A stretch of DNA of 63,439 bases, the filler included, from Choristocarpus tenellus KU-1152 (Eukaryota > Protista > Phaeophyceae): the NCBI GenBank assembly GCA_964200185.2. It is 8 parts of 8 records of this genome, joined end to end, with 100 filler letters (N's around TTAATTAATTAA, not from the genome) between each part and the next. Parts side by side here need not be neighbours in the genome. Positions count along the whole stretch, not along the records: positions 48,860 to 53,558 come from CAXNAD020013416.1; 7 more parts are not named here. One strand, given 5' to 3'. Numbering within the stretch: position 1 is the first letter of the stretch; every line of letters starts with the position of its first letter. Made by a program: the position numbers and the translations under genes. The notes below the pieces were generated by a model. The model was given only the letters and a program-made list of their open reading frames with translations. It was not told the origin of the DNA and did no database searches. Shown piece after piece: positions 1 through 63,439 of this stretch.

Positions 1-199
1 GAGTCGGTGGTTGTGGTGGTGGGAGGCTTGCGGTGTGGTGTGTGTCAGCATCCGTTTTTCACCCTTTTTTCGATTTTCACTTTTTTTGTGTGATTTGGTC
101 GCACGTGTCGGATTTGATATGTCAGCAAAAAAAGTTGTTTGACCGAAACGGACGCCCCCTTACAAACCACCCCCTCCCCCCCTCCAGATACTTTGACCC
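1..199. mobile_element. MITE family A variant, truncated by window start
   Basis: Ends in the family TIR CCCC..CCAGATACTTTGACCC (199); the same variant end occurs at 60467-60505. Confidence 0.65.
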
Positions 200-251
200 T
201 GATGTATGGGCTCAATCAAGAGGATGCAATTTGCAACCCATGCCTGCATAC

Positions 252-3200
252 CTGTGCCATTGTGCGATACTCTCCTCGGCGCTTCTCTTGGTCAATCGAC
301 AGGGAGTAGAACCTGTCCCTTGAGTGCTTTGGGTCAAACTCGGTGACCTTGAAAGTTAGCCCAGGCAACAGCATTAGTAGCAGTTTTGAGTAAAGAGGGG
401 GTAGGGACTGCAATCAACAAGAACGGGATTCTTGTTGATGCGTAAGGTGGAGGAGTAATACATTCGAGGCAAGACCTAGACTGCAGCGTAAGCCAAGAGT
501 TTGGGAATAGGTAGTTGCACTAGTACAGGATCGCTAGAAGGTCAAGGTTGTCACGTTTATTACGAAGTATGTAGACAATGAATTGATTGGTTTCGTTTTG
601 CACAGGGAAGTGGACGCACCAACTAAGAAGAGTGACATAAGGCACGGGGGAATCATTTGCTCTCATGAGATACCAATACTTGAATATCTATCATGAGATG
701 CGCAATATTTGCTGCCCTTCAGTTTTCCATCATACAGGTGTGATTAAGGTGTTCGAGTATTCTAGAGACACAAAAGTGTTATCGACCTCCGTAATATTGG
801 AACTGCGTGTAATAGGTGAAGTAGGACTCGCTGAACCGTTGATCATTCCCTCTTCTCGGGATATTCTTGACCCAACATACCGGTACAGCTCCCCCTCGAG
901 CTATTGTTGTTCCCCTTTTGCCGCACTTTGAGGCAAGGCCAAATATCTTTGGCGTTGATCGATCATAAACCCGTCGATGAGCCGAGCGCCCCCTATAAAA
1001 ATGTTTCATACTCTTTTCCGAGTCGGGCAGGTGACTGCCACTTCCACTACAGGAGCCTGCCAGTCTAGCCTGGTGTCTTTCTTGTACTACTGAATGGAAT
1101 CGACCAGTCCTGTGAGTACAACATTGGTTATTGGATAACGTACTGGCTCTTTAGGACACCTGTTCTTACTCCCCTGTACTAAAGAAATATGGAACAGGTC
1201 CTTGGCTCCACCTTGTTTGTCCTTCCACATAGGGGTCTTTGTTGACAGTCGATAGAAAGCCAAGGTGCTGACCCAAAAGCATTTAAGAGAGTAGGAGTCT
1301 TGCCCTCTTTGTTTGTTCAGGGCTTAGCTTCCCACGGCTTTATACACCCTTTTCCCGTTTTCTGTGTGAACAGAGTTACATAAAATGTATACGACTATGA
1401 CAGGTGTGTCCGGAACAAGGATATTGGCACTTGCTAATAAGCACGATAGTCAAATTCATCAAAATCGCAACATAGAATTTATGGTTCCAAATGGACACGG
1501 TCCTACTCTCTTAAATGCTCTGGGTTGCTCTCTGCAGGATATGCCTGAGAAAGACTAGTAGGGAGAGCAATGTCATTCCTAATTCAAGAATATTTTATTA
1601 ATTCCTTGGCTTCACTATACACCTCAAGTCAACCTTTGAACACAATTCAGAAAGTATCCTATACGCATCTTCTATAAAATGTAAAGATTTGTACATGTTT
1701 ATCAGCATCCTAAAGATGCAAAATCTGGGTACCTCTCGTTTACTTTGACTCAGAGCACTAGCCTCATCTCTATGACACTCTTGCATCTCACCTGACTGCG
1801 ACCTATGTCGTAAAGAAAACGTGTCTCCTTGAGTTTTCCTGGGAAAGTTCGTTTCTCTGCGCGACTAATTTCTGCTTCCTTTCAAGGTAGGGGGATTAGG
1901 TTATGCATCAAAGATACCTTAGTTCCCAGCGTGTCACAGCATTGTTCCTGTATTATAATACTGTTACCATTGTTCTATTGGGGGTAGATTTACAAATATG
2001 ATTGGAAGCACTAGGATTGTCATTGCTCGGAGTACTAGGGTGAACGACAAAACAAACTGTAGACATGGGGCACCCATTGTATCATCGTGTGCCTGGTGAG
2101 CGGAAGGTATGTGCTGCAGTAGGTGGCATGTTTGGTTAGTGATATATTTGGACTGTGCTGGGCATGCTGTCAAGCGGCTCAGTATGAGATTTAGTTTTCA
2201 CAGAAAGCCTGCTCGTTGGGGTAGATTAGAGTTCCATTTAATTGCCTTGAAAGCGGTGTATCTAAATTTACGAATTAATGTGATATCACAATCCTCACAA
2301 CTACAAAAAATATTAAAGGCAGTTCAATGTAATTCTGACGTGGTCTTGTGCTACCAATGAATGGAGCACTATCGTAGGCAGGTATTGACCGCCAAATATG
2401 TCCATTATCCAATACCTAGATCAGCAATATACGGAGGAGTACACATGGATCAGGTGTGCTCAGAAGAGAAGCAATCGTAGTGTTTCATCTCTACATCTAC
2501 CTCAAGTATAGCTTTGTCCTTGACAGGGTCCCGCTGCTTCTCCATGATGGCCTGTTCATGGCGCAGTAGATCACGGTATTGTTCTGTTCGGATAGTGGCA
2601 GTGAACTCCCCACGCCTGAAAGCATCCTTTGTCCTTAGTAGGGAAGAGAGGAAGAAGCCCATGTAAATATTGAGGGATCTCTACTACCAATATATTTTTA
2701 CAGGTTTCGAGGTTAATTTGATCGGACGATAGAATGATAGGACCCTTGAGTGAAGTAAGGGTTACATTTCTCAGTTGTCAGTTCCTAGTTTGATGTGGGC
2801 ACATTGTCTACTACCTCATACTGAAGTGCGAAATGACTCTCTATTGCCACCACCTGTGGTACTACATACTCGGGATAGCACAGGTTTTAGTCTATTGCGG
2901 AACACCTGCTTCACGACTTCACTGATTGCTCACCCAAAACCTTGCTTTCGCTTGTCAAGAGGTTGAGTCTTAGCGAATTTTTCCATGTCCGCGTAGGGGT
3001 CACTCCTGTACTCCAGACGACTGAAACTCCCGTTTTCGGCGTTCTTTGGCTTTTGAGGAACCTGAAGAAAGTAGCATTCCATGTCACCGATATTGGAAAT
3101 TGTTTTTAGAATTACAAATGTCATGTCACCTCCACTTCCAAGTAATAGAGTGGCGAAGTGCGACGCAAACGTGTAAGTTGCGAGTTGCTTCCTAAGGAAA

Positions 3201-3542
3201 TTGCTTACCTGAAATTATGCGGAAGAAAAAGTACACTGTGTTGGGGCTATCTGATTATCTCTCTCGTTTCTATGTTTTCATACATGATCAAGAGATCCGT
3301 TGTCAAATGCAATATCAACCTCTGATAGAGCGTGTCGTAGGTACAACAACGAATCGCGACAAATTTCTGTAGTATTTCCCCAACAACAATACTAAAGGTC
3401 GTCAATTTAGCGTACTGACCGAGAAGCCTTTCCCTCTCCATCTGTCCGGGAGATCGAGCTTGGTACCCTTATATGAATCGCCAATGCTGATGTACGCCCC
3501 TCCGTCCACCATGTTCTTGTTGAAGCGTTTAGTGGAATACAT
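252..3542 (-). CDS. Conserved uncharacterised protein, probably ciliary/flagellar (YISIGD..Y and GFGTKDAFRRGEFTATIRTEQYR motifs); 3' end not found in the window
   Basis: Five phase-compatible GT-AG exons (3542-3420, 3061-2934, 2633-2501, 1878-1792, 347-252) give MYSTKRFNKNMVDGGAYISIGDSY..RWRGKGFS|VPQKPKNAENG..KRKQGFG|TKDAFRRGEFTATIRTEQYRDLL..|..FLYDIGRSQ|VTEFDPKHSRDRFY; ciliary role is inferred. Confidence 0.8.
1270..1525. mobile_element. MITE family B, divergent subfamily B2
   Basis: TIRs GACCCAAAAGCATTTAAGAGAGTAGGA / TCCTACTCTCTTAAATGCTCTGGGT, probable TSD TGCT; interior similar to 59502-59767; lies in an intron. Confidence 0.75.
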
Positions 3543-3989
3543 AGTCCCTTTGTCTTGGGTTCAAGAGCACTACAACACCCTGTAAAATTGGTGACAAGTG
3601 CCAAACAAAGTATTTCTGTTTGTGGAGTTCCAAGGTTTCCAAAACGAAATCAAGAGGGCATGGACTGGTTGCCAATGCAACGTAATAACGACTCGACCGT
3701 GCACTCTACAAAGTTTTTCCCACTATTTTCATGGGGTGTTCAAGGACGGGTACTGGGTAGGGGAAATCGAAAATCAAAAAGGAACTCAAAAATCGAAAAG
3801 GAACAACACAAACCTCCGTTTCACAGTTTCATTGAAGTGGACAGATTGAAGCAACCAATCAAGGTGTTGAAAAACTTGTTTGTTGTATCAAAATTGTTCC
3901 TGTACTGGCTCTCTCAAGATTTTTCAAGTATCATAGATAAAATAGCCAACTACCACTTTGTCTCTATCATCTTGACCAAAGTAGTCGTG
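3543..3989. promoter_or_regulatory. Putative bidirectional promoter / 5' UTR region
   Basis: 447 bp between two divergent ATGs (3542 minus, 3990 plus). Confidence 0.5.
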
Positions 3990-5456
3990 ATGGAAGACGC
4001 TACCGTCAAATGCCTCCAGTGTGGCGAAGGATTGACTCGTGGAGGGAAGTTCTGTGGCTCATACTACACGGTGAATGCTGTTGAGAAGGTTCACAGAGGT
4101 ATGTGTTGACTGATAGTACGTACAAGGTATGCTCGTCGCCAGCATAGTGGTGCAAACAAAGCATGTCTGTTATGTTTCTAGAGGAATCTTGTTATCAACC
4201 CCTTATACGTGCTTGTCCTTTTGCTGGTTGAGTAGGGGCTCAGCTTGCATAGCCTTGAATGGATCCTCTGGTTGCCGCTCTCCTATACCAGAAAGTCGTA
4301 CCTCCAACCCTAAATAACCAGAGTGCTGGGAAATACACAAGATCTCCAAGGCAACAAGATGTGGACACTGCCAGGGACCCGTGGTGTCAATACCTGGTCA
4401 ATTCTCTGGTCGGTCCTTCAACAGCGAAGGAGGGATAAAAGTGCATGAGGTCTGTCACTCTTCCTTCCCTATCAATAATTGTGTGAGGTGGAAACGTTGA
4501 CACAACATGGACCTTCAGTGGCCAGTCCTACATCACCCCAAAATTTCCTTCCCATTGTGCCCTTCGCCTGACCCTCTGGAAACACATCAAATAAGGAATG
4601 CTGGGAAGCCTATCGGATTAAGAATGCGCCGACATGCGACCATTGCAAGGAGCCCATTATGGAAAAACCGAAGCGGTTTAGCGGGAGATTTGTAAATACC
4701 AACGGGCGAAAGGTTCACAGGTGATCTGCCCCCTTCGGTCCGCTCTTCTTCCCTCCGGTCCCCTTCATTGCCAGCAGCCCTTGCTTGACCTTACGAATAC
4801 ATCGATCTTTTCTGTCGGATCAAGGGTGTAAATGGATGTCCTCCTGAAGGAATTCCCACCTAGCCGCGATCGCAGGCGTACTGTCACGCATGGGTGCTTC
4901 TACCCGTACCAGTACTCATGCCACTACTAATATAAGCAAGCCAATCTTAATTTTTGTCATACGGAGGAGGTCGTGCAAGTGCCTTGAATATAACCTTTGG
5001 TTCCAGCTCAGAACACGGTTCTGCTTCAAGGCATGTGTAGAATCTTCTCTTATCTCCTGCCGCTCTGCACTTTCACACCCAAGTCTCCTATTAGACCAGC
5101 ATTTAACCGAACCCAGCTCTACCCCTTACAGATGTTCAGATTTCTGGTCTGACAACAATTAATGATCAGTGTTTAACCCAAGCAAGCGTGCTGGTAGGTC
5201 TACCATGTCATTTGAGTCTAACGTGTTTTGGCCAGCTGCCATGCTGTATAATGCTATCCTTCCCCCCCCACCTGTCCTGTCCCGTCCCGATCCCCATTTT
5301 CTCACTATTTTACCTCTGCTACCCAGTGAGTGTCTTCAGGCATACCAGGAAGCCTCAGCCCCTCTATGCGCACACTGTAGCCAGAGGGTCTCTCCAGTTC
5401 CAGGCCGTTTCAGTGGTTCCTACTGTATTGTGGAGGGTGATCTCAGAGCTCATTCT
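3990..5456 (+). CDS. Tandem zinc-finger protein with four C-x2-C-x23/24-H-x2-C (half-LIM-like) repeats; 3' incomplete
   Basis: Exons 3990-4098, 4322-4449, 4596-4720 and 5327-5456 splice in frame: CLQC..KVHREC, CGHC..KVHEEC, CDHC..KVHSEC, CAHC..RAHS|. Confidence 0.85.
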
Positions 5457-6414
5457 GTGAGTGGTTAGTCCCTCTGTAAGTGATGACACCCTGCAGAGTC
5501 TTGCCGATGTTTTGGAGGGCAGTGTGCATAGTGTAGTAGAGTGATATCTAGACGAACGGATCATCTGACATCTTTCAATGACACAATTGGATGCATTTGC
5601 CCATTGAAACTTAAGTTCATACAATATCAATTTTGACTCTGTGTGTGTCTGTGTGTCTTACCTATACTGGGATTTATGATCAAAATCAGCCATTTGCACC
5701 CACAGATCATATTAGTGCCAAAGAACAGAAGGGTAAAGCACATTGTTAACCAAAGGAGGGGTGACTGTCATCAACAACCATGTAGCCTTTTTTCTAGTTG
5801 TGTGTGCAGGCACTGACAAGCATGTAGCCTCTGTGAGTATTGAAGAGCCTCTCCTAATCCCTCCCTCCCCTCGCCTCCCCCCCAACCCCCTTCTTTTTTT
5901 ATGTAACGGAAACGGTAACAGAGTTTTTTTCTTTAATCTCTCACAAATTGGCTTGGCTATTTCTTTCTTCTTCAAATTACTCTGCTTGTCGGATGTTTTC
6001 AGTATGTGTTGAACACATTTATTGCTTGTATGGTAAGAAAAAGGAGGGTCTTACGAAACGGCGCTCAAGAACACTCATGGAAGCTTACCACTGCAATCCT
6101 GACTCAAACCTAAGAGATGTTTCCCTAACCCTAACCTTTTTTTTCTTTTTCTTGTTAAAGAACTACGGGCTGGAATGGCTCGCTGTACGATGGGGCTGAA
6201 ACTCCGGCATATAAACAAAAAAATAATTTACCCTCGCAGCATACAAAAAATCTTCCGCAAGAACAATAAAAGATCTTTCGGAGAGATAAGGAGTGGGATG
6301 AGGGTTGGGGGGGGGGGGGGGGGGGGGGGGGGGAAAAAAAAAAAAGAAAAGGGAGAAGCCTCCCTAAAAAAAAAAAAAACAAAAAAAAAAAAAAAAAAAA
6401 AAAAAGGATGTGGG

Positions 6415-6514
6415 NNNNNNNNNNNNNNNNNNNNNNNNNNNNNNNNNNNNNNNNNNNNTTAATTAATTAANNNNNNNNNNNNNNNNNNNNNNNNNNNNNN
6501 NNNNNNNNNNNNNN
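6415..6514. other. Artificial contig linker
   Basis: N44-TTAATTAATTAA-N44, stops in all six frames. Confidence 0.98.
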
Positions 6515-6709
6515 GTGCGCTTTCGCACCTCAGCTGCAGCAGCAGCTACACCATTGCTGGTGGATGAATGGGTGAGATGAGAGGTTGCCTGTACCTCTGC
6601 GAAGGTGACGTCAAGCAGAATACCTTTGTCCCTGTAGGGAGCTGTTCTGGCGTCTGCTAGTGCCCCTGCGTGGAACACCAGATCCATGCGGAGATTCCTG
6701 TCCACTGTG
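6515..6709 (-). mobile_element. CRE/R2-type non-LTR retrotransposon fragment, restriction-like endonuclease domain
   Basis: DRNLRMDLVFH..KGILLDVTFAE..AAAAAEVRKR matches the REL-type RMD..DVT..E.RK pattern; homologous to 10960-11150. Confidence 0.75.
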
Positions 6710-6871
6710 AAAGTGTCAATATCCTTGTTCTGGAGACACCTTTCATAACGTACGCATTTTACCTACTCCGAGATATTTTGAAGTAGGAAAATGTCATTAA
6801 AAAAAATATGGGAAGCCAAGCCCCAATGAACAAACGGGGCAAAACTCGTACCCTCTAAGATACTTTCACTC
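6710..6871. mobile_element. MITE family B, partial
   Basis: Interior homologous to other B copies; ends TACCCTCTAAGATACTTTCACTC. Confidence 0.8.
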
Positions 6872-6874
6872 ACT

Positions 6875-7302
6875 TGTCGAATAACCTAGTGTTATCCTTA
6901 CGTTATTAATGCTGACACAAGTATATAACATAGGTTGTACGTACGTTTATAATTAGTTAGGTATGATACAATGTACGAACGTGCATAAAAATATAATAAG
7001 TCTTCATTCACACGTCACTGATGATGGATGGCTGACGGGCAATCAATATTTCAGTGTATGTTTTACCATGTAATTCAACTTCTAGCTTTTGGCGACGAGC
7101 CTAGGGGAGGTGCAGCCTGACTGGTTTGGTTTGGACTAGACGCTTAAGCGTGTTGAGAAGCTTGGCGCATGTAAGGCTCATCGCCTCGGTGTTGGCCCAC
7201 CGGTCGCCATCATGTGGCGGAGGCAGTACAGCAGCAGGCGCATGCTGGCAGGGTGGGCCAACACCGAGGCGACGAGCCTTACATGCGCCAAGCTTCTCAA
7301 CA
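6875..7302 (+). repeat. 5' LTR of Copia-1, containing an inverted duplication
   Basis: Direct repeat of 10134-10388 with ~170 bp extra near the U5 end. Confidence 0.85.
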
Positions 7303-7324
7303 CGCTTAAGCGTCTAATCCAAAC
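7129..7324. repeat. Inverted repeat: ~73-bp arms, ~50-nt loop
   Basis: 7129-7201 is the near-perfect reverse complement of 7252-7324. Confidence 0.92.
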
Positions 7325-7381
7325 TCTAGCTAGGGGAGGCGCAGCCGGACTGGTTTGGTTTGAATTGGTATTACATCACTC

Positions 7382-10069
7382 ATGGCTACTGATGATGGGT
7401 TTCATAATAAACTCCTTCAACTTACAGATGACAACTATGCCGATTGGTTTGCTACAACCCATGCATTTTGGGGGGTGAAGGGGGATATTGACGAGGCATT
7501 GGAGTACAGAGAGGAACCCATCACGGTGGGTGATATAGATTTCATGTAGAGGAAGGTGAGGATGAAGAAGAGATCACCAAGGCCGGCGTTCGAGAGCCAC
7601 GATACAACAAGCTGCTCGTTCGCGCTACTTCTCTCTCCAACGGGAAGCAGCTGATCGCGGAGAGCCCGGGAGCACTCTGGCCGCGAGGACCGTGAAAAAG
7701 GCTGGCCGAGGTGGCAGCCGGGGTATGACTGGTCATCGCATTGACCCTGGGACGACAGGATCCCGTTCCAGAGGGCTAACCCAGGCCCGACAGAGATGTG
7801 ATAAGTGTGGATTGGTTAGACATTACGGCTCCTGTACATTTAAAGGACCGTGTTGCAGCTGCGGGAAGAATGGCCACCTGCGAGCTGTGTGCCCCTAGAG
7901 GAGGGCAAACCCGTTAAAGTCGGCGAGAATACTAGCTGAACCAGACGAACCGGCTAGGGAATCTAGGAAGTTCAAGACCATGTTATCCACTGTGGCTGAT
8001 AATGGCAAGGATAGATTGGATGCTTTCGAAACGTGGTGTTTTGATTCAGGTGCTTCCAACAGTGTAACAAAAGACTCTAAGTACATGTATGACTTCATCA
8101 CATGTCCATAAGGCCACAACATGACCGTGGCTGACCGCACATCACTACCCATTGTGGGGTATGGCAAGATTGATTTGAATCTCAATGTTGGCCGCGATGA
8201 GTGGGTGCATGTTACTCTGACGTCTGTTACACTTGTCCCGAAGATAGCTTTCAATCTTCTCTCTTGACATTCTGCTAGTAGGGCTAAGGAAGTGAATAGC
8301 AATGTTGGTGATGTTGATGGGGTGGATGAGGCCAAAGACAGCCAATGTGAAAGGGAATTACGACGACTCAGCATTGGAAATGGTGAAGACAACACGAGAT
8401 CAGGCAATCATCCTACTTCCGCCAAAGCTTCCGTTTTTAACGTGTCCAATTTTTTTTATTGACTTGTTTGTCTGTTTTCCATTGAGACTATCCTTGTGAT
8501 TTGTGTGAGTGAAAAGTATATTAGAGTGTTAGCGGGTGAATTCCCTCCAGAACCCAAGACTGTAAGAGCAGCACGTAGCTCTCCCAAATGTGATTTATGG
8601 GATCGAGTTAGAGCAGAAGAGATGTCTGGTTTGTTGTTGAATAGTGTTTGGGTGGAGGCCGTATTACCCCCTGGACGCAGGGCAATAGACACTAAATGGA
8701 TTCACAAGCGTAAGACAAACAAATTTGGTGAGGTAGTTAGATATAAGGCACGTTTGGTAGAAAAAGGTTTTCGACTGATTGAGGGTTTAGATTACCAAGA
8801 TACCTTTGCACCAACACCATCTCCTTCGTCTTTAATAATGGTTTTAGCATTAGCTGCAGACAAGGATTAGGAATTGAAGCATTGGGATGTGAAACAAGCT
8901 TTTATCCGAGCAGACATAAGTGAAGAGATCTCTGTTCGTTTATGTGATGGATGTGGTATATGGTCTGGAAAGATTGTCCGTTTAGTCAAGGCACTTTATG
9001 GCACCAAACAGGCAAGCAGAGAGTTTAATAATCTGTTGGTGCACGTTTTGGAACAATGTGGTTTTGAGCAATGCAGAGCAGATCCTTGTGTGTTACGCTA
9101 TGTAAGAGATCGCGTTGTTTGTGCTGTGATAGCCCCTAACGTAGATGATCTTTTGGTAGCTGGTAAAATAGATGTCTTGATTTGGGTTCACTCTAGGATC
9201 AAATAGCAGTTTTCCATAGAAGATTTTGGGGATCTTTAGTATTATATGGGTTGTGAGATTTCACATGACAGAACTGCACATACTGTCACCATCAGTCAGA
9301 CTAGGTACATCAAGAGTGTCAAAGATTTGGTATGGATGGGGCAAAGAAGAGATCGGTACCCCATGATCTCTCAAGGACCCTAGACAAGAGTGAGAGTCAT
9401 CCAAGTGTTGATGAAAATACACCGTACAGAGAGGCAGTTGGTAGTTTGATGTGGGCATCTGTTATGAATAGGCTTGACATTGCAAATGCAGTTTGTGAAG
9501 TTGCCAAGTACAGTAGCATCCAAATGTCACACAATGGTGTGCAGTGAAATATATTTTAGCATATTTGAATACATGTCCCAGTGTTGGATTGAGTTTTGGT
9601 GGTTTTGATACTGAGTGTGAGTTGAGTGCATATGCTGATGCTAATTATGCCGGAGACTGGAATGATCGTAGATCAGTGACTGGAGGGGCGATATCTTGTA
9701 TGTCAGAGGTACAAAGAGTAGTAGCTCTGTCTTTCACGGAGAGTGAACACATAACTCTTAGTAGTGTGGCACAGGAATTACTTTTCTTGAGAAGCGTTTT
9801 TTGAGTTTATTCAGCCACAGTTTCCTAGGCGTTGCATTGACTATTTTTGAGGACAACGATGGTGCATGCAAACTAGTATGAAATGCCACAAGCTCTACTA
9901 GAACAAAGCACATTGATGTCCGACATCATTTTTTGAGGGATTTGTCTAGAAAAGGAGAGATTCGTGTTGTTTTTGTTGGTACTGCAAATCAAAGGGCACA
10001 CATGTATTGACCAAGATTTTTTCACTTCGAGTTCTTAGACAACGTGTGAAGTTTTTGATGAACATGTGA
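7382..10069 (+). pseudogene. Copia gag-pol remnant
   Basis: Gag LTDDNYADW; Zn knuckle CCSCGKNGHLRAVC; protease WCFDSGAS; RT RYKARLVEKG, DVKQAF, LYGTKQA, NVDDLL; RNase H YADANYAGD..DRRSVTG, RTKHIDVRHHF; many stops and frameshifts. Confidence 0.93.
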
Positions 10070-10133
10070 GACAACGTATGTGTTTTTGTTGTGATTGTTT
10101 GAGAGTAAATACTTGTTTTCAGCAAGGGAAGGA

Positions 10134-10388
10134 TGTCGAATATCCTAGTGCTATCCTTACGTTATTAATGCTGACACAAGTACGTAACATAGGTTATACG
10201 TACGTTTGTAATTAGTTAGGTATGATACAAAGTACGAGCGTGCATAAAAATATAATAAGTCAGCATTCATTCACACGTCAGTTATGATGGATGGCTGACG
10301 GGCAATTAATAATTCAGTGTAGGTTTTACCATGTAATTCAACTGCTAGCTTTCGGCGACAAGCCTTACATGCGCCAAGCTTCTCAACA
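10134..10388 (+). repeat. 3' LTR of Copia-1
   Basis: Follows the PPT; TG...CA termini. Confidence 0.9.
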
Positions 10389-10410
10389 CCACTGCCAACC
10401 TTCCAGATGA

Positions 10411-10601
10411 GCTCAAGGTATCTGCAGGGGGTGTATCGGCTGTCCATTCAGGACCCATTTTTCCATGTCGATATTTTCCAAAGGGTGATTTTGTTGCATG
10501 CGTCGGATGTATAATATAAGTAAAGCGCACTTTTCTCCTGGTCAGCGTCCGAGTGGACACCCTGGTGTAACCCCCCCCCTCCCCACTAGATACTTTGAGT
10601 C
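10411..10601. mobile_element. MITE family A
   Basis: TIRs (G)GCTCAAGGTATCT / AGATACTTTGAGTC; TSD ATGA. Confidence 0.85.
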
Positions 10602-10611
10602 ATGATTCTGA

Positions 10612-11183
10612 GGAAGAACCAAGGGAAACCATTCTTCGGTAGCTCTAGCCGGTCACCGCAGACAGTGTGAGCAAGGGGTCAATGCATGGGCCTCCACACA
10701 ACATTAGAATCAGCATGACGGATTCCTCCAGTAGAGTTTAGTCTCATCACTAGTAGATCTCTAGGAAGGGAAGAGGCCCTATCCAACAGATGCCCAGTCA
10801 CAGGGTGCAGGACCCACGACGTCTATACCCAACATACCCATACCTGCCCTAGGGGCAGGAGGACAAATACCCCAGCACATGCTTTACGGTGAAACGTCTG
10901 GGTCAACTCTACAAGGGAATGGGTATCCCTTGCACTATGGTGGATGGCCGCCTGTTTGCAGTGGATAGGAACTTCGGCATGGATGTGTGATCCATGATGG
11001 GGCACTTTTGGACCCTGACTCAGCTCCCTACCGGAACAAAGGCCTCCTTCTGGATGTTGCTTTGGAGAAGTCCAAGCAGCCTCCCATATGCCTCACACAT
11101 CCACCAGCAATGGTGTAGTTACTGCTGCAGCCGAGGCCCAAAAGCGCCCCCACTATAAGGGGATCTTTTGACCCTCACAGTTT
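10612..11183 (+). mobile_element. CRE-like non-LTR retrotransposon 3' fragment
   Basis: Homologous to 28699-28920 (SLGREEALSNRC) and to 6515-6709 (AAAEAQKRPHY); frameshifted. Confidence 0.75.
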
Positions 11184-11935
11184 TGGTATCGAGTGTAACA
11201 AAACTGACCACCTACAGTGTTGGCACTCGCCTACTCCATCAACTTTATCGTGCCATAACTTTTGATCAACAACGAATGTTTTCATTAAAATTAGTTTGTT
11301 GTGATCGCATCAGCATGCTTAACCTTATTTGATGGGTCTCGGTTGATCAACTTAGAGTAATCGTGAGAAATACAGGACCATACTTTAATCAAGTAATCCG
11401 CGCAGAACTTGGGGGTTGTTGTCTCTCCATTCTCTTTCCATTATTTCCCATTTATGCGATGTTGTCACCTCCTGGCTAAGGCTCACTCATGAGGGGGCCA
11501 GTCTCTGAACCAGACAATCCATGCCAAATCAAATGAGGTATTCTGAAGGTGCAGGCCTCCTGTGAGACTTAAATGCCTTGTATAACCTGTCCAGTTTTGT
11601 ACACTTCATTCCTTTCTTGTCGGAATATATCAGGTGGTAAGCAATACTCATCCTGAAGAACCGCTCCACAATTACTCTAGACAGCCCCTCTTCATCCTTA
11701 AGACTGACAGGAATGTTGACTCTCATTCCAGGCAACTTGTAGTCACAATGGCCTCGTACATAGATAGTGCTTCGTCCGCCCCCATACCATCTCTAGCGGG
11801 TTCAATTCACAGTGGTACTTTGGAAGCATCAAGCAGTGTCCTTCAAGATGCTCAACCAGAATCGTGTCCTGTGAGTGGCTTAAACCGTATTAAGCCGAGG
11901 TTAGCCCACGTACCGTTTTGGCGGTGATCAATTTT

Positions 11936-12218
11936 GATTTTTTAAAGGGTTGCCCAACGTATTAATCGACGATCAGCTCTGGATCTAAGCCATCGACTGA
12001 TGCAAAGTAATTATTTCGGAAAAATATGCTTGGTCGTGATAGTTCATCCCGGAGCATTTCCAAGTTTGTGCCGAAAACATTCGGTTAAAATTTAACCTCA
12101 CCAAAATACTTTTCCGAAAAAGTTACTTTGCATCAGTCAGACGATAGCTTAGATCCAGAGCTTTCATTTGATATGCCCATCGTCGTTTATCTCGTTGGGT
12201 AACCCTTTCAAAAAGATC
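11936..12218. repeat. Imperfect long palindrome (foldback), probably part of a DNA transposon
   Basis: 11936-12032 is reverse-complementary to 12101-12218 (AAAGGGTTGCCCAACG..AGCTCTGGATCTAAGC..GACTGATGCAAAGTAA). Confidence 0.8.
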
Positions 12219-13423
12219 GTAGACTGGTCTCATCCTAGAGGCGACTGCCAACACTATACTCACTAAATAGAAACTTATTGTGGACTGGTGTTATATAAGT
12301 TCCAGAGATACATGTCTCCTGATATTGTCGTTGTACGTACACCATGTTCTTCATGACTTTGAACCAAGAAATTCTAAGATGATTATTGATCAGATGTATT
12401 ACAAATAATATCAAATTTGCACATAGACCTTAATCTTCAATATTTTGCACGCATTTTTCATTTTTCGCTTGGAATGGTTGAACGAATTCGAGAGTTGGAC
12501 TAGAGTCAAACCAATTGAGAGGTAGGCAGGTTTGGACCATTTTGTATTCCAAGTTATCTTTCTTAACCTGTGCAGTACACTCTGTCTCATTGCTTTAAGG
12601 TGTACAATAGGGCACAAAATTAATATTCCTCCTTTCCACACACAAAGGTGGCACCACACTTCAGCAAAGAAAGATTCTTTCTGGAATTGTACAAAATGGC
12701 CTCTTTTTCCCATTTCTTGGGATCCTTATAATGAAACCCTGCCTACCTCACAGTTGGTTTGACTCTGTATTTACATTATTAGCCCTTGTCACATAATTTT
12801 GGTTTGGCTTTTTCCTTGACTTATCTCCAAAATGTCGAAGGGCATAATAGTAATACTTCACTGTCAGTGATGTATCTCTTATAAATAGCTGTATGCTTTT
12901 TTTTGTATTGTATATATCTCCACTATAATGTATCTTGAGGTGTCCAAGGAAATCTCCGACTTGTCCTCAAGATCGATCTGCGGGCGGCCAATTTTCGGCT
13001 AAGTACATGGCCTAGTATTATTTTTAAAGTTCCATCCTCAATTTTTGAAATCGGCTGTTTTATGTAGCGTTTATTTCCCATTTGCGAGGTGCATTTTGTG
13101 TTGGTGGTTGTCATATTGGGGGTGGATATTGTAGATTTATATTTGGGAGGGGGTAGATTTGGCAGTTAGGTCAGTGGCGAGTGGTTTTGAGGGGGAGGAG
13201 GGTGATAGGCAGAAGGATGGGAGACGGGTATAAACCTAGTTGATGAGGGTAGGGGGGGGGAAGAAGAGGACAGGAGGAGGGAAAGGAGGGGTCGTGTGAC
13301 TGGTGAAACGTTAGGTGTGGGTATACACTGCCAACATTCCAAGGATTGTTGTAATGATGTAAGTGGAAGATTGGTATTTTAGTTAGTATTGCTTTGGAAT
13401 AATGTTGATGCTATGTTTCCTGT

Positions 13424-13470
13424 GGCTCAAAGTATCTGGGGGGGGGGGGGGGGGGGGGGTTGACACCGGG
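13424..13470. mobile_element. MITE family A end at a contig break
   Basis: GGCTCAAAGTATCT followed by poly-G. Confidence 0.75.
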
Positions 13471-13570
13471 NNNNNNNNNNNNNNNNNNNNNNNNNNNNNN
13501 NNNNNNNNNNNNNNTTAATTAATTAANNNNNNNNNNNNNNNNNNNNNNNNNNNNNNNNNNNNNNNNNNNN
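13471..13570. other. Artificial contig linker
   Basis: N44-TTAATTAATTAA-N44. Confidence 0.98.
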
Positions 13571-14726
13571 CCTGATTTTCGGACTGCTTTCTTTGCTTTC
13601 ACCTACCACTCATTTCTATTAACCATCTCGTCCCTTCCTTACCTATTCCTTCTCTTCCTACTTCTTTCTTTTCCTTTTTCCTCACATTCTTATCCTGTGC
13701 AACAAGAATTCTTCCGCCCACAAAACTCAGTTTACTTCATAAACTCTTCCTTCAATAGTCTAGTGTATAATATATACGTTTTTTTCTCGGTTTCCTGTCT
13801 TTATACGTACGAAACATTCTGATGTGCATTTGATGAGCTTAAAAGTATGTTTGTAATCATTGCACTTTCATTCATATATACCAGCAACTAGATCATGGGT
13901 GGAAGATGAATGAGGTATATTAGACACTGCTTCCAATTTTGAGAACACAATATTCAAGAGAGCGAGGGCTTCTGTGCTGGTAGGGTGCTGATCCAGCGTT
14001 TGGAAGTGTCTCAGCATGAAAGACATCACCAATGCGAAACTTCCAGTCCACTACGAATGGGCTCCAATCTTCCATATTGCAAGGGATATTCATTCGAATA
14101 TGCAGTTGACATAGAACCCTAACCATGAAATGTTGCTGTCATATGTGTCTGGACAATGGAGAATTTCAACTTGTAACCTCCTTCGAAGCACATATAATAT
14201 TACATAAGAGAAGCGGAATGCAAACAGAAAGGAAACTTAACTTTTTTTGCGTCATATCTTTATGGTTCTGTGTCACTTCTAGAAGTCCTTAGAAAATAAG
14301 AACCGCAGAAATCACTGACATCAGCAACATCCCATTTCGAATACGAGAAGTACTCTTCACACGAAGTTTTGCAAGACCATGTTTCATCCATCACCTCTTC
14401 TTTGTCACAACCAAGTACTGCCCCACACACCACAACCGGACCCTTAATAGCTTCGTTGAGACAATGAAGTATTTTACGGTAGGAAGTGTTCTTGGGTGTT
14501 TACGCATAGTCTCGGGGGTTGAAGTCCCCGACATGTTGGAAATGCATAACGAGAAAAGGTGATTCGTTTGGGAAGTGTTGTCACACGCGATACAAGGTTT
14601 TATCGTATTGTTCAGAATTGTGTAAGTGTTACACTCTCTCTAAACTTTTCTTGTAGCCACGATATCTATGTTATTTTAGAAACGTTTCATTAGTTCAGTC
14701 TTTGGTTTGTCCACTGTCTTGTACAG

Positions 14727-17176
14727 GTGCCTACATGATGCCAATGATCTTACCCGCGACCAAGCTCTGGTTGATGCGGCTCAGGTATATTCGCTTTCGC
14801 TCGGGTAGGAGACAGTCTCAAGTTAATGCTCTTTCTCCAAACAGTTGAATTCACCCACTAAATATCGCTTTGAACATGCCCGCTTGAGTAGAACTTCTTG
14901 TTGGAGCACCCAATCGTCCAACGTCTTGATCACAGCTCTAATTCTTACATCTTTTTTGCATATGCAACAGGTATGGGCTAATCATCTCGCCACAAACGTC
15001 TGTTCCGGCAAAGTATACGATACCGGTGACTTTGGAGAAAATATCTACCTTTGTACTAGTTCGACTGGAGATAATGCTGATCCTTGTGTTGATGCTCAAT
15101 ACATTATTCCCAACTGGTACGACGAGGTTACAATCTATAACCAGGGCGACGAATTCAGTGAATGGACCAAGCAATTCACTCAGGTATATGTGGCTACATG
15201 TTTGTGTCTTAAAGACTAAGAACAAATACAGTAGCAAAATAAGGAAGTAGCTGGCACGTCGTGACCACCACTATACCTACCTACCTACCTACCTACCTGC
15301 ACTACTTGTCGCATCTGAAATATTAGGTCCAGCAAAACTTGATTTCCATTGCATTTTAACATCTAGTCACACCCCTCAATATACGTGTAGATGGTTTGGA
15401 AAGCAACCACAAGTCTTGGATGTGCAAGATCTCAATACTGCGAGGGTCAAGGGAGTTATAATGGTTACAACGTGATGTTTGCGGTTTGTCGCTACAGCCC
15501 AAAAGGCAACATTGCTGGGCAGTTCAACGACCAAGTTCTTGCCGATCCACAAGCCACTTGCAATGGTGGAGGATCTGGTGACCCTCACATGTCTGGGTTG
15601 AGAGGGCAAAAGTTTGACTTCTCTGGAGTGAGCAACTCTTGGTATGCACTGCTCCATGAGAAAAAGGTTAGCATCAACATGCGCGTTACAGCTCCGGTTC
15701 CTGGCCTCGATCTCATCACTTACATAACGGGGATCGGCATGGTCCTCACTGGTTATGATGGGGAGAATCACACTGTGGTCATTACCGTTGAGCATCCAGA
15801 GGACCTTCAACCCAAGTGCCCGAAAGACCAGGTTCCATGCATTGCGGACGGGGCTCTATCTGTGATCGTTGATGGTGACAAGGCTGGACTAGGGAAGGTG
15901 CGTTTCTTAACTTCTGTCTTCATTGGATTTGTAGTTGTGCTTAGTGTGTCGACTTCAAATCATTTTAAGATACTTCTCAAGTTCTGTTCATTCATGACCA
16001 AGGAATCAATCTAGGTGTAGTTGAAAAGGTATTGAGAGGCAGTACTTGAGGCTGAATACATTCATTGGGCTGGTTAACAAGTGAATATACTAAGTATCCA
16101 AAGGCAGAGGTGTGCATTCTTCCTGCTTTTGATGTCCCACCATGATATTTTATTAGCTCTAATGAACATCTACTGAGTTTCACCGTTGCTATACGTTTTG
16201 TGCTACCTCGCCATAGGTATCTCTTGGTGGTGGTGTTAGCGTCACTGCTGTCAACCTTCCTGGAGAGTGCCGGCCCTTTGGGTTTGAACAGTACTGGCTG
16301 GAGAAAACGAAACTGTCTGAACAAATTGGTGTAGACCAATCTCGACGCCTTGTCTCTGATGTGCCGGTAGAGGATTGGATCTTAAACGAAACCAAACAAA
16401 CAAACCCTGTTGAATGTGAGGAATACGTTCTCAGAGCAGCAGCAGACGGCACCCTATTTGACTTGCAATCTGAGCACACCTCATTCCAGATAACATCACC
16501 TGAGTTGTCCCTACGTATCAACCATGGGAAGATCCACCAAGTGGCAATGCGAGACCCAACTGACAAGTTCGATCTTCCTGATCACATAGCTTATCAGATG
16601 AACATCATTGTTGAGGAGATCAGCCTAGATGACGATCCTCAGGTATGCACTCTGGGGAAGAGAGTTGTTTGATTTAGTAAGGATGGGGTTTCTTAAATAT
16701 TTGGCCCGAATAGAAAATGTGTTGTGGGGGTGAGTTGAAAATGATTTGATTCGCATTTCTCGCATATGCAGTATTGTTGGTTAGTACATGTAGCAAATTT
16801 GACGTGTGATTTCATTGCAATGTACCTCTTGACCACTAGACTTCAATGTCTCGAAATAGTCGGCGTAGAGATCAGATGAAAGGGGGACATGTTTTGCATT
16901 CTAACAAATTCTTTCACTTTAGGGATTTTTCAATAATAATGGTGATTCTTTGTTGCATATGAGCCACATTGAATCTATAAACTTAATGGTACAATTGATA
17001 ATTTGGTGCTGTACTGCAAACGTTGAACTGTGCAGGGTATTTTGGGAGAAACTGTTCATCCAACTGTGAACGAGATGGGAGAGTTTATCATGAGAGGACC
17101 TGGCGCTATTCGTGGGAAGGAAGAAGACTACGTAGTGGCAGACCCTCTTGCAATGGGCTTTATCCTTCACGTGTGA
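14727..17176 (+). CDS. CAP (SCP/PR-1) domain fused to a GDPH-motif VWD-like domain; probably extracellular; 5' exons unresolved
   Basis: Exons 14727-14784, 14971-15183, 15391-15897, 16217-16642 and 17036-17176 in frame. CAP: GENIY..WYDE..FTQMVWK.TT.LGCA..VCRYSP.GN. Second domain: GDPHMSGLRGQKFDFSG..NMRVTAP..RDPTDKFDLPDH..GILGET. Confidence 0.9.
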
Positions 17177-17886
17177 ATGATATAATCGCCAGCAATTGCT
17201 TTGTGCAACAACATGCGTGGTGTGTAAGGAGTGAATTAAGTAGTGAAGAGTTGAGCTCGTATTGATTCGAGTGAGTACTAATAAGTCACATGCCCTAAAA
17301 TTGTTTTCAGTTTTGGAGTTGGAAATAGTCAAGTGAAGGTAATAATTGCTTTTATTCTGGGTTTTATTCAGTGTCAATGTTTGCAGGAGGTATTATTATC
17401 TTTGCATTAGAAATCAAGGGGGTAAGCTCCACTCCTCTATCATCCAACTCAACTGTGAGCAACCAAGAAGGTGGTTAGGTGGAAGAGATTACCTTGACCC
17501 TGGCCTTGTTAACTTCGAAACTGAATTTGACATTTCCTGTGGTGTGATATACCCATATCCATCCATCCACGAACATTGTTGGTGACAAGTTCTGCACCAT
17601 AATTTTGTCACTGATGTCGGTAGTTACTATTTGACATATCTGGAATATTTCTTCATTCCTATCGTTTTAAGAAATATTCTCCAACTACCACTGGAGCTCA
17701 AGTGTTCCGACCTCAAAAGAAGTACATGAGGTCAAAAGCGTGGACTGGACCTCTCACAATGAAGCGTCCCAGCTTTGTTTGACGGAATGCCAAAGAATTT
17801 AGACAACAGTTTATTCAAAGTCTAATTGTTTCCTGTCTGTGGGTTATTTTACATTACTACCACACTAGAGAATGTTCACAGAAGTT

Positions 17887-18146
17887 GAGCCAAAGTATCA
17901 TTAGAGCGTAGAGTCGCGTCCGTTTGGGGGTCAAAATCCAATGATGCTATTTTGATGCAATCTTGGCTATCGTGTTTGTTAGGAAGTGTCAGTACCCTTG
18001 TTCCAGACAGACCTTTTCATAACTTTCACATTTTACCTACTCCGAACCATTTTGGAGTAGGTAAAATGCCATAAAAAGCCCGTGGGAAGCCAAGTCCCAA
18101 AAGGACTATCAGGGCAAAATTCGTACCCTCTAAGATACTTTCACAC
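17887..18146. mobile_element. MITE family B
   Basis: TIRs GAGCCAAAGTATC / GATACTTTCACAC; flanks AGTT/ATTT. Confidence 0.85.
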
Positions 18147-18211
18147 ATTTCAAAAAACAATATTAAAATTAGAATTGTCTTGTATATGCTTCTTTCCCCT
18201 CAGATATCTGA

Positions 18212-18470
18212 GAGCCAAAGTATCTTAGAGGGTAGAGCCGCATCCATTTGGGGGCCCAAATCCAATGGTCCGATTTTGATGTAATTTGGGCCATTGTATT
18301 TGTTCGGAAGTGTCAATATCCATGTTCTGGACAAAACTTTTCATAATGTATACATCTTACCTACTCCGAAACGTTTTGGAGTAGGAAAATGTCATAAAAA
18401 CAACTATGGGAAGTCAAGCCCCAAATGGACAAACAGGGCAAAAATCGTACCCTCGAAGATACTTTCTCTC
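18212..18470. mobile_element. MITE family B
   Basis: GAGCCAAAGTATCTTAGAGGGTA...TACCCTCGAAGATACTTTCTCTC; perfect TSD CTGA. Confidence 0.9.
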
Positions 18471-19526
18471 CTGAGATGTTTATTTGTTTCAGTTCTTGTC
18501 AAGGGACTCAAACAACACCTCTCCACCACAACGCCATCGTCTGGCATGAACATCTTCACGGTCGCCCCCATCACCCTTCCCGAGTAACACCAAATATCGT
18601 CATGGTGCTGTAGAACGCACAGTCGGGTATCCACGTTGTCCTCCATCAGTCTATCCTCCTCCCTGACTTCACAGACATTTGCCATAACAACCTGGACAAT
18701 ACTTTCACCATCCCGCATGGACAATACCAGAGATTCACTTCAGAATCCAACCGGAAATCCCTTGGCAGGATACCTGTCCGCTTCTTAAGGCACCACAGGC
18801 TGGGAGATGCGTCCTATGCCAAGTTCGACCAAGGCACCGCCGTCCTTCTATACGCGAATGAAGGTACTATCGTACGAGGGGAGGTCCGCAACGTTGACAT
18901 AGACAATTTGGGGGCATAATTGTACTCTGTCTCTTACCTATGAGAGCATGGCGAGAACTCCTTGCCCCCAGGGCTGAGGTCCTACATGACGGAGGACGAG
19001 ATTGAGATCGGGGTCGAACAACTACGGGTGAAGGAGAAGAATGACTGAGATGAAGCTGCAGCCAAGCGTGTAATTTATCACCGCCTGCAGATGGTTTGAC
19101 AGGAGAAATGTAGAGACAAGGAGAAGGATATCGAGGGATATATCTTCCCACAACCGTCCTTGAGGGATATGCCAGGTTTGGACGAGGGAGGAGCACTTTA
19201 TGCGAGAGCCAAGAGCAGGGGACTGTATTTTCAATGAGACCGTAAGTGGATGCGAGGGACTGTGACCAGATACCGGCCCCGCCATAGAGTGAGAGTTGGA
19301 AAGAAGTGAGTCAGGTACCACTATGAGGTCATATGGGAGAATGGGGAGGTGCGAAACATCCAGTTTGTTGGTTGAACTCATTAACCTCATCCCCTCTACA
19401 ACATCCTCATACCACACCATTTATATCTTGTGTATGGTACAATATATTCATAGTAACATACGCACTCATCACCCTAGCCTGACACCCCCCCCCTGCCCAT
19501 CAACACACTCCTTTTACTCTTCACGA

Positions 19527-19702
19527 GGCTCAAAGTATCTGGGGGGAGTGGCGGCTGTCCAATTGGGGTCAGTTGTTTCATGTCGCGATTTTTGAGTGGT
19601 CTGGTTCCATACGTTGGTTGGATAATGAAAGTGCACTTTTTCCTGTTTTTTTCAAATGGACACTCTGGTGTAGACCCCCCCCCCCCCCAGATGCTTTGAG
19701 TC
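19527..19702. mobile_element. MITE family A
   Basis: GGCTCAAAGTATCTGGGG...CCCCAGATGCTTTGAGTC; TSD ACGA. Confidence 0.9.
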
Positions 19703-19895
19703 ACGATGATCTATCTGACCAACCCAAACAATAAAAATATGCTGCGGCGAGACAAATGCGCCACACTTGCACAAAAAGGGTAGGGAGGCAAGAAAAGATA
19801 CAGCAACATCTTATCACATCACATCACATTACATCAAAATGAATTTTCAAATGCTTAAGAGAGACTTATGAAGGCACAAGTGTACAGTACTGTAC

Positions 19896-20919
19896 CTTTT
19901 GTTTGTAGAGCACTGCCAAGTTGTTAAGCAATTCTGCAACATCCACGTGCTCCTTACCCAAAACCTTCTCCCTCAAAGAGAGCATCTTCCTCAGAACCAG
20001 CTCCGCCTGTCAGAGGACAGACAGGTTAGACCCAGCATGATCACCACCTCAAAAAAAGACCCAACGCATCACTGATATTGTCACGATTACACACTAGTCT
20101 ATCCTCCTCCTGGTGTACTGGTGATACTAGACTAAATGCACACTTGACGCTGATTTATAGCATATAGTTAAAACTAGCCCTAACCCTAATCTCAATGAGG
20201 TATGCCCCTATACACCTATACAATAAAAGAGAATACACAACTTGAAAGTACGCCACTTAATCATCATACAAAACTCACACTCTACACTACAACTATTGTT
20301 GTACTCGATAAATAATAATAATGATTACAATGAAATACTACAAATGCCAACACTGTTATCTATGTGTTGGTACACTACTAAATTATCACACAAACTTTAC
20401 ACCGTAAACCGATGAACTTCAAAACAAAATTCCATTAAATGACAAAAAAAGTTGCAGCAACACTATTACAATGACATGGGTAATGCCAGTATTCGGGATA
20501 GGGAGGGCAGCACACAACTAAAACTAACTAAAATCATACCACTAACACAAGTTATCTTGACGAAGTATATGTCCCACACACAAAACAGTTGGAGACTCCG
20601 CACTTTCCACCCACAACACTAAAAGAACTACGCTTTCATCATTCCACAACTCTACTATAATCCATTGTAACCATTATACTTAATAAAAAAAATCTTGATA
20701 CAAATAAATTCCACAAAAATAAATCAATATTTTAATACATTTGTCTTCATTTATGACCTATATATTAACTACATCACACGATCAATCCCGTGGTAGTTTT
20801 GCATCTCGCCACATCCAGTTTCTTTGGTGCATAGAGCAGTACTGCAAGCACGGTTCAGCTCCGTCATCATCTCCACGTTATCCTTACCTCCCTGTGCCGC
20901 CTTGTCAATTTCCACCACT
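19896..20919 (-). CDS. Kinesin-light-chain-type TPR exons, possibly a pseudogene
   Basis: Exon 20006-19896 encodes AELVLRKMLSLREKVLGKEHVDVAELLNNLAVLYKQK with AG/GT ends; upstream exon 20919-~20810 is TPR-like only with a 1-nt frameshift near 20852. Confidence 0.7.
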
Positions 20920-21313
20920 CTGAACAAAACAAAGCATTTTTTTTTTCAAAAATATTTAAAAAAGAGAGAACAGAAAGCACATATGTAACAAGTGTATCAC
21001 ACAAAAACATAGCATATTACAATAAAGGACAAAAATAACACACTTTGAAGTGCACACACATCCTAATGTAGAGTAAACAACACATGCATAAATATAAATT
21101 CAAGCTCACAAACTTCAATGTATGTACATAATAAAAACAAAATAAAACGCCTCAACATTCTGTGGATTAGTATCACAAGGAAACCCCAACAATAACTGAA
21201 TATGTTGCACACAAACAAAACAAGAATATGCAAAAAAATACAGTTTGCTTAGACAAAACATGCAATCAAAAAAGACTAAACACTAAACATCTAACACTAC
21301 AAATAAAAAAGAT

Positions 21314-21376
21314 GTACTACTTCTACTACGATTACTGCGATTACTACGACCACCACTACTACCACTACCACTGCCA

Positions 21377-21409
<33 letters not shown>

Positions 21410-21691
21410 CACTACCACTATCAATACTACTACTACAACCACTACTACCACTACTACCACTACTACTACTATCACCACTACCACTACTACTACTATCACC
21501 ACTACCACTACTACTACTACTACCACCACCACTACAACTACTACTACCACCACCACTACAACTACTATTACCACTGCCACTGCCACTACTACTACCACTA
21601 CCACTACCACGACTACTACCACTACCACCACTACTATTACTACCACCACTACCACTACTACTACCACTGCCACTACTATTACTACTACTAT

Positions 21692-21736
<45 letters not shown>

Positions 21737-21750
21737 CGCTACTACTGCTA

Positions 21751-21781
<31 letters not shown>

Positions 21782-21790
21782 CACTACTAT
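21314..21790. repeat. (ACT/ACC)n trinucleotide microsatellite, ~480 bp
   Basis: Directly visible; produces the spurious poly-Thr and poly-Val ORFs. Confidence 0.95.
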
Positions 21791-23383
21791 CGGTGTATCA
21801 TATCTACATATGTCTATCAAAACACTTGAAAAATTCCCTTCAGTTCAGTTTATCCTTCATCACCTCTTGGCCAGGAAAGCAAACATATCACAGTTGCCAG
21901 TGACATCTCGAATTTGATGACAAGTCATCAGAGGTATAGTCACTGACTACATATTGGGAGGTAAATGATTCAATATGGCAACAAACAGTCTAACTCTCAC
22001 GCTATATGCCCAACTCATTAAAACTTCAGTGGATTCTCTTGAAGGTGCACGATGACATTGTACCAAGATTTCCACCGTCCCTACATCTTATTCCCAAGAC
22101 TTAATCAAGAGCACAGCTGCCGTAGAAATAATAGTAATAAAACTGCCAATAAACTGTGAGGGAATAATCGCGCCAGGGCTGCCTTACCCCCCTACAACGC
22201 CCGTACCTTTTTGATTAGTCAGAGTAAAGAGTTAGGGTTTTAAATGAAGATTGCAACAGATCTTCAAACTAGTAAGGGGAGTGGTAGCATTGCTCATTTA
22301 ACTTCTTTCTTTTCTGGTCTTGTTTCGTACACCAAAAAATATAAAAACAGCCTGATAGTATAAAAAACAATACTGAGAAAAAGTAACAAAATAGTTCAAG
22401 GCCTAATTGAATTACCCCTACAAATATCCTTGAGAAACAATGGTATTTCCTTCGTTCAAATTTATGTTAACAACATGACGATAACACTTGATTAAACAAC
22501 GTTTTCCTTACGGTGTAACTCTTCAAAAAAAAAATCGAATCTCACCATCATCGCGAAGGGCTCAACCTGATTGGTCGATCAAAATGTCAAGTTCAAATGT
22601 TTGGTGCCAGGCAAAGGAGGGAACATGCATATATTAATATACATACATATTTGAACACATATATATGTACATAGGGTGGTAAAGAAAAAAAGGAGTAAAC
22701 CAACCAAGAATTCATTGAACATCCCCCAACTTCCCCTCATACGAAAATGAAAATACATTACACCAACAAGAATAAGGTACACAAAAATAAGGTACCAACG
22801 ATTGACAAAATCAACAACCTTACACTGACGGATCAGGGAGAGGGCAGTGATCGCAGAGCTCTACCCAAAGGCCGTCATCCTCTCTCTAGGGCGACTCCAA
22901 GCAAGCTGACGAGATTCTTGATACCAACGCATCAACAACATCAACGCCGTGTAAAAGGTTTAGTGCCCAAAACAAACAACAAATAACGCTGATGTCCCTC
23001 TTCCACAATATATTGCTCTATTTATTAATTGTAACTATTCCTAAACAACATTTAGTTGATATCTGCACAGGTATTGTCCTATCGACCTGTCTCAAGCAAT
23101 CCTCTGCTGGTATACCTGAGTCAGGCCACAACAAAAAGTTGGGTTGACCCTCGCTGATATGAAGGTAAAATGTTCTATATATGGAGTGAGGGGGTAAAAT
23201 TAAACTCAGGGGTTGGTGTTAGTATGGTTTTGGAACAAATAGCCACAATTCATTGTGTGCTACTGAATGTCCCTCAGTGTGGGGGCTGTGCTGTGAAAAA
23301 ATGGTTGGGGTAATGGATTTGCAGTGTTCCATCGTGAGCAAGTTGAAAATAATAGGAGCTTTGTAGCTGTCAAATATTGAGAT

Positions 23384-23642
23384 GAGAGAAAGTATCTTAG
23401 AGGGTACGAGTTTTGCCTTGTTTGTCCATTTGGGGCTTGGCTTCCGATGGGATTTTTTAATGACATGTTCCTACTCCAAAATGTTTCAGAGTAGATAAAA
23501 TGTACACGTTATGAAAAGGTGTGCCCGGAACAAAGATATTGATACTTCCGAACAAAGACGATAGCCAAAATTACATCAAAAAGGCAAAATTGAATTTTGG
23601 CCCCAAATGGACGCGGCTCTACCCTCAAAGGTACTTTGGCTC
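23384..23642. mobile_element. MITE family B, reverse orientation
   Basis: GAGAGAAAGTATCTTAGAGGGTA...TACTTTGGCTC; perfect TSD AGAT. Confidence 0.9.
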
Positions 23643-23826
23643 AGATAACAATGTTCCACTGGGGTAGATAGCCTCGCGAGTGTCTGCCCTGACCAAGCAG
23701 TAGTATGTTAATGCTTGATTATGCGTTCAGTAGATGTAGATAATATTGGTTGATTGCGATGAGTAATATGTCAGTGTGGAAGTCCAACACGAGACATACA
23801 AATCATTGCCTCACCCGGTAGGTCAT

Positions 23827-24221
23827 TGTGCAATATAGACTGATAGTCTATATCGTTTATAGCCGTTTAGTGAACAATACTAGACACCAGGAGTGTTGGC
23901 TAAGTGGAGCAAGTGTAATGGGCTTATGATCGTGTGCGTAAAGTAATGAGGTCGAATCCCAGATGATTGATTTCTTATTGCTTGATATAAATGGACTGAT
24001 GGAGTAGTTCTTACATAGTACTAGCTACACAGGATTAGTGACTTAATATGATGTAACGGCAGGACACGTTTTGGTATGTCAGCTGATGAGTCAGCTGATA
24101 TATGTAATAATCAATAAGATAATAAGAGAGATCACCACAGGGCTGTGCTCACTCCGCTAATAAATATATATCCATACCACACAAAGCAAAAATCTCTACT
24201 TGAGTAGTTCTCTTTTGCATA
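23827..24221 (+). repeat. 5' LTR of Copia-2 (TG...TA)
   Basis: Direct repeat of 25930-26331. Confidence 0.9.
23897..23960 (+). promoter_or_regulatory. tRNA-like Pol III internal promoter (A box and B box) within the LTR
   Basis: A box TGGCTAAGTGG at 23897-23907; B-box-like GGTCGAATCCC at 23950-23960; repeated in the 3' LTR at 26000-26063. Confidence 0.55.
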
Positions 24222-24930
24222 GGTTATGAGCCTCACACGATTCCCCTTCGCAAGGGAATAGGTTATGAGCCTCATTGGTATGTAAGCGGACTCACGTATA
24301 CTGCCACTATGGAGTGGAGCGCGGGGGCATACACGGGAGAAGTGGGCTGAATGGCGGATGGCTTTGGTGAGTTACGCGGGTGGCAAAGGACTGTACCGGA
24401 TACTCCAACCTGCACACTGCATTCCAGCACCTCCCACAGCTGATACATCATTCAAGGATCGCTGCCGCGTATGATGAATACGTCAGGCATCGCGAAGCCT
24501 TGTGGTTCCTGCCGGGACAGGCCACGAGGGGTGCTGCAGCTATGGTGGTCAGCTTGTATGGTCAACATGTACGAGAAGAGGCAGCCCCGACAGGAGGGCA
24601 AGCTGTCTCGAATTAGAGCAGATCTATGGGGGGGGCGCTGTGAATCAGCGGCCCATGCAGCTAATAGCTCCTGAGATGACATTGCACGACATGTACTGCT
24701 CGTCAGTGGAGGTCACTGCAGATTTCGTCATTCGTCTCGATCATATCTGGACAAGAGTATGAGCAGCTGGAGGCAGCAAGATCATGCCAAGAAAGGAGCT
24801 CTGATAGGCATCAGGGACAACATGCAGCAGGTATTTGCGCAGGTGTGTCCGTATGGAGGACGAGATCCCCATGCAGCTCGACAAAGGAAGCACGGAGGAC
24901 GCGAGATCCCCATGCAGCTCACAGGAAGTC

Positions 24931-25262
24931 GCGCGGCCTTGTGTTTGCGGCTGGGACAGGCCACAAAAGGGGGGCCGCAGCGATGGTGATCAGTACTCAT
25001 GAGAGTATCACCAGCACCGATGGAGGGCTGCCTGGCTCAAATAGGAGCAAATTTATGGAGGGCATCGCGAGGCCTTGTGTTTCCTGCTGGGACAGGCCAC
25101 AAAAGGGGGGCCGCAGCGATGGTGATCAGCACTCATGAGAGTAACAGCAGCACCGATGGAGGGCTGCCTGGCTCAAATAGGAGCAAATTTATGGAGGGCA
25201 TCGCGAGGCCTTGTGTTTCCTGCCGGGACAGGCCACAAAAAGACAGCGATGGTGATAAGCAC
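24931..25262 (+). repeat. 136-bp tandem repeat, ~2.4 copies, in Copia-2 gag
   Basis: GCG(A)GGCCTTGTGTTT..GGGACAGGCCACAAAA recurs at 24931, 25067 and 25203. Confidence 0.9.
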
Positions 25263-25929
25263 ATCCTGGAACAACTGTGGAGGTAAAGGACACCTTAAGA
25301 TCGTTTGTCGCCAGAGGAGAGCGACACTGTCTAGGTAAGCTGGTGACCTCAGCACAAGTGTCTTTCCAGCCTGAAGTCAAACTGCTGGAGTTAGTGGGGG
25401 AGCCAGAGCTAGACATACTGGGGGAGCCAGAATTTCATTACGACATGAACATGGATATGAGAGATGAAGAAGAGGCTTCCACAACAGGGAGCGAGACTGG
25501 AGGTGAGAGCCAAAACATTGGGCGTAGGGCTCAAGATGCAAAGCGCTCAACATCAACCCAAAACCAAGATATTTCTCCCAAGATAGGACAGAACCACTTT
25601 GTGTCAATCATGCAGCAGAACAACAAAGACATGTACTGCCTTATGGGTCTAATGGGGGAAGTAACAACAGGTGCAGGCAAAGTCATCTACAACCAAAGCG
25701 GCCTTGAGTGGGCCAAATGCAGATCAGCAGCAGGAGGCCATGGAGAAGGAAATATTAGGTTATGGAAGAAGGGGACTTTTGGCATTAAGTATATTCCAAC
25801 ACACAAGCAATTGGCAAACGTGTTAACCAAGTCTTTACGCAAGAGTTTCATTTCTGATTTTGTGCATTCTGTGCTTTCGCGTCGGGGGTGAGCTTTTGCC
25901 AGCAACTTTGCTGCACGCTCATGGGGGAG

Positions 25930-26331
25930 TGTGCAATATAGACTGATGGTCTATATGGCTTATACGTGTGTAATGAACACTACTAGACAACAAGAATGTT
26001 GGCTAAGTGGAACAAGTGTCATGGACTTGTGATCGTGTGCGAAAAGTAATGAGGTCGAATTTCAGATGGTTGATTTCTTATTGCCTGGTATGAATGGACT
26101 GATGGAGGAGTTCTTACATAGTACTAGCTACACAGGATAAGTGACATAATACGATGTAACGGCAGGACACGTTTTGATGTGTCAGATGATGAGTCAGCTG
26201 ATATATGTAGTAAACAATAGGATAATAAGAGAGAGGACCCCCCACCACCGAGGGCTGTGCTCACTCCGTTAATAAACATATCCATACCACACAAAGCAAA
26301 AATCTCTACTTGAATAGTTCTCTTTTGTATA
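25930..26331 (+). repeat. 3' LTR of Copia-2
   Basis: Follows the PPT; direct repeat of the 5' LTR. Confidence 0.9.
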
Positions 26332-26839
26332 GTCGTTACGTAGGCATCATGCAGGGTAACCACATCCGTTGTAATAATTTTAGTGAGGGCTTAGGAGGAA
26401 GCAAGAGGGAATCACTGACACTCTCTCATGGCCACAAAAGTCACTGAAAAAATAGTACCAAATACAATGACTTGAGAAGAGTCAGAAGAAAAAATATATT
26501 TCCTTGAGTCGGCCATGAGAGTGTAATAGTGTTACTTCTCCTTCAACCCTTGCTATTTCTGACCGGAGATTGGTGCGCAGTGAACGAGGAGTAACTGGAT
26601 GGAGCTCATGTCATCGGTACCTATCATATACTACTTCGTATATGTGAGGATTTAGTTTGTTGCTAATAGAGTAATAAACGTGGACAGAAGGATTCGCAGT
26701 TCTCTCCTGGTTGAGTGTAACACCGAGTTAACACCGTCACTGGCGAAAGTTGTTTTTTTACCACCAACAACATCGACTTACGAACTATCCTATGAATAGT
26801 AGTTTGACTAATGCCCTATTCGACATATTTGTAAGGAAT

Positions 26840-27085
26840 TTCAGTCTCTTGTTTCAGATATGTATGCCTCATGATACAACCATGTCAGAGAGAGCAACAT
26901 AGAGTGGGGAAACGTTTGGGCGGATCGTGTGGGATATGCATTCTGCTGACGATGTGGGTATTGCGCATATGTTCCAAGGCGGTTTGCCCAGGATGGTGAT
27001 AGTGATTTGAGGGTGGTCAGGTCAGTTGGGCTGACCACGTCTGAGTTGAAGACGGAGAACATGTGAAATTGACCTCCCAATACGG
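26840..27085 (+). mobile_element. RTE-clade LINE reverse transcriptase remnant
   Basis: Degenerate WDMHSADDVGIAH..GLPRMVIVI..GLTTSELKTENM, resembling the YADD region and the GLTVSEKKTETM motif. Confidence 0.65.
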
Positions 27086-27200
27086 CCACAGATATTATGG
27101 AGATCTAGACTTTGAGTCAGCATAACAAACCCTCTAAGATACTTTGGCTCTTCTCCTATATGGTTGTGTGGGACATTCTGCCAGGTCTAGTATATGAAGT

Positions 27201-27456
27201 GAGTGAAATTATCTTAGAGGGTACGAGTTTTGCCTTGTTTGTCCATTTGGGGCTTGGCTTCCGATGGGATTTTTTAATGACATGTTCCTACTCCAAAATG
27301 TTTCAGAGTAGATAAAATGTACACGTTATGAAAAGGTTGCCCGGAACAAAGATATTGATACTTCCGAACAAAGATGATAGCCAAAATTACATCAAAAAGG
27401 CAAAATTGAATTTTGGCCCCAAATGGACGCGGCTCTACCCTCAAGTACTTTGGCTC
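27201..27456. mobile_element. MITE family B, reverse orientation
   Basis: Nearly identical to 23384-23642. Confidence 0.9.
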
Positions 27457-28420
27457 TTCTCCTTTCAACCATGTGATCACATTCACCAAAGGGGGATCGT
27501 GAAGGGCTCCCATCTCTTCTCTCTTCTTCCATCCTCACACAAACAGCAGTCTAAATCTTCACATGTTATGAGCCTCGAAGGTTTGGAGAACACAACGTAA
27601 AGAAGTTACCCATCTGGACTGAACCACCAGGACGGTCAAAAGCGACCTAGACAACATGCAGATTATCTGTTATGGGTAACTTCGGTGGAAAGGGTCGTTC
27701 GACATTCTGCGACGAAAATACGTGGTCTCTGAACTCACGGAGACACCAACGGGACAGGAACGACCAGCGCACGAGCACTACGAGAAGAACGGCAGACTTC
27801 TGTGGTTTCTGCTGGTCCAAGCAACAAGAGGTTCCACAGCAGCGATCCGTAGAACGATAAGAACTCAGACGGCAGAGGAATAGGGATGGAATTAGAACGA
27901 GTCTAAGGAATCCGTGTTGAGGATGAGGTTCCCCTGCAAATTACCTCCCTGGAAGCACGTCTTAAGGACCTAAGGTGCTCGACAAGCGATGTTTTCCACA
28001 AACACTAATTCCTCCTACACTGCGTCTGGTTTTGCGAAAAGGCATCAATCATACGCTGTCCTATTAAGATGCCCTTGTCAAGACTGGATGTAAGAGTATG
28101 GAGGCCACTGTAAAATAATGGAGATTCCTGTTCGCTGGGTCAGTTGCACGCATGGGAAACGAAAAATTCCAAAGGTGTTGGTGTTTGGGAAGAACTGGTG
28201 GATGTGCCCCCAACACGTCCTCGAGAAGTTTGGAATCACGACCAAGGGATGGAGCTCAAGGGTAACCGATCAACAGAGATGGTGCGAGTGCGTAGTTGGT
28301 GTGACAACAACCGTCACGGCAGAGTAGCATTCCGAAGAAGTTGCTGATGCACGTCATGATCAAGCAGCAGCCAAAGGAACCCAAGAAGAGCAGGGCACAT
28401 GCACACTCACTACTCCCTAT
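27457..28420 (+). mobile_element. Highly degraded Copia remnant
   Basis: Possible LTR end ..CTTCACA followed by PBS-like GTTATGAGCC (~27565); integrase-like HDQGMELKG near 28237. Confidence 0.5.
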
Positions 28421-28598
28421 TGAAATATATATTTTACATCGTCTTTCTCTTTTGGGGTTAAATTATTATTTCCTCCCTCTTTCCCTTACTTTTTTCGTTT
28501 ATGCGAGAGGTGGTGATGAGTAGTGTTGTTTGTTAAAGTATCCCCAAAATCATCAAAGAACATAAAGGTGATAAACCTGGCGAGATTGCTTGGTGTCT

Positions 28599-28698
28599 NN
28601 NNNNNNNNNNNNNNNNNNNNNNNNNNNNNNNNNNNNNNNNNNTTAATTAATTAANNNNNNNNNNNNNNNNNNNNNNNNNNNNNNNNNNNNNNNNNNNN
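28599..28698. other. Artificial contig linker
   Basis: N44-TTAATTAATTAA-N44. Confidence 0.98.
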
Positions 28699-29330
28699 GT
28701 ATCGACATTTTGCCTCCTGTACCCTGCCACTGTGCACCTGTTTGAAAGGGCCTCCTCCCTCCCTAGGGATCTGGTGACTGTAAGCTTGAATTCTAGAGGG
28801 GGGATCTGGCATGCTGGTTCCGGAGGTTGTGTTGAGGCCCATGCGTTTGCCCCTTGTCCACACTGGCTCCGGTGGCAAGCTAGGGCCAATGAGGAGCTTT
28901 CCTTCCCTTGGTGCGCTTTGCTCAGTAGGCCGGCCAGTTGCGTCTTGAAGGAGTCAAAACAGATCCTGTTCAGGAGGCGTGTGATCTCATGTTGAGCCCT
29001 CCTTGTGATCCTGGCGTCATGAGCTGCCAGGATGTGCGCCTCTGGGGCAGGTGTAGGGGATGTTGTTCCCCCCCAGGTTACCCAGTCTTGGCCAAGATTT
29101 CTGCAAAGTCTTCTGAGGGGATACCTGTGGAAAGGAGGGAGTGAATGCATAATCCTAAAGCCTGTACTGTGAGGCTCATTCCAACAGCTTATGAGAAGGA
29201 CTCGCCATGAGGCCCTTGCTGCCTTGCTAGGGGGGTGGGGAGAGTAGCCACCAGTGATCCTACGAAAGCCGCATGTTGGCGGTGTTTCATGGAGGAGAGG
29301 CCTAGACCCCACATCCTTGTTCCAGACACA
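28699..29330 (-). mobile_element. CRE-like non-LTR retrotransposon fragment (post-RT region)
   Basis: RAQHEITRLLN..HRSQCGQGANAW..IPPLEFKL..RSLGREEAL..RC; homologous to 10612-10810. Confidence 0.75.
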
Positions 29331-30956
29331 ACTCTTCTTCCACAGTGTTGTTGTGGTTGTAAACATCCTTATTCTTAATTGTAATTCCCTGGAAATACTA
29401 CCAAGTGTAATTTCACCCAAGAATCAATTTGTCGGAACGCCATCATGATTTCTTCTCTCAATATGTGAATTGTCTTTATTCAGCTTTCTAGTTTATCGTA
29501 GTAGTCTTCCTGTATTGTATGAGAGATGTGAGGGCAACAACGAAGACAAAACATGAACTTCCAAGTCGTTGGAAACTTAAAGTTGTGTTTCCTGTCTACT
29601 ATTCAGAAAGAACGACAACATGAAAAATGATCATTTTGCATCATGATGTGGAGGTACAGGCGGCCTAAGACTCTTTTTAAGGGTTTACCATCATCCTCTT
29701 CCAGGCAGGAGGAAACAATATTTGCTTGTAACAGTCCGTTTCTCCCACTTGTAGCATCACAAAGACTCCAGCCACTGCATTACTGAAAATATTTTTTGAA
29801 ACTGCTGGAGACTTAATAATTTAGACCTGTGAATCGATTCAATATTGTCCTACGAGAATATGTGGAATGGGGTCGAAAGATTTAGCAGTTATGAAATGCT
29901 TTTCAAAAGCGACCTCTCTATTTTCGGTTCGATTAATCACAACAAGGATGATACTATGCTATGGAATCACTGCAACTCTCAACTCTAAAAATGGTAAATC
30001 AAAATATATTGTTATTGCAGCGATATATGCGTATCATTCACATTAGTCTGAGGGGTCCTGGATCCGTCATCTCAAGTCACCCAGAGGAAAGCAAAACACA
30101 ATGGTGGTGGAGAAAGTGCAACAACTACAGAAAAATATACTCCCAAGGCAGTGAAAGGAGAAGGAAAAAGGGAGGACTCAGTATAGCTATATTGATTAAC
30201 CAAGAGAAATCCAGTTGTTGAAATGGAAAGAAATTTAATTGATAAGACATGATGGTGCGCACTAGCAGTGTTGTCCCACACTGTAAGGTCTACCAGGAAA
30301 AGATAAAAAAGAAAAGAAAAATGAGTGAATGGTACACCCAGCCAAATCAATCCGAAGAAGACAACACTCACTCATCGGAAGAGGAAATGAATATCACGAG
30401 ACACAGGCTACTCTAGTTGTCTCGTAGTTGTAGATCGGGATCTCCACTAGGTTGCGGCTGCACTATATCACAATAATATCAGTTCAGACCGTTGTTATAA
30501 TATAGAGACATTTGGACACCTGGCATTGATTTTATACAAGTATTTGAACAGTACACAGTTTTTTGTGTCTCTGTTTGCGACACAACACTCCATGATGCGT
30601 CGTCACCAGTTGTGACATGTTGTGTTTCCACATATGTAGGACCTGTTATATTCCTTTGATATATACGGCATCAACTGTTCAGTGTTAAAGAATGCCTTGA
30701 GACACTGAGCAGTGTCCCAAACTGCTCATCCATCAACCTAAATATAGACGCTGCTTTGGGGAGTTTTTGAAATGACAGAAGGAGTTGACAAAACGGGGTT
30801 TTAGCTTTAAGGGGGTGCAAAAGGGAAAAGAGGGAAAAAAATCGACGCCTGTATGGAAGACCAATATATATGCAGTATCAGGTGACAGACGGTTTGACCT
30901 CTTAGGATCTGGGACTCTGTTGTATAACACACTTCATTCACTAATTTTTAACAGGT

Positions 30957-31136
30957 GGCTCAAAGTATCTGGGGGGGGGGGTGACGGCTGTCCATTTGGG
31001 GCCAATTTTTTCATGTCGCGATTTTTGGGTGATTTGGTTCCATACATTGGATGGATAGTGATAGTGCACTTTTCCTGGTTATGGCCCAAATGGACACTCT
31101 GGTGTAGACTCCCCCCCCCCCCAGATACTTAGGGTC
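30957..31136. mobile_element. MITE family A
   Basis: TIRs GGCTCAAAGTATCTGG / CCAGATACTTAGGGTC; TSD AGGT. Confidence 0.9.
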
Positions 31137-32246
31137 AGGTACCACCTTTCGCCCCATAACAAACATGAGTAGCCCATGTTTTAACATCCATTTGGTCCAC
31201 AAGATAGATGTTGGGCCCTATCCGGCACCGGGAGTCACTCCAGGTGCCATTCTCCGTGAGACAACAGGGAGCACTTCATAAAGCACAAAAATACCATCCT
31301 GTTTCCTGGCTAACCCCTCGTCACAAATATGACTACTTTGCTATATTAACCAGATTATCCAAATCTCTGGTCTGTACGTAGAAGATTGGCAATGGAAAGG
31401 GTGGAGGTGGTGGGGTGAATTCATAGAGGGTTGCTTGCATACAACAAGAAACGGCAAAGCAGGATATGGGATAGATGAAAGAATGGAAAAAAAGATCAAC
31501 TCTGTAAATTGCTCAAAAACAGAACAAAATCAGACTCAAAAATATAATTCTTTTCATTTTAAAAGTTCTTTTCCAGTAAGACACTGATCTTGAATATCCA
31601 GAGATGCTTCAAGGACGAAGGCACATACTACTCTCTCACAAAGCGGATTCTAGGCAAGTGTGGCACTTGTGGCGTATTTGATGTCATAGGATGGGAAAAA
31701 GAGCTTACGCAAGAGTGGCGTTTTAGGGAAGTTGTGAAGGCCGGTGTGCGTCGTGCTATAAAGCTGCAGCCAAGGCAGTCCAAGCAAATCATCATTGCAC
31801 ATGCACGCTCTTCACTGTCAGCTGAATGTCATTTTCTCATCGCTATTTTGTTGAAACGTTTGGCTGAATAATCCAACATACTCAAGTATGGATTGGCGAT
31901 GATGCGGTAGTTCAAGGTGAATGCCCTGTGAAGAGGCTGTCTTGTGAACCTAAGATTACCTAGCGCAACTAAGCACCGATTTATTCGAGTGTCATGAATC
32001 AGGTGTTGTGCTCTGAGAAGATGCTTGATGCCTTATGAGAAAGAGGATCAAGGATCCTTCGCTCTGAATATATATAAAATTCAAAACTATTTGAGTGTAC
32101 AAGAAAAGAGAGTGAAGTGTACCCTCATGCTCAGAGAATGCAAATTCCTCAAGTTATTGGCGCCCAATAAGGATGTGGCACACATGCATCTCAAGGAAAT
32201 AATCTACAACAACAAAGGTGATAGCTGCCCCCCCTATTTCACTCAC

Positions 32247-35200
32247 CTGCTTGCACATGGCCCAGAATATACTACCCTTATCTTTGAGGATATTGATCGG
32301 AGTGTCGTACTCCTTGATCTTGCCCTTGTCTAGCACGAGGACAGGATCATAATGTGCCACTGTGTGTAACCTTGGGATAAGAAAAAAAGGGAATAATACA
32401 CCCACAAAGAAAAAATAAAATAGAAAAATGCACATCAAGTATAGACAAATATGACGTACCAACAAACAGGTGTTCAGGTGGAGTAATAATGTGGTGCCAG
32501 CCACTACCTCGTCACCATAAGATAACAAGAACATGCGATGAGGTGGCCTGATGAGTGTGCGCAAGGTTACAGGCATGGAAAAACTGTGTAACCATAACAA
32601 AAGGAAATATCTTTAAGTGCAAGAAAAGTGGGGAACAAGTAACAATGTATGGTACAGGGCAGACCGATGAGTAATGAGATGTGCAGGACTAGTCCAGTTG
32701 AATTAAGTAAGACTATAAGAATGTATACATCTCAACTTGTTAAAAGGAAGTGATGCCCGTAAGACAAACCACCGTTTAAACGATGTGTTGAAGCACAGTG
32801 ATGTATTCTGTTGTAGTCACTTTTTATTGCACAGATCCACTGTCACCACTGAGCTGGTCAAGCCACAATGATCGATTCATCCACAATCTGACATGGACCT
32901 AAGTTCTCGTTTGGTATAATCATGCTCTACACATACAAGAGTACACCTGAAAAAAAGTAAATGAGATGATGTAAGCCCTCAACAAACCAAGTCGAGAAAT
33001 CAGCACAACAGCACCCATGACTCGAAATAAATATATCCATACCAATAGTGCAATTCACGAAGCACGAAACCAGTCACAACACACACTGACAAGAGCTCTA
33101 CTTGATCGATAGGATGTAAGGATCAGCACTTTTTTGCTCCTGCACTGTAAGAAAATTACGATGATGACAATACAACACATGTCAGGTCATGAGTCTATCG
33201 TCCCTCAATCCACCCTCACCTCACGATATCCTCCCAATTTACCGTCCCCACTTCATGCCCAGTCCCATAATCTCACCGGTGAGCTACACAGAGGATGGTG
33301 CAATCCTCAAACTCTTCCTTCATAGCCTCCTGGATTAGTGTTTCAATCTCCAGATCTTGATATTGGCAACAGTTGCATATTGACGAATTGTCGTAAGTCA
33401 TTGTGTAGTGTCCCAAATCAGGAAAACAAGTATCAGAATGTTGTGACAGGGCACAGCTATCATGCTCCCATGTGAGGGCAGCCATTGGAAGTATCGCAAA
33501 GAGAACCTACATTTTTTGCGTCACAGAACACACAGATAAGGTGGAGATTCGAAAGGGGATAGGGAAATTTTTTTGAAGGGTAGTTGGTTTGTCTTCCTTC
33601 TTGCAAGTGACCGCCTTGCCTCCAACACACAGACCGTATTGTGACTACTTGGTGGGATCTTCATTTGATTCATATCCTTGAATTGAAAGGAGACTGCATT
33701 TCTAAGGTTTCTCACCATATCATATATTGTCCCCCACACCTTGAAGACAACAGGGAAAATTGTTTCGACTAGTACTGCCTGGCCGACCTATATCATATGT
33801 GTTCCAATATATCTGTGTTGCAAATATATTTTTTAAAAGCGATCCCAGTCTGATGCCTACAAGCCAGCATGAAACCTTGTCAACCCCCTCTACTCTTTGC
33901 CCCGCTTGAAACTAATCATCACCCATTGAACCATAATATTTCAGGAAAGTATGAGCAGATATCTAATGCCCTACACTACTACCAAACAATCTTAACACTA
34001 GCTACCAACATTGGAGATAGCCTCATCCAACACCAGCACTGCCGCTTGCTCGAGTAGAGCCCGTACCATGCACATGAGCTGTCGCTGATCCATGGAGAGG
34101 TTGGATCCACCTGAGGAAACTTTGTGATATGCATCATATTTCACCAGGCCATACAAAAAAGCTTAGAGTTAAAGGCCAACGCAACCTATGTGAGAGTATC
34201 ACGTTAATGGAATTATTACGAAAACAATAATTTTCCAGTCTCCTTCCATGTCTGTGGATGTGGGTTGCGTAGATAGGATGAAGTGCGGGGAGATCTCGAC
34301 ATACAATAGAAATGGGGCCATTTGTAGAAATTGGAATATACTTGGAAAATACAAGCACTCCTATATTAATATTGCACTGCACTACTAGGATAACAACATC
34401 ATTCCACCTCACCTGGGTGTTGTAGCCTATTTGTTTGACTTGCGGTGAAGCTGTGGAGCCGGCACCTGTTCAGAGCATCCCAGATCTTACCATGAATGTG
34501 ATGCAGGGAGGCGGGGATGGTGATGGGGGGTAAGGGAAGATCGGTGAGGATGGAAAAATATACTGGGCAACTGGGACATGAGAGAAAGGATACGGACTCA
34601 TTTTTCTTGTCTTTTGAATGAGTGCAACACATAGTAGACTTCTTTCACTCGACCCGAACTGCCTCTAGGAATGTACATACAACCTCCCCCAACACAGTAA
34701 GAGTGTAGAGTACACCCACCATTCTCCACATATTCTTTACACTCAGGAAAGTAATGTCACAATTCTGCTGCTTAGGCCCACTTCTTTCACAAACCTCCTA
34801 TTTCAACAAAATTTACTTTGCACATGTACAGGGATGTGAAATTGTGCTCCACTATGCATCGAAGCATTTTTTGCCCAGCAAAATTAGAGTTTGTGACCAA
34901 AGAAACAAGTTAGGGTCAGCAGGTCAGCAGGTCAGCAGTATGTGTACACAATCACAATATTTCGGGTATAAAACTGTGATCCTATCTACATCCCTGTCTA
35001 TCTTCTTGCCATACAGCTGCAACATACTGCACTAAAACAAGATACAGTGTGCTCTCTATACTTTGATGCAAAAAAGAACAAGTACCTCATTCACTGGGAA
35101 CAACTATCCTAATGACCTATGATACCATAATTCACGTGTGCTTCTTCAGGTACATGAGAATCAGAGTGCTCATTCAAGGGGTCCACATTTCACCTGGTTT

Positions 35201-38200
35201 GCCATTACAGTAATAAAGACAGCAATGAGCATATTATCATAGCAGGAGTCATAGGGGAGGATATGGCAAAAGCATCACAGTGCAATCTGTGAGGGTGTTT
35301 TCTGCACAACAGAACCGCACAGTATTGGTCTATTGCATCACACAAAACGGGATGCGTGCATCAGTCCCCCTACGTCCACAGCCAAAGTAAGTTGGCCATT
35401 TTCCAGTACAAGTGTACATATACTAGAAGAGTGCTGCATCAGTAGTGGCTCAAAGTTTGTGTGGGGGGGTCATCAGCTGTCCATTTTGGGGTCCATTTTT
35501 CCGCATCGTGGTTTTTTGGTGATTTGGTTGCATGGATCGGATGGATAATGCAAGTGCACATCTCCTGGTAAGGGCCCAAATGGACACCCTGGTGTAGACC
35601 CATCTCCCCCCCCCTCCAGATACTTTGAGCCACTATGTGAGCCAGTGCATGATGCATTCCTCTGATGCTGATATGCCCCCCAAGCATCGTTGTAGCAAAG
35701 TGGTATTCTACAAGCTTTTGTCAAAGGAATATATACGCTAAAACCTAATCGAATAAAGGTTTTCATTGAAGGAAAATCTAGTCAACATGAGCTACATAGC
35801 AAGCACAATGGAAAGGTGTATTGTACCTTACTGCCTGTTGGCAACTACAAATAAGAATGTGGAATACCTGACTCACGGTGGGATGGCTTGATTGAGAGCA
35901 AGTGAGAACTGTAGAACAAGATTCAATGGAGGAGTAGTGCTAGGAGTAGTGGAGAATGACTGCACCAATGTGAGATAAAGTAAGAAAGACATGCAAAGGG
36001 CCATACATTTAGTTGTCATGAAATAGCTACCATCATTGTGAGAGAGGTTTTCGTGCAATGTCCAGAGCCTCTGCCCTCGCGAGGTCAAACTAGGTTCCAA
36101 GTCCCAAGGTACCGTGCAGAAAATAATCTATAATTAACCCTCCCTAGGGGAGATGCATATCATGATTCTCCAGGATACAAAAGATATCTCTGCTTGACAC
36201 AAGGGGCAAGCAACAACTGGAGTGACGAAACAAAATATACACTAAAAAAAAAGAGACACTACTTCTAAGATCTTACAAGTTAGATACACACAACGACTTC
36301 ACAGAAATAGACAAACACACATAGACACAAAGTGCACAACTGCTCTTGCCACCTGATGGTTCCCTCAAAGAGAGTTGGATCCTGCGGAATTATCGCCAAA
36401 CTCCTTCTCAGATCCTGAAGACCCATGCCCAAGATGTCCAACCCATCGATGGTTATGGAGGATCCAGGTTGCGGCTCTAACAACCAGTTCATTAGATACG
36501 TACACAATGTAAAAAAAAATACTGGTGTTACTACCAACTCTGGGCTAAGGCATAATCATCAGGAAGAGAAATGACTTTGTATTGTGCCATGCAAAAACAA
36601 TTGGCTTCCACGGGTATGGTCAAGAAGTAGGGACCACCAAGAAACGTATGAAGGTCTACTGTTTTTCCTGTGGCTAATGGCATTAAAGAAAGGGAACAAC
36701 GTTGTTGAGACCATGCATGGTCTGGGTTTCATATGTTCTGATGCCAAGTGATATGGCTTATTTTGGAAGGGGGGGAAAATATTGCATGGCCAGACTCGGA
36801 TTCATAGGGGTTTGATGCCAAAGTCCCACATCAATCTGACACTGACGCATTATCTATAGAATTATTCGTTGCACAACACTAATAGCGCAACTTAGGGAAT
36901 GGGAGAGGAAATATAAGGGCGATCATCAAAACCATACACCAGGGCATATGCAATTATGAGGACATGGTGGTCAAGTTTCCAATAAGAAGACAACGTTTTG
37001 AATGTTTGTTGCAACCAGGTTACCATACCTAACCCCATGCCCTGCTTAAGCCAGTGAGTGACGGAATAGGTAAAAACCTAGGTATAAGCCTAGACAATTG
37101 AACTGTCCCTACACTAATGGAGGCAATAAGATGGGTCTCGATGACTTGGCTGGAAAAATTAAAGTGAAATCTAAAATACATCGCTTGATGACTGGTAGAA
37201 ACTTGTATCCTACCCCCCCCTCCCAGTACATTATGCTGGCATACTATCAAGATATCACTGTGTATTGGAAAAAAAAGTTTCACGATCATAGTGCAGTTGG
37301 AGCCTTACACTTGACACTCTTCTCCTGCAACCCTTCTTCAAGTAGGTGGAGAATCAAACTCTATAACGAACAAAATGCTAGTGTCTCCGCAAGCTCACCC
37401 ATATACCTCCAAAACAGAAATATCATCTGCCAATCAACCACATACAACTACTCATGCTCAAGGCCCTTCACAAGAGTAAGCTGTTGCCAGCAGCACGATC
37501 CCAGACCCCAAACTAAGTGTGCCACCTGTCTGCCACACAAATATGGTAGAAATGCCCTATCAATCAAGACGGTCGTCATAGGACAACCATCCCAAACCCA
37601 TATACTTGACTACTAGAGCTCTAGAAGTCATCCTTTCACTCCTACATCAAAGTACACAAGGTAAGCAGAAATGTAACCCTGAACTTGGAAATGAATAACC
37701 ATACACACCAAGTAACCCCACCTCTTTGTCGCTCACCCGAACAAGGCGTTGGTGATGGACGATTTACCTGCCCCCGTGGATCCCAAAATGCCAACACGTG
37801 TGCGGGGGGGAACATGGAAGCTTATGCCACACCAGACGGGCTCAGTCGAGGAGTTGTACTAAAGTGGAAATGGTCACAACACAAGAACAAGTCAAGATAT
37901 AGCAGGAGGGATGGACAAGAGCAAGGCTTACCTGAAGTGCGCATCTCAGTCTTCCTAAAGCACTAAAACAAAGTGAACCTGAAAATTTTCCAGGCTCCTG
38001 CACTGATTGGAAATTTTAGCGGAGAGTGAACCATGAGGTCAGGACAAAAGCTGTACTATAGAAATTTAATGCAGTCAGATAATGTGTACGTCGAGAAAGG
38101 ACATCCTTTGTATATGCCAGTGCACTTTCATTCCATATTTGCAAGACAATTTCCAGATTGATTCTTGGTGTTGCCCGGGCCAGGGGGGTGGGGTGGGGAA

Positions 38201-39493
38201 GGAAAGGTTGGAGTTATGGCACTTAGTGAAGTATGGGAGATTCACCTTCAGTGTAAAATTCTCAATATGAACCTCCTCTTTGGAGGGCCACGAACCTAGA
38301 GGGCGTTTTTCTGGTACAACGGCAGCTTCTTCCTGAGGCAACTGGTGTGTGGTAACCGCAAGTCCAAAGGCAGTTCCAAGTCACGAGGTCTAGGTGAAGG
38401 GGAAATGGGGGGGTATTATCAATATCTGCTTCAATAATCACAATGGAATGGCCACCTCCCAGCCCATCACTATCCATGGTGCCTAAGAGAAGGGAGTCGG
38501 AAGTTATAATATACACTCTATAACAAGAGCAAATAGATCAACAAGCAAGCAAACTCTGGAACACATTTAATACTCCTCCCACTGCTCCAAGCAACCTTTT
38601 GTCCCAAATATATTCCTTCCCCTTTCCCGCTTGAATGACCCTTTACTACACAACAAACAAACAAGCGTAGACTACCAGAAAATAATGTTATTAATACTAT
38701 TACTGTAGGCAATAAAAAAAAATCCAACTAATTCACAGTAGTAGTAGCAGTGTAGTATGCTGTGCCTTGAAAATGAAACTTCACATATCAGGACTCAGAG
38801 AGAAGAAGCAGCAGCAATAAACGCGCAGATCGGTAGAGGAAAACAATAATTAACAATGTTTACAAATAAAACGCAAAAACAAAATGAGATGAATACAGGT
38901 GGGAGATAGGGAGTCACCAATGGTCCCAGAACCTACTGCAGTTTAATCAGGTCGTCCTCTTCTCTGTTCACACATGAATGCAGTTGACCAACAATCTCAC
39001 GATCTATATGGGGGTTAAATGGTAGGGATAGGATAAGATTCTTACCTACAGCAGATTTTCATCCCCGCACCCCACTTGTATTTCTTGTCAATACGCGCCC
39101 ATCTCACACACCCTCATTACATTGACCACATGTCTGGAACCCCCAGACTAGTGAAAAACAATCTCATCACAATTGCGGCAATAAAAATAAACGATATGCA
39201 AAGGCAACTACGTGAGATTGTCTCTGGAGTGAGATGACCACTGCCAGGAAGGGGGGAGTGTTCTTGAGTGGAGTGGGACATAATTGAGGGACGGAGCAAG
39301 CGATTCTCTACTTGAATGTTGGGAATGGGTTCATAACAGTTGTTAGTCCTGGGAGATGAGAGGATGAAGAGAAGGCAAAGGGGAAAATGGATGCCGAGGG
39401 GATGATGACTCCTCCTTAGCCTACATACCTTGCAGTACTCATCAAGGCGTTCAATGGAGTTGACACTCATGTCCATTTCGGCATAGAGTCGAG
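32247..39493 (-). pseudogene. ABCC/MRP-type ABC transporter, C-terminal part (end of TMD2 and NBD2), pseudogenised
   Basis: Exons 39493-39429, 38341-38246, 37858-37737 (Walker A GSTGAGKS), 36484-36353 ([14 protein letters not shown]; acceptor TG), 35193-35154 (in-frame TGA, then NVDP), 34485-34413, 34119-34006 (LSMDQRQ, VLVLDEA), 33355-33277 (VAHR), 32370-32247. Confidence 0.9.
35447..35631. mobile_element. MITE family A, intronic
   Basis: GGCTCAAAG...CCAGATACTTTGAGCC; no clean TSD. Confidence 0.85.
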
Positions 39494-39513
39494 CTGTGAA
39501 CACAATGTGGTAA

Positions 39514-39773
39514 GAGTGAAAGTAACTTAGAGGGTACAAGTTCTGCACTGTTTGTCCGTTTGGGGCTTGACTTCTCATGGGGTTTTTAATGACATTTTCC
39601 TACTCTGAAATGTTTTGGAGTAGGTAAAATGTGTATGTTATGAAAAGGTGTGTCCATAACAAGGATAACGACGCTTGCTAACGAAGACGATAGCCAAAAT
39701 TACATCAAAACTGCAACTTATGGGTTTTGACCCCCATTTGGACACGGTTGTACCCTCTAAGATACTTTGACTC
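39514..39773. mobile_element. MITE family B, ~20 nt upstream of an ABCC splice acceptor
   Basis: GAGTGAAAGTAACTTAGAGGGTA...TACCCTCTAAGATACTTTGACTC. Confidence 0.88.
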
Positions 39774-40610
39774 TAAGTAAATGCAAATGTGTAGGTGATG
39801 ACCAGGCCACCAGATGCACTCCACATTTGTCCTTGCCACATTCATCCACCACCTCCTCCCTACTATGATAAACCTTTGAGCTAAGAGATATCTACACCAC
39901 CTGAGCTTGGACCTGCCCCCCCTCCCCACCATCCCACCCACCTTGAGAAATCGAGATGGTGGATGAATGAGAAAAGACGAATCACACTACTTAAGCTTGC
40001 TGTCCATTTCCTGTACCTCCTCATCCAATATTCAACAACGACCTACTCCAGGACCTCTCAAACCCACCAATCCCATAAATACTCTTCCTTTTCATACATT
40101 TCCTTCAATCCACAATCCACTCATTCAATCGACATATCCATTTTTAACCTTTCCCCCCAGTTATGTTTAAATTTCCTTTCCCCCCTGTCCTCTTCCACAA
40201 CCCAGAATTCCAGGCAATTTACCAATCACCACGTGCGATTTTCTCCCATCCACAAAACTCAGAATACTTCATAATCTTACACTTTTGGGAGTGCCTGGGT
40301 TCGAACCATTGTTGCAGAAGTTAGATTTTCTTTGCATAAAATTTGACTTCGATAGACCAAGTGACAAGTGGATTGGAAAGATACAACTGCTCCTTACAAA
40401 AATGATCTAAACCACAAAGATCTGGTTCTTGGTGGGGAAGATTCATTCCGGAAGGAGGGGGTATGTACCAGATTCGAGGGGGGAGGCAGAGCGATGAGAG
40501 GTGGGACGACTGAAACCAACGTGGGAGATTGAAATCAAGGTATGCACGGGCCAGTGCAATTAGTTGTAGTGCAACATTTAGTTAGCAGGGTAGAAGAAAT
40601 CGCGCAGTGT

Positions 40611-40672
40611 GGCTCAAATTATCTGGGAGGGGGTGGCGGCTGTCCATTTGGGGTCAATTTTTTCATGTCGCG
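40611..40672. mobile_element. MITE family A, truncated at contig end
   Basis: GGCTCAAATTATCTGGG..TGTCCATTTGGGGTCAATTTTTTCATGTCGCG. Confidence 0.8.
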
Positions 40673-40772
40673 NNNNNNNNNNNNNNNNNNNNNNNNNNNN
40701 NNNNNNNNNNNNNNNNTTAATTAATTAANNNNNNNNNNNNNNNNNNNNNNNNNNNNNNNNNNNNNNNNNNNN
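40673..40772. other. Artificial contig linker
   Basis: N44-TTAATTAATTAA-N44. Confidence 0.98.
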
Positions 40773-41063
40773 CAATTCAACACAATAATCTCATATACAC
40801 AAAATGAGGTACACCTCACTATTGTCCTATTTTGCACAGTAACAAGCGAGCAGTACTCGGGTTTGAAATGATCTAACCCTAACCCTAAGTTTTTAATGAG
40901 CACTAGAACATATTCCCGGCGAGAGATTTCAAGCAGGGTTATGATTGTAATGTTCTGAAGCACAGGTTTCTTGAGTTCGGAGAAGTGCTAAACCTAGTGT
41001 CAGCTTTTGCTCCTTCTAAAGTTGTCGTTCCAGTGGTTACGATCAAAGCCACTCAAGGTGCAG

Positions 41064-41068
<5 letters not shown>

Positions 41069-41101
<33 letters not shown>
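41069..41101. repeat. (GA)n microsatellite
   Basis: Directly visible. Confidence 0.9.
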
Positions 41102-41104
<3 letters not shown>

Positions 41105-44100
41105 TCGTACTGCCGGGAGCTAGTTCTATATGACTGACTGCAAACTGGTGATGGGTTCGTGGACTCCCTTCTGGAATTTTCATTTTTCTCCTACAATCTC
41201 AATGTTGTTTGTTGGCATCTATTAACTAGGTCGATTCCTTGCAATACTGTGAACCTCTATGGAAAGGGTGTGGGGACATGGCGTGATCCCAACATTCAAG
41301 CCTTTCGGTCAAATGAGCCACTGCTGCATCTGAAGGCTGTGCTACGGAAGTGGGAGGAGGCCCGCGGACAAGACCTCCAGGGCGCCATGCCCCACATAAA
41401 GACATACGCTCGCTACTGGACGGAGAGTTATGATGGTGAGATGGCATAGAAACTCTCGAGTAGTTCGATGAAGAGAGCTTAGGGTGACCCTAACGATACG
41501 CATCAAGTTGTGCTGGGGCATTGCAATGTTAGTCACGTCACAGGTTGCTGTGACCCACACAACCTTTAACTCCGCCTTGCTTTTTTTTTTGGTACCCGTG
41601 TCATCTCTTCATTGGAAACCCCTACCTTGAAAATGTGCTCAAGAGGACAAGCTTGGAGGGATGCGGTGGTTTATGCTAACCTCGGCAAATTTGAGCCAGT
41701 CTGCCTGGGGAAAGCTCCAAAAGGTAGGCATTAAGCTAACAGCACGACTGATGGGCTCCTTCAACTCTCGCTACCAATAAAATGCATGGGAGAGTGGGGC
41801 TTGAAAGGCAGAGGGAAGAGAGGGATTTTGATAGGAAATGTGTTCCATAGATCTGGGTTCCCAAGGAAATCTGGGAGGAATCAAATTGTATTATGAATAT
41901 ATTCTTATTTTTTGCGATGATGCCCGAGGTTCAAATCCCATACCTCTCCATCTTTTTCTCACGGTGGAGGGGAATCATTGTCGACTACTGTAGTAGAGTT
42001 CTAATTGGTCAGCGTTCAATTGGAACCTCCAAAAATATTGCAGTCAGGAGTTGATACTAGATAAGTCTGTCCTTCTAGGAGACTTTTGTTGTGGGGGGGA
42101 GGGAGTTATCTAAATGATCCTCATCTTCCTTCATAGTATCATTCAAGGTTTCTCACTCTTGATGTGTTTCCCGGAGTTCATTGAGCCTTGATTACCAATG
42201 ATGCCTTTTGTTTCAGTGCATGCAGGCGTGTTGTTTGTGTGTGTGCTGAGTGCAGTAGGCTCACGGTTCAGACATGTGGCAACTCTCATTATGGGCGTAG
42301 AAGGATGGTTGCACCCAGATTGAATGGCACATTTTCCTCCTGTATGCCTTTCTCAGGGGAACACCCAGCTGTGTGTGAGGTCATTTGAGTTGGGGGTGAT
42401 ATTCCTTCCAAGTCTCCTCAGGAAGGTAACCCCAGCGTCCACTGAAAAGGCGTTTTCGTGTACGCCGAGCGTTCCTTTGACATATTTCTGCCCTGCTGAA
42501 AGCGGAACTGATGATGCTATGTCTCTGCCGTTGGACCTGTTACCCCTTCCGTACCGCCTTCCAGGTAGGAAAACTTGATGAGAAGCAAGTCGGGGATCAG
42601 AGTTTCACTGAGTTTAGGGGTTGAATGACTCCATCGCTTGGAACCCAAAAAATATTATTCAAGAGCCTACAGTGATATTGTGGGAAATAATTTTATTAAA
42701 AATGTCTGATGTGCAATGGTGCTCATTTGTAGTATTTGTGCCCCAGCATGCCTCCCAATGCACTCTCTTCACACTCAATACATGCACACATTTCTCATCA
42801 GTTGTCAGCCTTTTGACTCCCATGATCTACAACTATGTATCGAATGACATACCTCCTTGCAGCACCTAACTACAACTTTGCTGAGGGAGGCACGCCAAAG
42901 GAGAGGCCCTGGGTATGGGACAGGAGTTTCCCAGGCCAGGACATTTATGGATTGGAATGTCACAATGGTTGACTGGGTGAGGGGGCCTGAGAGGATGTGT
43001 AAGCTTTGGGAAATTGCGGCTGCTCTCCCCTGCTGCTAGCAGTCAATAGCATGCATGTGGCGACCACTCCTGAAGGAGGCAGCAGAGATTGTGACAGGTG
43101 CACGAGATGAGGGGCATTTCTAGGCCCTAGGAATACGAGCCAGGCTTGCTGGAGGCATGCAGGGCCTCTTGAGACGTAGGGTTTATTTCCTCTTAATCCA
43201 ATTGGGTGTCTTTGGGTTGGTATTAATTGGAAGGGGATGTCTAGAAGTGCCGTTCACGCTTACTTGGTTGAAAACCCATTGCAGTCCAAGGCTACAGATC
43301 GAGCTGGTCTTTGGCTAGAGAAAAGGTGGTGTCTGGGGGGGAGAAGTGTTGAAGCTGTTTTCTTGCACGTAGACCGGGGAAACACTTTTGTCATCACTGA
43401 AGTGGAAGGAAGTTGGAGTGGATATTTGTTGATGTATCATGTCCTTAGGGGGGTTTTGTACTTCAGACTGAACTTGCGATAGCCGTTTTTGTAGTGTTAG
43501 GCCAATGGTGGTAACCTCTTTCGGATTGATACATAGCATTCCTCGTGTTTTGCTCACGCTTGGTCCCAGGTGTTGAGTGTACAGCATGATTAGTTCAGCT
43601 TGCTACTGTGTATTGCTGAGGCTTACTGGTCTGCATGTGCAAAAGCACCACATCGAAAGCTGTAGCATATTCCATGCGTGGAGCATGACTTCCTTCAATT
43701 TATCATCACCATGACTCAACGCTTGCTTTGAAAGGGGTTACAAGTAAATGGTCAGAGAAGGGTGACCTGTGCCGGTGGGGGCACCCTGTGTGGTCGCATG
43801 GTCACACTTCAGTTGACACTGAAGTCAGTACAGAGTAGGAAAGGCATGCTGTGCGCTTTTGGATCCTGTACCCTGTACCATACGCAGGGCACTATACACA
43901 GTAACATATCCTTGTGGCCCAGTAGCAAAGGCAGTGACTACCTGCATTAATTCTGTGGGTTTGAGCCCCCTTCGAGGACAGACTTTTTTTCACGGAAATA
44001 TGGTTTTGGTGATCCTATTCCACATGACCAGCCCAACAGACTGTACACCTGTGCTATCCTATCCTCTCTGTAATTGTACCACATAATGCTGGACCAAGAT

Positions 44101-46548
44101 CATGGTTTGAAACTCTGGAGTGGGTCCAGCACAAGATTCAAGCCGAAGAGGGAGTTGGTTGGAGTGATTAGTGTTGAGAGGGCTGAACCCGACGTGTGAG
44201 AAGTAAGGCATGGACGGAGGTATTACTGTTGGTTGTAGTGCAACAGTTAGTAGTTAGTATGAGAAGTGGTGCAGTGTGTAGTGTGTCTGACTAAGGGTTG
44301 GGATCATCATCCCTGCCTAATATGATGCAAAAAATGAATGAATAACTTCTGGTACGGGGGGCATTCATTGTGAACAGTTACGGACTACTACTAGTGCAAT
44401 GGCTTTAAGATGGAGGGTTGTGGTCAGGCACACACTGCTCACACTTAGATGCACATTGCTGTGTTTGAGAATCAAGGGGCAGATGGTAGTTGTGCATCCA
44501 TGGAACAAGTTGCGATGTGGGTGAAGGGGTGCTGTGTGTCTGCCCATTGCACTATAGGGTTTACTCTATGCGACAGAGGCCTCAGCTTTGTAGTGAGGGA
44601 TAGGCTAAGGAGGAAATGTTAGGGCGACTACTGCATGTGCTTCAGTTTCATTCCTTATGCACTTACACCCACCCAGGTTTCAAGTGTGGGAAGAGCGGCC
44701 TTTGAGTGAGATGGTCTGAACTTACAAAATTTATCATTGCCACTGAATTAACCAAGGTTGTTTTCCTTGTTCCTCCTGTGTTAGGCAGTTCTGGTTGGTA
44801 TGAAGTGCTCATGTTGGAATGCTGGAGAGTGCCTGGAATAGTTGAAGGTTACACTTGAAAGGTAATAGCCTTGGACTACACCAGGTGGTAAGCCAACTGT
44901 AATGTGGTGTTGAAAGAGATACAGTACCCCCTTTAGCACCTGTAACCCTACCGCTGCAGGTCTACTTGGCACATCCCATGGGGTAGACAGTATAGAGTTT
45001 TGAATGAGATAAGCCGTGTGCCCTGGTAAGAGGGTGGCGTCAAAGAGTGTCAGTGGTGCATCCAGTGTGTCTTCATAGTCCTGTACTCATAAATCGCCCC
45101 AATCTTTAATCTGTTATCCTGTTTTTTACCCTCGTTTTACATACTTTAAAGTACTAGATGACACTAAGTTGTCAAAAACATTTTTGGGGCATAACGAATG
45201 CGATAATCATAGCTGCCAAGACTTTGTCGTTGCTCAACTTGAGACTGGACCAGATGCACACAAGCCTAATGTTTGTTGATGAAAGAATATAGTAACAAGT
45301 TGGACTCTTGGTGTAGGGATCTTGAAAGTTAGAGATTTGATTGTCACTGGGCGGTGGTCTAAGCCTCTAAAGCAAAAGGGCAGTGCCACTAATACTGTCC
45401 TGTTCTACCGATTCTTATCAACCCCACTCCCCTGCCTAAGATCAGTCCCAATACAATTGGAGATATTCCAGTTTTGCTGATGATCTTGTTAAGATGTATT
45501 GGAGTTCGTTTTTTGGCCATCTCAGGAACATATTTATGGAGACATGTAGTCCGAAGAAACACTCTCCCAGTCCTATGTTACCACTAGAGCTCTATTAACT
45601 TGAACTGAGACAGGCAAGAGTCTAGGTCAAGAAGGGGTTAGTGGAGAGCCATTTACGTTGTACTAGTGATACCATCAAGGACTGTATCATACATCAGGCG
45701 ACCAGATCTGGATATGGAGAAAAGCCGTAACTGTAAGCAGCATTTGCTGATGCTCCACCTCACGTAGTACCACCATTGGTCAGTCACTGGACTTCAGAGT
45801 GTGAAAGGTCTGAATGGGAGATTGCATAACTAAATGATGCAAACAAAAGAGTTTAATGAACCTGTCAACGGGAAAATAGCACATTGACTCGAAAGTATTT
45901 CAGAGAGCACTTTGATGCAATGAGATGCTATCACAAGTGCTACAACAACCGGAAACCATTCCTGGAGCGTGTTTGTGTGATAGGTAAACTATTTGACCCC
46001 TGTTCATACAAGGACATGAAAAACAGCACATAATGCCTTGGGATTGAGTGGAGTTGTCAGGAGTAGATGCACCATTGCCCCCTCTTTCTTACAAGTTGAA
46101 TCTCTAGGAAGACCACCAATTAAGTGAGTATTTTGCCCATTACCCACTCGATAAAGCTGCCAAGATGGCATTGTGAGCATTTACTATGCTATCATCTGGC
46201 TACAGCAGATGGGAGTTCTAACTACGAATGATATTGACACAGTATTATCAGACTCTACTAATAAACATTGCAGGTGGCATTACTTGGGTAGTCTGTTCTG
46301 TGCCACTGTGCTTTACAGGTTGCAATTCAGGCACTAAGTACATACACAACCAGAGGTGCACTACACAACAACAAAACAAGCAAAAAAAAGAAAATCTTAA
46401 CAGGACAACATAATATTCTACAACGCACATACTTATTTTCAAGTGGCAAAACTGATAATATATTCTTGTAAAGGTACCCCCACCCCCCCTCCGCCAACTA
46501 CTAATAACTACAATTGTTACCATTTCTCATGAAGAAGGGGGTATCCAT

Positions 46549-48669
46549 TCAACACTGCTTCACTGGAGGGTCTGGTTCATTTTGAAGGCTGTTACTTTCA
46601 GCAGAAGTCTTCTTGTCAAGTTCGTTGAAGGCGGCCCTATGCCCTGCCTTCCATCCACGGACCACTAGTCGTCCACCAGCCTCCCTCCATGGTGCCTTGC
46701 CACTCAACAACTTTGATTGTCCCTCAAGGCTCGATGTGCTTGGTGACAAGGTGGACTCTGGCCTCAAGCTGTGTCCGAACTTCAGGTTCACTTCAGGGAA
46801 GTGCCTGTTGCGGCAACTTGATATCATGTCATTGCTATCCCCAAAGCTGGGATTGCCCTCAATACGTTGAGCAGCTGGAGAGGATGTACGCAATGTGCAA
46901 ACGGGCACTGTCGATGACATTCCCACTTCCGATGGACGTGTTGTACTCAAGATGTCCATCACACCAACATCCACTCCCTCTTCAGTCCTGAGGTCAGGTT
47001 GAGGACAGCCTTCAGTACCTTTTTCGACTAGGGTGGCATCAAGGCCTGTCGCCCCTTTGTCTGCTAGAGCAGTCATACACCACGGCACATTTTTTTTCGG
47101 ATTTTGTGGTATGCCATAATCCTTGCCTCCCATCGACATCATCAATAGATTCCCACTCTCTACACTGTGCCCCAATTTGACCCCAGCAGACATTGCCGCT
47201 GTTGATCCGAAAGATGTTGACCCAACTTCCCGGCTGGAGCTATTCCTCTCCAAGCAGGTTACATCAGGGGATTGTAAGGGAGCACAAGCACCTGACTCCA
47301 TTTTAATCTCATGTGTGAACTCCGTACTATTCCCTGCAGCCAAGATAGATTCCGCCTGTTCACACCTTTTCTTCCACTCCTCTGCTGCCGTACTCACCTC
47401 CTTTAAAGTAGCCTGTGCCTTCTTCAGTGCGGCTTCCATATCCTTCTCCTTTTGCCTTGCTGCCTTGTGCACAAGCTCCTTTAGTGAAGCCTCTTTCAGC
47501 TCCTCTGCAAGTCTAGACGCCTCTATCTCCACTGCGATTCTCTTCTTCTCCTGCACAGACAAGGTCGCCCTCAGTGCAGCCACCTCAAGTTCCGCATTCT
47601 TCTGTAGTTGGATTGCCTCCTTTTTTGCCTGCTCTGAATGGACCATCTCTTCCCTAAGGTTTTTCTCGATGCCTACCTCTGCTGCACTCCGTGACACCCT
47701 CTCTCTCTCAGCCATTGCCCGGAGAGCTGACACTTGATACTTGGCCTCCTGTAACCTCTCCTTCTTGACCTTCAAGGCATCCTCAAGCTCAGCCACTTTT
47801 TCCTGGAGGATATCCCTCTGCTCAGTCATCTCGTGGGCCTGAGTAGCCTCTGCGCTTAAAACTCTCTCTAATCTGGCAACCTCCTTCCTGAGGTCTCTTT
47901 CTATGATTGCCGCAGCTGACTCTGATGCCTTCTTTCTTCTGTGTTGATCTGCCTGCTCTTGCCTCAACCTCTCTTCCCAGTCAGCATTGCTTGTGCTTGC
48001 AGCTACCGCCACCTTTGCTGCTTCCTCACCTGCACGGGCAAGTGACTCCCCCAGTTCCTCGACCTGTAAAGCATTTGATGCCTTGTCCCTCACCAGTTGG
48101 CGAATATTTGCAGAAAACGCCTCTACAGTATCCTTCAGCTCATCCTGCCCAGCCTGCAGCTTTGCCTCCAGCTCCACCACTTTCTCTTTCAGTGTAGCCA
48201 CCTCCTGCACCCCCTCCGCCAGTGCACAAGCCCGAGCAGCAGCTTCACGCTCAACGGCTTGCCGATCTGCATCTTTCAGACTTGCCCTCCCTTCCCTCCT
48301 TACCTCCTCCAGCTCGCCCTCAAGGCGTTCACGCTCTCTCTCAGCACAGGACAAGGCTTCCAGCACATGAGCAACATCTTTATCTACTTGGTGTGCCTCT
48401 GCCCTTGCCGTGGACAGCTCCCCCTCCACACGCATTCGATCGGTTTCTGATGCCTGCAGTAAGCGAGTCAACTTTGCCACATCCTCCAAGGCTTGCTTCA
48501 GACCCTTGCCGACCTCCTCAAGTCTTGCATCTGCAGCCTTCATCCCTTCCCTTGCCTCCACCGAGCTCTGCTCGGTCTCCTTAAGCAGATCACGTGCCAT
48601 GGTAGCAGCTAGTTGCGCTCCCTGCAAGTCAGCCTTCGCTTGATTCAAAGTCTCTTCAAGTTTCAGAAT
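46549..48669 (-). CDS. Terminal exon of a long coiled-coil protein with a disordered C-terminal tail
   Basis: 707 open codons from acceptor TTTCCCAACAG| (48669) to TGA; E/A/K/L/R-rich heptad-like composition over the first ~430 aa. Confidence 0.85.
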   Translation of the reverse strand: MLKLEETLNQAKADLQGAQLAATMARDLLKETEQSSVEAREGMKAADARLEEVGKGLKQALEDVAKLTRLLQASETDRMRVEGELSTARAEAHQVDKDVAHVLEALSCAERERERLEGELEEVRREGRASLKDADRQAVEREAAARACALAEGVQEVATLKEKVVELEAKLQAGQDELKDTVEAFSANIRQLVRDKASNALQVEELGESLARAGEEAAKVAVAASTSNADWEERLRQEQADQHRRKKASESAAAIIERDLRKEVARLERVLSAEATQAHEMTEQRDILQEKVAELEDALKVKKERLQEAKYQVSALRAMAERERVSRSAAEVGIEKNLREEMVHSEQAKKEAIQLQKNAELEVAALRATLSVQEKKRIAVEIEASRLAEELKEASLKELVHKAARQKEKDMEAALKKAQATLKEVSTAAEEWKKRCEQAESILAAGNSTEFTHEIKMESGACAPLQSPDVTCLERNSSSREVGSTSFGSTAAMSAGVKLGHSVESGNLLMMSMGGKDYGIPQNPKKNVPWCMTALADKGATGLDATLVEKGTEGCPQPDLRTEEGVDVGVMDILSTTRPSEVGMSSTVPVCTLRTSSPAAQRIEGNPSFGDSNDMISSCRNRHFPEVNLKFGHSLRPESTLSPSTSSLEGQSKLLSGKAPWREAGGRLVVRGWKAGHRAAFNELDKKTSAESNSLQNEPDPPVKQC

Positions 48670-48759
48670 CTGTTGGGAAAGTTGTCAACAATTTCAGGGG
48701 GGGGGGGGAAGGTCGTGAGTCCGGGGTTGGGGGGAAGGAGCACTTCATTTAGCTTTGCC

Positions 48760-48859
48760 NNNNNNNNNNNNNNNNNNNNNNNNNNNNNNNNNNNNNNNNN
48801 NNNTTAATTAATTAANNNNNNNNNNNNNNNNNNNNNNNNNNNNNNNNNNNNNNNNNNNN
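48760..48859. other. Artificial contig linker
   Basis: N44-TTAATTAATTAA-N44. Confidence 0.98.
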
Positions 48860-48886
48860 GTTGCAAAATTAACGCTTGACACCTAC

Positions 48887-50818
48887 CTCTCGATGGTCTG
48901 ACAGCTCCTTATCGATGGACTCGAGGATGGTGGAGTCGTTCGTGGGTTTTACACCAGGCGCACCGTGCCGCTTCTCTTTTAACGTGACACATATGTCACA
49001 TTTCATAAACTCGCCTCCTACCCTGATGTTGGGACTGTCCTCTCTGAGCAATCGGAGGAAGTGCGCCCTGCTTACCCACTTGGAAGGGTCGTCAGGATAC
49101 ACCCGTATTGCCTCTTTGCAAAAATCCTTGTATAGCTCCTAATTTAAAATGTTGGTTGCGTAGGCAAGTGAGGAGTTATTGAGAAGGAACACTCGAAGAA
49201 TACCCCTGCAAGGTCTCTCGAAGGCGGACTGACCAATAACTTGACTGAGAACGCGGAAGACAGGATCAAGCAAGCTTTCATCCTGCCTTACAAAAGAGCA
49301 AATACAATGATCTTCGTAAATCTGCCATGAGCGTCATTCCGTTCGGGCCTCGCTGCCGTTTGCAGAAGCAGAAAAGGAGGCGAATCTACCATCATCATCA
49401 TCATCATCGTGAAGCGCTTTAGACATACGAAGTACACACTTTTCCTACCAATGTCAGACCGGGCTCGGGGCCGCAGAGTAGGTGTACACGTTGTTGAAAT
49501 AACAGTTATTGTGTCTTCCTTCGTAAAATCGACGAAGGATATCATCATGAACATTATAATCTCGACATAGCAAACGAAAAAAATAGCACTTCGTACGAAT
49601 TTTGACATGTTCTTTTAACCATAATATCAGTGATTAGTCAAAGTAATGAACATCCACGACTCGAAGTACTACTTAGATCCACCTTTTCAACGTACGGCCA
49701 GGTCACACGGTTTGCATCTAACTCCAACACAGGGTGCGGCCAACCTCTCCACAACCAAGGGCAAAACCGACTGTTTGTTCGCGGCGTAGATCACAATTGT
49801 GGACTTGTGAGGCATGAACTTCCCGTATGTATCAGCCCAGTAGTCTATCCAGGACATCACCAGGTCTCGCTTCGGAGCCATGTCCTTATCTTTCTTCGTG
49901 CCGTTCCTGTTATAGTAGCGCACGTATGTATATACATTGATGGGAGATGTGTTGGAGGTGGATACGAGGGACGGGGGATGGAATCCTAGAGGGATCGTAT
50001 GCCAGCAGCGGATCTATAATTCTGTGCATATTTACGCGTGGTAACTGCTGCAGCAGCACGGGGATGGTAGGATGAGATGATATTGTTCAAGCATTAAAAA
50101 ACATATCATGCGTGTATATACATATATAGGTAAGTCATTACTCCACGCTGGAGGGATCTCTAGCTTTGTATATCAGACATCTAGGCATGGGAACTGCAAA
50201 GTGAATGTGGTGAGTACGGTCGGATCACATTGTTCTCAGATAGGATTACTGTTCAATCATCAAGCAGGGTTGAAAATATACCGGGTACAAGTAACACTGT
50301 GTACATACATCAAACCCACCTCTCCACGCCAGTGGGTGCTCTTGCGTTAGGTGTGCCTTTGCAAGCGTCGATGACATGATTGGATATCCCGAACGATGCC
50401 TTGAAAAACTGCGTGCAGACGGGAATGCCGGCCGCGAGCATTGATCCACCTCCAGGTCCCAACTTAATCACAGGTACACGGTCGCAAACGAAGTGCTTGC
50501 GATCGCGGCGGTTCTCACACGCCCGGATGATGTCCTGCTCTTTGGCCAAGGTGCGTGCAAGGAAGGACTCGCCATCTGCCGCGAACTTCTTCACACAGGC
50601 TAAGCGCTTGCAGCAATCATCCTGTTCGTTGACCGGGATGGGTTCAGCCCATCCTCGGCGAAGCTTAGCGCCGGTCGCTGAAGCGTCCTTGGTAGGAAGC
50701 TCCAGCGCATCATTGTTGGCGGGCTGGTGAGGGGGCAACTCGGCGGGAGACGTAGGCAACAAAAACCACCCCCTTGCTGTGGAAGCAACTGTCATGGTGG
50801 TTTCGGGCAACAGGCGGT
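48887..50818 (-). CDS. Spliced Sola-type (Sola2-like) DNA transposase, N-terminal half; catalytic domain expected beyond the contig end
   Basis: Exons 50818-50320, 49906-49768 and 49138-48887 splice in frame without stops. Motifs: CC..LAC; VCTQFFKASFGIS; W......GKFMPH; LYKDF..SRAHFLRL; FMKCDICVTL..H. Confidence 0.7.
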
Positions 50819-50869
50819 CTTGGGCAGTGAGAAGGTGTAGGAGTTATTAGATTCAAAGACGAGCATACG

Positions 50870-51570
50870 AACTTTGTTTGAGCCTCGGACGATCGGTGAG
50901 ACAGCCCTGAGATCCATGATCCTGAAAATCCGTGCGGTACACTTTTCGGAAGTTGTAAATCAGATTCTATCCGTGAATTATAATTTTAAAAAATCCAATT
51001 ATATCCGTGATTTGTATTTTTTTAGATACTAATCTCATACTTCATTCATATTGTACATTTCCAATGTTCCGAAATCAACTTTGTTTGAGCCTCAGACGAT
51101 CGGTGGGACCACCCTGAGATCCATGATCCTAAAAATCCGTGCGTTACACTTTTTGGAAGTTGTAGATAAGATTATATCCGTACTTACAATTTTTTTAAGA
51201 TACCAATCACACACTTAATTCATATTGTACATTTTACCAACTTTGTTTGAGCCTTGAGCGATCAGTGGGACCACCCTGAGATCCATGATCCTGAACATCC
51301 GTGCGTTACACTCTGTGGAAGTTGTAGATAAGATTACATCCGAACTTACAACTTTTTTTAGATAAAAATTCACATACTTAATTCATATTGTACATTTCCA
51401 ATGTTCCCAAACCAACTTTGTTTGAGCCTCGGGCGATCGGTGGGACCACCCTGAGTTCCATGATCCTGAAAATCCGTGTATTACGTTGTTAGGAAGTTGT
51501 AAATCCGATTATATCCGTACTTAAAAATTACTTAAAATACAAAGCATATATTTCATTGATCTTGTATGTT
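50870..51570. repeat. Tandem array, four units of 162-207 bp
   Basis: AACTTTGTTTGAGCCT..GATC(G/A)GTG(G/A)GAC..CCCTGAG(A/T)TCCATGATCCT..ATCCGTG starts at 50870, 51077, 51239 and 51414. Confidence 0.93.
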
Positions 51571-51639
51571 TCCAATGTTTAGTAACCAAAGCGTCAAAAA
51601 TACAACTAGCACCCTCAAGGGTTTTGAAGTATAAAATCT

Positions 51640-52140
51640 TACCAAATTGGACACTTGGATTCTGGTAAATAGTAGAGGCGACAAAAAGTGGTTCTTTGAG
51701 TAAAACAGATCCGATCTGATCCGTTTTACTCGTGAACACCCTAAACACGTGCATTAGGATTATTGGAAATAGTAAATCCAGTAATAACCGTTCTTACAAT
51801 TTTTGAAAATACCAAGGACGCACTTTATGGGTCTCACACGTTACTAATGTTCAGAAACTAAAAGGACACTTCCAACTGGTACCCACAATTTATTTAAATA
51901 CTAAATCCGCTTCTTGGCGACTTTAGTATTCTTAGAAATAGTAGAGACGACAAAAAAGAGGATCTATGGTATTAAAGATCCGATCTGATCCCGTTTACCG
52001 TTGAACACCCAAAACACGTGCGTTAGGGTTTTTATGAAATTATAATGATATTCTAATCTTTACATCAACAAATATAATTACAAACCACATCCTTCATTGA
52101 TCCAATACGTTTGAAATGTTCGAAACGAAAAGGTCACAAA
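51640..52140. repeat. Diverged two-copy direct repeat, period ~270 bp
   Basis: AAATAGTAGAG.CGACAAAAA..GATCCGATCTGATCC..GAACACCC.AAACACGTGC.TTAGG at ~51667 and ~51936. Confidence 0.85.
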
Positions 52141-52374
52141 AAAACTGATACTCTCTGTCCCATTTGAATATGAAATCGTATGCTGTTTGATATTCGAATT
52201 TTTTATAACACAATTATCAACGGAAAGACAAATCTGAGTTTTGAGGACCAACCGACCAGATGAAAGAAAACAGCACCTCCCAGCCCTCAGTTTTCATTTC
52301 AATTCATTCCCTTCCGTACATACCATGCGGACCTCTTCCTTATCCATCCCCATCACACCCTCCCAATCTTCGCC

Positions 52375-53469
52375 ATGTCTAGCATTCCCTCAACAACAAC
52401 CCACGCGCCCGCCGATGGCGCTGCCCACGGATCGAGAACGTGGGACAGCAATCTGAAGGGCATGTCCTCGCTCCTGGAGCATCACTACCTCAGCACGTAC
52501 CGGATGAAACTCAGCAACATCACATGCACGGAGATGGTACGTCCCCTGAGTGAGCGTGGCCTTGCGCGCGTCAGCAAGTCTATACAGGAGAAAGGCTGGC
52601 TGGAGCAGTTTGCTCCATCTGTTGTAATACAGCGAGACTGTTTAGGTAATGGGGACCAGCTCAACGCCGAAACTGCGCTTGCCATTCAATGACGTACACT
52701 GGACGGAAACCATAGAATAACGGTGCTGAAGAGGGAGTTTGAGCCCGAACGCGCTTTCATGATGCGGATCTAGATGGAGTTCAACCAAGCAGAAGAGAGG
52801 CTAATTGCCAACGGTGGGTGATGGAGTGTTTTCGTTGTTCCATGATCGCTTGACCATTCTGATCAAGCAAGCAACAAAGTAAGTTGCTTAGTTTTTTCGT
52901 TGATCCGTGATCGCCTGATGATTATTACCATCAAGTAAGCAACAAAATAAGTTGATTATTTTCGTTGTTCCATGATCGCCTGACCATTCTGATCAACTAA
53001 ACAACAAAGTAAGTTGATTGTTTTCGTTGATCCATGATCGCCTGATGACTATTACCATGAAGTAAGCAACAAAGTAAGTAGAGTATTTTCGTTGTTCCAT
53101 GATCGCCTGATGACTATTCTGATGTACGAAGTTGTTGCCGAGTTTCCTTTGCTTCGTTCATCGTCAGTCAGCCCATTGTGGATCTTTTCCTTGTTCATCT
53201 TTTTTATCCCTAGTGGTCTTCCTGTCCACAGCAACATGTTGCTCAGTACAGCATGATGCGTGTATCCCGCGACCGCTCCCCACCTAACCCTTGTCCCATT
53301 CTCCCACTGCACCGCCACGCTTATAGCATTCAACGACGCGATTGAGAGTGTGGTTGAGCGCACGCTATACAATAAGATATATTTTCAACATGAGCTCCAA
53401 GAAGCTAACAAGCGACAGACGAAGAAAAAAGAAGTGTCACTAGCAGAGATCCGCAAAATGTACAAAAAG
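52375..53469 (+). pseudogene. Intron-containing ParB/Sulfiredoxin-fold gene with two premature stops; 3' truncated by contig end
   Basis: Exon 52375-52813: VRPLSERGLARVSKSIQEKGW..APSVV..LDGNHRITVLK..EERLIAN, with stops TGA 52690 and TAG 52771. Phase-1 GT-AG intron to exon 53327-53469: AFNDAIESVVERTLYNK.. Confidence 0.78.
52829..53123. repeat. ~64-bp tandem array, ~4.6 units, alternating A/B variants, in the ParB-like intron
   Basis: TTTTCGTTG(T/A)TCC(A/G)TGATCGC.TGA..AGCAACAAAGTAAGTT at 52829, 52894, 52959, 53021 and 53086. Confidence 0.93.
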
Positions 53470-53558
53470 GTGAGGGAGTTGTCGACATTGGTGGGATGGT
53501 TGCGCTCTACTCCTCCTCTAGTTGGGTTACAGATGTTGTGAAATCTCTCTGTGTCCTC

Positions 53559-53658
53559 NNNNNNNNNNNNNNNNNNNNNNNNNNNNNNNNNNNNNNNNNN
53601 NNTTAATTAATTAANNNNNNNNNNNNNNNNNNNNNNNNNNNNNNNNNNNNNNNNNNNN
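53559..53658. other. Artificial contig linker
   Basis: N44-TTAATTAATTAA-N44. Confidence 0.98.
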
Positions 53659-53751
53659 CCCCAACCCCCCCTACTTCCTGCCATATTGTTTGGGTGATGT
53701 GTTGACACAATCAATGAAACAGCAATCAACGATGACGAGGTATCTTCCTTC

Positions 53752-54247
53752 ATGGAGGACGACTCAATATCTGAGCTGACTGAAGTATCAACATCACAGG
53801 GAGGGGTTGGAAGGGGCAATAGCACCAGGTTCAGCCAAGGCAGCACCAGTAGCAGGAGCACCATCAGTAGCAGGAGTACCACCAGCAGTAGGAGTACCAT
53901 CAGCAGCACTACATCCAGCACTCGAAGGAGCCGACGCCTGTCCACTTTTGCACCCTTTGATGGTCCTGGCACTTTGGATGAGAGTGAAGAGGAAACCAGT
54001 GATGAATCAGAGGAGACGGGCTTACTAGCGGATCTAAGCGACCCACAGGACAGCGACCCTGTGAATACCAGCAACGGGTCCTCCTCGCTGGGCAGTGGGG
54101 AACAGCGTCACCGAGCGGCGAACCTTACGCCTCCCAAGGTCGGGCAACGCCACGGAGGTGTTGGTAGCGGTGTGAGGAGTAGTAGACGGGGCTTTCTCGA
54201 TCGTCAACAGTCTGTTGTCACTAGCTCTGGCTCTATCTTCCCCTGCG

Positions 54248-54280
<33 letters not shown>

Positions 54281-54801
54281 GTGTGTGCAGTCATGTCTTC
54301 AAGACACCCACCGATGGGCTCGGGGCTGTTCCATACGCCCCCGGGGGTAAGAGTGTTCACGCTTCGGCTCAACGTAAGTGGGCTGGGAGTCGGAGAGGTA
54401 GGGCGGGAAGCGCTCCTTCTAAACGGGCCATGTTCTCCCGTTCGAACCGGACTGGGAGGCACAGCTTCAGCACGAGCTTTAGTAGCTGCTTCAGCGGTGG
54501 GGATTGCAGTGCCAGCAGTAGTGAGAGCGGGTTTGGAACGGCCACCTTATCCCTCTCCCCAGAACCTGACGAGGGTGTTGGGGATAGTGCGGTTGGGATT
54601 GAGAAGCGCATGGTGGAAGAGGAAAAGAAGGAGGAGAGGCGGGCGCCCTTCCACAATGAGGGGTCCCAGTTCATCATTAGTGTCGAAAGCGATCCGTTTG
54701 AAGCCAACACGAAGGCTCCACTGCCTGGTGATGGACTGGGTGAGAGTGGGAGCAAGGGGCGTTCGGTGCTGGGCAGAGCGACCAGGTTTTTTCGTAAGTG
54801 A
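53752..54801 (+). CDS. Ser/Gly-rich low-complexity, likely disordered exon of an unknown protein
   Basis: 349-codon ORF with SSRSTI and GEGE repeats; more GC-rich than its 3' flank; no recognisable domain. Confidence 0.6.
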
Positions 54802-57800
54802 CCCGACTGTATTTTGTATCTCTTGCAGCAACAGCAGCCTCATTGGAAGTTCTCAATGTCGACTGACTGTGTGGTGGCAGTGCAATCGATGATCAGGATA
54901 GTTTTGTTTATGGATGGATATTTCGGATGGCATCTGGAGCTTTTTGGTGATGGAGGATAGCTGTCGAGGTTCGGTTGGGGCCAGAAGGACAACATATCTG
55001 TCGATCTGGTTGAGCTAGCTTTTCTGGTTATTCTTCTGGCTATGTGTACTACTAATAAATAGCTTGTTCTGGTTGTCTAGATAACGTTGTTTACGAAGGA
55101 GGTACGGACGTTGGTGTGGTGTACGTTATATGTGGAGTTCTATTCTGGGTGAACGGAGATGAGGTATGGATGAATTTATGTTTTTTTTTTTAATATGCTT
55201 TAATCTCTTCTTAACGTTGACTAAAGTCTTTCGAGAAGTGGAGGACAAGAAAACATCATATATATTGTTTTCTTGCTTTTGTTAGGGTGGTATATTCCTC
55301 TAATCATTTTGTATGTTGAAATGCTTTGTTTTTCTACATTTTGATTTGAAGTTTGGAAGTTTATGTCCATGGTTTGGTTTGAATATGAGTTGGAAATGCC
55401 GAGAACAGGTCAGTACCGAGTGTGGCAGGTCTGCTGGGGTAGTTATTCCTAGTATGAAGGCCACTTAAGTGTGGTGTTCAAGGGATGAAACTTTTTTTTC
55501 CGAGGGATTTTGCGTCCTGGACACATTCCTGTGCTGCAGTTGATGAAGGGTGTATGTTAATGCGCTTTATCCTCAGAGGTGGTTGTTTGACTGCGGTAGC
55601 ATTGCATGTCTAAGCGGAATCATCTGTAGAGGATAACTTCATGAATGCAGGCACAAAACAGATTTTGTGTGGATGCGTCGTCAAGATGAGACACACCTTT
55701 AGAGGGTCTGTGTGGAGGTTCAGTCGTAGGCTGTGGTTCCTTTCCTTGTTCAGATAAGAACAGAACCACCTCTATGTGGAAAGTTTGCCGAATGATGAAT
55801 GGACCATCTGATGCAGTTCTCTGTTAGCTAGGTGTTTAAGGTTGCATAGATGGAGGGTAACATGTCAGAAAACACAATTAATTATGTGATGTTGAGAGGT
55901 ACGGTTGTGGGTCCTCTTCCATCATGCCATGTTAAACAAAAAACAAGGAAGGCAGAAGGAAGCCCACTGGAAGTGAAGGACTTTCTCACCAGTGGAGAGA
56001 AGAAGAAGGCTTGTTTTGTAGTTTGTTGAAGTGAGGCAGGAGGTTCATTCTAGGTGGGGCTGATGAGGAGGACCAGCAGCAGTGTCCAAAACTAATGTAT
56101 TCAGCGAGGGGCCAGGTGTATTTTATGGTTTGTAATGCTTTCCGGTGGCGGTAAAGCTTTTTTTTGCATACAAGAGTAGGTGTGTACGTGTGTAGAGTGA
56201 CTGTACAGTTGTAGTCCCTTAAGTTGATGTGTAAGGAAAGATATGTTGTTGTGACAGCCTCTGTAGGGGGGGAGGGGATAGTGCTTGATTGACTGGGGAG
56301 AGGAGAGGATAGGATAGGATGGCAGATGGACAATCATTTTCTTTTTGTGTGTCTTGAACATATACTCCCCTGCTACTGGTGATAGAACTCTGCTTTGCCG
56401 TTGATTTTTGGATGTTGAGTATGTAGCCAGTCTACTATTGTGGCAAATGAATGATAGTGACAACAATTGGAGTACACACTAATACATACATACTCCGGAG
56501 TGCTACTTAGTACAGACATGTCACATAGAGCTCAGGTGAACCGTTGTCATGAGAATCTTAAAGGAAAATTACTCCACACCTCCACCAAATATGCACTTTT
56601 GGACAGAAGGGGGCAGCAGTCTGTGGTTCATGGCAAGGCTTGGTGGGACTTTGGTTCTACACAGGAGGATAAACCTGCCCTACTTTGATGTAGGTTGTGG
56701 TGAAAGGTGGATTTGGTGTGGTGGACTTTTAAAGCTCAGAGTATTACTCCTACCTATGAAGTGGGAGGTCATCTTCCCCCTTGCTAACCCAATCTAGTAA
56801 ATAGTGGTGCATCCGGGCCATTGTCCTGATGGGTGCATTTTTGTCTTCTAGTGAGATTTGGGGTGAAATCTACATCATATTGTTAAACCTTGAAAGGGTT
56901 GAAAAAAAGAGGTAAGTGTTGCTATTTTGACTTCAAAGCAATCACTATTAAATACTGTAGATCGTTCAAACTCTCCAGGATCAGAGAGGAACCCCCCCCG
57001 GCAACTCTCTCTTGTGCATCACTGTATTAAAAATATGTAACTTGCAAGCATGGAAGTTACACATGAAGGGTAAAATCGTAAAACCACGCACCCGCTCACG
57101 GCAAACAAAACTGTTGGTACGGTCTCTTCATCTCATCCCTCATTACACTACAAAAAGGGCTTGATAATGGGTAGAATCAACCTCGCAATTGATGTCAAAA
57201 CTCTCCTCTCTACCCCTCCATCAGGGTCAGCCCCCTCTCCCCTCCCACCCTTCAATCCCTTGGCATTCATTTTGGGGCCGTTGGGTGATTTGTCCCCTTC
57301 AGTGGTGTCCTCATGATGGCAACGATAGCCTTGTTGCGCACCATCAGCCTCCTTCCCAGCTTGGCGCTCTTGCCACCTCCAGAGTGAGATCTCTTGTGCA
57401 TACTTGCTTAGGCTGGTCCATTCTTCTCCCAGATCACGAGAGAGACCACGGTTCTTGGTCAGAACCACAAGCTGGGACTCCAGGTCCCGCTCAGTACTAC
57501 GCCTGCCGAGATTAGAGCTCCCACACACTGACAGCAGGCAAGTGTCTGGGCCTTGGTTGTTCCTGTGTTCTTGTTGACCTTCGTGAATGGAACCCGCCTC
57601 CTCAATGTTCCTACAAACCCCACCTGATTGCCCCATGTTGATGTTGGTGTCTTCCTGGTCCTTGGTGCTTATGCAGTCCTCAGCCTTACTGGTGGTACTT
57701 GTGGTACCACCTGCGGTACCTACCTCAAGTACCCTCTCTTTGGTACCAAGGGGACCGTGCCATCCCCCATCCCCCCAGATCCACAGTCCCTTGGCATGAA

Positions 57801-58074
57801 AACTCCAGTGTTCGCGATGATATTCCATCACTCTTAACCCCCCCCCCACCTGCTCCCTCCCATCCTTGTTCTGTGCATCTCCGGGGGCGAACCTAACGGG
57901 AACAACGGGTGAGAAGAAACAAGATCAAGCGACTGAGCCTCCACCAGTGTCATGGGAAAGGGTCACTTATGGCAGAATTTGGGCAGTCTTAGGGGGTTGC
58001 AGAGGAAGAGAGGTACGGACTATCCTTCTCCTTCATCATTGAGATCAAGTCTCTCGGGAGTCACCAAGTCTGAG

Positions 58075-58100
58075 ATGAGAGAGAGAGAGAGAGAGAGAGA
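58075..58100. repeat. (GA)n microsatellite
   Basis: Directly visible. Confidence 0.85.
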
Positions 58101-58374
58101 GCCTGTGTGGTGAAAAAACAAAAACAAAAACAAAATCAAAATCAAATCTACTTTTAGAAAGAATACCATCAAACTATCCCCTAAATGCAACCAAAAATCA
58201 ATCGAACCATACATAATGTCACAATAACAAAATTTGTCTTCAGAATTGGAAACAGTTACCCTAAATGCAACAACCTAGCAAGGTAAAGTACACATGCACC
58301 ACCAATAGGCTCCCCCCCCAAAAAAAAACAAAAAAAAACACACACACAAACACACACACAAACACACATCGCCC

Positions 58375-58845
58375 TCAGCCCATACATACAGATCCCATCC
58401 TAGATAACCCCCTGCCAATCAAGCAAAACTCGACGATCTTGACCTTCCCAGCTTGCCTTTGTAGAAGATCACCGGTGAGTAGGTCATAGAACAATGGAAC
58501 CACCGATTTCAACCCTCTAGCCCCCGCAAAACCGTGAGAGATCGGTCCCGCAGTCAGTACCTTCACGGCACCATTGCATGTTAATGATTGTACTTGGCCA
58601 CAGCTATGGCCTCTCTTGCCATTCCCAGATGCTGGTTGTTCAGTGGTTGCCGATTCCAGGTGAGGTACCAAGGCCTCTAGAAACGCTTGAGGGATATTGA
58701 GGTATGCTGAGCTTATCCCGAGGCTCCGGCCGGCGGCGGACCCTGCCCTTAGCAAGGCTGCAGTCACCTTCGAAAGGCGTTTCAAGGGGGGGCGCGCGGG
58801 GGGGGAGCAGGGGGGGGCGGGGTGCAGCAAGAGAGGCTTTACCAT
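58375..58845 (-). CDS. Possible exon of an unknown protein
   Basis: 156-codon GC-rich ORF between AT-rich flanks, with a plausible donor TCT|GTATGT; no domain recognised. Confidence 0.3.
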   Translation of the reverse strand: MVKPLLLHPAPPCSPPARPPLKRLSKVTAALLRAGSAAGRSLGISSAYLNIPQAFLEALVPHLESATTEQPASGNGKRGHSCGQVQSLTCNGAVKVLTAGPISHGFAGARGLKSVVPLFYDLLTGDLLQRQAGKVKIVEFCLIGRGLSRMGSVCMG

Positions 58846-59501
58846 TGTTGACTGTTACAACTGAGAAGGGAGGTTGATTCAGTTGTGCTGCATACCTTCA
58901 TCAGTGATGATAACTGTTAATATTAACCCTTCCTGCCCTCCTGTATATGCACCGACCCTAACCCTAACCCTATAACCCTAACACAGCATGCAAGGTGCAA
59001 ATAACGAGGTTGCAACATTTTCTTTTTTTGCAGTCAGCAGAGAGGACAGAAAAAATAGAACAAAAAATGATAATAAAATTTTAATAGAACGGTTCCAGGG
59101 ACGGATCACCAGGAAGGGGTATTAAGCAAAAAATGACACCAAATAATAAATAGCAGAGTATTAAGCAACAAATATCCTTGCTTGGAGGCTTACTCCATGT
59201 TGTGAGCCAAAGTGCTATTGCTCCAAAGTCCTATGACGAGGTGGGGAAGAACTAATCTACAAATGGCATGTACATGTGTCAGTTCAACCCTAACCCTAGT
59301 TTATTTTTTTTGTCTACACCAGATGCTATCGAAGTGTGACTAACCATGTTATTATTTTAATACCATCATTATGATCATGATCATCATTATTATTATTATT
59401 ATTAAGAAAAGACTGAGTTAAGAGCTCAGCTCTCCTTGCCACCGAGATCCCGTTTGTCACTCATTGGTTTTACTACTCCGGGCGCAATGATAGGAAGGCG
59501 T

Positions 59502-59767
59502 GATCCAAAGTATCTTAGAGGGTAAGAGTTTTTGCCCTGTATGTCTGTTTGTCTGTTCAGGGCTTGGCTTCCCACGGGTTTATTATGCCCTTACCAGTTT
59601 TCTGTGTGAACACAGTTACCTATAATGTATACAGCTTGAAAGGTATATTCTGGGCAAGGAGAATGACACTAGCTAACAAACACAATAGCCAAAATCCATC
59701 ACTATCGCAAGATTGGAATTATGACCCCAAAAGGACATGGCTCTACCCTCTTAAAATTCTTTGGGTC
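59502..59767. mobile_element. MITE family B, subfamily B2
   Basis: GATCCAAAGTATCTTAGAGGGTA...TACCCTCTTAAAATTCTTTGGGTC; interior like 1270-1525. Confidence 0.8.
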
Positions 59768-60366
59768 TGTGAGATATTTCCTCTTCTGCTTGGGTCTCTC
59801 GTGTCGTCATGAGTGAGACTAAATTTTAGCTTTTGCCAGAGAGTCATCGGACGCAAACTCTCTTTAAAGAGTAAAACCAATGAATGACAGACAAGTTTCC
59901 ACTTTCTGTACCACAACTGAAACACACCACCAATATCTATTGGCATACACTTCATCTAAAGGAGAGGGAAAAAAAGGTGAAAAACCTGCAAAAAACAACT
60001 GCAATCAGAACAGCAAACCTCCACACTAACGACTATCGTAAGGAATAAAAAAATCAATCGTCTTCAGTTCGAATAAAATCAGAAAAAACCCGAAAAATAA
60101 CTGAACCGAAATGAGCAGTGCCTTTCACCCCACACTCCATCATACTCAAACAACCAAATGCCCTCCTGAGAGAACCAAAGACACAGACACGCCGCCTTCT
60201 CAGAAGACATCCTACCCAAGGCAAGAGCGGACACACTTCCAAGACTATACAATCACACCAACACCACCCCACCACCCCACCTCCTCATCCCACCGAATCC
60301 CCACGCTGGGATGTTGCAGGGTTGGAATTAGCAGTGTGTCCTTCTCTCCAGCCCCCCCCCCGCCCC

Positions 60367-60466
60367 NNNNNNNNNNNNNNNNNNNNNNNNNNNNNNNNNN
60401 NNNNNNNNNNTTAATTAATTAANNNNNNNNNNNNNNNNNNNNNNNNNNNNNNNNNNNNNNNNNNNN
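60367..60466. other. Artificial contig linker
   Basis: N44-TTAATTAATTAA-N44. Confidence 0.98.
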
Positions 60467-60505
60467 CCCCTCACAAACCACCCCCCCCCCCAAGATACTT
60501 TGACC
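60467..60505. mobile_element. MITE family A variant end
   Basis: CACAAACCACCCCC..AAGATACTTTGACCC. Confidence 0.7.
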
Positions 60506-62803
60506 CATATATATACACTGTGACTTCAAAATATACTTCAGTACACATTCTAGCGCACCTTTGTAACCCGTGTCAGCCCTAGCTGGAGGCATTACATTGT
60601 ATTGTTTCAAACTCTTTGACACTTTACAGATGTGTTATTGAAAAGCCAAAACCAAAACTATATTATGAGGACTACTATCTGCAAATACAACAGTTGTCGT
60701 CAATGCTAATACCCCTCCATAAAATATGTATCATTCGAAAACTATACAATCATGTCCCCTTACAAGGTTGTTTGCTACTGCTATGCAATGTGTGCACTGC
60801 TATGCTTCGAATGAGGCATTATAAATTTTGTTATCCCTCTGACGTATTGCAGATATGTCAGGGGGGGGGGAAACCAAGACAAAAACTGTAAGGGCAAGGA
60901 TATACTATAAATACAACAGTTGTCGTCAATGCTATGGCACCTCACTCACTACAAGTTGAAAAGTAACAACACATCAATGTCCCCTTGAAGATTGTTCTCT
61001 ACATCGATTATAATGTAATATGTTCACTACTATGCTTCTAACCTTGTTAGCCCTACAAAAGCAGGCGAGGAGCTTCGGAAGCATCCCAAGCACCAGTCAG
61101 ACCCCTTCTTGCCCACCTGCCAGGTGTCTCGACCTAGGTTCGCACGGCATGTCTCAAGAAAGTCACTTGGGCACAGTGACAGACACTATCTGTCTCAAAC
61201 TACTTGACGACCCCTTCCCTGCAATACCTTCACCCCCTCTCCTCCATACTGCATAGATAGGTAGCAACTCATCATTCAGGAACTCTCTGCTTACTTACCA
61301 AGTTGCCCAAACTTCCCAATGTCCGAAGGTGTTGAGATTAAAACTACCAACGGGTGCGCTTTCGCGTGTTGGATACAGCAATAGCCACACTATCCTTGGT
61401 AGATGAGTGTAATTGACAGGCTGGTTGAACCTCTCTACAAAAGGACCAGGGCGGAGGTATTGTTGGTTCTTAGGAAACTTCTTGTATAGTTCCAAGTTTT
61501 TTTTATTTTATTATAGGAAGAAGTCTCTTGAAAGCACCCACATGTATATAAATGTTTTTGTAGCGTTGATTGTATTGTTTTTTTGTCTTTTCCCTCTCTT
61601 GAAACAAGTATAAAATATTAGTGAGTGGGCATAATAATATTATATATGTTGTATTATGCCGACTCACATTCTTGGAAGTATATATTTTATGTTGTATAGG
61701 AACTAAGTAATGTAGTAATAAACACATCTCCATGTATCTACAAACTGTAATAGCAATATACATGCACAATCCTAACCCACCCTCAAAATTTGAAAATATG
61801 TTGAACGTATATTACATTTGACATATTATATATGGAGGTAGATATTACCAGATAGATCATTTGGGTTTTGTTTGACTTTTTCCTGTATGTTACAACAGAT
61901 CATTTGTTGTTAGTGTGTCATACATATATATATATATATGATCAAGATGAAAGAACTCCCATACCTCGTGTATACTTACCATATACATATGTTCGATTGG
62001 TAATCTGTACTGGAGTATTTAATTTATGTACACACATCAAGATGAAAGAGAGGGAGAAGAGAGTTTGGAGACAACACATATATACTTTTGAGAGATAAAA
62101 GGAAATGTACAAGTAGCAAGGATCAGCATGTTTGCCACGAACTCAGCACCAACGTACATAGAAGACCGGTAGACATACCACATTGAACAATAGTACGTCA
62201 CACAAAGGCAACATTTTTACCCCATAAAGATATCTTATCTTGCAAGCCAAGTAATTGTGGTATCTTTGGGGCGGATCAAGCTGCAGCAGTCAACTCCATC
62301 CGCTTTTTTAAAAAGCGAAAGGGTATAATCAGGTAGGCTATTGAGACAGATGTCACTAGGTTTGGCGAAGATACGGCAGATGGTGGAATCTTTCATTTCA
62401 TCGAACGGCATTGCCGGTTTGCACGTCAATGACGATGGGTGCTAGGCGTGTTGAAGATCTAGGTCATCCCCTTCGTACAATGGTCAAGCAATGGATGGCG
62501 TTGCTTTCGTCAGGACCGTGCCAAGGAAATTCTCCTATATCATCTAAACGACCCAAGAATTTCCACTGCCTGCTACATGCTGATGTGTTGATGAGGTCAA
62601 GATCAAGCTGACTGGGTTTACAAAACCACCCAAACTACCTCGTTCAAGTATAGTATCTCCGATTCCTCCATCTCCGTCCACTCCACAATTAGCTCTGAAC
62701 CGTGGAAAAATCCACCTGATGAGGCTACATTTCGCAAGACATTGGCCCACCATGACTTGGTTTCGTATATTCCCCTCTCGCTGCAAATGATCCTCACGGT
62801 AGT

Positions 62804-63025
62804 ATGGCAGAGGATGACCAGGTCGAGAAGCCACAAGCCCAACCACCCGTTGAACCTGAAAGAGTCATAGAGGGACGCTCGATGGCGACTTCATCAACAG
62901 TGCCCTCCAAGACGACCTACACTATAATGAACAATGTCTTCCGTGTAGGCAATCGCTACAGCGACCTCAAGGCGATCGGCAAAGGGTCTTACGGCATAGT
63001 GTGCTCAGCGATGGACAAAAAACAG
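62804..63025 (+). CDS. Mitogen-activated protein kinase (ERK-like), first coding exon
   Basis: FRVGNRYSDLKAIGKGSYGIVCSAMD is the typical MAPK subdomain I; donor CAG|GTGACA. Confidence 0.85.
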
Positions 63026-63413
63026 GTGACAGGGGGCGTAGAGTGCTCGTGGTTTCTGACTTTCCACTCCCACCCTCGCTTTCTTTCCGCCTATCTACCT
63101 GCATTGCAGTGTTGCCCTGTCTGAGACGACACGCATTTCCAGACACATCCATACGCATCAGGTGCGGTTCCACCAGCATGGCTATCTGTTCTCGGGTTGT
63201 GGGGAACGAAGTGAAGGTTGAGGGGAGCAGCAAGAGGTGCCGAAGAGGATTACCATTGCAATTTCTTGCGTCACGCATGATCGTACAGATAGAAGAGTTG
63301 GAAGGGTGATGAATTCATCATTTAGCAGGGCACTTCAACACAGATCCGATGCCAAATTGTCAGTGCCTTTGCTGATCCCTAGGAGAACCAACAACCAGCG
63401 CCAATATACCCTT

Positions 63414-63439
63414 GGGTCAAAGTATCTTGGGGGGGGGGT
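63414..63439. mobile_element. MITE family A end at window edge
   Basis: GGGTCAAAGTATCTTGGGGG. Confidence 0.7.

Follow-up and report, generated by a model that had tools for sequence, protein, structure and literature searches.

Can a transposase gene and a gene for a ParB-like protein, lying side by side on a contig of a brown alga, belong to a single mobile element? The question is raised by one piece of DNA from Choristocarpus tenellus KU-1152 (assembly GCA_964200185.2). The piece occupies positions 48860-53558 (CAXNAD020013416.1) of the window, which is the whole stretch of 63,439 nucleotides. An earlier note had proposed that it represents a new transposon architecture, in which an intact Sola-type transposase gene and a ParB-like gene are read in opposite directions from a region of repeats.

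On its minus strand the piece carries coding exons 1-3 of a Sola1-type transposase, and on its plus strand exons 1 and 2 of a gene with a ParB/Srx fold. Very probably it derives from the interior of a single decayed copy of a giant, high-copy Sola1-type cut-and-paste transposon and spans the promoters. Intact members would carry a multi-exon DDE transposase and a divergent multi-exon ParB/Srx accessory gene, both mobilized together within long TIRs. The firm ground for this reading consists of the gene layout, splicing at the level of the family, the protein fold, the co-occurrence of the two genes and, in a relative, TIRs with a candidate TSD.

The transposase gene

The transposase-like gene starts on the minus strand with an ATG at 50795. 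Coding exon 1 (50320..50795), for the N-terminal region, has nine homologues at 54-70% identity and ends before a GT donor at 50319. Intron 1 (49907..50319, 413 nt) is spliced at a CT..AC joint in three contigs of run X3. Exon 2 (49771..49906) is 92% identical in amino acids to locus L010 and 65% to L009. Exon 3 (48887..49138) encodes an F-M-K-C-x-x-C motif and has five homologues; it contains an in-frame 6-bp deletion relative to L010, and run X3 contigs show loose ends at 48887 and 49140.

All three exons described in the earlier note are real, but they form the N-terminal part of the gene rather than an intact whole. A GT donor at 48886 closes exon 3, run X3 contigs continue past the edge of the piece into exon 4, and in relatives the gene has seven or more exons. 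These include DUF7869, which we take to be the Sola core. It was matched in downstream exons of L009 (E 1.9e-16) and L012 (E 5e-21) and is also present in those of L010. Judged by the homology of exons 1-3 to these three loci, the transposase of the piece is a Sola-type DDE enzyme whose core lies beyond the contig. A Pfam search with the exon pieces of 48860-53558 gave no significant match. Assignment to the Sola1 class is suggested by a comparison by eye, in which exon 1 resembles the N-terminus of the Sola1-1_Ec32 transposase of Ectocarpus and no likeness to Sola2-1_Ec32 is visible.

The accessory gene

The ParB-like gene starts on the plus strand with an ATG at 52375. Exon 1 (52375..52813) encodes the ParB/Srx domain and has about 50 family members. 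It is followed by a GT..AG intron of 513 nt (52814..53326), supported by a spliced joint in run X3, and by exon 2 (53327..53469), which encodes a helical region after the ParB domain. Exon 2 of L008 shares 53-59% with those of the piece, L001, L002 and L004. The motifs and the intron quoted in the earlier note are present; the two-exon structure is not, as a donor (53470) follows exon 2, the gene runs on past the piece and relatives have additional exons.

Pfam and PDB sequence profiles gave no ParB match to the family alignment, and the fold call therefore rests on structure. A model of exon 1 of a relative, P0013 (68% identical to ParB exon 1 of the piece), reached a pLDDT of 87. Foldseek matched it to PadC (E 1.9e-4) and ParB (3e-4), the PadC/ParB matches spanning 2e-4 to 5e-4, with a VIA Z of 9.6 and an rmsd of 2.4 over 91 residues. 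The predicted ParB/Srx fold is thus confirmed by modelling on this relative, though not by a sequence profile. The conserved R, G-W..P and D-G-N-H-R motifs fall at the positions of the nucleotide-binding boxes. Partition ParB carries a G-E-R-R patch where the accessory gene has G-N-H-R. The helical region of exon 2 looks by eye like a candidate HTH; its model is of low confidence (pLDDT 48) and has no fold match.

A decayed copy

The copy at 48860-53558 is a pseudogene, and neither full protein can be made from it. The intron-2 donor of the transposase gene lacks its G, reading CAG/TCGG after exon 2 where other copies read CAG/GTCGG; other copies have an extra C behind 49770, and the comparison with L010 likewise shows the donor G. 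The ParB frame is interrupted in exon 1 by TGA at 52690-52692, just ahead of RTLDGNHR, and by TAG at 52771-52773. In other copies these sites are Gly and Tyr codons, and the stop allele at 52690 is missing from nearly all other copies among the public-run contigs. Because of this decay, the word "intact" could not be upheld. Any movement of such a copy would have to be driven in trans. Beyond the piece lie the ends of this family member, its catalytic core and its C-terminal domains, in agreement with the earlier statement that the contig lacks the transposon ends.

A family of linked genes

In public runs, thousands of diverged contigs (80-99% identity) cover all 30 bins of the piece, spacer included. 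Run X1 yielded 6,946 contigs, mostly 90-95% alike and covering every bin, and spliced joints in both genes were found in run X3. The nearest kin of the piece are Choristocarpus tenellus contigs at 80-90% nucleotide identity, with paralogous contigs L001, L002 and L010 at 75-90%. Named relatives of the ParB gene come from Choristocarpus, Sphacelaria and Ascophyllum.

The head-to-head pair was found in four of the seven informative loci (L001, L004, L009 and L012), down to about 35% protein identity. In these loci, the transposase and ParB identities fall together (86/84, 68/68, 65/56 and 36/32%, respectively; Spearman 0.85). L012 is a complete element of 17.4 kb, in which 729-bp TIRs at 88% identity with termini AACAG..CTGTT enclose both genes. 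TTAA flanks it on both sides; this sequence is palindromic, could itself belong to the TIR and comes from a single locus. No match to the L012 TIR was found in the piece. Co-occurrence within shared TIRs, which the earlier note proposed to look for, is thus seen in one relative, and the note's central idea of a large eukaryotic Sola-type transposon with a ParB-fold accessory gene is supported.

The spacer

The start codons are separated by 1,579 bp (50796..52374; 38% GC), of which 78% consists of internal direct repeats, as expected from the repeat-rich, head-to-head layout first described. A degenerate tandem array (50864..52140) begins with about four units of 162-207 bp, which grade into units of 269-273 bp. 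It contains six in-register, GATC-containing sites (50891, 51098, 51260, 51435, 51708 and 51977), which are variants of the palindrome GATCCGNCGGA(T/C)C.

This motif recurs twice in L001 and twice in the otherwise unrelated spacer of L004, the copies (TCCGNCGGA) being confined to the spacers. The L009 spacer holds five copies of CGAACNGTTC, and none occurs elsewhere in the 20 kb of that locus. No clear shared palindrome was seen in the L012 spacer. Such family-specific short palindromes in several spacers may be candidate binding sites; their selection was visual, and copies in tandem do not count as independent.

GATC was counted 20 times in the spacer of the piece, versus 5.4. Its enrichment was rejected as a general signature; because it is missing from L009 and L012, it was put down to duplication. 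Positions 51931..52081 may be a minus-strand intron of 151 nt, with a good GT donor, a pyrimidine-AG acceptor and a CT..AC joint in one run X3 contig; it would possibly lie in the 5' UTR of the transposase transcript. A bacterial promoter scan stayed at chance level, and an Rfam search found nothing.

Contrary to the earlier proposal, the element's design does not include the repeat arrays as a conserved feature: the spacers of L004 and L012 have no tandem array.

Proposed mechanism and alternatives

A mechanism for the accessory protein can be proposed that has, taken as a whole, about an even chance of being right. The helical region after the ParB domain would bind a short, family-specific palindrome in the protein's own element, and the ParB domain would form a dimer or clamp gated by nucleotide. 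At the C-terminus, an N4C/N6A methyltransferase-like domain, as reported for Ectocarpus, would mark the element or regulate its promoters. A stronger version, in which the eukaryotic transposon would house a genuine parS/ParB-type system, is unlikely. The protein would load at a family-specific palindrome between the promoters, close into a nucleotide-gated sliding clamp and carry a tethered 4mC/6mA methyltransferase across the element that encodes it, and palindrome and protein would diverge in step between families (GATCCGNCGGA in two families, CGAACNGTTCG in another).

In profile searches, spliced models were searched exon by exon. Methyltransferase profiles (Pfam, PHROGs, PDB) did not match the relatives' downstream exons. 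An Atlas search of these exons gave a single sub-threshold lead (0.87-0.88) that included PF01555 clusters, and a further search for the domain gave no usable hit. PPR matches in the same exons were dismissed as summed repeat noise.

The two genes might be neighbours by chance, a Sola fragment lying next to a host gene of ParB type or to a non-autonomous element of separate origin, and ParB genes with no transposase found within 10 kb upstream (L007, L011 and L013) would fit. The idea is very improbable, as the entire piece is multi-copy, spacer included, and it is largely refuted by the four other head-to-head loci and the TIR-bounded pair of L012. A ParB fold accompanied by palindromic repeats could also point to bacterial contamination or to a ParB/parS partition module from a virus or an episome. 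This is barely credible: spliceosomal introns are backed by run X3 joints, bearing out the earlier argument against contamination, and the named kin are brown algae. Scans of viral and JGI metagenome contigs and of PHROGs found no relatives. L012, moreover, is chromosomal and bounded by TIRs and a candidate TSD. No ParA-like gene was noticed there, and the partition-like role once suggested for the gene has no support.

Two further alternatives are more likely. Instead of binding sites, the spacer repeats may be selectively neutral tandem duplications of local origin, within a promoter/5' UTR region, a view that falls only a little short of an even chance. Besides the spacers that lack the array, unit number differs among copies (run X3 joints; L001). 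A 65-bp tandem array in ParB intron 1 (52829-53118) has 4.5 units in the piece versus about 1-1.5 in L001, L002 and L003, and the possible minus-strand intron would place part of the spacer array in a 5' UTR. On the other hand, the 8-bp palindrome core is kept twice in the L004 spacer, which otherwise has no match to that of the piece (shuffle mean 0.005), L009 independently has its palindrome in each of five units, and the red-algal PAG3 genes show the same association of ParB and repeats (10.1101/2025.02.11.637652). It is also conceivable, if with rather less than an even chance, that the ParB gene, though part of the element, does no more than bind DNA to regulate the promoter shared by both genes or assist the transposase, and that its methyltransferase-like domain has no catalytic activity. 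Candidate catalytic and SAM-binding motifs look degenerate by eye (DPPM in L008; no FxGxG in L012 or L013), methyltransferase profiles did not match, and inactive methyltransferase domains are known from DIRS1 retrotransposons (PMC4738411). Profile matches are weakened, however, by the decay of the copies examined and by the exon-by-exon search, and PMC12477816 predicts an N4C/N6A methyltransferase for the Ectocarpus protein.

Significance

The discovery is modest, because a Sola1 and ParB arrangement was published for Ectocarpus in 2025 and the copy studied here is broken. One new aspect is a wider spread in brown algae than the Ectocarpus-specific label given to the ParB-methyltransferase gene in a table of PMC12477816. 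Together with the named relatives of the ParB gene, the linked pairs, down to about 35% identity, show that the arrangement is a lineage co-inherited across brown algae. The other is the family-specific palindromes in several spacers: these concrete candidates for binding sites bring within easy experimental reach the published hypothesis that a transposon binds its own DNA and modifies it. Plant VANDAL elements are the only transposons known to do so (10.1101/2025.02.11.637652).

Comparison with known systems

The closest known system is Sola1-1_Ec32 of Ectocarpus. According to PMC12477816, this element is 21.5 kb long, has AACCG-CGGTT termini and a 4-bp TSD, and encodes, on the strand not used by its transposase, an accessory protein of 1,104 aa that combines ParB with an N4C/N6A methyltransferase. 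The head-to-head layout at 48860-53558 is real, but the genes are neither intact nor complete and the architecture is not new. Both are giant elements with a ParB-domain gene on the opposite strand, and their Sola1-type transposases look homologous by eye over the stretch between exon 1 and the C-x-x-C motif. Relatives of the piece also share the VDN..ENKN and GHTH motifs by eye, and L012 has similar termini (AAC(A)G versus AACCG) and a candidate 4-bp duplication ending in A. The piece differs in belonging to another family and genus and in being broken, and the methyltransferase domain reported for Ectocarpus was not confirmed among its relatives. The part of the source at hand words the layout as "opposite strand" without stating head-to-head, and mentions neither spacer arrays nor palindromes.

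PAG3 of red-algal Plavaka/EnSpm elements (Bostrychia) also anticipates the arrangement, with an N-terminal ParB domain and adjacent tandem inverted-repeat arrays proposed as binding sites (10.1101/2025.02.11.637652). Like PAG3, the gene described here is a transposon accessory gene with an N-terminal ParB domain beside repeats; PAG3 differs in its transposase superfamily, its C-terminal 2OG-oxygenase and its three-gene cassette.

Bacterial ParB, Noc, KorB and PadC, as well as sulfiredoxin, share the ParB/Srx fold and nucleotide-binding-box motifs. Unlike bacterial ParB, the accessory gene has introns, no Pfam ParB match and no ParA, and is carried on a eukaryotic transposon. A last, possible parallel is the chlorophyte-type Dam family 2, in which a eukaryotic adenine methyltransferase goes together with a ParB-type module, the origin lying in phage ParB-Tls and R-M loci; it is described as a ParB-type HTH fusion in chlorophytes and chytrids (PMC4738411).

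Genes and splicing

The piece (48860-53558) is 4,699 bp long, with a 38%-GC spacer flanked by two GC-richer coding regions. The transposase gene, on the minus strand, has exons at 50795-50320 (start at 50795), 49906-49771 and 49138-48887. The ParB gene, on the plus strand, has exons at 52375-52813 (start at 52375) and 53327-53469. Contigs of the public run X3 contain spliced joints for transposase intron 1 (413 nt) and the ParB gene intron (513 nt), and X3 loose ends fit the transposase exon 2/3 junction and a fourth exon outside the piece. Though not recorded as an RNA run, X3 is RNA-like: joints occur in X3 only, and depth tracks exons. At the family level, the accessory gene, which diverges from the transposase, is expressed and spliced. 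An earlier note had the gene arrangement right, but each gene runs off a piece edge, stopping at a splice donor (48886 in the transposase, 53470 in the ParB gene).

A (CAT)6 microsatellite lies at 49390-49408, inside transposase intron 2. One X3 contig skips 151 nt at 51931-52081, with good minus-strand splice signals, so the transposase transcript, or else an antisense RNA, may begin near the ParB gene and include the repeat array in its 5' UTR.

Identity of the two proteins

Spliced gene models were searched one exon at a time. Transposase exons 1-3 align in the same order to the related loci L009, L010 and L012, and later exons of these loci match DUF7869 (E 1.9e-16 and 5e-21) and bear D..ANQ, VDN..ENKN and GHTH motifs. 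The transposase of the published Ectocarpus element Sola1-1_Ec32 has, by eye rather than by computation, the same motifs and a similar N-terminus: for instance, its EDRKRFV..HVP corresponds to RDRKHFV..RVP of the studied copy, and its GSMIAAGTPVC to GSMLAAGIPVC. By these sequence features, the transposase is Sola-type.

Sequence profile searches with the ParB protein gave no ParB match. About 50 brown-algal-type exon-1 proteins keep R, G-W..P and D-G-N-H-R. P0013, a relative's protein 68% identical to the studied copy, gives an exon 1 model (pLDDT 87) that matches PadC, ParB-CDP, KorB, Noc and sulfiredoxin (Foldseek E 1.9e-4 upward; VIA Z 9.6, rmsd 2.4 over 91 residues). This predicted fold and the conserved motifs bear out the ParB assignment.

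The helical region after the ParB domain looks HTH-like by eye; the model of this region was of poor quality. Later accessory-gene exons are conserved among L004, L008, L011 and L012. Inspection by eye and a sub-threshold Atlas lead suggest a methyltransferase-like C-terminal part; profile searches for it were all without match.

Linkage of the two genes

The head-to-head pair also occurs at L001, L004, L009 and L012, with transposase/ParB identities to the studied copy of 86/84, 68/68, 65/56 and 36/32%, respectively. The identities drop in step, and the genes travel together. The earlier note had asked whether the pair recurs, as it does at these four loci; the other readings raised there also fail, as the ParB gene is no single-copy host gene and neither protein has the wrong fold.

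L012 has a complete Sola-type element of 17.4 kb (525-17927) with both genes inside, termini AACAG..CTGTT, TIRs of 729 bp (88% identity, with 129-bp tandem units inside) and TTAA on each side. It is a good reference copy for the lineage.

At L007, L011 and L013, the three other loci with sufficient flanking sequence, the 10 kb upstream of the ParB gene or gene fragment contains no transposase, as expected of decayed or non-autonomous copies; the remaining loci are truncated or not long enough to judge pairing. The distant multi-exon ParB-family gene at L013 10001-18300, with no Sola transposase in 10 kb upstream, may be part of a non-autonomous or different giant element. In Ascophyllum (L011 16444-17226), accessory-gene exons abut sequence that shares 82% identity with the L009 transposase region at its far end, which points to a rearrangement or internal deletion. 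The Choristocarpus copy L002 (1-850) breaks off within the spacer array, where it meets unrelated sequence that has inverted repeats of its own; the probable cause is truncation or a nested insertion. A short dispersed repeat, inserted repeatedly, produces many cross-matches among introns and flanks of L007, L009, L011, L012 and L013.

Spacer repeats and palindromes

Internal repeats make up 78% of the studied spacer, which has six in-register sites containing GATC. The repeat share is 65% in L001, 45% in L009 and 0% in L004 and L012, and unit number differs between copies; the array is therefore not a fixed feature. The array of 65-bp units in the ParB gene intron is a local expansion.

What recurs is a short palindrome, not the array. 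L001 has two copies of TCCGNCGGA, and so does the L004 spacer, which is unrelated in all other respects (shuffle mean about 0.005); in the studied copy the versions are degenerate. A different palindrome, CGAACNGTTCG, occurs in five units of the L009 spacer and nowhere else in 20 kb; the L012 spacer has no clear counterpart. The palindromes are candidate sites only: they were chosen by eye, copies within a tandem array are not independent of one another, and L012 lacks a clear counterpart. A palindrome of 34 bp at 51698-51731 is near-perfect; with the G that other copies carry at 51717, its core becomes a perfect GATCCGATCGGATC.

Copy number and decay

From the public run X1, 6,946 contigs align to the piece, mostly 90-95% alike, covering 30 of 30 bins, spacer included. 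At several places the studied copy's own letter has a depth of 14-44, against 15,000-56,000 for other letters. This hints at a family of several hundred to roughly a thousand copies; the figure is rough, since depth summed over contigs does not measure copy number. For both protein and DNA, the closest relatives come from Choristocarpus tenellus contigs (about 75-90% nucleotide identity); further named relatives are from Sphacelaria rigidula and Ascophyllum nodosum. The host is thus probably C. tenellus or one of its near kin. Viral and JGI metagenome contigs were scanned and no relatives found. The family is a high-copy one, hosted by a brown alga.

The studied copy is broken: its ParB frame has stops at 52690, immediately ahead of RTLDGNHR, and 52771, and its transposase intron-2 donor lacks the G present in other copies. 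The earlier note's description of the transposase gene as intact is therefore not confirmed. At the two stop positions, L001 and L002 encode Gly and Tyr, and 52690 is G in nearly all other copies, including all in X3. An alternative GT three bases past the donor would, on sequence alone, preserve the frame.

Proposed mechanism

Cut-and-paste by a DDE transposase acting on long TIRs is established for the superfamily. Intact copies would move in this way, and L012 has the TIRs and a candidate duplication, TTAA. The accessory protein would bind the element's own palindromes, the candidate sites, and use a putative C-terminal methyltransferase-like domain to mark the element or regulate it; the chances of this whole role are about even. 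The main rival makes the protein a non-catalytic regulator. Conserved C-terminal exons (L012 15379-15579, L013 17215-17415, L008 7808-8068) have methyltransferase-like motifs by eye, and since they show no clear FxGxG or DPPY/F, the methyltransferase is possibly inactive in some families. Nothing supports a role in partition.

Comparison with known systems

PMC12477816 presents Sola1-1_Ec32 as a 21.5-kb element whose opposite strand carries a gene for a 1,104-aa ParB and N4C/N6A methyltransferase protein. Self-binding and self-modification are proposed there, and the paper's table lists termini AACCG-CGGTT, TIRs of 282 bp and a 4-bp TSD. In Bostrychia, red-algal Plavaka elements carry ParB accessory genes adjoining tandem inverted-repeat arrays (10.1101/2025.02.11.637652). 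The studied copy, which the earlier note had put forward as a candidate new architecture, is thus a new, decayed member of an already described element type. Beyond published work, the analysis adds the breadth of the lineage, the conservation of its head-to-head layout and family-specific candidate sites.
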